The notes below the pieces were generated by a model, which was not told where the DNA came from, did not search any database, and saw only the letters and a program-made list of their open reading frames with translations. From assembly GCA_000004985.1 (NCBI GenBank), contig GG738899.1: 64,000 nucleotides of DNA. One strand, written 5' to 3'. Shown one piece after another: positions 1 to 64,000 of this stretch (position 1 is the first letter of the stretch; each line of letters starts with the position of its first letter). A program made the translations under genes and the position numbers. This DNA is from Naegleria gruberi (taxonomy: Eukaryota).

Positions 1-1218
1 GACTGGTTCTGATTGTTCCATTCCTATCTGTTATTCACAAACAGGATCTTCAGCTTGTGGTGGTTCAACTAAGGGTACTTGTACAGCTCCAAACTCTTGC
101 TCCTGTAATTCTGGTTGGTCTGGTTCTGATTGTACAACTCCAATTTGTTCAGGTGGTTGTGGTAATGGCGTTTGTAGTTCACCTGGTTCTTGTTCCTGTA
201 ATTCTGGTTGGAGTGGTGCCACTTGTACAACTCCNNNNNNNNNNNNNNNNNNNNNNNNNNNNNNNNNNNNNNNNNNNNNNNNNNCAGTGGATGGAGTGGA
301 TCTGATTGTAGTGTTCCAATTTGTTCAAGTGGTTGTGGAAATGGATATGCCAGTTCACCTGGTTCTTGTTCCTGTAATTCAGGTTGGAGTGGTGCTACTT
401 GTACAACTCCTGTTTGCTCTGGTGGTTGTGGTAATGGTTATTGTAGCTCACCAGGATCCTGCTCATGTAATTCTGGATGGTCTGGTGCCTCTTGTACTAC
501 TCCTGTGTGTTCAGGTGGTTGTGGAAATGGTTATTGTAGCTCACCAGGTACTTGTTCCTGTAATTCTGGATGGTCTGGCACAACATGTTCAACACCTGTC
601 TGCTCTGGTGGCTGTGGTAATGGTTTTTGCAGTGCTCCTGGAAAATGTACTTGTAATTCTGGATGGTCTGGCACAACTTGCACAACTCCAGTTTGTTCAA
701 GTGGTTGTGGTAATGGCGTTTGTAGTTCACCTGGTTCTTGTTCCTGTAATTCAGGTTGGAGTGGTGCTACTTGTACAACTCCTGTTTGTTCAACATGTAA
801 TGGTAGAGGTTCATGTGTTGGTCCAGAAAGTTGTTCATGTAACAGTGGATGGTCTGGAAATCTCTGTCAAACACCTGTCTGCTCAACCTGCAATGGACGT
901 GGTACTTGTGTTGGTCCAGAAAGCTGTTCTTGCAGTAGTGGATGGACTGGAAACTTGTGTCAAACACCTTCATGCACCAATAATTGTAATGGACACGGAA
1001 CCTGCACTGGGCCAAATACCTGTTCCTGTAATTCTGGTTGGAGTGGAGCTGCCTGTGAAACTTGTAGTAATTGTTGTTATGGTATTCCAGCTTCTGATCC
1101 AAGTGTTTGTTCCTGGGGTCAAGGTAGATGTGTGAGTGGTGCTTGTGTCTGTATTGGTCCTTACTATTGTGGTGCACAATGTCAACAATGTGGTTGTAAC
1201 AAATATATGTGTCCTTAA
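1..1218 (+). CDS. 5'-partial secreted cysteine-rich protein made of tandem tenascin/laminin-type EGF-like repeats
   Basis: Reading frame is open from position 2 into the ORF ending at 1218. It contains at least 10 repeats of ~31 aa of the form C-SGGCGNG-xCSSPGSCSCNSGWSG-xCTTPVCS (6 Cys each, EGF spacing). The 50-N gap at 235-284 interrupts the frame. The upstream part of the gene lies outside the window. Confidence 0.75.
235..284. other. assembly gap (50 N) inside the EGF-repeat gene
   Basis: Run of N characters. Gap length is arbitrary, so the reading-frame phase across it is unreliable. Confidence 0.99.
300..780 (+). repeat. near-identical ~93-96 bp tandem DNA repeats encoding the EGF-like modules
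   Basis: Repeated blocks 'tgttcaggtggttgtggtaatgg..tgtagttcacctgg..tgttcctgtaattctgg(a/t)tggtctggt..' seen directly. Such repeats are prone to collapse or expansion in assembly. Confidence 0.8.
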
Positions 1219-1430
1219 TTAACCAAATAAATAATTTTATCTAAAGGTCTAAGAACAATAATATATGCGTTGTAAAAAAGATATTGTGTTGAGCAAAAGG
1301 TAAACCATCCAACTTCAAAACCATCCCACAAGTTTTAAATCGTGTTGATCTAATGAAAATTACATTTATTGTAAACAAATAACCAAACTTGAAATGTCAA
1401 TTTGAAAGAAAAAACCTCATCAAAAAAAAA

Positions 1431-3380
1431 ATGGTTTACATCCATGATGATTGTCTCTTTCACATTCTCACCTTTGTTCCATCGTTGGATTTGTTGAAAA
1501 ATTGTTTACTAGTTTCGAAACAATTTCAAGAGAATGCCAGAAGAGTTTCATTCACATTGGATTTTTCTGCCAATCTCCGAATGAGGAATTATGGAATTTC
1601 TCTCAAGGATGATTCTGAGAAAAAGGCAGATAATAATTGTTTGATCCGATTTAATGTTGAAGATTTGTTGAGTTGCCAATATTTGGAGAGATTGGAGAGT
1701 TTGAATTTGTCTTTTAATAATTTCGGAAGTTATGGAGCCAAATTAATTGCAGAAAGTAAATATTTAATGAATTTGAGAGAATTGATATTGAATGGATGTA
1801 CTATTCATGGAGAGGGGCTCGATTACTTGTTGAATAATGTTGAATTGGTGTCCAAATTGACTGGATTGGGATTAGCGAGATGTTGTCTTACAGATAAAGC
1901 TATTCAAAAGTTGGCAAACAACAAATCCAACCTAGAAAATTTGAAATATTTGGATTTAGAATATAATCATATTGAAATGATTGAATTTACTAATCTTATC
2001 CGTAATTTACCATGTAATTTGAAAGAGTTGAATGTATCACATTGTGGTCTTAATTGTGATCAATATATCCTTCAAGGGGATTCAATTCCAGAGCTCAGCT
2101 TGGAGGCTTTAAATTTATCATTTACGGCCATATTGGACGAACATTTAGAAGTATTGTGTAACAAATTGAAAAAATTGAAAACACTCCATCTAGTAAGAGT
2201 ATCAGTGGATGGAAGTTTTAAAAAGATTGTTTTGGACAAGTTACCCCAATTGACCTATCTTGATATTTCAAATGTTAATGCAACAAGCATTCTTTCAGAC
2301 CTGCGATCATGCGAAAAGTTGAAAACCTTGATTATGGATCGATGTCGGCTCAAGACTTTTGACCAGTTCCAGGATAGTAATTACTTGTCAGGAATTGAAA
2401 CTCTATCACTAATGGATAATGTATTTAATGAGAGTGTTGTTCTCACTATTGCACAAACTGCCAAGAAGAGAGGAATTAATTTGAACATTGATGTTTCCAT
2501 AAGTTCTGGACATCGAAAGAATTACAGAAAGATATTGACAAACTTGGTTGATAACAAAGTTTCCAAAATCAACCCAAAATTTGAAATAGAGGATGGCTTG
2601 TCTGATATTTTGAGCAAATTTGAATCTATAACATTTAAAAGCCGTGTTCCATCCTTAATTAATTCATGTGAATATTTACGAAATGTAACCATCATTGATC
2701 TTTACGACAATGAACTTGGAGATGAAGGTTTCAGAAACCTTTTCACAAATAATGTCATGCACAATTTAAGAAAATTGCTGCTTGGCTACAATGCTATCAA
2801 AGAAATACCATCACCAGAAGAATGTCATTCCAATTTGAAAAGCTTAACTCATTTGGATTTGAAATATAACTTGCTTGGAGATAATGGACTTATTCAACTT
2901 GTTAAAAATCCTCACTTGTCAAATTTGAGAATATTAGATCTTGAAATTAATGGAATAACTAAGGAAGGAATCAAATATCTTGTTGAAAGTCCCCACATGT
3001 CCAACTTGAATAGTTTAAATTTGGATGGTGCTGGTGGAGGCGACAGCAAAAACCATGGAATTCAACAGAATAAGATTGGAGATGAAGGATTTGAAATGCT
3101 CCTCAATTCAAATCTCAATAACTTGTTAGATTTGTGTGTTAGTTACAATGAGTTAGGAAATGAATCAGCCAAAGTTCTGGCTAACCACAAAGGAGCAAAG
3201 AATCTTGTTGAGATAATCATGTTCGAGAATACTTTCAATGATGAAGCCATTCCATACTTGACAAGTCCAGCCATTTTTAAACTTCACACCTTGAGAGTTT
3301 TATATAGTGAAATTTCCCCTGAAGGAATTCTTCAAGTTTTAGCCAGTCCTGCCTTCTCTGGTCTAAGTTATTCCATCTAA
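1431..3380 (+). CDS. F-box-like / leucine-rich-repeat protein (ribonuclease-inhibitor-type LRRs)
   Basis: ORF 1389-3380; first in-frame ATG at 1431 lies in an A-rich context. N-terminal motif 'CLFHILTFVPSLDLLKNCLLVSKQF' is F-box-like. Repeated LxxLxLxxNxIGDEG LRR units run throughout. Confidence 0.7.
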   Translation: MVYIHDDCLFHILTFVPSLDLLKNCLLVSKQFQENARRVSFTLDFSANLRMRNYGISLKDDSEKKADNNCLIRFNVEDLLSCQYLERLESLNLSFNNFGSYGAKLIAESKYLMNLRELILNGCTIHGEGLDYLLNNVELVSKLTGLGLARCCLTDKAIQKLANNKSNLENLKYLDLEYNHIEMIEFTNLIRNLPCNLKELNVSHCGLNCDQYILQGDSIPELSLEALNLSFTAILDEHLEVLCNKLKKLKTLHLVRVSVDGSFKKIVLDKLPQLTYLDISNVNATSILSDLRSCEKLKTLIMDRCRLKTFDQFQDSNYLSGIETLSLMDNVFNESVVLTIAQTAKKRGINLNIDVSISSGHRKNYRKILTNLVDNKVSKINPKFEIEDGLSDILSKFESITFKSRVPSLINSCEYLRNVTIIDLYDNELGDEGFRNLFTNNVMHNLRKLLLGYNAIKEIPSPEECHSNLKSLTHLDLKYNLLGDNGLIQLVKNPHLSNLRILDLEINGITKEGIKYLVESPHMSNLNSLNLDGAGGGDSKNHGIQQNKIGDEGFEMLLNSNLNNLLDLCVSYNELGNESAKVLANHKGAKNLVEIIMFENTFNDEAIPYLTSPAIFKLHTLRVLYSEISPEGILQVLASPAFSGLSYSI

Positions 3381-3471
3381 TCACTTTCCATTATTTATTA
3401 TTATTATTTAAAATCAAATTTCATTTCTGAAAATAAATTTGAAAATATTTTTCGTAACGGTCATAAAAAAA

Positions 3472-4366
3472 ATGGAAAACTTGTCGAGAGCTTCCTTGCC
3501 ACTAATTCTTTCTTCTTTTGCTGTGGGTGTTTTATCGGTCAAGTTTTGTGAGTGGTTATTATTGAAGAGGAAGGATGAGGAGAAGATTGTTTCCACTTCA
3601 ACGCCATCTAATGTAGAACCTGTAACCACTACCACCACAACAACAACAACTCCAGAAGCATCATCAACAACAACAATAGAAAAGAAGGAAGAAAATGATG
3701 ATGAGGATTGGGAAGATGAAGGTGATGATGATGATGAATTTGATGAAGAGGAATCGGGTGAAGACTACTCTGACGAAGAGGATGACGATCCTAAAAAGTT
3801 ATTACTATTGGTGAGAACAGATGTAAATATGCAAAAAGGAAAGATGTGTGCTCAATGTGGACATGCTAGGTTTGTAATATTATAATAATTTAAATTAATA
3901 ATATTAATTCATCTACAATACTCTCATCTTCATATTAATGGATGAATTTGGAATTATATATTTGTGGATGTTNNNNNNNNNNNNNNNNNNNNNNNNNNNN
4001 NNNNNNNNNNNNNNNNNNNNNNTGGTTACACAAATGGATCATTATGGTGCTGCAAGATTGCTGTAAAGGTTGATAAGATCAAATGGATTTCTTCCAAACT
4101 GAAGCTAAGAAGAGAGGCCTCCCAACATACCGAGTGATTGATGCAGGAAGAACACAAATTGAAAGAGGAACAGCAACAGTTCTTGGTAAGTTTTCCTTCA
4201 TCATTTTGGAAATTAATTCAAATTTCATCAATTTATGTTACCATCTAACTATTAATGTTTTTAATATATTTGTCTAATTATTATTGCCATCTAACTATTA
4301 ACAACAGCTATTGGACCATGTCCTAATAGATTATTGGACTTTACCAAGGAATTGAAATTATTGTAA
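3472..4366 (+). CDS. peptidyl-tRNA hydrolase 2 (PTH2) with N-terminal TM anchor and acidic/Thr-rich linker; multi-exon, with the middle disrupted by a gap and apparent frameshifts
   Basis: Exon 1 is 3472-3869 (ends ...GKMCAQCGHA + GTTTGT donor) and carries the PTH2 motif 'GK.AAQCxHA'. After the N gap, fragments in two frames read '..HYGAA/KIAVKVDKI..' and 'AKKRGLPTYRVIDAGRTQIERGTATVLG' (PTH2 'DAGRTQIAPGSQTVLG'). GTAAGT donor at 4189. The last exon 4308-4366 encodes 'AIGPCPNRLLDFTKELKLL*', matching the PTH2 C-terminus. Confidence 0.75.
3973..4022. other. assembly gap (50 N) inside the PTH2 gene
   Basis: Run of N characters. Confidence 0.99.
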
Positions 4367-4470
4367 TTAAGATCTATTGGGTGTGGAATTTGTGGAGAAT
4401 AGATTTTGAGGAATGATAAATTTTGTCTTGACACTAGTCAATTAATTATCTATTTATTATTTAGTGTTTT

Positions 4471-6894
4471 TTACATTTTAATTGGAGAATTAATGATGGA
4501 AACAGCATCTCCAGCACTATAGAGGGCAACAGCAAAGTAAAAGATATCATCTTCGCCATTCAATCGTTTAACAATTTCTTGGAAAGCAATTCCTAAAGGT
4601 TGACTATTCTTTACAAATGAGAGAGTGCCATTGGTTCTCAAATCAACTTGGACTTTGAAGGTATCTCCCGTTCCACCTCCACCGAAATTATCATCATAGT
4701 GGAGTGAGTGGAAATTGTGACAAGTATGACCATTGTACAGGTAATAACACCAACCATTTTCATAATTGAGATTTCCGTTCAAATTCACATCAGCTTTGCA
4801 AATACCAATGTTGATAATGCCCTGGGCGGTCTTGTTAACTTTGAGATTGAATTCTTTACGTTGTCCAAATCTGATTGGCTCGACACACAAATTTACAGAC
4901 CATCCATCAATGTTAATCTTGGTAAGGGTTTTGCCTTCGTTGGAAACTTGTAAATCTTTACCAGTCATGAGGAGATCAAATCCACTGACAATTCCACTCA
5001 CGTGGTGTCGAGGCTTTGTTGTGAAAAAGTCGTCATCGCTAGATACTCCAATTACTTCAGAGCTATCAAAGATCGAGGTTGGACTCAGTACAGAAATCTG
5101 TTCTACATGCATCACTGGAGCAGAAAGTAAATTGCTGGTACTAATATTGGCAATTCCAGCAAGTTGTTGAGTGGTTGTCTTTTGGAGAGCCAATTGTTGA
5201 TTGGCCTTATCTACCTTGTGTACTATTGTATTGAGTTGACAGCTCATTGCCTTGGCAATCTTCTTTAAAAGCTTGACTTGCAGTTCCAGATCTGCCACGT
5301 ACTTTTCAGGGATGGAAATCAAATAGTGCAAACATTCAGGAGACAAGTATTGGAGACGAATATGATTTAACAGAGTTGGGAAGTATTTCTTTCTCACTTG
5401 GAAATCGTATTCTACCCACAGAAGAGCAGCATTTAAAATATCGTCCTCAGTTCTCACATTCAAGTCATCTCTCGAAATAATGTTCAGCACTGTTTCAACA
5501 TCTCCAATTAAATTCAATTGACCATTCTTGCATATGATAAAGAATTTCTGGGCTATGAATTGGCTGGCCTTTGTTTTGAGAGATTGATATTTGGAATTTT
5601 CCAAGAAAATACACGAAAGCACATTAAATTCGTTCAAATTCTTCTCCAGATATGCCTCGCAAATCGATGCCAAATCCACAAACATGTACTTATCAGCAAT
5701 CTCCAACAGTGGAGCAGAATCGCACTCCAAACAATCCACTTCCAAAGTATACATTGTCTTGATCATTATACAGAAAATTCGCACATCCTCATATCCTATA
5801 TCGTTCTCCTGATCTTGATTATTATGAAAATCAGGACACTCCATCACTGAATGATCCATTATTTCAATAAAATCACATTTCGTTTTCATCTTTCCAAACA
5901 TCATTTCTTTAAAAAATGGACTATACAGTGATAGAATTGCCTTATTAACATAGAGTGTTGTTGAGGTCAGTTGAGGAATATCATTCGTCTTGATTGTCAA
6001 ATTGTCCTGCAACGAATCCACTTCTGTTGCATTGGTATGTAAACAATTTGGTAGTGTTGATGAACTGTCTTCCTTGTCTGATGAATTTTCACAACACGAC
6101 AATACATTCCCCAAATTCAACTTGTTCGAATGTTTCATCACAATCCTAAAATCAGCCAACTCCTCATTATTAAACAAACTCGGTACATTACTCTCAAAAC
6201 TCTTCCCAAATGTAATTTTCGCCTTTTGCAATCTCACATTATTCTCAGAGAGAACAAATCCTCTCAGTGAACTATTCAATATCGTGTTGGTCATGCTCAA
6301 ATTCCTCGTGTGATGTCTCTGTGGAGGTGTTTGTCCCCCCATCATGATTGGTGAACTAGGTGGAGGTGGTGGATTAAAATTGATAGATTGTAAAATTGAG
6401 GGTGATTGCTGATTGGTTAGGGATGAACTGTTACTTCCTTCACTTGTGGTGGTGCTAGTGGTGCTGTTAGAAATGGCGATGGGTGAAGATTTTGTTTGAT
6501 TGTTATCGGTTGTTGATGTTGCGATTATTGATGATGAAGTGTTTAATGAAGTGGGAGAATTATTCGAAAGTAAAGTTTCTTTGGAATCTTGTTCGGTTGC
6601 TTGGAGAATATTTAGTGGATTTGATGAGGGAGAAACATTTTGGACTGCAAGAACCATTCCTGAAAGTGTTTCCGATGATGAATTTGTTATTGTTGTATTA
6701 ATTTCTTGATTATCCGAAGATGTTGTATTATTCGAAATGTCATTCGAAACATTTAAAACTAATTGCGTCGGTGAAGAGGAAAATTGTTTAGTGTTGNCGG
6801 ATCCACCAACACTTGTTTCGAATATTGTTCTTGGTGAAGAAGAAGATGATGCATTCGATGATGATGACGAATTATTCGAATACCTCTTTGACAT
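4471..6894 (-). CDS. BTB/POZ-BACK plus SPRY (B30.2) domain protein with Ser/Thr/Asn-rich N-terminal region
   Basis: 807-aa ORF. BTB motif 'LYVNKAILSLYSPFFKEMMFG..' followed by a BACK-like region. C-terminal SPRY signature '..NGWCYYLYNGH...GDTFKVQVDLRTNGTLSFVKNSQPLGIAFQ'. Contains one N at 6797. Confidence 0.7.
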   Translation of the reverse strand: MSKRYSNNSSSSSNASSSSSPRTIFETSVGGSXNTKQFSSSPTQLVLNVSNDISNNTTSSDNQEINTTITNSSSETLSGMVLAVQNVSPSSNPLNILQATEQDSKETLLSNNSPTSLNTSSSIIATSTTDNNQTKSSPIAISNSTTSTTTSEGSNSSSLTNQQSPSILQSINFNPPPPPSSPIMMGGQTPPQRHHTRNLSMTNTILNSSLRGFVLSENNVRLQKAKITFGKSFESNVPSLFNNEELADFRIVMKHSNKLNLGNVLSCCENSSDKEDSSSTLPNCLHTNATEVDSLQDNLTIKTNDIPQLTSTTLYVNKAILSLYSPFFKEMMFGKMKTKCDFIEIMDHSVMECPDFHNNQDQENDIGYEDVRIFCIMIKTMYTLEVDCLECDSAPLLEIADKYMFVDLASICEAYLEKNLNEFNVLSCIFLENSKYQSLKTKASQFIAQKFFIICKNGQLNLIGDVETVLNIISRDDLNVRTEDDILNAALLWVEYDFQVRKKYFPTLLNHIRLQYLSPECLHYLISIPEKYVADLELQVKLLKKIAKAMSCQLNTIVHKVDKANQQLALQKTTTQQLAGIANISTSNLLSAPVMHVEQISVLSPTSIFDSSEVIGVSSDDDFFTTKPRHHVSGIVSGFDLLMTGKDLQVSNEGKTLTKINIDGWSVNLCVEPIRFGQRKEFNLKVNKTAQGIINIGICKADVNLNGNLNYENGWCYYLYNGHTCHNFHSLHYDDNFGGGGTGDTFKVQVDLRTNGTLSFVKNSQPLGIAFQEIVKRLNGEDDIFYFAVALYSAGDAVSIINSPIKM

Positions 6895-8030
6895 TTTTTT
6901 TCCGACGGATTTAGTATTAACTCTATTGTAAACCCGTTCCAGTACATTTTGATTTTACAAAATACTGATAACATCTAGAAACAAGTCGATTGGAAAAATT
7001 GAAACTGTTATTCATTAGCAGCAACGAAATTGGAGCGGAAGGAATTAAATCGAAAGATCTCCACATGTTGTTGAGGTCTAACTATGTACATGTTGTGAAA
7101 TTGTAATTTCCTTCATCATGATCCTCAGCATGGAAACTGAGAATGGAAATGGATTCCATCGATTCAATAACGACATAATCAATACGCACGCATCGTTCCT
7201 TCACAAACCAAATAATGAGAGCCACTAAAACAACTTAAAACAATTCTTTCATTCCTAAACTCTTAAACTGGATCAAAAGAAACCCAAACAATTAATTGTT
7301 AACTTTTCACAAGATCATGACCAAGATTAATACCATTTTAATTTCAACCTCAATCATTTCCGTTGGGTTGATAATTGGCCTACTCATCATTTTATCCAAT
7401 TAAAAAAAAAAGCAATCATGAAGAATTTATTTGCCACCAATTTCAAGTCAAATAATGCTGCCGAAACCAAAACCAAAGATGCAACTGCCAATTTCTGGTC
7501 CTTTGTAGAACATTGACTGGAATGTAATACAGTTTTTATTGCTTATAACTACTATATATCTGTTGATTCTTCCAAATGATAAATGTCAGAAATCTTTCCA
7601 TTATCAACCGTGTGAATATCAATGGTCATAATACTGAATGCCTTAGTTCCATCTCAATTCGCTCCCAAAAAAATCACCAACCGATATTACCAGTGCAAAT
7701 TGATCTTACCATTACTCTAATTGTCAACTTGCAAAAATTCTTGAACGTCCCATTTGAGATTTGGTTCTTGTTGACAATCCATGCAATTTGTATCTCTTTT
7801 TTATAACATTGAATTCATGATTTTTGTTTTAAGTTTTTAACGGTAACAAAAGGCGCTTATTCACCAACATGCAAGCTAGACAAATGAATTCTATCGAAAG
7901 GAATATCAAATATTGCGTCCTCTCTATCTAGACAAGATATTCTCTTCATCAACTTTCTTGCGTTCATCTTATTGAAGATCACACAATATTTAAACACGAT
8001 TGATCATATAATGAAAACAAAAAGAAAAAA

Positions 8031-8856
8031 ATGTCCAAGCCAATACTCACTTATTTCAGCTCGAGAGGGAAATCAGAGTTGATTAGAATTATTCTTGCTG
8101 ATTGTGGTAAGTGTGGATGATGATCATTATTACAATTTTAATATTATTTAATATTATTTAATATTTATTTAATATTAATTAAAATTGTAAATAATTTGAT
8201 GAGTAGGAGTTGATTATGATGAAGTCAATGTTGGAGTTTGGCATCCAACTGAAAAATCCGATGCTTTTAAACAACTTGTAGAAAGTAAAACTCTTGCTTT
8301 TGACTCACTTCCAAGTTATCAAGATGATCAAATCTTACTTGTCCAATCATCTTCAATTGTTAGATATTTGGGTAAGAAATTTGGATTGGCTGGTAAAGAT
8401 CTCGTTGAGGAAAGTCTCATTGATCAATATTATGAAGGAATTTTGGATTTGAATGTTTTATTGAGATCGGCCTTTACTGCCTCATATCCAGTTTCTTCTG
8501 AAATCACCAATGAAAGTATCGAGCAAAAGATTCAAATCATTTTGAAGGAGAAATTACCAAAATTATTGCAATTCTTTGAAAGAGCATTGGAAGGTGGAAA
8601 GGAATATCTTGTTGGTGGTAAAATTTCATATGCAGATATTGCATTATTCTATGCTTTGGATACTTATACAGAAGTTTTGGGAAGCTACTTTGAAAATCAA
8701 TTGAATAGTGGTGAGGAATTGAAGAATTTGAAACAATTACATGCAAGAGTTAAGGCAAGAGAAGGTATTCAAAAGCATTTGAACAATCCTAATAGATTCC
8801 CTAAACAATCACTTCCAGGTTATGAAAAGATAGCTCAACAATTACAACAATAAATC
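8031..8856 (+). CDS. glutathione S-transferase (alpha/sigma-like), two exons 8031-8106 and 8207-8856
   Basis: Exon 1 encodes MSKPILTYFSSRGKSELIRIILADCG, followed by a GTAAGT donor at 8107 and a TAG acceptor at 8206. Exon 2 continues 'VDYDEVNVGVWHPTEK...SSIVRYLGKKFGLAGK...' through a GST C-terminal domain. Frames were checked across the junction. Confidence 0.85.
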
Positions 8857-9076
8857 AATCACCACCATATATGGCACTTTATTGTAATCCAATTCAATAT
8901 CCATGACATGTGTGTCCACAGCAAATAAGCACAAACTGTAGTTATATGTATGGATGATTTTGATTCTGTTTAACCGTAAGTTCTCAAGTTCATCAAGAAA
9001 AAAATACCTCAATAAGAACCTTCTGGTTTTTCAAATCCATCATCAGTTAATTTCTATTACATTATAACTATTGAAA

Positions 9077-10945
9077 ATGTGTCATGGTTGTTATGCTCCA
9101 CCATTGTTTTTGTTACCGGTTTTGTTGGTAGTAGAGGCTTTTAGAGGGATCGGGAAAGGAATACAAAGTGTTGATCAAGCAATTCGGGCCAACAATTTAA
9201 AGATGATAGAATTATTCAAGCAAAAGAAACATGATTTGGATTTATCTGCTTCTAATCAGCTGTTGGATAAGTCGAGTGTTTCCATTCAGGAAATTAAAAA
9301 ACATGTTGATGAGTTGAATGATAATGATAGGGAACAATTAGCCAAATTGTTGATTCAGAGATGTATTGCCCGATTGGAACAACCTGATTATGGATTGGCT
9401 AAGGATGATATGCTTGAGGCATTGTCATTGATGAATGCAACTGGTGAATCGGGTAATGATGGTTCTTCTTCTTTTGGTTCATTCTGTAGGAATTTCTATT
9501 TGGCTGAATACTTGTTGGGAATGTGTTATCACGGAAATGGTGATTTTAAGGAGGCTGCTATTCATTTCCAAAAATCTATTGAACACAGATCTTATGTAGA
9601 ATCTCAATTGATCGATCATCAAGACAATGAGAAGGAACTTATTGCAATGGAAGAACAATTCTTTTCCATGCAATTAGAAGCAAAGAAGCCAGTGGAAAAG
9701 GTTGCTGCTTCTTGGACTAAAAATTGGAGCTATTATGCCAATAGTGTTACTAATTTTACAAATAAGGCCAAGAATTTCTATAACCACAATTTAATGCTAG
9801 GCTCAGATAAGCCAGTCCTCAAGACCAAACCAAATACCTACATTACCTTGGAATTGTTGTACATTAGAGCAGGTGTCTCCTATTATTCTGGCACCTATTA
9901 TGCAAATGGCGTTGAATATTTCAATAGAGCTATAGAATTGGGAGAGAGCTATCAATCAGAATATTTGGAGTCATCCTATTATAATAGAGGATTGTGTTAT
10001 TATTATTTAGGAGAATTGGAAACAGCTATTGAAGATTTTACCAAATCCATTTCTTTAATGCCTCTCCTAAAACAAAGAGATGCTGTCTATTTAATGAGAG
10101 CTGCCACATATGGAAGATTGGGTATGATCAAAGAGAAGGAGCAGGACGAATATAAGGCTCGTCTCATAAATCCATTCGGAAAACCTCTTCCATTATTTCA
10201 CCTTAGATTATTAGATGATGATACACTTTGTCATATTATGAGCTTCCTTCAAACCAGACAAGTATTGGTAATGTCATCTCTGAACAAGTACTCAAGAAAT
10301 CTTGTAAAGAGCTACCTACAACAATATGATATTGAAATTAGTTATTCTGCTCTGGTTGTTACTGAAAAGAAACCAGCATCTTTGGGACAAACTTGGTTCC
10401 TGCCAAAGGAAAGTTTACCAGGAAAAGCTGAGATGGTCAATCACGTACTCCAACATTCTCTGCTTAAGCATGTAAGAAATATGAGATTGTTAGCTTGTTC
10501 GTCTCATTTTTTTACTGAAATACACTTTGAAGAACAAGTCCTATCTAAAACTAAGAATTTGAAGAGATTGGCATTGTATGAGTATACACCTGTACAATCA
10601 ATACTCCCAGTTCACTCTCCTGATCTCGAATACTTGGAAATTGGTTCGAGTATTTACAATGACTACCATTTCCGTCCATTCATCTCCAAGTTTACTAATT
10701 TGAAGCATTTAAAACTTGGAGTTGCTTTCTTCCCTTCTTTGAATCCATTCTCTGATAATCCTAATCTTCAAATTGTAGAATATTTACCAATCACTGATCA
10801 AGACACGGAATACTATGTGAATTATACTGGCTCCAAGCCAGTTGGAAATACTTGGGAAGAATTGAAATCTTTGAATCCTCACATTGTTTTTAAAGAGTAC
10901 CAAGCAAGTACCAGCAGTTGTCTCTATGATTTTACTTCTTACTAA
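9077..10945 (+). CDS. hypothetical TPR-repeat protein with internal F-box-like motif
   Basis: ORF 9071-10945 with first ATG at 9077. TPR-like segments (e.g. 'YYNRGLCYYYLGELETAIEDFTKSISLMP') and the motif 'LFHLRLLDDDTLCHIMSFLQTRQVLVMSSLNKYSRNL' resembling an F-box. No introns detected. Confidence 0.55.
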   Translation: MCHGCYAPPLFLLPVLLVVEAFRGIGKGIQSVDQAIRANNLKMIELFKQKKHDLDLSASNQLLDKSSVSIQEIKKHVDELNDNDREQLAKLLIQRCIARLEQPDYGLAKDDMLEALSLMNATGESGNDGSSSFGSFCRNFYLAEYLLGMCYHGNGDFKEAAIHFQKSIEHRSYVESQLIDHQDNEKELIAMEEQFFSMQLEAKKPVEKVAASWTKNWSYYANSVTNFTNKAKNFYNHNLMLGSDKPVLKTKPNTYITLELLYIRAGVSYYSGTYYANGVEYFNRAIELGESYQSEYLESSYYNRGLCYYYLGELETAIEDFTKSISLMPLLKQRDAVYLMRAATYGRLGMIKEKEQDEYKARLINPFGKPLPLFHLRLLDDDTLCHIMSFLQTRQVLVMSSLNKYSRNLVKSYLQQYDIEISYSALVVTEKKPASLGQTWFLPKESLPGKAEMVNHVLQHSLLKHVRNMRLLACSSHFFTEIHFEEQVLSKTKNLKRLALYEYTPVQSILPVHSPDLEYLEIGSSIYNDYHFRPFISKFTNLKHLKLGVAFFPSLNPFSDNPNLQIVEYLPITDQDTEYYVNYTGSKPVGNTWEELKSLNPHIVFKEYQASTSSCLYDFTSY

Positions 10946-11208
10946 AAATGGAGTCCTTAATAAAGCTGATGATGATTTTAATAATTAATTAACTGATAAA
11001 TGGATCTTGATATCTTTGAGTTCTCTTTCTTTTGCAGTATGAACAAAATATTAACACAAATCATAATAAATATTGATGTGTTTTTGAATTTTTTTAACAT
11101 TCACTGAAATGTTTTATTATTGGAAATATATTTGGCCTCAACCCATCATCATTTGCACTTGTCATCACACGGAAAGTTGACAGAAATTAAAAATCAATTT
11201 AAAAAAAA

Positions 11209-13261
11209 ATGTCAGAAACCATCCACTTTGAATTTATCAACATTCCTGCCTCCGAAAAGGACCCATTCGTCATCAAAATTGGTGGAAATGAAGTTTATTC
11301 GTAAGTTTCCACCACTTTCTTCTAACATTTCCAATAGAGCTACCGAAACCTTGAAGGACACTAAATTTTCCCTCAAAATCTCACCATCCGGTCTATCTGC
11401 CATCCATCGTGAATTTATCAACTTTATAATTCCACAAGCAGACATTGATGAATTAAATCAATATGATTTAACTAATAAGGGATATTATCTGAAAGTTCGT
11501 GTAAAGAATTTGGGAGAATTATCAGTAACTCAGGGAGTGAATGCTGCTATGGATGAAGCTAATGTCATTGTTGATGATCAACGTAAATTCTATGTTGATG
11601 AAAAGACTGGAGAATATACCTAGTAAGTTTAGTTTTATTTCGGATAAAAATAATTTAACACTGGATTAATTACTTGATGATTTTGAAAAATTAGTAAATA
11701 TAACAAACCAGCCTATCTTGCAGATGATTATGAGAAAAGTCCAAAGAATAAGCTTACAAAGGCAGTTCACAATTCAGCAGACTTTGGAACTGATTCCACA
11801 CGTATCTGGCTTCACTTGTCAGGAATTGATGCCTCAGAAGAAGATCCTTTTGAAATCTTGGATGCTGATCAAAATGATAAGAGAATCATGCATACCACTA
11901 AACCAATCTTTAGAAAGAAGGAAATGATGATCTATGTCAAGAAGAATGATCCTCAAGCTAAAACACACATTGCTAATTTGCATATCAAGATTCCAAGTGT
12001 TGGTGTTGATACAGTTAGTGATTTTGATTTGACTACTTTGGGTACCCATATTTTGATTGCTGTTTTGTAAGTATTTAAATTACCATATTTGTTAATATTT
12101 ACAATATATATATGAACAAATACAAATATAAATGAAAAATATAGAAATGAAGGATCCAATGTTGAAATTCAACAAAGAACAAACAAAATGTTCGATGAAA
12201 AATACTTTAATCCAGTTCACTATGCAAATGCTGAACAAGAATACAAACAAAAAAATAGAGAAAAGTCACTTGTAAAATATGATGATGATTCCAATTCTGG
12301 ACCAGTTACTGAAACTCAAATGAGAGCAGGCGATTCTGATTCATTAGATGAAGTGACTCTTTCTTTATATGTTAATAATATTCCAGCTTCCAAAAAGGAA
12401 CCATTTACCATTTATATCAATGGTGATGAATTTTTCAAGAGTGAAGAAGAAATTCCACTCACAAGAACTACTGTATTGAGAGCTTCATTTGAAAAACCAC
12501 CACGTGGTGAGGAATTGGTCATTGAAGCTCGTTTCAATATTGAAGCTCGTGATGTTGACACCAAGCAACAATTTAACATTACCAAAAATGGTACATTCAT
12601 GTTCTTTGGTATCGAAAAAGTTGGAGACAGTGAACGTATCCAAATGAAACAACAACATAATGATACTTTTGGACCAAAATCTGGAGAAACTATGACTAAA
12701 TCAAGTGGTGCTTCTGCTAGCTCAAAGAGTTCAACTGAACAAATTCCAGTTTACTTCCATTTGGCTGGTATTAATGCTACTGAACAAAAACCATTCGAAA
12801 TTTATGTTAATGGTCAACAAATTTACAAGCAAACTCAAGATCTTGGAGATAGAATGGCCATTGTAACTGGAAGATTGCCAAATGTTGATGATTTGAGAGT
12901 TACTGTTAAGGCAGTTTCTCTCCTCGATGGTTTGGAAGAAGAATCTGAAGTTAACGTCTCCAAGTATGGTAATTACATCAAGTTGGAAGTTAGCAGTGAT
13001 CGTTCTGTTATTGACATTACTCAATCAAAGAATGCTGAATTTGACAATGCCACCATTGTTGATTCAAAGAAGATGCCAAAATCCATTCCAAAAGTTACTC
13101 CTTCCACTACCTCAACAACTACAACTGCAAAGCCAGCAGCATCAACAGGAGGAAGTGAAGATTATTTGGATGTTTTGAAAAAGTTGGGTGAATTGAGAAA
13201 GGCAGGTATTTTGACTGAAGAAGAATTCCAAGCAAAGAAGAAACAAGTTCTTGGTTTGTAA
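11209..13261 (+). CDS. four-exon gene encoding a protein with three related 'ASEKxPFxIxIxGxE' modules and a C-terminal SHOCT-like motif
   Basis: Exons 11209-11300, 11338-11622, 11695-12066 and 12145-13261 were deduced from GTAAGT donors (11301, 11623, 12067) and AG acceptors (11337, 11694, 12144), with frame continuity verified across each junction. The C-terminus 'DYLDVLKKLGELRKAGILTEEEFQAKKKQVLGL' fits the SHOCT consensus. Confidence 0.65.
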
Positions 13262-15266
13262 ATAAAGTAGAACCACATTCTTTGGATTTATTTTGCTTTG
13301 CAAATCGACTTGGCAGCTTGTCTGGTAAGGATAACAAGGATGGACACGAGAGAGCTTGTTTGACTTGTGGATCTTCCCTCAAGTGTTTTGGTGCATACAA
13401 GTAGGCAATTGGGGAGTAACTTTCCATACATTTCAATAAGAGATCCTTGTCAGATCTAACTCTTTCCGAAGCATAAATGTAAATGCTACTTTCTGAATTT
13501 TCAATCGCTGTCTTATCATCTCTCATCTTTGATGTAAATAAACGTGGATCAATATTACTCAAATCTGAAGGATATTCTTCTCTCAAAATATCAATTGGTA
13601 CCACTCCATAGTTCAACAAATCTGGATTCGATTTCAAAGCCGTAATCCAGAAAGTATTATCCTTACGAAGCTTACTACTCACTAGAACGCTTGTATATGC
13701 TGATATTTCAAGCAAATGCAACATAAACTCATCATCTTTCAAGTATTCTGCTGGGATGAAATTTTGTACTGCATTGTAATTCATAGCATAGTCAATATCA
13801 TCGTCTTCCATATTTCTCAGTATTTCCAAGATTTGATCCATTGTTAAGTTTAGTCCACTGACATATGCCAAAGCTTTTGGATTTGCTAATATTTTGACAT
13901 CATTCTTGAGAGAATCACCAATAAAAAGAGCACAATTTACATTGATATCAATGCATTCTAACATGAATTCCCTATTATTTCTCAATTCAGGAGAAGCAAT
14001 ACTTAAGAAAATTACATTTCTACGTGAGATTTCCTCAAGAATTACATCTCTATCCTCCAAATATTCATTAGTCTTGTAATTTCTATGGAAGTGTTCATTG
14101 ATAACTTCAACCATGAGTGTTAAATTGTTCAACAATTCTGGCTCTACTGATTCAATATCCAATGTAACCTGTAAGAACCTTAAAATGTCTTCCTTTGTCT
14201 TAATTTTGAAGCCAATTTCACCCAAACCTATAGTATAGACCCAGTGTTTAGCCACTTCTGGATCATTGATGAATTCTGTTTGAACACGATATGGATATAC
14301 TAAATAAGGGTAATGCTTCATTAATTTGATTGTAAACTCTTTATCCTTTCTTAAACTATGATGTAAGAAAAGGTGAGAACTATTGATATTGAACAAATTA
14401 AAGTAAGCATCCTTATCCTTTCTGATTTCTGTAGGAAAAAATGCTGGAATACGTTGAATAAAAGAATCTGGATCAGTTTCGAATAATTGTTTGACTGCTC
14501 CCAATATTTCTGGATCTCTTCTCAATTCAACACTGAGATATGGATAGAAATTAGCATGCACTTTCAAAAACTCGACAAGATCCTTCTTATCTCCTTCTTG
14601 CATAATTTTCACATACTTTTTCATGTTATCTATCATTTCTTCTTCTGGATAAACTTCATTACCAAGTAATGAAATTGGTTTGATTACATGAATTGGAATA
14701 CTCTCAATCCAATCTTTGATATGTCCAATGCATTTCAATGATGGGAACATTGTAGTACCTGTCTTTAAATAAAAGAAACCATTTCTCTTATCTAAAAGTG
14801 TCACTACTGTAGAGTACAAATGTCCTGTCTGAACCATTATCAAATTCTCTTGCCATTGATTTTCACCAAATTCACTGTCCAATAGCAAGGGAAAGGTTGA
14901 ACGTTCAGAGATTGGTGTTTCTACAACAAATTCCCAATCATCAACCGGGGCAATGGTAATTAAATTAGAGAAATGATATCTGCCACTTGCACAATTAGTC
15001 AACCAAACCTTCAAGTGAAATTGCATATTGGTAAAACCAAATTGATTAATTAAATTGGCTAATTGTTCATTGCTGAGTGCAGGAGAATCGTAATCATGGG
15101 CAAGTTCTTGGCAATATTTATGCCATTTGTCAATCAAGTCATTCTTCTCTTCTGTGTGATAAATTGCATCAAAGGTTGTGTTTATCAATCTGCTGTGTGC
15201 TCTGTCTATTGTTGAAAGGAATGGGAAAATCCTAACAACAACTTCTGGGATGTGGAAGATATTCAT
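13119..15266 (-). CDS. hypothetical protein with N-terminal F-box-like motif
   Basis: 715-aa ORF. N-terminus 'IPEVVVRIFPFLSTIDRAHSRLINTTF' is F-box-like. Its 3' end overlaps the 3' end of the convergent gene (13119-13261), so the true stop is uncertain. Confidence 0.55.
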   Translation of the reverse strand: MNIFHIPEVVVRIFPFLSTIDRAHSRLINTTFDAIYHTEEKNDLIDKWHKYCQELAHDYDSPALSNEQLANLINQFGFTNMQFHLKVWLTNCASGRYHFSNLITIAPVDDWEFVVETPISERSTFPLLLDSEFGENQWQENLIMVQTGHLYSTVVTLLDKRNGFFYLKTGTTMFPSLKCIGHIKDWIESIPIHVIKPISLLGNEVYPEEEMIDNMKKYVKIMQEGDKKDLVEFLKVHANFYPYLSVELRRDPEILGAVKQLFETDPDSFIQRIPAFFPTEIRKDKDAYFNLFNINSSHLFLHHSLRKDKEFTIKLMKHYPYLVYPYRVQTEFINDPEVAKHWVYTIGLGEIGFKIKTKEDILRFLQVTLDIESVEPELLNNLTLMVEVINEHFHRNYKTNEYLEDRDVILEEISRRNVIFLSIASPELRNNREFMLECIDINVNCALFIGDSLKNDVKILANPKALAYVSGLNLTMDQILEILRNMEDDDIDYAMNYNAVQNFIPAEYLKDDEFMLHLLEISAYTSVLVSSKLRKDNTFWITALKSNPDLLNYGVVPIDILREEYPSDLSNIDPRLFTSKMRDDKTAIENSESSIYIYASERVRSDKDLLLKCMESYSPIAYLYAPKHLREDPQVKQALSCPSLLSLPDKLPSRFAKQNKSKECGSTLFTNQELVSSLLGILLQSKYLPFSIHPTFSKHPNNLHFLLLMLLALQL

Positions 15267-15459
15267 TTTTTTTCATGAGATGATTATCCCAACAGCAGTC
15301 AAGTTTAAAACCATTTAAATTGTGTAAATTTAATAGGTTACACTTGTCTATTCAAGGTTTCATATGATCTGTTTCTAATTTAGCAATTTACTTGCCATGC
15401 ATGGTCACATCTTATCATCAAATGTAAAAAGCAGTAATTCATGTAGAAATTTAACATTT

Positions 15460-18400
15460 TCAAATTCTCTCCACAATATTCTCAAGCAATTCATAAATCT
15501 TATTGAAAGAAGGCCTCTCTGAAGGATTGTGTTTCCAACATTCTGTCATTAAATTGATGAATAATTGCACGCATTCAATTGTATCATCATTAGTAAAGAG
15601 TTGAGTATTGGTAGTAATCCATTGATTAATCTCATCTCTATTCGAAACATCAAAGGGAAGGAGAGGTCTTTGGCCATTAATAACAAGTGGTGGAACTTTA
15701 AATGTGTTTTTCACATGTTGGAATGGAGTGGCTCTGAAAAACATTTCCCACATAATTATAGCAAATGAATAAACATCAATTTTGCTGGCTTCCTTATTCT
15801 CTATTTGTGTATCAGAAACAAATGTCTCAGGGCTGTAATTAATTGTTACATTATACTAAACTAACACGAAACTTACCTGCAGTATAAGATGGTACCTATT
15901 TGTTTAGTCATATTTGTTTGAACAGTGTTGCTAACGAGTTTCACAAGACCAAAATCTGAAACCTTTGCCTGATTCTTATCGTTTAGCAATACATTGCCAG
16001 GTTTCTAATAAAAAGATGAATAATACTTATAAATTGGAAAACCTACCAAATCTCTGTGAATAATCGCTGGTTTCAGTGAATGTAAATAAATCATGCCATT
16101 AGATATGTGAAGTAAAATTTTTAACACATTTTGGAAGTGTTGGTTTGTGAAATTGGAATATTTCGAATTGGAAATAAATCGATCCAATGCACCATTTTCC
16201 ATGTACTCTGTAACAATATACTTGCTCTTCTCAGTCATACATACTCCGTAAAATATTAACACGTTGGGATGTCTCAATCGACTCAAAACTGCAGCCTCCT
16301 TTTCAAACTCTTCATTGTTAATTGAACCTTCTGAGAAATCATACTTGAGGGATTTGATAGCAACATTAATATTTGACCATGAGCCGAGGAAAACATTAGC
16401 TGAACCACCTTCTCCTATCCTCTTTTCAATAGTGATTTCTTCGATTGGAATAATGAAGGAGTCGTCCTTTTGATATTTGGATGTTTTAGAGTTGCTTTTC
16501 ACTAATGATTGGGAAAGCTCTGTATCGTTAGTGAGAGATCTATACTTGGTACTACCTCCACTCGAACCATTGTCAATACTGGAAGCTTTATCATAGTATT
16601 GCTGTTCTTCTTCAGTAAATTCAAATAGCATTCTCTTGTCAATGAGTTTGTTTTCAATAGCTTGCTCTGCTCTTTCTTTTTTCTTCAATCTGTTTAATTT
16701 TTTGATGATCGTTACCATACAATACATTCCCAATCCAAGTAAAATACCCAGAATGAATAAAAAAAGAGAGGTTCCAATAATAATTGCAACGTATGTTTCT
16801 ACTGGAAATTCAGGAATTTTCTTACATTCAAAATTGAAAACATTAGCCTCTTGGGTCAGTGATTTATCTAATGCTGTTCCACTCTTACAATTTCCTATTT
16901 GAATTGGTAGTTCGATTGTGCTAAATCTATTTTCAATTATGATTCTTGTAGGTACTTTGAAATACTCATCCAAGGTTTCATTTCCAAAAACATTAATAGT
17001 GAATGTAATGTAATTCATATTGTTAGGCTGCTTGTTTGACAGTTTGATATAGGATGAAGATGAATAAAAATCAAAAATCTCATCAGAGAATGGTGCTATA
17101 GTTCCATCCTTGGTTGTTTTTACAATAAATGAAATATTGTATCTCTCTCCAATTAATAATTCATAATTTCCATTCACAATTTTTGGAGTTATTCCAGTGA
17201 ATTCTGCTGAGGATAATCGTAGAGGAATAGTATTATCCATTCCCATTACTGCTACATTTCCATTTAATGTACATCCACTTAAAGTTGGAAGGGTTGCCTG
17301 ATTGAAAAACATTGCCCCTCCACTCAGTCTTGCTGTATTATTTACAAACTGTGAATATTGGAAATTTAATTGATATGAACCAGTTGGAAAATAGATGGCA
17401 CCACCACGATCTGCATAATTTCCAATGAAATTTACGCCATTAAATTCGTATGGAGGAGTAAATTTGGCATCATTTACTGCGGACTCTATTGAAATGGCAC
17501 CACCTCCACAAAAAGCTCCATACCTAGACATTGGATACAAATTACAAGTAACTCTATTATTAATAAACTTGCTTCCCCTGATGAACAAATTAGCTGCCAA
17601 ATATTTCACACGAACAGCTGCTCCACTGAAAGTGGCTAGATTATTATAAAATTCGCAATAATCAATGAACAATCTTTGTACAGACTGAATCGTCACTGCT
17701 GAATCATATGAATTATAAAATTTTGAGTTTGAAAATAAAACTTGAGATCTGTAGCCATTGCCAGAAATGTCGTAAATGTCAAATTGTCTCCTCTGTGAAA
17801 ATTCACAATTTACAACAGAAAGCACCGAGTACGATTCCACGCGTACGTGAGCGAATCTATTATCAAGTTTGATATTTCTCAGTGTGGTATAAACAATTTC
17901 TTTAAAGATTAGAAACGCGCTCACAAGATCTTGAGATGGAATTGCGTTTCCTGTCATTGTAATATTCTCAAATATTGCATTTTGGAAAGAGGTAACAGAG
18001 GAAAATAACTTTCCTGAATAGACTCTAATATCCTTCACTATGATACTAGTTCCAGATTGTGCTAAAATGCTTAAAATAATACCTCCAAACTTTTGCAAAA
18101 CACCTTTGAGCTTAGTACTCTGGTTAATATCAGATGTCTCACAATTAGTAAATGTAACATAATTACAAGCAAATGTATGAACAACACTAAATATAGTTCT
18201 CTCCACATGAACTATACTCGATTCCTGAATATTGACCAGTGTTTTTGCAATACTATCCAAGATTATTACTTCGTCACATAAATAGAAAACAGAGACTAGA
18301 TCCAAGGTTGACCTATTAACTACTACCTTGTTTCTATAATTGACAACAATTGTTTCTGAAAAAAATGAATTTTCTACAATGAAATATCTAGATTTCAAAT

Positions 18401-19172
18401 TGGATTCCACTTGTCCAGGGGTATTGTTATCCATAATTCCTGAACCATTAAAATAACAATTCTCCACCAACACTGAAATGAATAAATCGAAAATAATAAT
18501 ATCATTCAGTACCAAATCGTGTAAATATAATGCTTCAAATCCATATGGAATTAGTAACCCTTTCGAAAATAATGGTAACGTCTGAACACATGTCAGAACA
18601 CTCGAACGTCCATCCAAGTGAGTGATTTCCATGAAGAATCTCACTAGTTCAAATTCTTCCATTTGATACCACTCTAGCCCACATAAAAAGGGTTCATTTC
18701 CAATAACAATAACTTTTAAAAGTACATTTCTCTCCACTGATTTCATATTTAAAAAATCGGAATAATCTCTATATAATGTCTCATTCAATGAATAGAAGAG
18801 TTGAGTAAATGCTACACATGGATTTTCCATAGAATGTCCACAATTCACATTTGTTGAAGAATTACCATTAATACCTCCCAAGTACAAGGTAATATTTACG
18901 GTCATTTCCATGGAAGAATTATTCGTTATCAATGACCAAAAGGCCTCCTTCGGCCTCTCCACAACCAAGGTTGGTTCACCATTACTTGTTGATGAAGAGG
19001 TGGTTGCTGTTGTTGTTGTTTGTATCATCATTGGTTCGTCCATATTCATATTCATATCAAGAGCATGTGAATTTATTGGTGTTGACAGCTGTATCAACAC
19101 CATCATAGCCAAAAGTAAGAGAAGTAATGAAGACCTTTCCAGAGAAGGAAAACGTAAGGGTTGTTCCTGCAT
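15460..19172 (-). CDS. receptor-like protein kinase: signal peptide, ~800-aa ectodomain with parallel beta-helix (PbH1 'GGAI/GGAM') repeats, one TM, and a TKL/tyrosine-kinase-like domain; 3 exons
   Basis: Exons 16037-19172, 15877-16004 and 15460-15832 (minus strand). Donors are GTAGGT and GTAAGT; acceptors TTAG and ACAG; frames verified. Kinase motifs: G-rich loop 'IGEGGSANVF', 'AIK', 'HRDLKPGNVLL', 'DFGL', and C-lobe '...DVYSFAIIMWE'. TM segment 'YVAIIIGTSLFLFILGILLGLGMYCMV'. Confidence 0.8.
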
Positions 19173-19954
19173 TTTTTTGTCGATTGTAGAGCTTTGAAAT
19201 AATAGGAGTGTTGATGACTCCGTTTTAATATGCGGATTACATTACACCAGTTTAGATTAGCAAAGGTTTCCCTCAATCGATACTTTAAAATCGAGAAACA
19301 TTCTAAAACTCTGCTAGCTGCTACTTTTGGAGTTCCGACATTTTTTCATTTTAAAAAAATAAATTTTAATATTTTAATTGATGAACACGAATTACACGCA
19401 TGTAATATGCTCTCATGATATCACAATACACGACAAACAAATTTATCAGTAACAAAGCACATTCTATTGAATCATCGATGATTCCATTACAAAACCAACT
19501 CTTCAACATCTTTCCCTCTAGAAAAGAACTCGATGAACTTCAAACAATGCAAAATTAGCACTCAAGCCTTTCAAAATTTCTCTTCAAAAAAAGAACACCA
19601 ACAAGTGTTGCATCATAATCACCACGTGTTCATCTGTAGCATCATCACCATTGAAAAGCAACCATCAATTTTATTATTGAGGACGAATAGATTTGATCAA
19701 ATATATACATCACGTTATTGTTGTTGTTGATGATTAAAAAAAGGCATTAAGAGTAGTTTTAATAATTATAATAGTAATAATAATAATGGTTATTGATAAG
19801 ATTCCTTGTTTGTATGCATTAAGTAGTGGTTTAACTATTACTCCTTCTTCGGATCAAGATAATTTCATCACCATCATCAAATGGTTCTCTGAGACAAATT
19901 CCACCAGCTAAATTTCCTCTCATCTCAACCTCAGAGGCTGACCAGATTTTACAT

Positions 19955-21258
19955 TTGGCTGAACGATGTAATTTTGCAGTCTTTTCAGGTAACCTTCCTC
20001 GAAATAGCTCCCCTCCAAAGAATATATTTGTCTATGATTTGAACAAGTATGATATTTGTGATATTGTTGCTGGTGAGGATTTTGCAATCTTTGTTAATAG
20101 AGCTGGAAATTGTTATTTATTGGCTGATGGAATAGAGGACAAATCTAAAAAGTGGAAGGTTTGGATGGGATTGGAAGATGTTGAATTGAATGGGAAAGAT
20201 GCTGTTTTGATACCATTTACTGTGGAAGATCCTATTGAGATGGTATTTGCTCATTCGTTTTGTGTACTTGTAAATAGACATGGTCAGGTTTATTACTTTC
20301 CAGAATATGATAATAATAACACCATAGGTAGCCAACCAACTCTTCTTTCAAAATTGAGTATGGATTTGTTTGGAGGAGAGAGGATTGTACATTGTGGACT
20401 TGGAAATGAACATGCCTTGTTTTTGACTGAAAGTGGAAAGGTGTTTGGAAGTGGAGCTAATTGTAAGTAGTTTAAATTTGATTTGATATATTGATTGTGT
20501 TAAAAGCTAGCGGACAATTGGCCAATGCAAAGTGGTATTCTGATCAAAAGTTTGTTCAATTACCAACTGACCATATTCCAGACAAGATTGTAAAGGTTTT
20601 TGCTACTTATAACACCTCATTTGTGCTTACAGAAAATAATGAAGTTTGGAGTTGTGGAGATACTACTTATAATGCCTCTGGTCACAAGGCCAACCAAAAT
20701 AACAAAACAACTGAGCTTGTGAAAATTCCAATAGATGAGAAAATCGTAGATATAGAGCCAGGTCTATTTTTCGTGGCCTTTAAAACAATAGGTGACAAGT
20801 ATCTTGTTTTTGGTTATAACAACTTTTCACAATTTGGAAGATCGGAAACCTTGGCTGAGAGAATTGATGGTCCTCATCCATTAGATACCTTCCCTAATGA
20901 AAATATTCAAAAAATAGTATGTGGAGGTTACAATTCAATAATTATTTCTCAAGATAGAAAATATTATTCAGCTGGATGGACCATCGATGCCCCTTTCTAT
21001 CCATCAAAAGAAAATTTTTACAATCTTATTGACATGCAAAGGTTTTTAGGAATTAGAAGACCATTCACAGATTCATCAGTAGAATTGTGTGCAACTATGG
21101 GACGATACTTCTCAATCTTTTTTTCCAGGGATAGTGCAAGAAGACCTCTCAATTTCAAGAAATCTTTCAAAATTTGTGATATTCTCATCAAGACACAAAA
21201 TGGTGGAGATGTAGTTGGACAAGAAGAATATTCAAACTTTATGTATTCAAGTGATTAA
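19955..21258 (+). CDS. RCC1-repeat (beta-propeller) protein, 2 exons 19955-20462 and 20507-21258
   Basis: GTAAGT donor at 20463 and AAAAG acceptor at 20506 join the two ORFs in frame. Repeated '...HALFLTESGKVFGSGAN', 'VWSCGDTTYNASGH' RCC1-like blades. Confidence 0.65.
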
Positions 21259-21300
21259 TTGTATTTTATGGAACCACTATTACATTGTATTGATAAAGAT

Positions 21301-22779
21301 TTATTCTTCCAATTGGGAAGAATTATATTTGGATTGAGATTCTTTCCACTCCATAAACCAAGATCTATTTGGAAAAGATTTCATGTTATCATTTACAATA
21401 CGTTGAGAAACACCTCTATCATCATTGTTAGAAGTATCTACTGGATGTTTACCTCCATCAGTCAACTTATCCAAGATGAAATTCAATCCCTTGGCCATTG
21501 TTTTACCTCTCATTTTACAAAACTGCCCCACAGTCAAATTTTGTAAAGGTAATTGAAAGTCAGTGTACATGATATTCATGAAACGAGTGGTATTGTCGTT
21601 AACTCTCATCATTATATAATAACACAAGCCATCAATTATTAATGAATTAGGAGGAGGACTCGTAACACCCTTTGGAAATTGAGCACTATGTAGCAATATC
21701 ATATACATGTCAAAACCAGCATCCTTAATGCAAGTGACAGATGATTCAACAAATCTCTTTTTCAATAGTGGAATTTTAGTATCAAAGGTGGTGGTCATAA
21801 TCTTAATTCCATATGGACACGTCATTCCATGGAAATCTTGATTAGGTTCAATATAATCAAGATATTTGAGAGCATTACAAAACATGGGTTCGAAATGTTG
21901 GTGATTGACTGGATTTGTCCACATTCCCCAAACATCTTCTAAATTGTAAGGTAGATCAATAGCTAATTTACAAAGTTTGAATCCTTTCAATTGGTCAGAA
22001 TTGAAAACATAACCAGTTCTTGACGTAGTAACTGTCAAATTATTTTTTTCGTACACAACCTTCCAATCTGGAGTATCCTGAGCAAGTGTGATCCCAAAAT
22101 AAATGTGGTCATCTGTAACGATTGGGGATTTCAAATCGTGAGGTTTGAATCTGAGATCGACTTTGTAACCTTTCGAAATATCAATTCCAATCTTTCTGGT
22201 ATATTCGATTCCCATCTTGTGGAGGAAATAATGAAATTGATCTGAACGAGAGAATTTGGTAAAGTGTCCCATTCCCAAATCCACCAGAATTACCAGAATG
22301 ATTGATCCTAAAAGCTTTCCAGGATGTAGCTCATCCAATATTTCCTGAGAATCGAAACTAAATGTTTCATTGTTAAGCTTCTCACTAGTTTCTTTCCATA
22401 GCTTGAGAGAGGATCGTTGATGAGGGCCAATATTTAATTCTTGTTCTCCTCCAACTTGAAGAAAAGTCTTTACTATTGCATTCATCTTTTCCTGCAGAGA
22501 ATCCAAGTTTCGTCTAACAATCTTTTGTACACTAACTCTACGAGCTACATCAGTTTCCAATTGTTGAGTTTCCTTCAACATCATTAAAGAGAAGTTATCA
22601 GCTGAAATTCCTGCAATCTTCTTATACTCTTCAGTGTATTCAATCACCTTGTTGATGAATAGAATACTTTCCTGGTTGTGATGTTTCTCTAGGAATTGTT
22701 GAAACACTCTTCGAAACTGAGAACATTTGATGGCTTCTTCGAATACAATCTGATAATTTCGAGGATCAAAAGCGTTCAT
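21301..22779 (-). CDS. RGS-domain protein with additional C-terminal domain of unknown type
   Basis: 492-aa ORF. The N-terminal ~120 aa ('FEEAIKCSQFRRVFQQFLEKHHNQESILFINKVIEYTEEYKK') resemble an RGS domain. Confidence 0.5.
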   Translation of the reverse strand: MNAFDPRNYQIVFEEAIKCSQFRRVFQQFLEKHHNQESILFINKVIEYTEEYKKIAGISADNFSLMMLKETQQLETDVARRVSVQKIVRRNLDSLQEKMNAIVKTFLQVGGEQELNIGPHQRSSLKLWKETSEKLNNETFSFDSQEILDELHPGKLLGSIILVILVDLGMGHFTKFSRSDQFHYFLHKMGIEYTRKIGIDISKGYKVDLRFKPHDLKSPIVTDDHIYFGITLAQDTPDWKVVYEKNNLTVTTSRTGYVFNSDQLKGFKLCKLAIDLPYNLEDVWGMWTNPVNHQHFEPMFCNALKYLDYIEPNQDFHGMTCPYGIKIMTTTFDTKIPLLKKRFVESSVTCIKDAGFDMYMILLHSAQFPKGVTSPPPNSLIIDGLCYYIMMRVNDNTTRFMNIMYTDFQLPLQNLTVGQFCKMRGKTMAKGLNFILDKLTDGGKHPVDTSNNDDRGVSQRIVNDNMKSFPNRSWFMEWKESQSKYNSSQLEE

Positions 22780-23202
22780 AGGTGTTTGTTAGTTTTTTTG
22801 TTGGCTTGAAATACATCTGATTGTCCCAATCATACTAATTTGTTAAGAAATATTAGTTTTGGTCATTCGAAATATGTTCAAATTCACCTATTTACCTTCT
22901 TCTCTCCAATCACTAGAAATAAGAACCTTTCGAACAATGAAAAGTTGACATGTTGCAACTGATAATTAATTATCAATTGCCAAACAGACAACTTATTATT
23001 TTCTGACAATTGATACGTTGTTCATTTTGTATTTTTGCATAATTAATTGTTTGATTTCATTTGGATAATCTTGATTACAGTTCTATCTTTTGCCTATTAT
23101 TAATAGTAAATAAGCATTTAAGGAAATAGATATTATTTAGGAGATATATTATCAAGAAGCTCGGTGAAAGGTTAGATTTAAATTTGTGTCTTATTTGGCT
23201 TC

Positions 23203-24499
23203 TTAATAGTTTAAATTCTTCCATTTTTTAAAGGAACTCAACATGTTACACCCCTTTTCTTCAACAGGATTTTCATTAATAAAAATGGAAGTGAGGTTTG
23301 GCATGTTTTCACAAATTATTTTGACACCTGCGTCTGTGATATCATTCCATGATGCATCAAGATAAGTCAAATTTTGCATTCCACTAATCAGTTTGATTCC
23401 TTTATCATCAATGAAGTTCCCAGAAATATCAAGTTGCGTAAGATTATCCATTTGGCTAAATATTTTAGCGGCTTCCCCTAATTCAATATCACGAAATTTG
23501 AGAATTCGTAATTGTTTCATTCCACTAATGCTTATGGCGCCTTCTTCACCTATTTCACGATTATCAGAAATATCCAGATCGGTCAATTGTACCAGCTCAC
23601 TGATTGATTCTACATCAAATGGTGAAAGTCTATTTTCACTAACATCCAATACTGTTAAATTTTTCATTTTGGAAAATAAGTATGATAAATCATCTAGAGA
23701 ATTATTAGAAATGTCAAGATCTGTCAAATTAACCAATTTAGAAAGAAGTTTTGCACCCTTATTGGATAGATTGTTACGGGAAATATTGAGCTTGACTAAA
23801 TTCTGCAATTTAACAATAGGTTGAGTGTCATCACAACCCTTAATACCATTCCAGCTCACATTGAGTTCAGTCAAATTGTCCATTCCGCCAATATCACCAA
23901 AGTATCCCAATCCATGAGTTACAGACAGCTTTCTCACTTGCTTTAGTTTACTAATTTTTGCCATCAGCTCCAAAGGTAAATCAAAACGCCAATGCAAATC
24001 AAGTTCAACTAAATTATTCATCATTTCAAGAGCACAAACAAACTTTGTACAGGCAAAATGCAAGCAACTATCAAATCTAATTTTTTGTATATTTTCCAAA
24101 AACTGACTTTTCATCAATGATTCACTCCATGCCTCATCGATTTTAAAGTATCGAAATGGTCCTCCTCTAATCAACAAATTAAGTTTAGAATATTGTCGAA
24201 CTAAATCAAACCATTGTTTCGATATCTGTGCACAACTTCTCACAATAAACATTGAATCATCAGCAAGATAGGATAAAATTTCCAAACAAACATCATCAGA
24301 AAATATTTCTTTATGATCAGAATATTAGTAATAATATATTGATCAATTCAATTTTCTAATCAATTCTAATCGCAATAATATATAACAAACCTTCGGAAGG
24401 TCTCTTTTCTAATGTACAATAAATAATATTCTCTTCAGTAGATTTTTTCCCCTTTGTAAACAAAAGAGAGAAGACTTCCTCTGGTCTTGCTCGTTTCAT
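23203..24499 (-). CDS. F-box / leucine-rich-repeat protein (FBXL-type), 2 exons 24391-24499 and 23203-24308
   Basis: Upstream exon MKRARPEEVFSLLFTKGKKSTEENIIYCTLEKRPSE is followed by a GTTTGT donor and a 82-bp AT-rich intron ending AAAG. Exon 2 begins with F-box 'DDVCLEILSYLADDSMFIVRSCAQISKQWFDLV' and continues as cysteine-containing LRRs 'LTxLDISxNxI'. Confidence 0.75.
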
Positions 24500-24605
24500 C
24501 ACGATCTGTTTTAAATGCTATTTTTTTTTGATCATAAATCTTCCAGTTGTTTGGGGATATTTAGTCTTTCCGCCAAAATAACCCGTTAAAACAAAAAATT
24601 TAAAA

Positions 24606-25901
24606 ATGCCACAACATTCTCCCTTCATCACCTCACATCTGGTTGATCTGCTTCCAAGTTGCAACAATGAAACTTTAACAACAACACTCATGATGGCAAA
24701 GGAGAACAAATTGATAGTACTATACATTGTCGATAAGTATTTGCATTTCCATACTATTTGTGGTAGGACGATCGGAACAAGAAATGATGAGTGTAAGAAA
24801 GCCTTTGAACCGATTTGCCTTGAATCGTCCACAGAACCCATTGATAATTATTATTTTGATAATATAAAGATGGTAGAAGTGAGGGATAAAGTTTATTTAC
24901 TTTCTACCTTCCAGAATCTTGATAAAAACCTCCTTGAGGAGAGAATTGATAGAATTATATTTGATGAAAATAATCAAGTGGTTAAATTGGAATGTATTTA
25001 TCATGTCAAAAATGATTTTATTAGAAATTGTACACCACCTATTGCAGATTCTAAAAGGAATTGTATTTACATTGTTGGAGGCATTAGTGATAGTGGTGCA
25101 AGTCAGTATGCCAAAGATGTCGTAAAGATTAGTTTGGAAACATTCGTATGGGAAGTGATTGGATCAATTAACATTTATCCAGCAATGTATTGCCAATCTT
25201 CTTTACTTTGGAAGGAAAAGTTCATTATTGTGTTTGGTGGTTACAATACGTCATGTAGCGCTACTAGTGATATTCTTGCTTTCAATGTTGATTCAAAGGA
25301 ATGGTCAACTCTGTATTCCTATGATCGTTATGATAGGCCTGAAATATATCCTATTATTTATCTCTTGGTTGAAGCTGGAATGCAACTCGTAACAAACAAA
25401 TGGGCATCTCAATTTGATAAGTCCATTCCAAGTAACACGCAAGAGAATACACTTATTATTTATGGTGGAAATATCGATTGCTTTGTGGAGAAAACTCAAA
25501 TTAACAGACCTACTCACCAAGTTTTTCTATTCCATTTGGACGAATCTGAGTGGAACTCAACAGACATTAGCAAGACGAGAATTCCATTCAATTTGACTGA
25601 CTATTGTACACCTGACGATAGAAAGCTTCCTCCAATACATCAACGGAAGCAAAAGAATCCAGTTACAAACTCAAGAGGAATTCTTTTGGAAGATGGTGAT
25701 GATAATGAAGAGTATAAACTTCTTCCAGCAATGGAAAATGTAACAATGCACAAAATCAACAACACTCAATTGTTGGTTATTGGTAATACTCTCGACTGCT
25801 ATTTGTTATCCCTTAATGAACAATCAATATTCACAAAATTTCATTCAAACAATAAGCTTTCTCAATTATCAGATATTTCAACAATAACACAAACATTCTA
25901 G
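24606..25901 (+). CDS. Kelch/galactose-oxidase-type beta-propeller repeat protein
   Basis: 431-aa ORF with repeated '..IYIVGG..','..IIVFGGYN..','..LIIYGGN..' Kelch-like blade motifs. Confidence 0.55.
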   Translation: MPQHSPFITSHLVDLLPSCNNETLTTTLMMAKENKLIVLYIVDKYLHFHTICGRTIGTRNDECKKAFEPICLESSTEPIDNYYFDNIKMVEVRDKVYLLSTFQNLDKNLLEERIDRIIFDENNQVVKLECIYHVKNDFIRNCTPPIADSKRNCIYIVGGISDSGASQYAKDVVKISLETFVWEVIGSINIYPAMYCQSSLLWKEKFIIVFGGYNTSCSATSDILAFNVDSKEWSTLYSYDRYDRPEIYPIIYLLVEAGMQLVTNKWASQFDKSIPSNTQENTLIIYGGNIDCFVEKTQINRPTHQVFLFHLDESEWNSTDISKTRIPFNLTDYCTPDDRKLPPIHQRKQKNPVTNSRGILLEDGDDNEEYKLLPAMENVTMHKINNTQLLVIGNTLDCYLLSLNEQSIFTKFHSNNKLSQLSDISTITQTF

Positions 25902-26087
25902 AATTGAAAAAGTCCATGTACTGACCACGATAATTAATAATATCTGATTTGAGTGTTACTTTACCTCAATTCTTCCTAAATTAACATACCACTACAAGGT
26001 TCACCACTCTCTTTCCTTATTTAACATGCTTTTCCCCGAGATTATCAAAAATCTCAAAACATTAAAAAAATAACTCAAGATAACAAT

Positions 26088-29000
26088 ATGACAGAAAAGT
26101 GTAAAACCTATGAGAGAGATGGTCAATGTAATAACGAAAATTGTACACTGATTCATCAGACGTGTCCAAAATTTAGATCACGAGAAGGATGCTCCGAAGG
26201 TTCTTCCTGTCCATTGATTCACAATAGAAAGGTCTTTCAGAAAGATTGCCCTCGTGGTGAGTCATGTAATCAAGGATTGGCATGTAAATATTTCCATCGG
26301 AGAAGTGTTAATTTCACACAACAACAACAAAAACCTCCACTGCAACAACAACATTCTAATCATCAATTTAGGGAGAGAACCAAAGCAAATGAAAGTTCAT
26401 CAAATTTCAATGAAAAGAGAAAGTTTGAAAGAGATTATGATAGACGATCAAATAGAAAATTGGATCAAGTAGAAATTACCAGTAGCAGTAGTAATAGTAG
26501 TAATAGTACTAATTTCGGAAACGTTGATACAGAGGGAGATTATATTATGAAAGAAAATTCCTCTACATCTTTTAATGTGGAAGAAGAAATTGAAATTGTG
26601 GAGGATGTGAAGAAAATTGATTTGCTTCCGAACTCTACTACTAATAACCTATTTGTGTTGAAGGTGGATAAAAGAGATATTTCCGATGAATCTGCAAAGC
26701 TGCTAGGAGATGAAAAATCCATGATACTAATGGTGGAACAAGTAAATGCAGAGTTTGATAAAAAGAAGGAAGAATTGACAAGAAAATTATTAGATATGGT
26801 TGATGATAGAGAAGAACTTGCCACAGAAGGACCAATTATTAGAAATGAACGTAAACTATTGGAGAAACAACAAGCAAATTTCCAGAGACAAGTTCAGCAA
26901 ATTTTTTCACTCAAAGACCAGTATCCACTCTCTACAATTTTACATGCACTCTATAGAGAATGCTGCCGAGGAATGAAGAGCCTTCCTTTGTATGCATTTA
27001 GATCTGATATTATTGCAAGTTTACAAAATAATAATGTCATTATTTGTATTGGTGAAACAGGCTCTGGTAAATCTACACAAATTCCTCAATACATTCTCGA
27101 GGAAGGATATGGAAGATTTGGTAAAGTAGTGTGTACAGAACCTAGAGCAGTTGCTGCAATGTCTCTTACAAAGAGAATTTCTCAGGAAATGTCCATTAAG
27201 GAAAATAGTCTAGTGAGCCATAATTTATATGGAAAGGTTAATAACTGGTCCGATTTACTATTCATGACTGATAGAAAGTTATTGAATGAATTTCAAAATG
27301 ATGCTCTACTCTCAAAATATTCAGTTATCATTGTCGATGAAGCTCACGAAAGAAATCTATGTTCCGACATTCTAATTTCACTATTGAAGGAATGTGTAAT
27401 CAAGAGAAGTCAATCAACAACTCTAAATCCACTCAAATTAATTATAACTTCAGCAACTATTGATGAAAATCTATTTTCAACATTCTTTAATAATTGTCCA
27501 GTTATTAAAGCTCCTGGAAGAATGTATCCAGTGGATGTTTATTGGACTAAACAAAGAAAAGAAGATTACGAACAAGCAGCTGTTCAAAAAGTGTTAGAGA
27601 TTATTTCAAACAACAAATTGGAAGGTGACATTTTGGTATTTCTAAGCTCACCAGACGAAATTGATAGATGTATTAAGAAATTAGAATTTCACTCAAGGGA
27701 AAACAGAGCTCTTTCTCGCTGTTTGATTCTTCCACTCCATGGAGCACTCACGCCTGAAGAACAAGAAAGAGTATTCGAAAGAGTAAATTCTAGAAGAATA
27801 ATCTTTTCAACACGTATTGCTGAAAACTCTGTCACTATTGATGGTGTGAAAATCATTGTGGACACTGGTGTTTCACGAGAAAAATTCTACGATCAACAGA
27901 GAAACATGTCTATTCTCAAAGTGAATAATATTAGTCAAAGTTCTGCCATTCAGAGAAAGGGAAGAGCTGGTAGAACTTCATCAGGTGTATGTTTCAGATT
28001 ATTTTCCGAACAAGACTTCTCCTCAATGAGTGTAAATCCAACTCCAGAAATTTTGAATTCTAATTTAGGATTGACTTTATTGAGATTATTTTCAGCTGGT
28101 GTGAAAAATGTATTGGAATTTGATCTAATTGAAAAACCTAATCTGGAGGATATGAAGAAATCTCTCAAGAATTTAACCGACTTGCAATTTGTGGATGAGA
28201 AGCAAAACATTACACAAATGGGTAAGCAAGCTTCCAAGATGGAAATTGAACCTTCTCTTGCAAGAATGATAATTGAGGGAATTAATTTAGGAATTGGAGA
28301 TGAAATTATTCAACTAGTGTCCATTATGTCATTCTCCAACATGATCTATGCAAAATCTAAGTCTACAGATTATTTAGAAAAAGATATTATGAAAGTCTCA
28401 ACTTCAAAGGAAGGTGGTGATCTGATAACACTTCTTCACATCTTCCAAGGATTTCTTCAAGCAAAAGATAAGCGAAGATATGCAAAAGATGGAAATTTCA
28501 GTCTGAAAACATTGATCCAAGCAGAAGAAACCATGACAGATATTAGGAAGAGATTGAATTTTGAAAGATCTAGCAATAGTGAATCAAAAACAGTTGAATC
28601 CATTCAAGAAATAATTACCAGATGTGTTTGTTGTAGCATGTTTGATAATTTTGCCTATTTTCATGGCATTATTAATGGAAAGAGAGTTTACAAAATTCTC
28701 TCATCAAATATGGAAGCTTTTATTCATGGTTCATCATTTTCTAATTATTCAAGCGAGCCAATTGACTATGTAATATATGGAGAATTAGTCAAGACGGAGA
28801 AACTATTTATGAAAAATGTAACTCCTATTTCTTTAGAGTCAATCAAACCATTCATTACTTTCAATCAATCTCTAAATGTTGTAAAGAAGAAAGTGATATA
28901 TCCACTCACCAGAGGAATATTCGATTGTTTAAATGCCAATAACGGAGCATTGTTAGAATATTTAAGATTGAATATTGGATCAATTGTTGAAATGGACCCA

Positions 29001-31100
29001 GATAGAAACGAACTCGTTGTATATTTATCTGAAGGAGATCAAGTCGAAACAATCCTCAAATATGTTTATGATACAGCTGTTCAAAGATCAAATAATGAAT
29101 TCCTCGAACATCAAGTTGATTCAAAAGTAAGAGCCCTGATTGGAAGAGGAATGCAAGTTGTCAAATTACTTTTTCCAGGAGAGTTTGTAAAATGCAATAT
29201 TCTTAATATCCCAAATATGGATTATAATCACATGAGGGAAGTATTCGAGATGCATAATCTTCCAATACTCGATTGCAAACTATTCTTTGAATTGCCATCC
29301 AATAGGTATGGGACTGTAATTTTTGATTCTCCACAAACATCCAAGAAAGCTCGTGAATTATTTTCTGATTGTCAAGAGTTTCGTATAACCACAAGTGATT
29401 CAACAATAGTTCCAGAAGAAAAAGAAATGAAAAACTATCCACTCAACATTTATTTCTACTCTGAGCACGATGGTAAATGTTTCATCTATTCAGATAACGC
29501 CAATGCCCTAAACATTATTCAATCTCAGTACCTTTATGGTCAAAAGATGTTCCGTAATATTGAAAAGAAAAACCTAAAAATTGCAAACTTATCCTTCACA
29601 CTTGATGAGCACAGAATTAGAGATTTCATTCCAAGAGAACTTCATAACGATATCAGGATAGTTATGAATAGAGATAGACTTGGTAAGGAACAAGAAAATC
29701 AATTTGTTAAAAAGATGGTCAACACTATTAGACCAATGATGGAACTTTTTGGAGAATTGGAAATGTTTGAGTATGTTCCAACCAAAGACCTTGTAGGACA
29801 GTACAAGATATTGGCCAAGTTTACCAACTTGGAAAGTACAATGACAGCAATGAAAAGTTTAAATGGAGCTAGCGTCGGTGACAAGTTTATTTGGGTGGAA
29901 CCTGAATTTACGGACATCATACCATTCCCACTTGATTTGGACACTGATAATTTATTTAGAGAAGAGTTAAGGAAAATGATGAAGGAAATTTTTTCTGTTT
30001 ATGGATGCAGGTCTGGAATGTTTGAAATGAAGAATGGAAGACAAAAGGCTTTGAAAGTTAGAGCAAATTCAGAAGAAGGACTTACTAGAGCAATGGCTAT
30101 CGCTCACAAATATCTAAAGCCATATGTTCTAAAATTGGGAGTATTCGATTTCTCTATTGCATTCAAGAAAAAGTTTAGAATTCTTGAATTGACCAAAAAC
30201 TTCAAAGCTTATATTGACTTTGATATTAAGAATAATAATGTCAATATTTATCAACTCGGAATTAATCAAATGAAAGATATTGTCACTACTATTCTACAAG
30301 AAATTAGAAATTCCAATAAGGACATTATCAAGTTAACTCAATTGAAACCAATTATTGGAAATCAAGGAAAAGTTTTAAAATCTCTGCAAGAAAAATATGG
30401 AGGAAGAATTGATTTTGATTACAAACAAAAAATTATTTCTATTAACAGTTCAGATCAAGAGGAAATCAATAATTTTAAACAGGAAATTAGAAATATATTA
30501 GAAAGCCACCAAACTACCAACGAAGAAATATCTCCAGAAGACTGTCCAATCTGTTATGGACCAAAAGAGAATCCAGTTCTCTTATCGTGTGGCCATTCAC
30601 TTTGTAGAGATTGTTTTATATGTCAACTTGATCAAATGACATTTAATTGTTGTGAATGTGACAGTTTGCTAACCATTCCAGAAATCAATCTTTCTCAGGA
30701 TTTGAATTTAATTGAAAAACAAGCTCAGTATGCCGTTGAAAAATATCTTGAAAGACATCCAAATGATTTTAAACACTGTTCATCAGCTCATTGTTCTGGA
30801 ATTGTCTGCATTGATCAAAGTCAAGTAGCTCACTGTCAATCCTGTAACAAAACTTATTGTATCAAGTGTAATGAACCTCCACACCCTGGATTGGATTGTT
30901 CTAATGAGGAAGAAGCTCTAATCATTGAGTGGAAGAAGGCCAACACAAAACCATGTCCAAAATGTAAAAATAATATTGAGAAGAATGGAGGATGCAATCA
31001 CATAACTTGCTATTATTGTGGAGCTCACTTTTGTTGGTTGTGTGGATTTTTGGCCAATGGGGCTGTTGGTGTTTATACACATTTACAAACGTGTAGATAA
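26088..31100 (+). CDS. CCCH zinc-finger – DEAH-box RNA helicase – RBR (RING1-IBR-RING2) E3 ubiquitin-ligase fusion protein (plant DEAH11/12-like architecture)
   Basis: 1670-aa ORF. N-terminal C-x-C-x-H fingers. Helicase motifs 'GETGSGKSTQIPQ', 'VIIVDEAHERN', 'STRIAENSVTIDGV', 'QRKGRAGR'. C-terminal 'CPICYG..CGHSLCRDCF' (RING1), IBR, and 'CPKCKNNIEKNGGCNHITCYYCGAHFCWLCG' (RING2 catalytic Cys). Confidence 0.85.
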   Translation: MTEKCKTYERDGQCNNENCTLIHQTCPKFRSREGCSEGSSCPLIHNRKVFQKDCPRGESCNQGLACKYFHRRSVNFTQQQQKPPLQQQHSNHQFRERTKANESSSNFNEKRKFERDYDRRSNRKLDQVEITSSSSNSSNSTNFGNVDTEGDYIMKENSSTSFNVEEEIEIVEDVKKIDLLPNSTTNNLFVLKVDKRDISDESAKLLGDEKSMILMVEQVNAEFDKKKEELTRKLLDMVDDREELATEGPIIRNERKLLEKQQANFQRQVQQIFSLKDQYPLSTILHALYRECCRGMKSLPLYAFRSDIIASLQNNNVIICIGETGSGKSTQIPQYILEEGYGRFGKVVCTEPRAVAAMSLTKRISQEMSIKENSLVSHNLYGKVNNWSDLLFMTDRKLLNEFQNDALLSKYSVIIVDEAHERNLCSDILISLLKECVIKRSQSTTLNPLKLIITSATIDENLFSTFFNNCPVIKAPGRMYPVDVYWTKQRKEDYEQAAVQKVLEIISNNKLEGDILVFLSSPDEIDRCIKKLEFHSRENRALSRCLILPLHGALTPEEQERVFERVNSRRIIFSTRIAENSVTIDGVKIIVDTGVSREKFYDQQRNMSILKVNNISQSSAIQRKGRAGRTSSGVCFRLFSEQDFSSMSVNPTPEILNSNLGLTLLRLFSAGVKNVLEFDLIEKPNLEDMKKSLKNLTDLQFVDEKQNITQMGKQASKMEIEPSLARMIIEGINLGIGDEIIQLVSIMSFSNMIYAKSKSTDYLEKDIMKVSTSKEGGDLITLLHIFQGFLQAKDKRRYAKDGNFSLKTLIQAEETMTDIRKRLNFERSSNSESKTVESIQEIITRCVCCSMFDNFAYFHGIINGKRVYKILSSNMEAFIHGSSFSNYSSEPIDYVIYGELVKTEKLFMKNVTPISLESIKPFITFNQSLNVVKKKVIYPLTRGIFDCLNANNGALLEYLRLNIGSIVEMDPDRNELVVYLSEGDQVETILKYVYDTAVQRSNNEFLEHQVDSKVRALIGRGMQVVKLLFPGEFVKCNILNIPNMDYNHMREVFEMHNLPILDCKLFFELPSNRYGTVIFDSPQTSKKARELFSDCQEFRITTSDSTIVPEEKEMKNYPLNIYFYSEHDGKCFIYSDNANALNIIQSQYLYGQKMFRNIEKKNLKIANLSFTLDEHRIRDFIPRELHNDIRIVMNRDRLGKEQENQFVKKMVNTIRPMMELFGELEMFEYVPTKDLVGQYKILAKFTNLESTMTAMKSLNGASVGDKFIWVEPEFTDIIPFPLDLDTDNLFREELRKMMKEIFSVYGCRSGMFEMKNGRQKALKVRANSEEGLTRAMAIAHKYLKPYVLKLGVFDFSIAFKKKFRILELTKNFKAYIDFDIKNNNVNIYQLGINQMKDIVTTILQEIRNSNKDIIKLTQLKPIIGNQGKVLKSLQEKYGGRIDFDYKQKIISINSSDQEEINNFKQEIRNILESHQTTNEEISPEDCPICYGPKENPVLLSCGHSLCRDCFICQLDQMTFNCCECDSLLTIPEINLSQDLNLIEKQAQYAVEKYLERHPNDFKHCSSAHCSGIVCIDQSQVAHCQSCNKTYCIKCNEPPHPGLDCSNEEEALIIEWKKANTKPCPKCKNNIEKNGGCNHITCYYCGAHFCWLCGFLANGAVGVYTHLQTCR

Positions 31101-31154
31101 CCATATTTGCCAAATAGATCAAGTAGTAGAATTGAATAGTACTTAGAATAAAAC

Positions 31155-32264
31155 TTATTGATTGTTTAATAATGGGATGTGAAAAACTAAATCTTTCGAA
31201 TAAGGAATTACAGTGTCCTCCTTCTTGATGATATAACCTAATTGATTGGAGACCAGAACTGTTTTTCCATCTGTAACTCGAGGGTTGTCCAAATATAAAA
31301 AGGAATTTCGGTGAGTGTGTCCAAAACCCCAGAACGAAATATTTGAATGTTGTTTGATTATGTGATCCAAGTTTGTAGCCATACCACTTGCAAGAAACAT
31401 TTCATCTTCAAGAACAGTTCCATTAATGAATGGAGAATGATGTGTAAGAACAGCAATAGTTTCTTCTGGATGTTTTTCACATTCCTTTCTAATATATTCA
31501 ACCAACCTTTCGTGCATTTCAATGGTTTCGGATATTGTTACACATTTCTCAGAGTTGGTTTTAATTCTTCTATAATCATTCATTGAGTATTCGACTTTCG
31601 ATCTTTCTTTCAATGGTACATTTGTCCATAATGTCCCACCAACAAATCTAATTCGTTTCCCACTTTCATTTTCATATACGAAACTACTCTTGTTCAAAAA
31701 CACAAGATTATCCTTCTTTTTACAAATATCCATAATCCTCTGATCAGTTTCCGATATAATATTCCTATAATATTCATGATTTCCAGTAACAATAAACACA
31801 ATCTTGAATTTTTCAGCTTGCTCCATCACGAATTGTTCATATTCCAAACTAAACGGATCACCAATATCACCCAATAACCCTAAAACCTCACCTTTTGCTT
31901 CTATGATATTCGTTTCTCGACTAATTTTTCCATCCTCCTCTGCAACATTACTGATTAAAGCCTTTACTTGAGGAAATTCTAAATGAACATCGGAAGCAAG
32001 TTGAATGGTTAGATAATTTTCCAAATTGTTAGGATTTATTTGTACAGGATCAAATGATGGAAGCAGCAATTCCAAAGTTGCACCAGAATCTTCAATAGCT
32101 TCACTCGATTCTGCTTGTCCCATTTTTTTTTGATTTTTTTGTAAATTAATGGATTCTAATTGGAAGGTTTCATTGTAAGCTGCATCATGTGAGTGGATAA
32201 AACCCAACAATATCAACAATCCTATTGACAAACTTTCCATCGATATCATATTGTTCCAAACCAT
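31155..32264 (-). CDS. secreted calcineurin-like metallophosphoesterase
   Basis: Predicted signal peptide 'MVWNNMISMESLSIGLLILLGFIHSHDA' starts at the ATG at 32264. MPP motifs 'SDVHLE', 'GDIGD', 'VTGNHEYY', 'LTHHSP', 'GFGHTHR'. Confidence 0.75.
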   Translation of the reverse strand: MVWNNMISMESLSIGLLILLGFIHSHDAAYNETFQLESINLQKNQKKMGQAESSEAIEDSGATLELLLPSFDPVQINPNNLENYLTIQLASDVHLEFPQVKALISNVAEEDGKISRETNIIEAKGEVLGLLGDIGDPFSLEYEQFVMEQAEKFKIVFIVTGNHEYYRNIISETDQRIMDICKKKDNLVFLNKSSFVYENESGKRIRFVGGTLWTNVPLKERSKVEYSMNDYRRIKTNSEKCVTISETIEMHERLVEYIRKECEKHPEETIAVLTHHSPFINGTVLEDEMFLASGMATNLDHIIKQHSNISFWGFGHTHRNSFLYLDNPRVTDGKTVLVSNQLGYIIKKEDTVIPYSKDLVFHIPLLNNQ

Positions 32265-32475
32265 CAATTTGATTGCCAAATTCCTTTCCTAATACGGATA
32301 TCAGATAGTTCTTATCCCACTCTGAATAATTCCAATAACAAAGATCCTCTTCTTTACATAATGGCTTTGGTAATAATTTATCCCCTAATAACACCTTATC
32401 CTGTTCATCAATTGGTAAATGTTGCTTTCCCAAAAGAGTTTCTGATAACATTTGCACAACCTTTTCTCCATCCAA
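32185..32475 (-). CDS. hypothetical 96-aa ORF overlapping the 5' end of the MPP gene in another frame on the same strand
   Basis: Non-repetitive protein-like ORF 'MDGEKVVQMLSETLLGKQHLPIDEQDKVLLGDKLLPKPLCKEEDLCYWNYSEWDKNYLISVLGKEFGNQ...'. Its frame stays open upstream to ~32510. Its relationship to the MPP gene and to the 32534-32764 ORF is unresolved. Confidence 0.3.
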   Translation of the reverse strand: MDGEKVVQMLSETLLGKQHLPIDEQDKVLLGDKLLPKPLCKEEDLCYWNYSEWDKNYLISVLGKEFGNQIDGLEQYDIDGKFVNRIVDIVGFYPLT

Positions 32476-33044
32476 AAAACGAAGAATAAATCTCTCTGCT
32501 ATAAAGCTTCCACTCCTAAACTTGAATCTGTTCTTAAAGAGTATTCAAATCTCTCAAGCACAACAACAAAACTTCATGCTTAACCTTCTTTGCCTCCTTG
32601 CTGCTATTCTCTTCAAAAGCTGTTGAAAGTAATTGATGGTATGAATTATCTTCAAAGGGATTCTTGCGCTTCCTATGGGATACTATTTTTTTTTTGCTTA
32701 ATTTTCTCCATTCACCAGAAGAAAACATAACTGTAATATATTGAAAAGTTTGAATCCCCTTCAATTAAAGTTTAATGGTTTTAAGGTTTGGAAAATTTGA
32801 ATATTTTGGAACCAAAAGTAAAAAATATTAATTATTGTAAATTTTCAAATAGATCACTGAATGAGTTAATAGGTAGCAATCATACTGCAAACCAACCCTA
32901 CTACAGGAGACTCGAGCTGCAGGTTAGGGTCATAGAAGGGGATTGCTGTAAAAAACCCGGAAGTGACCTCTGTAGTTTTTTACTTTATGATTTCCTTTTT
33001 CGTTTCTGAGGAACAATGAACAGTTTTACAAAAAATCAAAAAAA

Positions 33045-34172
33045 ATGTCGCAAGAATATTCAGCGATCGTGCTAGATAATGGCTCTTGCTCCATCAAAGC
33101 AGGTTTTTCAGGATGTGAGAATCCACAAGTAGTTTTTCCATCACTCATTGCTTCTCCTTTAAAATCCAAAGAATCTGAAAATATCAAAGAAATATACCTT
33201 GTGGGAGATGAAGCTAAAATTGACAGTAGAAAGAATGTTATGGTCAGATATCCAATAGAACATGGAGTAGTGACGAATTGGGAGGGGATGGAACAGATTT
33301 GGCGTCATGTTTTTAGTCAATTACAGGTGGATTGTGAAAATCATCCTGTTTTATTGACTCAACCTCCTTGTAATCCAAAACAAAATAGAGAAAAGATGAC
33401 TGAAATAATGTTCGAAACATTTAGAATACCATCCATGTATGTTTCTATTCCTGCTGTATTGTCCTTGTTTGCAACTGGGAGGACAACTGGAATAGTTTTA
33501 GATTCTGGAGATGGTGCGACGAATATTGTTCCAATTTTTGAATCACATGCTTTAGAATATGCTGTTAGGAGATTGGATTGGGCAGGTCGTGATTTGGATT
33601 ATTATATGTCTAGAATTCTAAGTGAAAGAGGGTTCTCATTCTTTACACGAGAGGAAATGGACATTGTGAGGGAAATTAAGGAAAAACTGTGTTATGTTGC
33701 ATTGGATTTTGATAAAGAAATGGAAAATACATCAAATAGCTTGGATGTTGATTATGAATTACCAGATGGTAACATTCTCACGATAGGAAATGAAAGGTTT
33801 CGATGCCCAGAAGTGTTTTTCAAACCACACTTAATAGGAATTGAAGAACAAGGCATTCATGAGGTGATAATTAATTCAATTGGAAAGTGTGATGTGGATA
33901 TAGGACATTTGAACTTGTATGGGAATGTAGTTCTTTCAGGAGGATCCACAATGTTTACAGGAATTGGAAAGAGGCTACAAAAGGAATTATCTGAACTAGC
34001 TCCTTACTCTATGAAAATTTCGGTTGTTGATTCCCTAGGGTTTGATAGGAAATTTTTGTCATGGATTGGAGGTAGTATCCTATCATCAATGACTGCATTT
34101 CAATCTGATTGGATAGTATCAAGAGAATATAAAGAAGTTGGAAGTAGCATCGTTCACAGAAAGTGTTTCTAA
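33045..34172 (+). CDS. actin-family protein (divergent actin / actin-related protein)
   Basis: 375-aa ORF that aligns end to end with actin ('[17 protein letters not shown]', '[24 protein letters not shown]', '[16 protein letters not shown]', '[19 protein letters not shown]', '[13 protein letters not shown]') but carries many substitutions. Confidence 0.85.
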
Positions 34173-34217
34173 AATACTAATTGGTAACGTAAAACACAAT
34201 AAGTTTAAGAATTTTAT

Positions 34218-37052
34218 TTACTTTTTGAAAATCAACTTTTTGGAAATCCACTCATTCATATCGGCTTCATTAACATTTTCATTCACTGCCTGTTCAATTA
34301 ATTCTGGAATATCAAAGTTGTTATCACTCATTACTAATTTCATATTCAATAAAGCTTGATGGTAGAATTGTTTAGTTTTCACAAGAACTTCCTCAGTCAA
34401 GTTTACAACCTTTTCTTGGAGAGGAGCCAATTCAGTTTCTAATTGAGCCTTTTGTTGAATGAGCTTATTTTCACTTTCCTTTTCAAGAGTTTGTTTTTGC
34501 TTTTGTAATTCTTCTTCCATTTTTTGTTGGAGTTTTCTTTCTGATTCCTGGTTTTCATTTCTCAAAGTTTCGAGTGCCTTTTCGTATTCTTCCTTCAAGA
34601 TAGATGATTGCTTGTTGAAATTTCTTTCAACATCTTCAACAGTTTGTTCATGCTTTTGGTTCCAAAGATTCTTTTCATTTTCCATTTCAAGGAGCCATTT
34701 TTCTCTTTCGATAGAAATTAATTCTTGAACATCTTGTTTCCATTTGATTTGTTCTTGTTGAAGGACTTGGGCAATTCTGTTTTCGATGGCTAGTTTTCTT
34801 TCTTGTTCCTCTTCTGCAGAACGTTTCAGATCGACTGTAGGTTGTGAGCTATTCTTCTCCAATTGCTTGGATTTCTCATCAAGTTCCTTTTCCCTTGTTT
34901 CCAAATTGAGTTGGAGTCTTTCACAGAATTCAGATAATTCCTTGTTGTGTTCTTCCTTTTCTTCAATTTGACTCTTTAAAGAATTTGTTTGTTGTTCTAG
35001 CTCTGCTTTTTCCTTTTGGATAATTTCCAAAGTTTCAGTTAAATTCTTAACTGAGTCTTCCTTTTGTAGATTGTTAAAGCTCTCCTTCTTGAGTTCGATA
35101 ATTAATTCATCCTTATAGGAAATGTCCTTTCTGAGCTCTTCCAATTCTTGACTCAGAATAATGATTTGTTGTTGGTAATCATCTTCCAATTCCTTCATGT
35201 GCTCTTCCATAAGTTTGAGAGCATTATCTGTTGGTTGTGTTGATTCAGAGCTTGCTGTTTGAGTATTATCATCTGAGGAATCACTCTTATTGATAACAGA
35301 GTTCAATTGTTGCATCATTGAGGATGTGAATTGAGCTGATCTTCTACTGGACATGACTGAAAACTCATCATTTCCGAGAGCTGACAAGTTGATAGAAAAT
35401 CTATTACTAGATCTTGGTGTTGTGACAGAGGAGCTTCCACTTGATTGTGAAGGGAAAATTTGCTCTGCATTCTCAATCAAAAATCTACAGACTTGACAAA
35501 TAATTGGTAGAGTTTGTTGTTGCTTTTGTAAGTGAGCACGAATGGACATTCTCTTGAAATCATCCAACACAACAGCGACAGATGATTGAGGGACGAACAT
35601 TAAATTAGTAGACATGACAATAGCCATAGTCTTTGGTGTCATTTTAGTGTCATTGGCATACTCACCAATAGAGGCCATTCTCAAAATACTCAACAATTCT
35701 CTCAGAACTGCTTGATTGACCTGAGGTAGAGTGTGAACAAGTCTCTTAGTTGATTCCAAAACATGGAAATAGTCCTTACTGGCTTCTTGTGTAATTCCAT
35801 CTACATCAGCATGAGGTTCAAACAATCGAATGAATTCATCGTATTTCTCATAACTCAACAATGGATCTTGCATTTCACGAAGGAAACGTTTGATGAGATC
35901 AGCAACCAAGTGAGCATCTGTATTTGGAGGGAAATGAATTCCATTAGGGAAAATAGTTGGGAAGGCCAACAAGGTATTGAACTTTTTCATAAACTTTTCA
36001 ATCTTGACCTTGGATCCAGCTTGTCTGAAGATTCCTTCATTGGCCACACGTGGAGTTTGACTTGAAGGATCGTTGGACTTTAAAAAGTGGAAACAAGCTC
36101 TCAAAACAAAAGGAATTTTCACATCTCTCAACAGGTACAATGTTGGTTCTTTCACATGCAAACGTTCTTCATCTGTCAGTGATGCATATAATGTGTCAAT
36201 ATTCTTCAAATCTACATTATTTGCACAGAGTGAGAGTGTTTGGGGTGAGAGAACAGTTAGTGGACTGAGAAGTGTTGTGAATGGAGTCTTTTTTCTAGAT
36301 TCAATCTCTGAAATAATCCAATTACTATTTAAGGTGTTATAAGTCTTTAAACTCTTCATTAAAAAGTGGAAATTGAAAAGAGTTTCATTCTTACAAATAG
36401 TTTGTAAGTAATTTCCAAATACTTTAGCTTTGAAAGGTGCACAATTTGGGAATAATTCCAAATAAAGAGTGTCAATTGTTGGTGGTTGATTATCAGCTGA
36501 AATCAAATGATAACTATGAGCATATTCCTTCATGGAAAATACAGTTGATTTCATCTTGATGAATTCTCTCTTCATTTCTCCATCATTCATCTCATCAGAA
36601 TCATTAGAAGTAGTACTTTGATGTGAAGTATTCTTTGAAACTAAACCTTCTGAAATATCTTGTTTATCATAGTAGAAACTTCCTGGAATACTCTTTCTCT
36701 TCTTTCCTCCACCGTATACCATTCCAACCAAGTTTGCTCCAAAACTCTTCATTCTGTCATGTTTTGATGAACTAGCGTCATTAGAAACACTTGACATATC
36801 AGAAGTGTCATCACTCAAACCAACAACCATTTCTGAAGAAATATTTGATGTAGTTGTCATGACAAAACACGAATTTTGTGGGAAAATCATTTGAAGATCA
36901 TCTTGTAATTGTAGTAAAATATCGTTAAAAGTTGTTTGTTTTGATTTCTTCCCATTCAATTCGAAAGTTTTTGTGTGGAGAACAGAATTTGATTGATCGG
37001 TAGGAGAAAGTTCAATATACAATCGAATTTTTGTTAAATTATTTGAGGACAT
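34218..37052 (-). CDS. RhoGAP-domain protein with long C-terminal coiled coil
   Basis: 944-aa ORF. RhoGAP signature 'EGIFRQAGSKVKIEKFMKKFN ... VADLIKRFLREMQDPLL ... MTPKTMAIVMSTNLMF'. The C-terminal ~350 aa are E/K/Q-rich heptad repeats. Confidence 0.8.
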   Translation of the reverse strand: MSSNNLTKIRLYIELSPTDQSNSVLHTKTFELNGKKSKQTTFNDILLQLQDDLQMIFPQNSCFVMTTTSNISSEMVVGLSDDTSDMSSVSNDASSSKHDRMKSFGANLVGMVYGGGKKRKSIPGSFYYDKQDISEGLVSKNTSHQSTTSNDSDEMNDGEMKREFIKMKSTVFSMKEYAHSYHLISADNQPPTIDTLYLELFPNCAPFKAKVFGNYLQTICKNETLFNFHFLMKSLKTYNTLNSNWIISEIESRKKTPFTTLLSPLTVLSPQTLSLCANNVDLKNIDTLYASLTDEERLHVKEPTLYLLRDVKIPFVLRACFHFLKSNDPSSQTPRVANEGIFRQAGSKVKIEKFMKKFNTLLAFPTIFPNGIHFPPNTDAHLVADLIKRFLREMQDPLLSYEKYDEFIRLFEPHADVDGITQEASKDYFHVLESTKRLVHTLPQVNQAVLRELLSILRMASIGEYANDTKMTPKTMAIVMSTNLMFVPQSSVAVVLDDFKRMSIRAHLQKQQQTLPIICQVCRFLIENAEQIFPSQSSGSSSVTTPRSSNRFSINLSALGNDEFSVMSSRRSAQFTSSMMQQLNSVINKSDSSDDNTQTASSESTQPTDNALKLMEEHMKELEDDYQQQIIILSQELEELRKDISYKDELIIELKKESFNNLQKEDSVKNLTETLEIIQKEKAELEQQTNSLKSQIEEKEEHNKELSEFCERLQLNLETREKELDEKSKQLEKNSSQPTVDLKRSAEEEQERKLAIENRIAQVLQQEQIKWKQDVQELISIEREKWLLEMENEKNLWNQKHEQTVEDVERNFNKQSSILKEEYEKALETLRNENQESERKLQQKMEEELQKQKQTLEKESENKLIQQKAQLETELAPLQEKVVNLTEEVLVKTKQFYHQALLNMKLVMSDNNFDIPELIEQAVNENVNEADMNEWISKKLIFKK

Positions 37053-38094
37053 GTTATTTGATGATGATGATATATTATGCTGCTGATGATGATTTTAACA
37101 AGTAAGAATTTTGATCATTAAATTCGTCGACTTTCTTTGTGAAAGTTTCTTGATTTTTTTCAAATTCGTACAAAGCTTGTCATTCATCAATCAGAGAATG
37201 GGAAGGTGATACTTGCTTTGTGGAAGATGTTCGACAAATGAATTATTGTTATCTTCACAATTTTCTTCTTCATCATATTTTACATCTAACCGATGAATGA
37301 AAGAACAAGTTGAAGGAGTTTATTATTGTCATCATGAAGGAAGAATATTGTGTGATGTGGTATCAATCTTTACCTGTACGAGGAAGGAAGGAGAGAAATT
37401 TACTGGAAGGCACTGGTGGGTTGCCTTCTTGTTATTCTCTCCAAAGTACATCACCATGTGTGGTTAGAATATTATCGTGAAGCCTTCTTCACCTCTGTCT
37501 AAGACAATGTTAATTCATCATTGAATTGTTCCGTGCAGAGTATTACTCCAGAGTATTACTTCTTCTGTACAAACAATGTCTTTTCTCTCTGGAAGGATCT
37601 GGGGAAAGCCGTTATATCTTCAACGACGAAGTCCTAACAAGATGATCCCACCATTAAACTCTGACAAAATCATAATAATGTGATGAATTATATTCTTCTT
37701 CTTCTTATCGGAGAGGTACCAATAAATTCGTTGTTCAACTTGGGTGTTGGTTGCTTGTGGCGCAAGATGATGAAGAGCCTTGTTTGTTGTTGGTTCAAGA
37801 CTTTACATTCCGTGTTGATGATTATCTACCTGTGTGAGCGTTAGGTTTGGAAGAGCCTTGTTTTTTCACCAATGTTAATAGTGTGTAATACTGGCGAAGA
37901 ATATTTTGTAAACACAAAGTGGATCCAAATGTAACGGTTTTGTAAACTCTTCTTACCGTTACCAAATTTTTGAGAAAGTGACGAAACCGCTGAGTTATTT
38001 AAAATGGCGCGTTTTCACACCGTTTTTAAAATCAACAAACAAAAAAAAAACAAAACAATTCGTATTTACGAACAAACAACAACAAAACAAATAA

Positions 38095-38412
<318 letters not shown>

Positions 38413-38772
38413 ATTGCTTTGCAAATTAGTAATTAATAATTATTGGATGATGAAAATCATCTAGCAAACATTTTCCCAACAAACAACTCGTCAAGAAATT
38501 GACACCCTAGGCTCTTGTACAAATAAATTATTAAAAATCAATAATTATTGAATATAATTTTAATTAAATTGTTTTGTTGGTGCGTATAATTCCAGCATAA
38601 TGAACTATTTAGTTTGTAGATAAGAGTGATATTAACAGAGATGGAAGAACAATTTACAAGAGATTTTATCACGCTCAATCTAATAATAAGATCAAGTTCT
38701 TTCATGCAAATCTCTTCATAAGAACAATTGGAAAATCAAAACATCACAGAAAACAATAAAAAGAAAATACAA

Positions 38773-40420
38773 ATGCTACCATCATCCGATACTAACAAAC
38801 CAAACAATACTTGTTACGAAATTGCAGGTGTTGGCTTTGCTGTTGCCCCCAAGACAGATTGCCCACACTTTGACTCTGAAGAGCACTTTGCTGTCCCATG
38901 GAATGATAGAAAGGCCATCAAGGAACTCTTCACAAAGGATGCTCCGTGTAGACATTGCCACTCCACAGCAGAGAATTGGTTCTGTCTCAAGTGCCAAGAT
39001 GTTTGTTGCTCTCGTTACCAGAAGAGCCACATGTTGCATCACTATGAAAAGACTGGTCATGCTTTGGTGTTGAGTTTAGCCGATCATTCATTGTATTGCT
39101 ATGAATGTGATGCCTATGTAGAGAACAAGACTTTAACAAGATTGCTCTTGAGAGAGTTACATCATGTAAAGTTTGGAGAATATCCAGGTGCTAATGGAGC
39201 CTCAGTAGAGATGGAAGAAGCCATTGAAAAGTTGAGAAATGTCTCTGAAGCCATTGAAGAGGAGAAGAAGAAGGTTGATTCGGAGAAGGAAAAAGCCTTT
39301 GAAATTCTAGCTGAAAAGATTCAAAGTGCCTCTGATGAATCAATTATTGTATTGACTGGAGCTGGATTGTCCACTAGGTAGGTTTATTCATTATTATTAT
39401 CCTTATTATTGATTGTTAATATTATTATCATCATCATTATACTTGTTATAATATTCAATGATTCAATTGTAATATTTAAATATTATTAATGATAATAATT
39501 GGATAGTGCTGGAATTCCTGATTTTAGAACTCCTGGAACTGGATTGTATGATAATTTACAAAAGTATAATTTGCCTCATCCAACAGCCATTTTCGAGTTG
39601 AAATATCTTCCAACTAATCCTCATCCATTCTTCCATTTGAGTAGAGATTTCATTTCTTCTGGATATAAACCAACTAAAGCTCACTACTTTATCAAATTGT
39701 TGGAAGAAAAGAACAAGTTGAAGAGATTATATACTCAAAATATTGATGGTTTGGAAGCCAAGTCAGGTAGGTTTGTCAATATTACAGAATATTTATTGTG
39801 ACAATTTTCAATCATTTAAAGGAATTACAAAGGAGCACTTGGTAAATTGTCACGGAATGTACGATATTGGTCACTGTATTGAATGTTCAAAGGAATATTC
39901 ATTGTCTGAAATTGTAAAAAAGATGGGAACTGATGAAGAAGTCCAAATTCCAAAGTGTGACAAGTGTGGACATATTGTCAAACCAGATATTGTCTTGTTC
40001 GGAGAGTCATTACCTAACAAATACGTAGATTGTTGCAAATCAGATTTGCTTCGTTCCAAGGATTGTGAAGTCTTCATTGTCATTGGTACTTCCTTGTCAG
40101 TCTAGTAAGTAATTGAATTATTTTTTTATTGACCTAATAATTGTAAAAATAGTCCTGTTGCTGGTTTACCAGAATATGCTCCAGAAGGATCAACACGTGC
40201 TCTTCTTAATCGTGAAAAATGTGGACCTTTCAGTAAGGTGAAAGGAAATGTTGCTGAAGTTGGAGATGATTCAGATTATTTGGATTTGTTCCTTGGTGGA
40301 GAGGATTCATCCATTGATGAATGTGTTGAAAAATTATGTAAATTATTAGGATGGGAAGCTGAATTGGAGGAATTATATGTTAAAGGACCAGTCGATCTCG
40401 TAGAATTGAGTAAGAAATAA
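38773..40420 (+). CDS. sirtuin (Sir2-family NAD-dependent deacetylase) with N-terminal UBP-type zinc finger; 4 exons
   Basis: Exons 38773-39377, 39507-39766, 39822-40104 and 40153-40420 (donors GTAGGT/GTAGGT/GTAAGT; acceptors ATAG/AAAG/ATAG; frames verified). ZnF-UBP: 'CPHF...[48 protein letters not shown]'. Sir2 motifs '[21 protein letters not shown]', '[10 protein letters not shown]', '[14 protein letters not shown]...[17 protein letters not shown]', '[14 protein letters not shown]'. Confidence 0.85.
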
Positions 40421-40629
40421 ATGCAACAATTAACTTCATCTCTCTACTTCTTCATGTACTGAAAAGGTTGGAATAACAACAAAGAAAAATACATAGAGAA
40501 GGGCAGAGAGAAACAATTGCATTTATCAGAGAATCCCATAAATACAAGAATTGACTTCCTTTGAACTTCTTAGAACATTTTTGAAAATTATTAGTGAAAG
40601 GGCGAGATCTGTAAATCAAGTTAAAAAAA

Positions 40630-41439
40630 ATGGTGTTTCGTCTCTTCTCAAAGATTCGAACAGTTGATGCTAATGATGACCTTTCAACTGTTTCAGAACA
40701 AGAATCTCACGTTCCAGTTCCAGTGGTAGTTTCTGTTAAAGTTTCACCATTAAAAATTACACAACATTCTCTCAAAATATTAGAAAAAGTAAATAGGGAT
40801 GAATTATTAATTGTTGGATGTTTTCTAAATACTTCCGAGCTAGCAAATCTTGCTTCATGTAATCAACAATTACTGGAATTTTTCTTTAATTTGACAATTG
40901 ACAAGGTCAATTTAATAGCAAACAGGAAAAAAGAATTCTCAACTGTGAACATGGATTCAAGAATTGTTTCAATCAAGGATGTTTACCAAGAGAATGATGA
41001 ATTATTCTCAACAACTCAAACAATAATTTGGAAACCACTTGTTCTACATTATTTTCCAAGTTATTCGAAATCTCTGAATGTGAAAAATTGGATGCACATA
41101 TTAAGGAGAAGATTCACCCACCTTCAGATACACATGCCAAGATCCAAAAACCAAAACCAAATTCAAATAATTGGCGGTACTGATAAATATCAAAGGGAAT
41201 TCGTTGAAGGTTGCGAATGGGAATACGAATGTCCACTCAAAATCACCTCAATGACTTTCATTTCCGAGGAAATGGTGTTTTGCAATGTTTGTAAGGAGAA
41301 TATTTACAAAGTTCATAATGAAACTGATTTGAACTATCACACCGAACAAGGACATTGTGTAATTCTAACCGAAAAAAAACGACTTAGAATTGGAAAGACG
41401 TATAATCCTAATTATCATAAACTTCCTGCTGTTCGTTAA
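40630..41439 (+). CDS. hypothetical protein (possible F-box-like region, C-terminal Cys/His cluster)
   Basis: 269-aa ORF with an A-rich start context. No recognisable catalytic domain. Confidence 0.45.
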   Translation: MVFRLFSKIRTVDANDDLSTVSEQESHVPVPVVVSVKVSPLKITQHSLKILEKVNRDELLIVGCFLNTSELANLASCNQQLLEFFFNLTIDKVNLIANRKKEFSTVNMDSRIVSIKDVYQENDELFSTTQTIIWKPLVLHYFPSYSKSLNVKNWMHILRRRFTHLQIHMPRSKNQNQIQIIGGTDKYQREFVEGCEWEYECPLKITSMTFISEEMVFCNVCKENIYKVHNETDLNYHTEQGHCVILTEKKRLRIGKTYNPNYHKLPAVR

Positions 41440-41748
41440 CTCCAATTTTTTTGTTATTATTTTCATGTAGTTTATCAAATAGGTTGCTTTTTCTGAACTA
41501 TCATTTAGTCAACTGAAAAATATGAGAAAGAGGTGAAGTTAATACTCTTGCTCACCGTCGAAGATGGTTTGAATTAAGGTAAACACTTGTACAAAAAGAA
41601 TACAGAGAAGCGTCCAACAGGTGTCATTGTCCTGACATATGCCAAAGTTGTTATATATGCTCAGATTCAAATAAATTCACTTAATTCCTATCCTAGTGAC
41701 TTGTTTCAACTTAAATCGGTTTATATTTCACAAGTTAAGATTATGAAT

Positions 41749-41867
41749 GGCTACGGCCATATCACGATTCATGCACCTCATCCCGTCCGATTTGAGAAGT
41801 TAAGCATCGTCGAGCCACATCAGTACTGAGGTTGGAGACAACTTGGGAACCTGTGGTGCTGTAGTCT
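41749..41867 (+). rRNA. 5S ribosomal RNA gene (copy A)
   Basis: GGCTACGGCCATA...CCGTCCGATTTGAGAAGTTAAGC...GGTTGGAGACAACTTGGGAACCTGTGGTGCTGTAGTC aligns position by position with eukaryotic 5S rRNA. Helix I pairs 5' GGCTACGGC with 3' GCTGTAGTC. A T6 run follows immediately. Confidence 0.9.
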
Positions 41868-41873
41868 TTTTTA
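41868..41873 (+). terminator. Pol III oligo-T terminator of 5S copy A
   Basis: TTTTTT directly after the 5S 3' end. Confidence 0.7.
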
Positions 41874-41971
41874 TTTTTTCTCTATTTCTATTTTTCTGTG
41901 ATATAAAGCACCTTAATTAATATCAGTTGTGGACTAGATCTATTAGCAACTTATTTTCTTCTTGAATAACT

Positions 41972-42043
41972 TCCCGTGTAGTCCAATGGCTAGGATACCT
42001 GGCTTTCACCCAGGAGGTCCGGGTTCAATTCCCGGCATGGGAG
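41972..42043 (+). tRNA. tRNA-Glu (anticodon TTC), copy 1
   Basis: TCCCGTGTAGTCCAATGGCTAGGATACCTGGCTTTCACCCAGGAGGTCCGGGTTCAATTCCCGGCATGGGAG: 7-bp acceptor stem, anticodon loop CTTTCAC, T-arm GGTTCAATTCC. Confidence 0.9.
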
Positions 42044-42117
42044 GATAATTTTGCAAAAGATAATTTATTTGGTAACCTTTTATTAATGGAAAGGGTTATT
42101 GAAATGGAACAGTTGAC

Positions 42118-42612
42118 TTAATCAATAATGGTTTTCTTTAACTTTTCTTCAATTTCTTCCTTTTGCTTTTTCACACTTTCAGCTTGTTGTTTCAAACTTT
42201 CAATTCGATTATTGAGTTGATCACTGATGGTTCCTCCCAATAACAACACAGTTTCATTTTGTGCATTCATTTCTTTCTGAACCATTTCTAATTCTATTAA
42301 CATGTATTCTAATTGCATAGACATCTCTTGGAAGTCTTCAGCTTTTCTCTTTTTCATTTCTATCATTTCAATGAATTGTTTCTTGACATTTTCAATTTCG
42401 AATAATTCTTGTGATGCTTGTTCAACTCTATAAGCTTTTTCTCCGATCACTTTCGAATAATTCTTGATCAAGGTTCTCCAAAAGGTTTCTGATTGAACCA
42501 ATTGTTCATGAATTTTTTTGTTGATCGAAAGAATATTTCCCAAATGTTTAACGGAGAGAATGGAAAATATTTCAATTTGCAACTCGGAGGGAAGATCAAC
42601 AAAGTTTGACAT
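42118..42612 (-). CDS. small F-box-like coiled-coil protein
   Basis: 164-aa ORF. N-terminus 'LPSELQIEIFSILSVKHLGNILSINKKIHEQL' is F-box-like; the remainder is predicted coiled coil. Confidence 0.5.
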   Translation of the reverse strand: MSNFVDLPSELQIEIFSILSVKHLGNILSINKKIHEQLVQSETFWRTLIKNYSKVIGEKAYRVEQASQELFEIENVKKQFIEMIEMKKRKAEDFQEMSMQLEYMLIELEMVQKEMNAQNETVLLLGGTISDQLNNRIESLKQQAESVKKQKEEIEEKLKKTIID

Positions 42613-43115
42613 TTTTTAAAATTGTTATTGGATGAGATTTTTGAAATTGCATAATATCATGATTTGATGAAGGTAAATAATTTATTGTTGTCATTCTTCC
42701 GATCAAAGCTTTGATTTCATATTAGATTTTATCTATCTTAAAGATTTTGCTTTGTGTTTTCTGGCTGATTCCGAAGGAGAATTAAATAATTTATTTAATT
42801 CATTGTAAAAAAGAAGAATATTAATATTGCAATCAGACTGAATTTGAACCACTCTATTTTTAAATTATACAAAGCAACACAAAGAATATGAAAATGAATG
42901 TGCATATTTGAAATTGAAGATGAGGGTCATTTTCGTAAGTGAATCAGATTCAAATTCAAACACAAGTCTGAAAGTGAAGCTGTGGTGGAGGTTCAAATTG
43001 AAAACAAGCTATTTAAACAGCTCTCGAGATATTCTCACTCCATCAAACCAAACAAAAAAAACAAGTTAACAAACAGCTCATTCAGCTCAATATTCAAATA
43101 CAGTAAATTTAAAAT

Positions 43116-45680
43116 ATGGTCAAGTTCAGTAAAGAAATACTCGAAAGGCTCTTACTCGACAGTAACAAGATTCGTAACATTAGTATTATTGCTCACGTTG
43201 ATCATGGTAAATCAACACTCACTGATCAATTGGCTTTAGCAGCTGGTTTAGTGGATGAAGATGCTGCAGGTGAGAAGAGAGTTTGCGACGTCGATAAGAA
43301 TGAAATTGAAAAGGGTATTACCATTAAATCAACAAGTTTGAGTATGGTATTGGAAAATCCAGACAAGGAGAATGATCATCATTTGGTTAATTTGATCGAT
43401 TGTCCAGGTCACATTGATTTCTCATCTGAAGTTAGTACAGCTTTGAGAATTACTGATGGTGCAGTGTTGATTGTTGATGCTGCTGAAGGTTGTAGAGGTC
43501 AAACTGAAACAGTAATTAGACAATCTCTTCAAGAAAGAATTCGTCCAGTTCTCTTCATTAATAAGGTTGACCGTTTGATTGAAGAAATGCAATTTACTGA
43601 AGAAGAAAGTTATCAAAACTTTTTAAGAATTATCGAGTCTGTGAATGCTCTATTATCAACTTATTCTGATGAGTCAGTTTCTGTTGATCCAGTTGACTGT
43701 AACATTGCTTTTGGATCAGGTAAGATGGGTTGGGCTTTCACTTTGGAGCAATTCGCTCAATTATATAGCAAGAAGTTTAAACTTCCTGTTGAGAAGGTTA
43801 TTAACAAATTATGGGGTGAAAATTATTATGATCACTCAACTAAGAAGTTTACCACTGAACCTTATTCATCGACAAGTGGTCAACAATTGAAACACACTTT
43901 CTGTGAATTCATTTTAGAACCTATTTTCAAGATTTTCAAGTTGGTTAGAGAACATCAAATTTCGAGTGAAGGTATTTTGCCAACAGATTTGGAAAATATC
44001 ATTAGTGCATTGTCTATACCTCTGACGAAAGAAGAAAAGAGAAAGGAGCCGAAACTTTTAGCTAAATCAATCATGAGAAAGTTCCTACCAGCTCACAAAC
44101 CTCTAGTTCAAATGATTATTAACCATTTACCTTCTCCTAAGGAAGCTAAAAAGGTCAGGTATGATAATCTCTACACTGGTGAAGATTTGACAGATCCATA
44201 CGCTACTGGTATTAAGGAATGTGATCCGAATGCACCACTGGTTGTCTATGTCAGTAAGATGGTACCTATGCACTCTAATACTAGCTCTAGTATGAGTAAT
44301 AATGTTGGTCGTTTTATTGCTTTAGCTCGTATCTTCTCTGGCAGTTTGACTCAATCAACTAAGGTAAGAATTCTGGGTCCTAACTATGATCCAATTGCTA
44401 AGAAAGATGTTTTCCATACAAGCATTCAAAGATTGTTAGTCATGGTTGGTAAAAATACTGAAAGCATCACTCAAGCTTCTTGTGGTGCCATCGTCGGTAT
44501 TGTTGGTCTTGACAAGTACATTATCAAATCATGTACATTGACAGAAGAAGGACAAGTTGCATGTATGCCAATTAAGAATATGAAATACTCTGTGAGTCCT
44601 GTTGTTCAAATGGGAGTTGAGCCAGCCAATCCAGCTGATTTATCTCGATTTGTTGAAGGTTTGAAACGTCTCGTTCAAAGTGATCCTCTATTGGAATGTA
44701 AGCAAAATGATAGTGGTCAACATATTCTAGGAACAGCAGGTGAATTGCATTTGGAAATTTGTTTAAAGAATTTGGAAGAAGAATATGCAAGAGGAATTCA
44801 AATTAAAAAGTCTCCTCCTGTTGTCACTTTCCACGAAACAGTTTCAAATAAGAATGGAGACATGGTCATGGCCAGAAGTGCAAACGGTCACAATCGTTTA
44901 TACATGCAAGCTGAACCAATCAGTGAGGAATTGATTGAAATGATTAAGGAAGGTCAATTGCCAATGGATGATCAAAATAAGAGAGCAAAGATTTTAGAAA
45001 TTGACTTTGAATGGGATCCTAGCATAACAAAGAGAATTTGGAGTTTTGGACCTGAAGCTGATAAGGGTAGTAACATTTTGGTTAATGCAACCAAGTCAGT
45101 TGACTATATTAATGAAATTCAACAATATGTTGTCACTAGTTTCCAACAAAGCAGTTCTTCAGGAGGTTTATGTGATGAAGCAATGAGAGGTGTTTTATTC
45201 AAATTTAATGATTGTAATCTTCATGCAGATTCTATCCATCGTGGAGCTGGTCAAATTCTCCAAGCAACATCACGTGTCATGACTGCTAGTCAATTGAGAG
45301 CTGATCCAAAGTTAGTTGAACCAATGTATCTTGTTGAAGTTCAATGTCCTCAATCAGTGATGGGTTCTGTCTATAGTGTCATTTCCAATAGAAGAGGTGT
45401 TATCAAATCTACTGAAATGGTAATTGGTACTCCTCTCGTTAGTATTACAGGTAATTTACCTGTGCTGGAAAGTTTCGGTTTAACAGAAGAGTTGAGAGGT
45501 GTGACTCAAGGACAAGCTTTCCCTCAATGCAGTTTCAGTCATTGGAAAGTAATGGAAGACAATGTTTATGATCCTCAATCTAAAGTTCACAAGCTCATCA
45601 AATCTATCAGAAAGAGAAAGGGTCTTAAGGAAGATATACCACTCTACACAGATTACTGTGATGCAATGCCTAAACAATAA
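43116..45680 (+). CDS. elongation factor 2 family GTPase, divergent eEF2 paralog
   Basis: 854-aa intron-less ORF. G-motifs 'AHVDHGKST', 'DCPGHIDFSSEVSTALRITDG', 'NKVDR'. The diphthamide-loop 'HADSIHRGAGQI' and C-terminus '...SIRKRKGLKEDIPLYTDYCD' match eEF2, but the overall sequence is much more diverged than canonical eEF2. Confidence 0.8.
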   Translation: MVKFSKEILERLLLDSNKIRNISIIAHVDHGKSTLTDQLALAAGLVDEDAAGEKRVCDVDKNEIEKGITIKSTSLSMVLENPDKENDHHLVNLIDCPGHIDFSSEVSTALRITDGAVLIVDAAEGCRGQTETVIRQSLQERIRPVLFINKVDRLIEEMQFTEEESYQNFLRIIESVNALLSTYSDESVSVDPVDCNIAFGSGKMGWAFTLEQFAQLYSKKFKLPVEKVINKLWGENYYDHSTKKFTTEPYSSTSGQQLKHTFCEFILEPIFKIFKLVREHQISSEGILPTDLENIISALSIPLTKEEKRKEPKLLAKSIMRKFLPAHKPLVQMIINHLPSPKEAKKVRYDNLYTGEDLTDPYATGIKECDPNAPLVVYVSKMVPMHSNTSSSMSNNVGRFIALARIFSGSLTQSTKVRILGPNYDPIAKKDVFHTSIQRLLVMVGKNTESITQASCGAIVGIVGLDKYIIKSCTLTEEGQVACMPIKNMKYSVSPVVQMGVEPANPADLSRFVEGLKRLVQSDPLLECKQNDSGQHILGTAGELHLEICLKNLEEEYARGIQIKKSPPVVTFHETVSNKNGDMVMARSANGHNRLYMQAEPISEELIEMIKEGQLPMDDQNKRAKILEIDFEWDPSITKRIWSFGPEADKGSNILVNATKSVDYINEIQQYVVTSFQQSSSSGGLCDEAMRGVLFKFNDCNLHADSIHRGAGQILQATSRVMTASQLRADPKLVEPMYLVEVQCPQSVMGSVYSVISNRRGVIKSTEMVIGTPLVSITGNLPVLESFGLTEELRGVTQGQAFPQCSFSHWKVMEDNVYDPQSKVHKLIKSIRKRKGLKEDIPLYTDYCDAMPKQ

Positions 45681-46019
45681 GAGTTTTAGCATTTAGTAAT
45701 AAATTGCCTTTTTCTCCAATCTTTCAACAGTACATAACAATCGGGGATGATTCTTAACAAGTTTGAATCAATATCTATCAATATCTATCAATATCTCAAA
45801 TTGAATCAATCTTCAATAACCATATGGTAAAGTATTATTTTTTATTTTAACAAAAATTCAGTAAGGATTTTGAGGCGCTTGTTACCATTGTTGATTTTCT
45901 TGATGACTGCTTTCTATCATTGATTAGCGTTTTCAGAGGCGATACTAGAAATGATATTGAAGACAATGATTTATAATAAGGAAACAATACAAAAAGTTGA
46001 AGGAGAAACAAGCAAAAGT

Positions 46020-46100
46020 TGCAGAAGGTGGGATTTGAACCCACGAAGCTTGCGCAGTAGAACTTGAGTCTACCCCCTTTGACCACTCGGGAACCCCTGC
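46020..46100 (-). tRNA. tRNA-Leu (anticodon CAA), class II with long variable arm
   Basis: Reverse complement GCAGGGGTTCCCGAGTGGTCAAAGGGGGTAGACTCAAGTTCTACTGCGCAAGCTTCGTGGGTTCAAATCCCACCTTCTGCA. D-loop GAGTGGTCAAA, anticodon loop CTCAAGT, T-arm GTGGGTTCAAATCCCAC. The acceptor stem has two G-U pairs. Confidence 0.7.
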
Positions 46101-47303
46101 TTCATATAATCTTATAAACCTGGTTGTTCACTTTGAATATACCAACATTCTGTATTTTCAAGTTAGCCCATTGCTCACCTTAGCATCTTATTTTCATTAT
46201 CTTCCACAATATTCTTTATCATCTTTATTCGCCTTGAAACCAATCCTTAATTTATTCTCCCAGCTTATTCAACTATTTTCTTGAATTGAATTTCCAATTT
46301 TCCCAATTTTTTAACCATAACTTTTCCTCGCAACATTTCACACTTTCACAACCAATATAACATCATTGAGGATGCAAGATTGAAAAAACCATTGACTGTA
46401 CTTCTACAGGATCTTTTCTGTAGGAATACATAAACTCGACTTTTTTGAGTCAATCTGACCTTTGAGGTTAACCAAGATGAAGACTCTGTAGTCACATATC
46501 TTGAGCATGATATCGAACTGGAAACATGCTTCGTTGTAGGTTTCCTCGTTCATAGATGATTGCTGCATTCCTTACCAGCCATGGTTTGTGAATGGGGGAT
46601 TTGTGAACATGCAGATTGGTACCTTAAACTTTTTATCAATTAAAAGAAAAATATTACAACTATGCCCGAGAGCTGCCAATTAAACTCTATAACAAAACTT
46701 TCCTTTTATTATTAATCAACATGGCCCGTCGTATCTTCATTGCACTGTATTGGAGTTAGGGTTTTATTTTGTCTTGGAAAGCAAATATTTGAAGACTCAA
46801 ATTCGAAATTTGAAGGTTTATTGATCAACCACAAGTTTCTCTTTCTAAATAGATAAAATTCAAAGGTGATAAATATATGGTCACGTTGCAAGTTCTTCTA
46901 AACAATAACTTACTGAACCAACAATCAATAGATTCGTTGCCTTCACTGTTCATACAGTCAAAGACTGTAGCGGGATTGTCGCCATATTCCTGGCAGGCTT
47001 CCCGTCTAATTTACCAATTGAACAATATCACAACATATTCCCTTTTACTGTATTCCTGTAATAAGGGCAGTACATTGATGTAAAAGCTTTCTTAAAAGTT
47101 ATCAGGTTTCTCCTGTTGATTATTGTTTGATAAGAAATAATTACCATTAAGGCAAATTCATTTAAAATTACAATCCATTAGTTCCTGACAAATAACTATG
47201 CATGAATTTGTGACTTATGGCCAAACTGTAGGATAAAATCATTTTGTTAAAAAAAATGAAACATTTGGTGCAGATTTATATTGCAGAAATTAGGTTAATT
47301 GAT

Positions 47304-47421
47304 GGCTACGGCCATATCACGATGAATGCACCTCATCCCGTCCGATTTGAGAAGTTAAGCATCGTCGAGCCACATCAGTACTGAGGTTGGAGACAACTTG
47401 GGAACCTGTGGTGCTGTAGTC
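47304..47421 (+). rRNA. 5S ribosomal RNA gene (copy B)
   Basis: Identical to copy A apart from ~3 substitutions (cacgatGAatgc vs cacgatTCatgc). Followed by T7. Confidence 0.9.
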
Positions 47422-47428
47422 TTTTTTT
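47422..47428 (+). terminator. Pol III oligo-T terminator of 5S copy B
   Basis: TTTTTTT directly after the 5S 3' end. Confidence 0.7.
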
Positions 47429-47459
47429 CATATCAAAATTTGTTTTATTAAGCTTGCTA

Positions 47460-49901
47460 TTAAAGTAAGTCTTGAAGTGAATCACTGCAATTCTCCTCAG
47501 GCAACAATTGCAACAATCGTTTAGACCTTTCGAATAAATTTAGAACAATTGGCGAATCACTCCAAACATTAGCCAATCTTTCACACAAGCAATACAATTG
47601 GAAATAGTGCTGAGAGAACAACAAATCCCTTACCAGCAACAAATCCTTTTCCATCTTCTTCTCATATTCAGAGGCCTCATTCCTGAATGCTACTAAATTG
47701 TAAATGCAAGTTGAATTACTCTTTCCTCTCAATTTGAGTAGATCAACAAAGTGAAAGATAAATTCCTCCCTCACCTTATCAACAATCTCACCACTCACAA
47801 GGATGGAACCAAAGTTTTGAGCGAGTGATTGTAATCTTAATGCAATGTTACACTCGTCACCAATTACTGTAAATGACATTCTGCTCTTACTGCCCAAACA
47901 ACCAACAAGCATTTCACCACATGTAATTCCAATAGAAATATCCAATTGAATACCCATTAGAATCTTCCATTTAGAGTTCAAATCCTCAATTACTTCCATG
48001 CATTCAATGGCAGTTTTACAAGCTCTTGATTCATGATTTGCACATCTGAATGATTTTTCATTCCAAAATACCATTACAGTACCCTCAATGAATTTATCAA
48101 TAATTCCACAATGGGCCTCAATGACCTGTGATATGGAGCTATAATATTCTGTAATGATTCGAATAAATGCTGTAGTTTCGGTCTTTTCAGAAAGTGTTGC
48201 AAAATTATTGATACCACAATACAGAACTGTCATGCTCGGTTCTAATTTCATACCAATTTTACCGTACTCTTGCTTATTTGAAACAATCATCTTGGCAATA
48301 ATGTGTGGAACATACTTGCTGAATGCAAATATTCCTCTTTGGGTGATTTGAATATTTTCGTCCATTTCCTTGATTTCACTGAAAATTGTAACATGTTTCT
48401 TGTATGGAGTTTCTAAACCTTTGAATGAAATGAGATGATTCATTTGCTTGGTAATGTCTATCAGTGGTTGATTAATTGATTGAACAACGCATAAAACAAT
48501 TAAGGTTTCTAATACAAAAAAAATGATAAATAAAATTACAGAAACAACACCAGAAGAAATGACCTCGGAGAAATATGTCTTCTCCAAACTCGTCGTGACC
48601 ACAGTGCATGTCAGATTGTAGGTATCCCTCACTGTTGAAACTTCTACAATTTTCCCCTTATAATGAAATATGTGAGATTCGTTTGCATTCAGATTCAAGT
48701 TGTTTAAATCAGAGCGATGAATTTCTTCAGAAATATCATCAATAGATGGATCGTTCTCACTGCTTCTTGCAAAAATACCTCCAGTTCCATTGATAATGAA
48801 TGAACTGTATAGAAGAGCTGTGGATGAGTTCGCAACATTGACATTTTGAATTTTGAATTCCAAAGCAACTATTCCAAATAAATAATCATTATGTGCACCC
48901 TTCATACGCTCTAATTCCTCAACTTGAATGGCATGAAGAGTGGAATTACCTCCTGACAATGTATAATTTCTTACTGGAATATGACTATATATGGGATAGA
49001 CAAAAAAAACTGAATATAAACCCTCCTCGTTCAAGGAAGCACTTGTCCAACATGGTCCAGCTACCTTCTTCGACTGCCTAATCTCTCTGTACCAATCACA
49101 ATCGGTTGGTGATGAATTAATTGACTGGTTTTCTGCCTTGCTGTCAACCAAATCTAAATCATCATATGACAACAGGTGTGAATTCGTATCTCTTATTCTA
49201 TACGTTAAACGAATATGCTCCTCTTCTGAAGAATTATTTGGAAACTTTCCAGTTTCGAACAAATTATGATTTTTAAATATCAAGTAATAATCGTCAAATC
49301 TTACAAATTGAATGGAAACTAGTTGAGTACTGGTAAGCATTCTGTCAGTGGCTCTTATTACTCGCATCCATTCAATTTGTTTGTCCAATTCCATCATTTT
49401 CCCAATAAATAAATTGTAAAACATCAAGTCAACCAGATTTCTAGCAGAATTGTGAATTTTCACAACTCTCATTCTCAATCTGTACGTAGTTTCCCATCTT
49501 TCATATCCACTTGTGCTTTTGTAAATCTCAGATCCACTTGAGAAGAGCAAAACGAAAGAAGCCAAAATTCCAAAGAATGTTTGAAACACAAACAAGACGA
49601 AAATTAAATTCATAATTCGGAAACCATATCTAGTGCAGTTTAGTCCACATTCTCCACATTTTGTTTGATGGTTCTTCTTCTTTGATTTCTTTAGAGACAA
49701 TATTTGACTTTTTGATTCAGTTTCGTTTGTTTCTTCTTTTGCATTGTAGCGATGAATTATTGGAAACTCATTACCATCATCGCTATCAAAATCAGATGAG
49801 AACGCATCCATGAAATCTAATCTAGACTGTTTTCTCATTTTCCCTCCTCCAATAATTGATTCTCTTCTGTTTTGATGTTTTCCATTCGTGTGTGAAAACA
49901 T
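47460..49901 (-). CDS. membrane class III adenylyl/guanylyl cyclase with extracellular sensor domain between two TM helices
   Basis: 813-aa ORF. TM1 'LIFVLFVFQTFFGILASFVLLF', a ~300-aa extracytoplasmic region, TM2 'VVSVILFIIFFVLETLIVLCVV', then a class III cyclase domain ('...FTVIGDECNIALRLQS...'). The topology is reminiscent of the dictyostelid osmosensing cyclase ACG and of bacterial sensor cyclases. Confidence 0.7.
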   Translation of the reverse strand: MFSHTNGKHQNRRESIIGGGKMRKQSRLDFMDAFSSDFDSDDGNEFPIIHRYNAKEETNETESKSQILSLKKSKKKNHQTKCGECGLNCTRYGFRIMNLIFVLFVFQTFFGILASFVLLFSSGSEIYKSTSGYERWETTYRLRMRVVKIHNSARNLVDLMFYNLFIGKMMELDKQIEWMRVIRATDRMLTSTQLVSIQFVRFDDYYLIFKNHNLFETGKFPNNSSEEEHIRLTYRIRDTNSHLLSYDDLDLVDSKAENQSINSSPTDCDWYREIRQSKKVAGPCWTSASLNEEGLYSVFFVYPIYSHIPVRNYTLSGGNSTLHAIQVEELERMKGAHNDYLFGIVALEFKIQNVNVANSSTALLYSSFIINGTGGIFARSSENDPSIDDISEEIHRSDLNNLNLNANESHIFHYKGKIVEVSTVRDTYNLTCTVVTTSLEKTYFSEVISSGVVSVILFIIFFVLETLIVLCVVQSINQPLIDITKQMNHLISFKGLETPYKKHVTIFSEIKEMDENIQITQRGIFAFSKYVPHIIAKMIVSNKQEYGKIGMKLEPSMTVLYCGINNFATLSEKTETTAFIRIITEYYSSISQVIEAHCGIIDKFIEGTVMVFWNEKSFRCANHESRACKTAIECMEVIEDLNSKWKILMGIQLDISIGITCGEMLVGCLGSKSRMSFTVIGDECNIALRLQSLAQNFGSILVSGEIVDKVREEFIFHFVDLLKLRGKSNSTCIYNLVAFRNEASEYEKKMEKDLLLVRDLLFSQHYFQLYCLCERLANVWSDSPIVLNLFERSKRLLQLLPEENCSDSLQDLL

Positions 49902-50165
49902 CTTTTTGTGAATTGTATTTTGTAAAAATTTCTTTTCTTATTGGAGTAATTCATCATTTTAGGATAGAGTTCATTGTTTAGAGTTTAAACCTATTTAACA
50001 ATATTCCATATAACACTAGATTCTTATGGATGTTCAATTAGTATTAATGCAGCTTTGGGAATTAGGTTCTTAGAATAGAAATTGGTTAGCACGTTTTAAA
50101 GAGAACATTGTAATAAAATAATTAATTCCGTGTATATATGGAAACTATTTTCATAATGAATAACA

Positions 50166-50237
50166 TCCCGTGTAGTCCAATGGCTAGGATACCTGGCTTT
50201 CACCCAGGAGGTCCGGGTTCAATTCCCGGCATGGGAG
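50166..50237 (+). tRNA. tRNA-Glu (anticodon TTC), copy 2
   Basis: 72/72 identical to copy 1. Shared immediate flanks: 'gaataac' upstream and 'gataattttgc.aagataatt' downstream. Confidence 0.9.
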
Positions 50238-51530
50238 GATAATTTTGCCAAGATAATTTTCTTTGAACAAGTATGAAGATTTTTGAGACATTGTTCTTAT
50301 TTGGAATGTTTTGAATACAAGATGTGAATCCTATTACTCTGATATGAAATTGAGCAAATTTCCAACAACTATTTTTGAGCATGTGGATATTAGCTGGCCT
50401 TGACCAGTTCAATGAAACGCATCTGGGTTTCCTCACTCAACACGCAGCAAAATCACTCACAATCAATTATTTGATGAGCATTCAACAGACCTTTGATTGC
50501 AACACCTCAAACCATTTCAACTTCCTTCACATACATCATGTACATCTACAATCAACAAGGTAGATCAACAAAGTGTTGAGGATAAGCAACAAGATGGTTC
50601 ACACTTCATAATCAACAAGACGAGTTTCATGATGCAGCCTTTTCAAAGTGGCCTTTCACATGTAAGGTTGGCGCTTGTAATTGAACTTCTAAAGTCTCTG
50701 AATGCAACAAGCAGATACTCAACATGCCATACATACAAATTTTTGCATCACTTGAATAACCTTTTCATTTGTCTATCAACACTCATGCGCTTCTTTTTTA
50801 TTGGTTATTGTTGGAAGAAAATTCCACGAGTGTAAGAGAGCCAAGTATAAAGGCAACCATACTACTATACATAATAATCTATTAAAACAATAGTTGATAA
50901 TGCCAAGCACTGTTCTAATATTCATGATGAGAGCAAGCCTTACACAATGAAGGAGTTGAACATTTTTAAATAAACTAGAAGCCAAGCATCAATGATGCCC
51001 AATATAATAACAATTCTTAAAGTTATTATTTATCCTGGAAGTTATTCATTATATTATGAAGGTATTTATTACTAAATATTACCTGAGAAAGATGATAAGT
51101 TGAGAAGGAATACAAGTTGAGGTGAGATCATCTCTCTCGGGTTGGTCTTCCAAAAATTGTTCCAATTCAATTTCCTTTTCATCATCTTTTGAAGAGAGAT
51201 GCAAAAAGGAATACTAGACATTTAACCATTTGCCAGGTTTTGAGATAATGGTGGGCTTAGAATTTAACGAAAAAGGTTTGCCTGTTGTTTGCCTTCTTGA
51301 TGTGTTTTGAAGCTATGGGAGTACACTACAATTTCCTTTTTGCTTAAAATTTTTATCTCAAAACGCGGCATGGGAATATCCTTTTCACTTTGAAATAGAA
51401 CGGTCATCTATTCTTCCTTAGAGACAACGCAGAATGGATATGTCAAGATTTGGAAAAGGTATGAACCTCTATTTAACTGTCTTACTCTAGAATGTAACAA
51501 TACACCAAAATTCAATAACAAAAAAACAAC

Positions 51531-52925
51531 ATGATAAGTGAATCGAGAGGAAGAGCACAATTTTTCATTGGCATATTGCAGTGGCCAGTTCTAGTGTGGG
51601 CAATTTTGAATTTAGCTACAGGAATACTGGGCATGATTGTGTATGGTGCATTTACAGCCAGTTATGGACCCGTCTATATTGTGAATCAATTTGTTGGCTT
51701 GTGGTTGTGTGTCTTATTGACCTTTTTTAGTGCACAAACAGTGTATATTGAATTGAAGCCAGGCGATTCGAGTGAGCGAAGAATTCTCAGAGTGATTACT
51801 TTGGTGGTGAACATTCTGTATTTTGGTGTCATCCTGGTTGGTTCATTCATTCTATTTGTGTTATATTCGAGAGCTGGAACTCGTCCTGATGCTATTGTCT
51901 GGACAATTTTGATTATGATTATTTGTTTGCTGAATGTTATTGCTTTGATTTGCAGATGGTATTCAAGTGTTGGAGCTGGAAAGGAATTCATTCCAGACGA
52001 ATCAAAATGTTTTCAACTCATTAAGGAAAAGTCTGCTGGTGCATCTGGTGTTAGCATGTGTTTGTACATTACTGCCATTGTGGTGAATGTATTGTTGAGA
52101 TTCATCTTTTTGATTTTCCTTGGATTGTTGATTAGTGGCAGTTCTGCTGCTTCTAATATTAAGAATTATCCAATGAAGGGAAAACTAATTTCAGTTCCAT
52201 TGAACGATGGTTCAGGAAGAAGTCAAAACATTCACTATTTGTGCGAGGGTCCAACTGAGGGAAATTCATTCACATTCCTCTTTGAAGGAGATTTCACACA
52301 TGGTTATGCTGATTATTATGATATTCAAAGATATTTGACAGCTCTTGGTCGTCGTTCTTGCATTTATGATAAACCAGGCTTAGGATATTCTGACTATTTG
52401 TACAAGGACCAAAAGGATGAATCTACATTTTACTACAACTTTTTAACGAGTATTGGAGAAAAGACTCCATATGTCATGGTTGGCTGGGGAGGTGGTGGAC
52501 ATATCATTTACAAATTTGCTTTGGAACATCCTGAACTAGTCAAGTCGCTCACTTTCCTAGATGTTTTCCCACCTGGAATTGAATTTACCTCAATGAAGGA
52601 TTTGAAAAATTGGAGTCAAGAGCAATTTAATACGTACAAGAACCAAGAATTGAGAGGAAGAAGAACCTTATTTGGAATTATCAATGGATTGGCAGTTCCG
52701 TGGGGACTCATGTCTATCTTTGTTGGATCATCATCCAATACCAGCAATGCAGATGAAATTACTTTCTGGATGAGCACTGAAAAGACATGGATTACTCAAT
52801 CATCAGTTCTCGATACAGCATATGCTGACACTGGATCCTATCTGAAACAAAATCTCACATCCACCATAAGTGTCAATTTGGTTGTTACCAAGCATGATGA
52901 TAATTGGGTCATTAAGAATAATTAG
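51531..52925 (+). CDS. polytopic membrane protein with C-terminal alpha/beta-hydrolase-like domain; the ORF probably continues to 53123 through an in-frame TAG
   Basis: 464-aa ORF with at least 6 predicted TM helices in the N-terminal half, then '...KTPYVMVGWGGGGHIIYKFALEHPELVKSLTFLDVFP' (hydrolase-like GxSxG-position motif). A 66-codon open frame follows the TAG at 52923-52925. Confidence 0.55.
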   Translation: MISESRGRAQFFIGILQWPVLVWAILNLATGILGMIVYGAFTASYGPVYIVNQFVGLWLCVLLTFFSAQTVYIELKPGDSSERRILRVITLVVNILYFGVILVGSFILFVLYSRAGTRPDAIVWTILIMIICLLNVIALICRWYSSVGAGKEFIPDESKCFQLIKEKSAGASGVSMCLYITAIVVNVLLRFIFLIFLGLLISGSSAASNIKNYPMKGKLISVPLNDGSGRSQNIHYLCEGPTEGNSFTFLFEGDFTHGYADYYDIQRYLTALGRRSCIYDKPGLGYSDYLYKDQKDESTFYYNFLTSIGEKTPYVMVGWGGGGHIIYKFALEHPELVKSLTFLDVFPPGIEFTSMKDLKNWSQEQFNTYKNQELRGRRTLFGIINGLAVPWGLMSIFVGSSSNTSNADEITFWMSTEKTWITQSSVLDTAYADTGSYLKQNLTSTISVNLVVTKHDDNWVIKNN

Positions 52926-53518
52926 GAAGGAGCCGATTCCACTAATTGTAAATTCGAAATTGAGAAGAATAGGTACTATCTCAACTCACAATTGAATATG
53001 ATTCCAAAACAGAATGGAGGATCCACAACTTATTGTACAGATGATGCTTGTGGACTTGCATATTACACATTTACAAATCCAAAGTACACAGCTGATACAT
53101 TGAACACACTTTATGCCAAATAAATTGTAAATAAATTGCCATCGATTATGTGTCATCTTTCAATCAGAAATCAAAAAAAATGAACACAATATCTACCTTC
53201 TCAGATCCATCTCATCAAAAATTATAGAATATTAATTTTAAATAATGAAAAATCATCATGAAATTAACCTCAAATTGAAGTGATAAGGAATACCGTAAAA
53301 TTTCACTCCGGAGTAAATATACTTCACAAACAGATACTTTCTCCAAGAGACGTTGAGCTGTGTGTTCCATAACTTAAAAGATCCAATGTTGCACTCCATG
53401 AATCAACGTTGCCAAAGTTCCTGACGCCATGAAACTATCCTTCGCTCAATCCTTAATTTTCCCTTAATTTTCCATTAAATCAAAAAAAATTGAAAATCAG
53501 GATTAATTATATTAACAT

Positions 53519-54904
53519 ATGCCAAGGATTGTGGATTCTCATCAAATACTTTTGAGTTTGATCTTGTTGGCCCTAATATTTCACATAGTAACTTGTTCAT
53601 CATCACAGCGGACACAGGATCATGAAGTGAAACGATGCATCAATTACTCACCCATCTTCTTCAATACTAAGAATATCGATGTTGCAGTGGCTTCCGAAGA
53701 AAATCACTACAAGATCCTTCTTCCCTATTTGAAACAGCATGGTGTAAATTGTATAAGATTGTACTTTACTGATTGGAGGAGGTATCATGCCGATTTCTTC
53801 AAAGTTGTGAACGAGTTACACATGAAGGTTATGATTACATTCTGGCAATACACTGATTCGACTCCAAATCTTGCAGATTCCAAGGAGAGACAAAAGACGC
53901 ATGATGATGCAGTCTTTTTGTTCAAGACAATTTCGACAGAACCTTCAGTTTTTATGATTTTCTATGGAAATGAATTGGATTTGATCTATCCCTATCAAAT
54001 TCCACTAGTTTTCGTTGCATTTCAGGAATTTATAGATTTGCAACGACAGGTAATTCCAGATCCAACGAAGAGAAAATCACTTTCTCTTCCATTATCTGAT
54101 TCTGGTTTTAATTTGAAATATGTTGCTGATTATGATTGGGTTCAAGCAGATTATAACACTTTTAACATTTATAGAGGTTCGACATTTCTTGACTTTGTGG
54201 AATCGTACAAGATGGTCAATCCGAGCAAACCTCTCATTATAGCCGAAACTGGTGCTTCTTCATACTATCAGTTTCCACATCAAATACCAAAACCTTATTA
54301 TGTTTACAATGCAAGTGATCCAAGTATTCAATTGGGAGAACGATATCAAGCCATGAATCATCAAAGAGTCTTGATGGAATATATTGCCTCTTCGGTGGTC
54401 AACCCAGGTTTATTGGATGTTTTATGTTTATTCGAAGCAACAGATGAATATTGGAAAACTTCAAATGATCTCAATCCATATTGTCAGTCAAGGGATGGTC
54501 ATTTAGCTTCAAGACAGAATACCTGCGGATATCAAAATGTTAATTACAAGGACAAGATGATTCATGAGGCATTTCTGGGTTTGATGCGTCAGGATTATTC
54601 GAAAGATGAATTTTCACTCATTCCAAAACCTTCATTCAATGTGATGAGTTTTTACTATAGAAGTATGGAGAATATCAGTCAGTGGTCATGTGAAATATCT
54701 CAGAGTGGCTGGAATTCAGACATTTTGAACACGAGAATAGTGCCAGATATTGTGTATAATGTTCCATACGAAACCTTACGATTATTTGAAACTGTATTTC
54801 AAACCAAGATTGGAGAGAAGATATTCACTTGTAAATTTAAAGGAAAAATGGAAATATTACAAGCCCTTCCTCTTAAAATGAATCTTTACAATTACCATAT
54901 ATAG
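53519..54904 (+). CDS. secreted clan GH-A glycoside hydrolase / transglycosylase (GH72- or GH17-like beta-1,3-glucan-active enzyme)
   Basis: Signal peptide 'ILLSLILLALIFHIVTCSSS'. '(K)QHGVNCIRLYF' (GvNxiRvY), 'MIFYGNELD' (acid/base NE) and 'LIIAETGASS' (nucleophile E) are spaced as in (beta/alpha)8 GH-A enzymes. Confidence 0.55.
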   Translation: MPRIVDSHQILLSLILLALIFHIVTCSSSQRTQDHEVKRCINYSPIFFNTKNIDVAVASEENHYKILLPYLKQHGVNCIRLYFTDWRRYHADFFKVVNELHMKVMITFWQYTDSTPNLADSKERQKTHDDAVFLFKTISTEPSVFMIFYGNELDLIYPYQIPLVFVAFQEFIDLQRQVIPDPTKRKSLSLPLSDSGFNLKYVADYDWVQADYNTFNIYRGSTFLDFVESYKMVNPSKPLIIAETGASSYYQFPHQIPKPYYVYNASDPSIQLGERYQAMNHQRVLMEYIASSVVNPGLLDVLCLFEATDEYWKTSNDLNPYCQSRDGHLASRQNTCGYQNVNYKDKMIHEAFLGLMRQDYSKDEFSLIPKPSFNVMSFYYRSMENISQWSCEISQSGWNSDILNTRIVPDIVYNVPYETLRLFETVFQTKIGEKIFTCKFKGKMEILQALPLKMNLYNYHI

Positions 54905-54915
54905 ATTTTACTGCT

Positions 54916-57900
54916 TTGGATGATTTTTGGAATATTTTCATGCTGGTTTTATTTGTATCTTTTATAACCTATATAATTATCTATCAGGTATTAGATAGAT
55001 TGGGATTGAGTTGTAAAATTTGCTGTTCTTTCTGTAGATGCAGTGGTGGACTTTTCATTTCAGAAATTGATGGAGACTTCGATTGGAAACCAAATGAATC
55101 TCTATTAGAAAGGATACAAATACAGAATGTACTCTTTCTTGCTTACAATTTTACAGAATATCTCAAGAATATGGATCATACATTTTCTGCTCCGCAATTA
55201 TTCCAAAAATTTTACAAGAATGAAATTAATGTTGAAGGTTTAAATCAATTTTGTAGATATGAAGGCCCAAAAAGATCAACATTTGTAAGAATACTTGAAT
55301 GGTTGCTTCCAGATCCAAAAAGCTTGTTTCCCTATATGGAAACTAAATATATTAGCAACTTAAATTCAATTCCCATGACAACTTGTAATTGGATAAGACA
55401 TTTAATTTGCCATTTCAATATTTATCAGATTTTCCTCAGATTGTTGCTATTTACTATCCTTCTTAACGGAACTCCACTTATTAATTTATTAATTTACATT
55501 GACTTTTATTTTAGTTTAGGATATAAGGCAATTCAATTAATTTACATTCTCTCTTCATTTATTCCAAGAAATGGACAAAGTTTTATTGGAATGATTATAA
55601 GATTTATTAGATTCTTCGGATGGATTCAAATTGTGGAAACCATTGCCATGATTTTAGTCATTTCATTTTTTAATCATGAAAACGAAACTGTGTTACTCTA
55701 TGAATTTAATGGAGAAAGATATAATTTTATTCGATTCTTCAACTATGACGGTTTTGATATCGTGTATTCTCACAATTCTGTTATCATTCTTGTAGTCACT
55801 GTTGCTTTTGAGATTGTGAAAGAGTTTACAAAATTTGTACTTTTTTGGAAAACTAGTTTAGAAGAAAGAGGAAACAAGGTTTTGAAAATTCTTTACAATA
55901 TTTCCTTTTTCCAAACCTATCTCTTTATTCATGTACTAGGATCTGTGCTGTGGTTCAGTAGATTATTTAGTGGACTATTATCAATTAATTCGATTTGTAT
56001 TGCAAATATTGGACAAGATGAAACTATGTGTGAAATTGTGATTTTACCTTTCGTATTTTGTTTTGGGTTTATGTGCACGATTGCTATTTCTTCGTATATC
56101 TATACTTTGCTTATTATAACCATTTCGAATTTAATAACTGTTTTCGAGGGAATTAGAATTGGAAAATCGAAACCTAAAAAGGTTAAGAAACCAAAAACAA
56201 AATCTATTCAGTTGACGGAAATGGCCATAGAACGCTTGATTTTGGATGAGACACAACCACAGCAGCAAGATCACATTTTGAAAGTTTGTTATCCATCTGA
56301 TTCTCAACCAACGATTGAAAATTTAGTCAACCTGGACACACAAATTGAAAAGAGTTTTCAAGATTTTTCTGCAGCAGAAAGAGATTATTTGCAATGTATT
56401 TACAAATCTGGTCTCCAGAGATTAATTCCCTTCCAAAAGCACAAGAAAACCACGCTTGACATTGTTGTGGTTCTTTGTGCTGAACAAGTTTATTCCAAAG
56501 ATGATGAAAGTAGAACGAAATTTAAATGGATATCAGATAGATTCAAACTTGATACACTCAATAGAACACAAGATGAAATAAGAAAGATCATGTCTTTAAA
56601 GGAGCAAACCATTTACAAAACTGTGAAAGGTCTTGCGGATTTCAAGAAGGGAATGGAAGATTACTATTCTATTTTGGATTGCAATGAGGAAGACAGAATT
56701 TCAGTGAATTATTATCTTTGTTTACAAAAATATCATGGGCTAGATGAAAACTACTTCCCAAAGATCGAAGAGGACATGTCAGAAATCCAGAAAAAGAGAA
56801 TTCAATCAGAAATTGACTTTACCAACGAAATTAATGAATTATGTATGGAATTTCCATTCATTAGAAGAATATATGAAAAGCAAATATCTGATCAGTTTAT
56901 CAAGATTGAACATCTTGACAGCTATTTCAACAACTGCCAAATACTAGACTCTGTCAAACTTCAAAGGAAAATCAATTGTAAATTTTATGGAGAAGGTAAA
57001 TCCATGAACCAACTGAACAGTGCCATGTTCCTCAAGGGAAAATACATGCTCTCCCTCGACTCCAACATGGACGCTTACTATTTCGAAGGTATCAAATTCC
57101 CATGCTTGATGCAAGAAGTCATGAACTCGAAAAGTCACATTTTTGGAATGAGAACTCACACCTACACTGCTTTTACTTCTCAGGTTGGAAAGAACATGGC
57201 CTGTGCTGAGCATGTCTTTGTGGCCACATGTTACAAAGCCATGTGTCTGCTCGGCAGTAGATTGCACTATGGAAATGCCGATATTTTAGATAGAGAATTC
57301 TTTATTGAGAAGGGTTTATTTGCAGATGCGGATCGATATCTGAATTTGAGTGAGGATGTGTTTCTTGGAAAGAGATGTCTTAAATTTGGAGGAATTATTC
57401 GATACTCTGAGGGTGTTACGTTTGGTAAGGGAAGAGAAACTAACCTGAAGGAATCTGCTGGGTTCTATACAAAGATTGCTGGAGGTGCTGCCATGCAGTC
57501 GAGTTCAAGTATCGAATACGAATTGAATAGTTCATTGCCTCTTTGTATGTTGATGCCACTCTAGTGTTGGATTCTTCTCCTTGCATTTATTTATTGACAT
57601 TTCGATCATTCTAGCTCCTATTTTATACGTCTTGTTGAGCATCTTTGGGGTTTCGTATACTACATTGGATACTTTGAATTCATCATTTGCAAAAATTTGG
57701 GTTCTTCCATTCTACCTTGTCACTTTACTTCCACTCGTGCTGGAAAGCTTAGTTCAGGGCTACAGCTATGCTAACTGGGTTGATTACCTTCTCTCTTTCC
57801 CATTCTTTGCTTTCATTGACAGATTAATGTCATACAGTTATTTGACAGGAACATTTTTAGAGAAGGTGACCTATGTATCAACCGCCAGAGAAACTGGCCA

Positions 57901-58714
57901 CGCTCCAGCCAATGTTCATGACCTGATGCACAGCTACTACTTTACTACATTCAGAAGTTGTCTATTCCAATTGGTTACCTTCTTAATTTTCATTCAAGTT
58001 ATGGGAATTGATAAGATTTTATACATTGGCTTACCGATACTCAATTGGGCAAGTTGTTTGGTAGCTCCATTCCTATTCGAAAACCTAAAAATTTCTCATT
58101 TACATGATTGGCTAGATATTAAGAATGATTTACTCAAACAATGGAATGAATTCTATGCCGAATCATTTTATGAAGGAAATGTCAAGAAAAATAAGCATTT
58201 TCTATTGAAATGGTTCAATTATGGAAGATTGAGGATGCTGAAGTATGTTTATCCAATTATATTCCAAATGGCATTGCTGTATCCTATTTGCTATGTGTCT
58301 GTTTTGACTATTGCATCGGATTTCCAAGAAAAGACAAAGACAAATGCCTATTTTTGGTTTGTTATGACTTCTCCTTTCCAATTCATTTTGGGAATTACCT
58401 TATCTGTTAGATTATTGAAATCCAAACACAAAATATTTGGTTTCTTAATGTTGGTCAGTGAGGCAATCTTATTCTTTTTTGAATCCATTAATGGTGGTGG
58501 TTTCATTACGCTGTCAAAAGTCTTTTTAGGAATCCACAGTCTTTTCATTATCATGTCAGTGTTTTACATTTTGGTTTTGTTTATGGATTTGATTTGGAAA
58601 TCTGGAAGATTGTACCTTGAAGCTGAATTCTTTATTGTGAAACTCATAACCTATCCAGCTCTATTATTTGCCGTTGGAGTTCAAGTCATTTCGAGAGGAG
58701 TCCACAATATGTAA
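54916..58714 (+). CDS. GT48 / FKS1-like (1,3-beta-glucan synthase-related) polytopic membrane protein; reading frame disrupted at ~57555-57580 (ORFs 54916-57564 and 57581-58714)
   Basis: First ORF: TM cluster plus a cytoplasmic domain with FKS-like motifs 'YMLSLDSNMDAYYFEGIKF' (cf. IQLIDANQDNYLEE), 'GKNMACAEHVFVATCYKAMCLLGSRLHYGNADILD' (cf. [30 protein letters not shown]), and 'LNLSEDVFLGK...SEGVTFGKGRE..' (cf. LHLNEDIYAG...QCGKGRDLG). The second ORF lies in the +1 frame and encodes a further TM cluster, as at the FKS C-terminus. Confidence 0.55.
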
Positions 58715-58850
58715 ACGTTTTTAAATTTATGCCCAATTCCACAATGCTATCTTCCTTAAGCTCTTCAGGTAATTGAAAAACCTAAATTTATTTAATTGTT
58801 TAATTAACACCCTGAATAGTAGTGAATATATTGGAAAGATCAATACCAAG

Positions 58851-59951
58851 TTAAACCATTTGATGAGTCATTGGAATGGTAGATGTGGAAAATTGTGGCA
58901 TGAATTGATCTACAAGTATTACTCCTCTATTTCTGAAAAATTCCCTCATATAAGTAGCTCCACTCATCACATCATCTGGAGTCAACTCGAGTGGCTTTGA
59001 AATATTCACCTTCTTTCCATCCTTACTAATCAAAGAAAGGCAAAAATCTGGTTTCTTTCCATCAGAAATCTTGTGAGCTCTAATATCATGAATTTGATCG
59101 TATGGAATTGAATAGGTTGAGAAAATGAAATGTTCTCTCAAATATCTAGCTCTACTTGTCATTCTTACTTCTCTCTTTTCATCATCAAATTCAATAATTG
59201 TAATCTTTTCATAATAAACAATCAAAAATAGAGCAATTGGAGCTGTTACAATGTAAATACCTGCCAAAATAGCCAAACTCAACACCAAAATAATGCACAA
59301 TATGACCATCAATATGAGAACTCCCTCTCCATCACAATTCCAACCGCTACCTGAACAACAATCTGTACAGGAACAGCAGCCACCACAACAACCTCCACAG
59401 CAACCACCTCTAGATCTGGAAGTGGCAGCTACAGCAATTGCAGCTTTTTGATTGGATGTCAAATTTGTTCCATTACCATTGGTTGACAAATCTTCAGATG
59501 GAAGCATTGTAATGTGTGAAATTTGGTTTTTCAAACTGCAAACTCTGAAACAACCAAGAGTTGCACAAAACAAGTAAGTGAGCATGCTGTCTTGATTTTG
59601 CAAGATTAATTCATGTAGAGAGGATGACTTTTGACTGATGAGATTTTGGAAAGTTGTGGTTGTCAACTTTTGCTTACCATTCATCATCACATTATTTGCA
59701 GCAACTGGTGGCATTGTCGGTAAAGGTTGTTGCTGTTGTTGAATCATGACAGGTGGTTGATAGATTTGTTGTTGAACATTTGGAATTGTTTGTGGAGAAT
59801 AGTTTACATTCGGTTGTTGATTAGGATATTGTTGTTGAGAATAGTTTACAATTGGTTGATGAAAATTCGGATTATAGACTTTTTCAACATGTTGATAGGA
59901 AGCAGTGGTTGGCTCGACAAATGGTTTGCTGTTTGGGTCTTGTTGTTGCAT
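58851..59951 (-). CDS. Q/P-rich membrane protein with (GGCC)3 cysteine cluster
   Basis: 366-aa ORF. N-terminal Q/P/N-rich low complexity, 'GGCCGGCCGGCCSCTDCCSGSGWNCDG' directly before TM 'VLILMVILCIILVLSLAILAGIYIV', then a C-terminal ~120-aa domain. Confidence 0.5.
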   Translation of the reverse strand: MQQQDPNSKPFVEPTTASYQHVEKVYNPNFHQPIVNYSQQQYPNQQPNVNYSPQTIPNVQQQIYQPPVMIQQQQQPLPTMPPVAANNVMMNGKQKLTTTTFQNLISQKSSSLHELILQNQDSMLTYLFCATLGCFRVCSLKNQISHITMLPSEDLSTNGNGTNLTSNQKAAIAVAATSRSRGGCCGGCCGGCCSCTDCCSGSGWNCDGEGVLILMVILCIILVLSLAILAGIYIVTAPIALFLIVYYEKITIIEFDDEKREVRMTSRARYLREHFIFSTYSIPYDQIHDIRAHKISDGKKPDFCLSLISKDGKKVNISKPLELTPDDVMSGATYMREFFRNRGVILVDQFMPQFSTSTIPMTHQMV

Positions 59952-60447
59952 GACAGATTGATGTTTGACTTTTTTTATGAAAGAAAATCAAGTAATTGCG
60001 AGTGAATATTGTGAAATCAAGCCAAACATTGCGCTCCTCCTCTTGGTTGACTTTCCAAATATCGATTCTAATAACATTCAAAGATCTTCTGATTTGGAAT
60101 TATCATTCCACTAACCTTCCACACATGATGAAAATTTGATATTCAAATGTTCATCCAAATTGCATTAAGCTTCCACCTCCACAATAAATGGAACAAATTT
60201 CTGATTGCAAATTAATTTTCAAGCTTTGAGCTTTATAAATTTTGATCCACAAAAAAAACTTGATACAATAGTGGATTTGGTTTGGATAATTACATCATCA
60301 TTTCAACAATTGGAAGTGCTTGAGAGTGTATCATATATTCTTCAGTTAGAACGGTTGTTATTCTGTTTTTGTTTTGATTTTCATACACTTCAACAATTTG
60401 TTGCGAAATTCATTTTAATAAAAATTTACAAATAAAAATCAAAAAAA

Positions 60448-61503
60448 ATGTCCAAATTTGAACTTGAGAATGAATTGTACGAAGCCTTGAAAAAAACACA
60501 AAACAAGGGAGGTGAAGATGATCAACCAACAACAACATTTGCAGAAGAAAATGATGATGCGGAATATGAAGATGATGAAGAATATGATGATGAAGATTTC
60601 GGAGAAGAAGAATATGAAGAAGAAGTTGTAGAAATTAGTGAGAATGAAATGTTAGCCTTGTTGGATCAACAACAAGATCCTTTTGAAGTTTGTCAACAAA
60701 TCTTTGATAAGGAAAAATTATTTGAAGCAAATCCCGAACAAGTCTTGATTGAACCAAATGTAACTGTTCAACATTTTAGAGATTTATATAATAATGGTTA
60801 TGTTGTGGTGGATAATTTCATTCCTTTTGAACAAGCTCAAGAAATTCATGATTTGGCAAAGAAACTTTCACATACTTTTAAACCAGCTTGTGAAATGAAG
60901 ATGAGTTATGAAGATGAAGCAGAGGATACTTTTAGAGATAATACAGCAAGAAGTGATGTGATTCGTTGGTTGCATCCTAAGGATTTTACTTCTGAATTGA
61001 CTGATGAAAGCAAAAAGACATCCCTATCATGTTGTTGTACTGATAGCAGTGAAGATATTATACAATGGAAGGGAAATGAAACTTTGAGAGGAGTTGTTCT
61101 TAACAAGTTTAAAGTCATTCAAAAGAAAATCAATGAATTTGCACCTTGTGTTAAATATGATGATGCTAAAATGGAATTAATGTGGAGCTTGTATAAATCT
61201 CATGGAACTTACTATGAAAAACACAGAGATTCATTCCCAAGCAATGGAAAGGATGAAGGTCCATTGGATCAACGTAAAGTAACTGCCCTCCTCTATATGA
61301 ATACTGAATGGAAAGATGAATCAGATGGTGGCCAATTGAAGATTTTCATCAAACCAGAAAATGCATCCAAACACACTGAAAGAACAACCAAGCTCATTAA
61401 CCCAACTGCTGGTCGTTTAGTTTTATTCTTGAGTGGTGCTCTTGATCATGAAGTGATGGCTTCTTTTAAGGACAGAGTAGCCCTTACTTCTTGGTTGTCA
61501 TAA
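60448..61503 (+). CDS. PHD/EGLN-type 2-oxoglutarate/Fe(II)-dependent prolyl 4-hydroxylase with acidic N-terminal tail
   Basis: 'HRDSF...RKVTALLYMNTEWKDESDGGQLKIF...INPTAGRLVLFLSGALDHEV' parallels PHD2 'HVDNP...[25 protein letters not shown]...[21 protein letters not shown]' (HxD...H triad and basic-residue position). Confidence 0.7.
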   Translation: MSKFELENELYEALKKTQNKGGEDDQPTTTFAEENDDAEYEDDEEYDDEDFGEEEYEEEVVEISENEMLALLDQQQDPFEVCQQIFDKEKLFEANPEQVLIEPNVTVQHFRDLYNNGYVVVDNFIPFEQAQEIHDLAKKLSHTFKPACEMKMSYEDEAEDTFRDNTARSDVIRWLHPKDFTSELTDESKKTSLSCCCTDSSEDIIQWKGNETLRGVVLNKFKVIQKKINEFAPCVKYDDAKMELMWSLYKSHGTYYEKHRDSFPSNGKDEGPLDQRKVTALLYMNTEWKDESDGGQLKIFIKPENASKHTERTTKLINPTAGRLVLFLSGALDHEVMASFKDRVALTSWLS

Positions 61504-61537
61504 ATTTCGCAATTTCTCTAAAGGTGTTTATTTGTAA

Positions 61538-61968
61538 TTACCAACTGGATTGATATTTGAATATGGTATCGTCTGGATAATTCTTAATAGTATCAGAGAT
61601 GAGTTGAACAGTTTGCTTGACATCACCAAAATAATACTCATCATACTGAGTACCTCCAAAGAAAAAGCCTGATCTTGTTGGAAGAAGGAAACTAGCCTTT
61701 GAATGATCTTCATCAACTTGTGTTAAAACACTCAACAATGATTTTAAATGTTGAATTGTTACAGGATATTCGTTGCAATCATCCTCACCACCTAAACATG
61801 ATTCCGATAGGGCAGAGATCAATATGAATCGAATAGAAATTCAGAAATGAATTACGTGAGTGATAACAAACCTTGAACATTCTCAACAAACCAAGCATGG
61901 AGAGCATTAAACTTTCTCCAGTAGGCCACTTCCACTTCTCCAAGAGCCAAAAACATATCCAGACCCAT
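61538..61968 (-). CDS. small conserved hypothetical protein, 2 exons 61872-61968 and 61538-61791
   Basis: Exon 1 encodes MGLDMFLALGEVEVAYWRKFNALHAWFVENVQ, followed by a GTTTGT donor and an 80-bp intron ending TTTAG. Exon 2 encodes GGEDDCNEYPVTIQHLKSLLSVLTQVDEDHSKASFLLPTRSGFFFGGTQYDEYYFGDVKQ... Confidence 0.55.
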
Positions 61969-62123
61969 GTTGGTGTATTTTTTTCTATTTTGTTTTTATC
62001 TAAGCGAGAGTTGAAATTGCATTTCAAGCCTCATAATTGTGTGATGAGTTTAGAACGAAGGCTTTGCCTTGTTGATAAACAAGCCTTTGGAAGAATTATT
62101 CTTTGAAATAAATCGAATAGAGA

Positions 62124-62996
62124 TTAATCAGAACTATTTATTCTAGCTCGGAGCTTCTTTACTCTTTTCCTCAATTTGATTGGTTTTGTAATTCTATTTT
62201 CCACATCGGACTTGATTTTAGTCTTCTTTACAATAGTTTCTGATTCCTTATCTTCATTTTCAAGTTTGATTCGAGTGTTTGCATATATAGCGTCAGAACT
62301 AGTAGTTGTACCTTGTGTATTAGTGTCATTGGTAGTATTAGTATTATTATTAAACTTAACATTGTTAGTACTATTACCAGCTTGAATATTGTTCAGGCTA
62401 ATACTATTATCATTACTAATTGTATTGTTGCTGTTGCTATTTGTAATAGTATTAGTGTTATTAACCCTATTAGTAGTATTATCAGCTTGAATAGTATTCA
62501 GGCCAATGCTATTATCATTATTACTAATTGTATTGTTATTGCTAGTTGTAATAGTATTAAAATTATTAAATAATTCCTGTCGTGGTTGAATATTAACTTT
62601 AGGTTTGATAGAATAAGTAACTCCATCAACATTAACCAAGCAAGAAATAGGTTTATCCGATGAGAGTGAAATATCCATCATTGAAGTTGATATCATCACT
62701 TGATGTTGTTGTTTCTCCACAGTAGCACCATCACTTATCTGCATACTACTATTGAACGGTGTCAATGCCGGTGCTGATGGTGCTGATGATGATGAAGGAA
62801 TTAATATGTTGCTATCATCAACATTATTAATTCTTGATGATGAACGTGTTGGACGTGGTTTTCTCTTCTTCTTCAATATCTGTTCTTCGTAGAGTTTAAC
62901 AAGATGAGCCTTTAGATGGGCTCCTTTAGGAATTTCAATATTATTCTCTTCAAGAATTTCCTTCAAACCAGCAACAGTGTAACCATTCGCATCCAT
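62124..62996 (-). CDS. SAP/HeH-motif protein with Asn/Thr-rich low-complexity repeats
   Basis: N-terminus 'GYTVAGLKEILEENNIEIPKGAHLKAHLVKLYEEQ' is SAP/HeH-like, followed by a basic patch. The central region is encoded by the 62313-62573 tandem repeat. Confidence 0.5.
   Translation of the reverse strand: MDANGYTVAGLKEILEENNIEIPKGAHLKAHLVKLYEEQILKKKRKPRPTRSSSRINNVDDSNILIPSSSSAPSAPALTPFNSSMQISDGATVEKQQHQVMISTSMMDISLSSDKPISCLVNVDGVTYSIKPKVNIQPRQELFNNFNTITTSNNNTISNNDNSIGLNTIQADNTTNRVNNTNTITNSNSNNTISNDNSISLNNIQAGNSTNNVKFNNNTNTTNDTNTQGTTTSSDAIYANTRIKLENEDKESETIVKKTKIKSDVENRITKPIKLRKRVKKLRARINSSD
62313..62573. repeat. two ~120-bp tandem repeat units inside the coding region (encode NTxNS/NNT-rich segments)
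   Basis: 'gcttgaatattgttcaggctaatactattatcattactaattgtattgtt...' recurs as 'gcttgaatagtattcaggccaatgctattatcattattactaattgtattgtt...'. Confidence 0.7.
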
Positions 62997-63282
62997 TCTT
63001 TGTATTTTTTAAACATCATAGAATTTCAGGGTTGTTTAACCACACTAGTGATTTGCCCACTTCCTAATAGGTAAGTTGGCCCTGTGGTAAAACTTGTCCG
63101 TGTTCTTGCTGTGGTATTGTAGATTCACTTCACCTCTTGATTACGCAGTCATTCAAGTGTGCTCGTGTTGCACGGGAGAAATTCATATTTTTTTTAAATA
63201 AAACTGGTTGGCGATTTACTTAATTATTATGTACAATTAGGGATTATGCAACAATTTCAAGACCATTTAGATTATTTGAACA

Positions 63283-64000
63283 TTATCTTCGTCTAGGTTG
63301 TGGACCATCTCCACTGACACCACTCAAATTAAGCCCAGAGTTTGTACCCATTTGCCTCATTATTCCATTCCAATCTAAATGTTCCAATTCATTATTTCTG
63401 AATGTGTTGAATGCATCTTGAATTTTGGAAGATTTCTTTCTAATTATATTGGGATGATTAGTGCTTTGAAATTGCTTGTAATTGTCCAATAGCTCAACTA
63501 CATCTTTCGAATTCTTTCCACTCCCTCTTGCTATTCTCAGAATTCTTGATTGCATGTCGGATAACTTTGTAAAATCAGCACAATCCAACTCAGTTTCATT
63601 CATAGAGCCCATGATAGTCAAGTATTTCTTTACCTTATATTCTTGACCTTCTATTTTTGGGAATTCACTAAATCCAAATATCATTGACAATACACGCGAT
63701 GGTGGTCCCATGTTCACAATTGAAAGTAGTTGTTCTTTCAAATCCCTCATTGTAAAAACTCCATTTATGGGAAGTGAAGAGTTGAGTACTGAAATTTCAG
63801 TACTGTCACTAGCTTGTGGAACTGCACCGAATAGTATTGTGTAATTTCCCTCTCCCAACAATCTAGAAACAAAACCTTCAACTTCAAATGGTTGCAAACT
63901 ATCATAATATTCACCTGTGCCAATAAAGCTGATTGGTGTCTTGGTTGCAGCAATTGCACTCAAGGCACCTCCACCCTTAGAATGACCATCCAATTTAGTA
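63283..64000 (-). CDS. signal recognition particle 54 kDa protein (SRP54), 3' portion; continues beyond window end
   Basis: 'LDGHSKGGGALSAIAATKTPISFIGTGE' (end of the G domain) followed by M-domain 'FTMRDLKEQLLSIVNMGPPSRVLSMIFGF', 'LTIMGSMNETELD', 'RIARGSGKNSKDVVELLDNYKQF'. The frame stays open to the window edge. Confidence 0.85.
   Translation of the reverse strand, partial: TKLDGHSKGGGALSAIAATKTPISFIGTGEYYDSLQPFEVEGFVSRLLGEGNYTILFGAVPQASDSTEISVLNSSLPINGVFTMRDLKEQLLSIVNMGPPSRVLSMIFGFSEFPKIEGQEYKVKKYLTIMGSMNETELDCADFTKLSDMQSRILRIARGSGKNSKDVVELLDNYKQFQSTNHPNIIRKKSSKIQDAFNTFRNNELEHLDWNGIMRQMGTNSGLNLSGVSGDGPQPRRR

Follow-up and report, generated by a model that had tools for sequence, protein, structure and literature searches.

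In fungi, GT48 synthases are paired with GH72 enzymes of the Gas/Gel type, and Fks1 and Gas1 act as non-covalent partners. Fungal Fks1/Gsc2 (PDB 7xe4, 9wzs) places its cytosolic catalytic domain between two transmembrane clusters. Gas/Gel enzymes (Gas2, PDB 2w62; PDB 8pe1, deposited as a 1,3-beta-glucanosyltransferase) are extracytosolic GH-A barrels with an NE...E arrangement, and Gas proteins typically carry a GPI anchor. The same N-E...E arrangement (N136, E137, E220) is found in the GH158 enzyme BuGH158 (PDB 6pal), which also acts on beta-1,3-glucan. This bacterial hydrolase is soluble, belongs to a polysaccharide-utilisation locus, carries an Ig-like domain at its C-terminus and has no link to a synthase. 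A further system is glucan synthase-like 2 of Euglena gracilis (EgGSL2), presumably a GT48 enzyme. As reported second-hand, EgGSL2 is a beta-1,3-glucan synthase needed for paramylon (Tanaka et al. 2017, cited in PMC8219788).

Closest to the present locus are single-chain proteins of 2,500-3,500 aa from prokinetoplastids and diplonemids, with an N-terminal GH72 and a C-terminal GT48 domain. Here we describe a locus of Naegleria gruberi within a 64,000-nucleotide stretch of DNA (the window). Judged from sequence comparison, positions 53519-58714 probably form one locus for a compact, ~1,700-aa relative of these euglenozoan fusions. A layout of outward-facing GH domain plus beta-1,3-glucan synthase is most likely common to Naegleria and relatives of Euglena. 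Paramylon production is not known in Naegleria.

Results

Layout of the locus

The locus holds three open reading frames on one strand (Table 1), and the signature features noted in the sequence-only reading are all present. With the stop frequency of the window (0.058), the chance of meeting no stop is 4e-12 for 437 codons, 1e-23 for 881 and 9e-11 for 386. Identical N. gruberi proteins exist for ORF1, for the GT core and for the genes on either side; that for ORF1 is 'predicted protein [Naegleria gruberi]' P0001 (100% identity). Public protein models exist for ORF1 and a 447-aa GT core (P0003, starting at M 56221) only; none was found covering 54905..56220. Three guessed exact products of ORF3 were looked up in the protein collection and all were absent.

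Table 1. Features of the N. gruberi locus (window coordinates)
Feature	Position	Strand	Basis or remark
ORF1	53519-54904	+	461 aa, ATG start
Proposed exon 1 (aa 1-437)	53519..54830	+	Signal-peptide-like N-terminus and clan GH-A, GH72-like domain
Signal-peptide-like N-terminus, aa 1-28	in proposed exon 1	+	Hydrophobic segment, residues 10-28
Predicted extracytosolic clan GH-A, GH72-like (beta/alpha)8 domain, ~aa 37-427	in proposed exon 1	+	Homologue and profile searches
G150-N151-E152, predicted acid/base (NE)	53966..53974	+	Aligns with Gas2 G174-N175-E176 through P0002
E243, predicted nucleophile, motif PLIIAETG	54245..54247	+	Aligns with Gas2 E275 ('FFSEFG') through P0002
Candidate spliceosomal intron, 74 nt, GTAAAT...ATATAG	54831..54904	+	Inferred; removal deletes the ORF1 stop and fuses ORF1 and ORF2 in frame
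Proposed exon 2, first part	54905..56220	+	Anchor, linker, first transmembrane bundle; hydropathy
Membrane anchor FWNIFMLVLFVSFITYIIIYQVL	within 54905..56220	+	Hydropathy segment
Linker, ~135 aa, predicted cytosolic	within 54905..56220	+	After membrane anchor
First transmembrane bundle	within 54905..56220	+	Hydropathy
ORF2	54916-57564	+	882 aa
GT48 (FKS/callose-synthase type) catalytic core, predicted cytosolic	56221..57553	+	Pfam PF02364 and FKS1 matches
GEGKSMNQ	56989-57012	+	GT48 core motif
LDSNMDAY	57055-57078	+	GT48 core motif
NLSEDVFLG	57343-57369	+	GT48 core motif
FGKGRE	57421-57438	+	GT48 core motif
+1 frame break TGCCACTC	57554..57561	+	One surplus base relative to a continuous frame; stops of frames 1 and 2
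GT48 C-terminal part with second transmembrane bundle	57560..58714	+	Frame-repaired Pfam match, alignment
ORF3	57581-58714	+	377 aa, +1 frame relative to ORF2
YVSTARETG, degenerate	57872-57898	+	Matches the Y.ATGRGFG block, invariant in euglenozoan-type proteins

The GH72-like domain

At a threshold as loose as E<=10, ORF1 still matched no Pfam family, and Pfam scans gave no other domain, including any carbohydrate-binding module. A phmmer search of 1.84 billion proteins returned 42 relatives, the best being P0004 (E=2.3e-16), and 18 of the 22 ORF1-family members match GH72. Among solved structures, the profile of this family found 9fz9 (2e-23; deposited as 'glycoside hydrolase family 2 catalytic domain-containing') ahead of Gas2 (7.7e-19) and BuGH158 (2e-17), so that GH72 is outranked as the solved relative. 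ORF1 is supported by sequence comparison as a clan GH-A member whose family lies nearest to GH72 beta-1,3-glucanosyltransferases, GH158 endo-beta-1,3-glucanases and the GH2-labelled 9fz9, about equally near to all three. An earlier assignment as GH72/GH17-like is supported as regards GH72, but GH17 went unmatched in Pfam scans of ORF1 and its relatives.

The NE/ETG spacing and signal peptide proposed earlier are both present, with ETG at residues 243-245. In the family alignment of 22 sequences, each residue of the GNE motif reaches at least 85% conservation, and Naegleria has all three; the E243 column is invariant across family alignment A2. Naegleria ORF1 keeps 30 of 46 conserved family positions, N151-E152 and E243 among them. 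The spacing between the glutamates is 91 residues in ORF1, 99 in Gas2 and 83 in BuGH158, and an NE...E pair ~90-100 residues apart is shared with Gas/Gel proteins generally. Like these, ORF1 is predicted to be extracytosolic and is paired with a GT48 synthase. It differs in falling below the Pfam GH72 threshold and, if fused, in being anchored by the synthase instead of a GPI anchor. The AlphaFold model of ORF1 has a mean pLDDT of 36, too low for use. A Euglena transcript (P0008, 834 aa) also encodes this GH72-like domain with a membrane helix after it, and ends ahead of any GT48 domain.

The GT48 domain and the frame break

Profile search bears out the proposed GT48/FKS identity of the second protein. 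ORF2 matches Pfam PF02364 (Glucan_synthase) with E=2e-31 and 109.5 bits (cutoff 37.2), P0003 matches it with E=3e-32, and ORF2 aligns residue by residue with yeast FKS1 (PDB 7xe4; E=6e-17). The FKS1 signature blocks are found as LDSNMDAY, RLHYGNAD, NLSEDVFLG and FGKGRE, with hydrophobic clusters on either side of the catalytic region as in Fks1. In the alignment, counterparts of FKS1 K1082, N1085, D1102, N1104, E1221, D1222 and the GKGR block are kept. Residue roles in FKS1 are those given in a review (PMC12715860). Unlike in Fks1, R1273 is replaced by Ser, the Y849/E851-type UDP-glucose motif is not recognisable in the alignment, and an N-terminal extracytosolic glycosidase-like domain is predicted. 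A Pfam scan of the frame-repaired protein matched neither FKS1_dom1 nor any other N-terminal family. These comparisons support a genuine, very divergent GT48/FKS-type homologue. Judged by its sequence, the domain is strongly eroded compared with its relatives: of 260 positions that do not vary among five euglenozoan-type proteins it keeps only 101, HYGHPD has become HYGNAD, Y.ATGRGFG has become YVSTARETG, and the Arg after a conserved Q is lost.

A frame break between ORF2 and ORF3, noted earlier, is real in the assembly. Frame 1 ends at TAG 57562-57564, whereas frame 2, stopped by the TGA of 57551-57553, opens at 57554. The frame-2 peptide 'SSVGFFSLHLFIDISI' (from 57560) aligns gap-free with 'SSLAFYCTNLVMAITV' of euglenozoan-type proteins, and 386 more codons stay open past the break. 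In the frame-repaired protein the Glucan_synthase match crosses the break, residues 530-1081 aligning with profile positions 115-710 of 819. What interrupts the frame is a single-base indel rather than an intron, either a draft-assembly error or a very recent inactivating mutation.

The junction between ORF1 and ORF2

The two frames had been described as genes 12 bp apart. That distance is correct to a TTG, merely the first bacterial-code start listed, but the first ATG (54940) lies 35 nt past the ORF1 stop. From 54877 onward there is no stop in the ORF2 frame, which thus overlaps the end of ORF1. GT..AG pairs bridging the two frames were enumerated with donors from 54500. The candidate intron is the shortest in-frame bridge and uses the GT nearest the ORF1 stop. 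Its GC content (0.26) is below that of the flanks (0.33-0.36), and it resembles a benchmark intron in the window (20463-20506, 44 nt), whose splicing restores an RCC1-like domain. The spliced and frame-repaired model is 1,701 aa long with zero internal stops. Before the ATG and membrane helix, 'DDFW' (reading on as 'DDFWNIF') resembles the 'QSFWIEPW' that precedes the membrane helix in P0004.

The boundary is most likely this predicted 74-nt intron, 54831-54904. Perhaps 3-10% is the chance, by a rough and uncomputed estimate, that a short GTA..AG bridge falls in the right phase by accident. Because the public ORF1 model is intronless and terminates at the stop codon, the case for this intron is drawn from sequence logic and homologue architecture.

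Single-chain relatives

The GH72-GT48 fusions are the best matches of ORF1 (E=2e-16 to 8e-9). They come from Apiculatamorpha spiralis (P0004, 2,488 aa), Hemistasia phaeocysticola (P0014, 3,476 aa), Flectonema neradi (P0047, 2,843 aa) and unassigned metagenomic contigs (P0010, P0015). P0004, P0010, P0014, P0015 and P0019 score above the Pfam GH72 cutoff and contain Glucan_synthase. The 1,701-aa model matches the fusions in two collinear domains (157 bits in total for P0004), and its alignment to euglenozoan-type proteins extends to about residue 1500. The Naegleria GT48 half scores 72-90 bits against the fusions and 58-64 bits against yeast FKS1.

Like the Naegleria model, the fusions run from a hydrophobic, signal-like stretch at the N-terminus through a GH72-like domain, a membrane helix and a transmembrane bundle to GT48 and a further bundle. 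The motifs GNEL, TE.G, DEWWK/DEYWK, GEGK..NQ, NEDIF/SEDVF and KGRE are common to both. The Naegleria protein is ~800-1,800 aa shorter, with a short linker and several GT-domain inserts absent; many fusion-invariant positions are altered and its frame is broken. The single polypeptide is seen in the fusions and inferred in Naegleria. With nearest ORF1 relatives that are single GH72 plus GT48 chains, and with the 74-nt GT-AG bridge, a linked gene pair is probably the wrong unit for this locus. An analogy drawn earlier to fungal Fks1 and Gas/Gel is apt, the two predicted activities here appearing to be covalently tethered.

Discussion

The Naegleria sequence is homologous to and collinear with the single-chain relatives and retains the main catalytic motifs. 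If spliced as predicted, it would encode a protein that begins with a signal peptide followed by an extracytosolic clan GH-A, GH72-like domain. One membrane anchor, a short cytosolic linker and a first transmembrane bundle would come next, and then a cytosolic GT48 beta-1,3-glucan synthase domain with a second bundle after it. On this predicted topology, and by analogy with FKS1, the GT48 domain would polymerise UDP-glucose-derived glucose at the membrane-cytosol interface and extrude the beta-1,3-glucan product via its transmembrane channel. On the far side the tethered GH72-like domain, with its NE...E machinery of the retaining type, may cut and transfer or trim the emerging chain, as Gas/Gel enzymes suggest. 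Candidates for this far side are the cell surface or cyst wall and the lumen of a storage compartment.

It is possible, though on the unlikely side, that the locus is a decaying relic, either a pseudogene or a gene whose constraint has been relaxed, with a real frameshift, an eroding catalytic domain and no glucan made any longer; this fits either gene structure. The sole assembly carries the frame break, several GT48 motifs invariant in relatives are gone, a word-indexed search yielded no orthologue in other Naegleria species, and the GT core reaches just 58-64 bits against yeast FKS1. Yet there is a single lesion across 5.2 kb, runs of 437, 881 and 386 codons remain open (P 1e-23 to 9e-11), and none of the residues with the most direct tie to catalysis is lost: the ED and D.N motifs, the Lys and Asn of GEGK..NQ, and the NE and E of the GH domain. 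Any inactivation would be very recent, because only one lesion interrupts frames that are otherwise still long and open. A base-calling error is plausible, since the source sequence is a draft scaffold with N gaps.

We consider it unlikely that fission of an ancestral fusion has left two genes, a free secreted GH72-like enzyme and a GT48 synthase that are non-covalent partners like Fks1 and Gas1. ORF1 would then end at TAG 54902-54904. Translation of the synthase would begin at ATG 54940, and its first helix would serve as signal anchor. The public annotation of a complete 461-aa ORF1 with its own stop agrees with this, as does the in-frame ATG directly before a hydrophobic helix; positive residues past the helix predict, from sequence, the same orientation fused or unfused. 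But 35 nt from stop to ATG leaves scant space for a 3' end and a promoter, and the ORF tables give 186 and 593 nt for two other gaps between same-strand neighbours. Against two genes there are also the open frame upstream of the ATG, where the codons resemble the pre-helix motif of the fusions, and an AT-rich canonical GT-AG segment that joins both frames exactly. The closest long relatives are all single chains.

It is very improbable that the ORF2/ORF3 break is a 16-nt micro-intron (57549-57564, GTTGATGCCACTCTAG) or reflects programmed +1 ribosomal frameshifting. The segment does begin with GT and end with AG, and its removal restores the frame; 1,252-aa and 1,701-aa constructs were built with 57549-57564 removed. 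However, the only validated intron in the window is 44 nt long with a GTAAGT donor, and two probable ones are 78 and 112 nt. Removal costs the 'SS' and hydrophobic residues, all with aligned counterparts in relatives, and leaves an 8-residue alignment gap, whereas a one-base correction would retain these residues. Programmed +1 frameshifting in Euplotes uses AAA-stop sites, and the CTC TAG at the frame-1 stop is unlike these.

That this is a dictyostelid locus, with two linked genes marking a callose-like pathway not expected where walls are of cellulose, is scarcely credible: its GT48 and GH-A/GH72-like family assignments are essentially correct, but the organism is N. gruberi, a heterolobosean, and the cellulose-wall argument is therefore inapplicable. 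Euglenozoa and Heterolobosea both belong to Discoba. GT48 in Naegleria is phylogenetically unsurprising, because euglenozoans, as fellow Discoba, carry GT48 proteins, fused GH72-GT48 forms included.

Open frames of the locus

Three long open frames on one strand, here called ORF1 (GH72-like), ORF2 (GT48) and ORF3 (its continuation), make up the locus. They hold open runs of 437, 881 and 386 codons, with chance probabilities of 4e-12, 1e-23 and 9e-11, given a stop-codon frequency of 0.058 in the window. The sequence-only reading had described the frames, their strand and the frame break accurately, but had placed the DNA in a dictyostelid. ORF1 and the GT core of ORF2 are identical to predicted proteins of Naegleria gruberi, a heterolobosean amoeboflagellate, and the argument built on cellulose walls therefore falls. 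The GC content of the window is 33-36%. Its other genes encode EF-2, a DUF4116 protein, an adenylate/guanylate cyclase and a beta-helix kinase.

Features of the locus and its surroundings, in window positions
Feature	Position	Strand	Description
Upstream flank, EFC39470.1/NAEGRDRAFT_52379	51531-52925	+	N. gruberi protein
ORF1	53519-54904	+	461 aa, ATG start
ORF2	54916-57564	+	882 aa; its TTG in the ORF list is simply the first bacterial-code start
ORF3	57581-58714	+	377 aa, +1 frame relative to ORF2
Candidate intron	54831-54904		74 nt, GTAAAT donor, end ...ATATAG
Single-gene model	53519-54830, 54905-57548, 57565-58714		1,701 aa, 0 internal stops
Convergent ORF	58851-59951	-	366 aa
Downstream flank, EFC39473.1/NAEGRDRAFT_52382	60448-61503		N. 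gruberi protein
Benchmark intron	20463-20506		44 nt, GTAAGT...AAAAG, 20% GC
ORFs joined by the benchmark splice	19955-20470, 20491-21258		RCC1-like domain
Further probable introns	12067-12144, 11583-11694
Tandem 93-nt repeats	315-969		31-aa unit
ORFs over the repeats	208-1218, 287-1135	+
Helicase-like ORF	26088-31100	+	1,670 aa
tRNA-Glu(TTC), two genes	41971-42044, 50166-50237	+
tRNA-Leu(CAA)	46020-46100	-
EF-2 gene	43116-45680		intronless

A divergent GT48 synthase half

ORF2 matches the Pfam family PF02364 (Glucan_synthase) at 109.5 bits (E=2e-31; curated cutoff 37.2) and the yeast FKS1 of known structure at E=6e-17. The public 447-aa model of its GT core, P0003, scores 112 bits against PF02364. 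By hydropathy, a crude method, about 6-7 hydrophobic segments precede the GT core and about 8 follow it. Two multi-helix membrane bundles are thus predicted to flank a cytosolic core, as in a GT48 enzyme.

Residue roles in FKS1 were taken from a 2025 review (PMC12715860). The catalytic ED motif (E1221-D1222) is kept, with NLSEDVF opposite LNEDIY. Also retained are D1102 and N1104 of the DAN motif D1102-A-N1104 (LDSNMDAY opposite IDANQDNY), the UDP-glucose-binding K1082 and N1085 (GEGKSMNQ opposite GDGKSDNQ), and the GKGR block. The PF02364 score, the FKS1 match and these motifs uphold the earlier identification of an FKS/GT48 homologue. FKS1 R1273 is a serine in the Naegleria protein. The UDP-glucose motif with Y849/E851 (TPxYxE; VPIYNEP in euglenozoan-type proteins) is not recognisable, and the PF02364 match begins only at profile position 68-115. 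MAFFT places YPSDSQP, which lacks the motif's Y and E, opposite VPIYNEP, in a region where the alignment is weak. Of 260 positions invariant in five euglenozoan-type relatives, 101 are conserved in Naegleria, and two of their motifs are altered (HYGHPD to HYGNAD; Y.ATGRGFG to YVSTARETG). Judged by its sequence, the Naegleria GT48 protein is very divergent. Once its frame is repaired, it may have UDP-glucose:beta-1,3-glucan synthase activity.

The frame break between ORF2 and ORF3

No continuous frame runs across the GT48 catalytic and C-terminal membrane regions. Frame 1 stops at a TAG (57562-57564), while frame 2 is closed by a TGA (57551-57553) and open from 57554. The frame-1 residues LNSSLPLCMLM align with LNRKLDIFSRF of relatives, and the frame-2 residues SSVGFFSLHLFIDISI, from 57560, align gap-free with SSLAFYCTNLVMAITV of relatives. 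These alignments together place the shift inside 57554-57561 (TGCCACTC) and identify it as a one-base indel. The +1 frameshift proposed earlier is therefore present in the assembly and is now narrowed to these positions. With the 16 nt at 57549-57564 deleted, the PF02364 match of the repaired protein crosses the break (residues 530-1081, profile positions 115-710 of 819). ORF3 therefore continues the ORF2 protein.

An assembly base error at the break is plausible, since the window comes from a draft scaffold with N gaps (two runs of 50 at 235-284 and 3973-4022, and a single N at 6797). It is just as possible that one allele carries a real lesion of very recent origin. Look-ups in assemblies of the exact products of ORF1, EF-2, P0003 and an 874-aa ORF2 gave no record, and so no independent assembly or transcript that covers the frameshift or the candidate intron. 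That the whole locus is a pseudogene seems to us rather unlikely. A pseudogene would be in keeping with the broken frame, with the erosion of motifs and with the failure of a word-indexed search of limited sensitivity to detect an orthologue in other Naegleria species, but the long open frames exclude an old one.

Two introns over the break were considered and rejected. A 16-nt GT..AG intron at 57549-57564, in a Stentor-like ciliate, would restore the frame, but the organism is Naegleria. It would also be far shorter than the validated 44-nt GTAAGT intron of the window, and the homologue alignment favours a one-base indel. A 70-nt intron at 57545-57614 would remove frame-2 residues right after 57560 that are homologous to FKS1 and to euglenozoan-type proteins.

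A GH72-like module in ORF1

ORF1 has no Pfam family match even at E<=10 and does not reach the Pfam GH72 (PF03198) cutoff. A direct sequence search of the PDB gave nothing meaningful, and an AlphaFold model from a 2-sequence alignment was unusable (mean pLDDT 36). The family was detected solely by a full HMMER search followed by a family profile. The search, over 1.84 billion representative proteins, found 42 relatives. Among the best are proteins of 1,583-3,476 aa with the ORF1-like domain near the N-terminus. In Pfam, these long relatives carry an N-terminal Glyco_hydro_72 domain above cutoff and a C-terminal Glucan_synthase domain at about E=1e-100. GH72 scores (cutoff 25.9) are 51.5 bits for P0010, 49.8 for P0014, 40.7 for P0019, 39.9 for P0015 and 29.5 for P0004, and 18 of the 22 sequences in the family alignment match GH72 at E<0.01.

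The long relatives come from Apiculatamorpha spiralis (P0004), which we take to be a free-living prokinetoplastid, from Hemistasia phaeocysticola (P0014; 'Hpha' prefix), Flectonema neradi (P0047) and Namystynia karyoxenos, all three presumably diplonemids, and from metagenome contigs (P0010 and P0015 among them). A Euglena gracilis transcript encodes an ORF1-like domain followed by a membrane helix.

Through a bridging relative, P0002, E152 of ORF1 (GNE) aligns with the acid/base E176 of Gas2, and E243 (AETG) with the Gas2 nucleophile E275 (SEFG). N151-E152 and E243 are kept in the 22-sequence alignment. Against the PDB, the family profile best matches 9fz9 (2e-23), deposited as a 'glycoside hydrolase family 2 catalytic domain-containing protein'. 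Gas2 (GH72; 7.7e-19), the beta-1,3-glucanosyltransferase 8pe1 (1.3e-18) and the GH158 entry 6pal (2e-17) also match, and classical GH2 enzymes score 1e-14 or weaker. The 6pal protein is BuGH158, an endo-beta-1,3-glucanase with the N-E...E machinery of the ORF1 family (PMC7157763). These profile matches assign ORF1 to a clan GH-A family intermediate between GH72, GH158 and the GH2-like 9fz9.

The label 'GH72-like' is therefore fair, with ORF1 itself below the Pfam cutoff for strict GH72 membership. The earlier suggestion of a GH72/GH17-like enzyme stands in its first half, through the relatives and the catalytic Glu pair. GH17 (PF00332) drops out, as ORF1 has no match to it in Pfam and it is absent from the families matched by ORF1 relatives. 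Hydrolase and transferase are not separable from the ORF1 sequence, and any transglycosylase activity on beta-1,3-glucan is putative.

Other relatives combine the module differently. P0023 (1,648 aa, from a 190-kb ENA contig) joins a GH72/GH2-like domain to a SKN1/KRE6 (beta-1,6-glucan synthesis-associated) domain, and P0017 (1,334 aa) joins one to beta-helix, fn3 and CARDB domains. The ORF1-type glycosidase module seems to have been recruited repeatedly into glucan-related multidomain proteins.

The two halves are probably encoded by a single gene

The GH72-like frame lies upstream of the GT48 frame on the same strand, and both are homologous to GH72-GT48 fusion proteins. The closest ORF1 relatives are single chains with the domain order of the Naegleria locus. 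The ORF1 stop is 35 nt from the first ORF2 ATG (54940); two other gaps between same-strand neighbours, taken from the ORF tables, measure 186 and 593 nt. Upstream, the ORF2 frame stays open back to 54877, with no ATG before 54940. Just upstream of that ATG it encodes DDFWNIF and then a helix, resembling the QSFWIEPW and helix at the matching position in P0004.

Public models keep ORF1 and the GT core separate, and an in-frame 74-nt GT-AG bridge is present between the two frames. The donor of this candidate intron is the GT nearest the ORF1 stop, and its end uses the AG of the stop codon. Its GC content is 26% against 33-36% around it, and its excision fuses the ORF1 and ORF2 frames exactly. 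With the frame break also repaired, the resulting 1,701-aa model matches P0004, P0010, P0014, P0015 and P0047 in phmmer over two domains in collinear order. P0004 matches it at 157 bits in total, of which the GT48 part scores 90 bits versus 58-64 for yeast FKS1. As a benchmark, a 44-nt intron elsewhere in the window restores a continuous RCC1-like domain when spliced. Two further probable introns lie in the window (table).

Five points thus favour one gene: the single-chain relatives, the 35-nt gap, the open upstream frame, the GT-AG segment and the collinear 1,701-aa model. On this sequence evidence, we think it somewhat probable that the locus is a single gene encoding GH72-like and GT48 parts in one polypeptide. 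The linked pair reported earlier holds in that the GH-A and GT48 frames are adjacent on one strand; the two-gene unit is now in doubt. An in-phase GTA..AG bridge would arise by chance at a rate that we roughly estimate at a few percent, which is not negligible. A -1 frameshift within 54877-54901, where both frames are open, could also join ORF1 to ORF2; we consider the canonical, AT-rich GT-AG segment the likelier link.

The locus in public protein sets

Public annotation of the locus in N. gruberi is fragmentary. The sole models found are P0001, 100% identical to ORF1, and P0003, which begins internally at a Met (56221), runs to the frame-1 stop and is soluble-looking. Only two accession numbers separate the flanking entries EFC39470.1 and EFC39473.1. 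Guessed exact products of ORF3 and of an ATG-started ORF2 were absent from the protein collection, and no protein model was found for either transmembrane half of the synthase. Cataloguing CAZymes from the N. gruberi protein set would misjudge this GH72-like/GT48 gene.

A word-indexed search with the whole of ORF2 gave no homologue among the 8,000 candidates listed, and we suspect that the transmembrane-rich query swamped the list. The GT core alone returned the N. gruberi 447-aa model as its sole match. No counterpart appeared in other Naegleria species, such as N. fowleri, by this search of limited sensitivity. The medical angle of the locus is weak.

A possible tethered synthase and remodeller

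In fungal walls, GT48 synthases and GH72 transglycosylases cooperate as separate proteins. The two are fused covalently in euglenozoan-type proteins and putatively in Naegleria. If it works like FKS1, the cytosolic GT48 part would use UDP-glucose and push beta-1,3-glucan out through the membrane bundles. The N-terminal GH72-like domain, tethered on the far side by a membrane anchor, could then trim the chain as it emerges, or cleave and transfer it. The domain would act either at the cell surface (cyst wall) or in a storage-compartment lumen.

The paramylon synthase of Euglena is a GT48 enzyme. The shared architecture, if it holds in Naegleria, extends the tethered synthase-remodeller design to Heterolobosea and hints at a Discoba-wide origin. 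A fuller reading would combine beta-1,3-glucan in a Naegleria cyst wall or storage granule, a tethered GT48/GH72-like polypeptide, and a design ancestral to Discoba; we hold this combination only tentatively. On that reading, the design would predate the Heterolobosea/Euglenozoa split and would be the probable ancestor of the euglenozoan beta-1,3-glucan (paramylon-type) synthases. In Euglena gracilis, glucan synthase-like 2 is a beta-1,3-glucan synthase needed to make paramylon (Tanaka et al. 2017, cited in PMC8219788).

The GT48 and GH72 families are already well known; new here are the proposed gene-model correction and extension of the fusion design to Heterolobosea. The literature searched, with incomplete coverage, yielded no description of GT48 or glucan synthesis in Naegleria, nor of a GH72-GT48 fusion, a domain combination visible in public protein sets. 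If true, the Naegleria-euglenozoan fusion would offer a natural experiment on how polymer synthesis can be coupled to remodelling. It would also push the euglenozoan glucan synthases back to an earlier origin within Discoba and make beta-1,3-glucan at some Naegleria life stage a testable possibility.

Other features of the window

Next to the locus, the upstream flanking protein EFC39470.1 begins with a multi-helix membrane region, fused to a stretch with a weak alpha/beta-hydrolase match (Abhydrolase_1, E=3.6e-5, below cutoff). The ORF convergent to the synthase gene encodes a Q/P/N-rich N-terminus, a Cys-Gly cluster (GGCCGGCCGGCCSCTDCCSGSGWNCDGEG) and then a hydrophobic helix; it had no Pfam match, and its exact product was not in the protein collection. 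The 1,670-aa ORF carries a DEAD/DEAH helicase core with HA2, OB_NTP_bind, KH and C-terminal IBR domains, suggesting a fusion between a helicase and an RBR-type E3 ligase region. Three tRNA genes within 9 kb flank the EF-2 gene. The tandem repeats, about 5-7 copies with 74-81% match, lie in a locally GC-richer region where ORFs overlap on both strands, and their consensus is a Cys/Gly-rich, EGF-like-looking unit.
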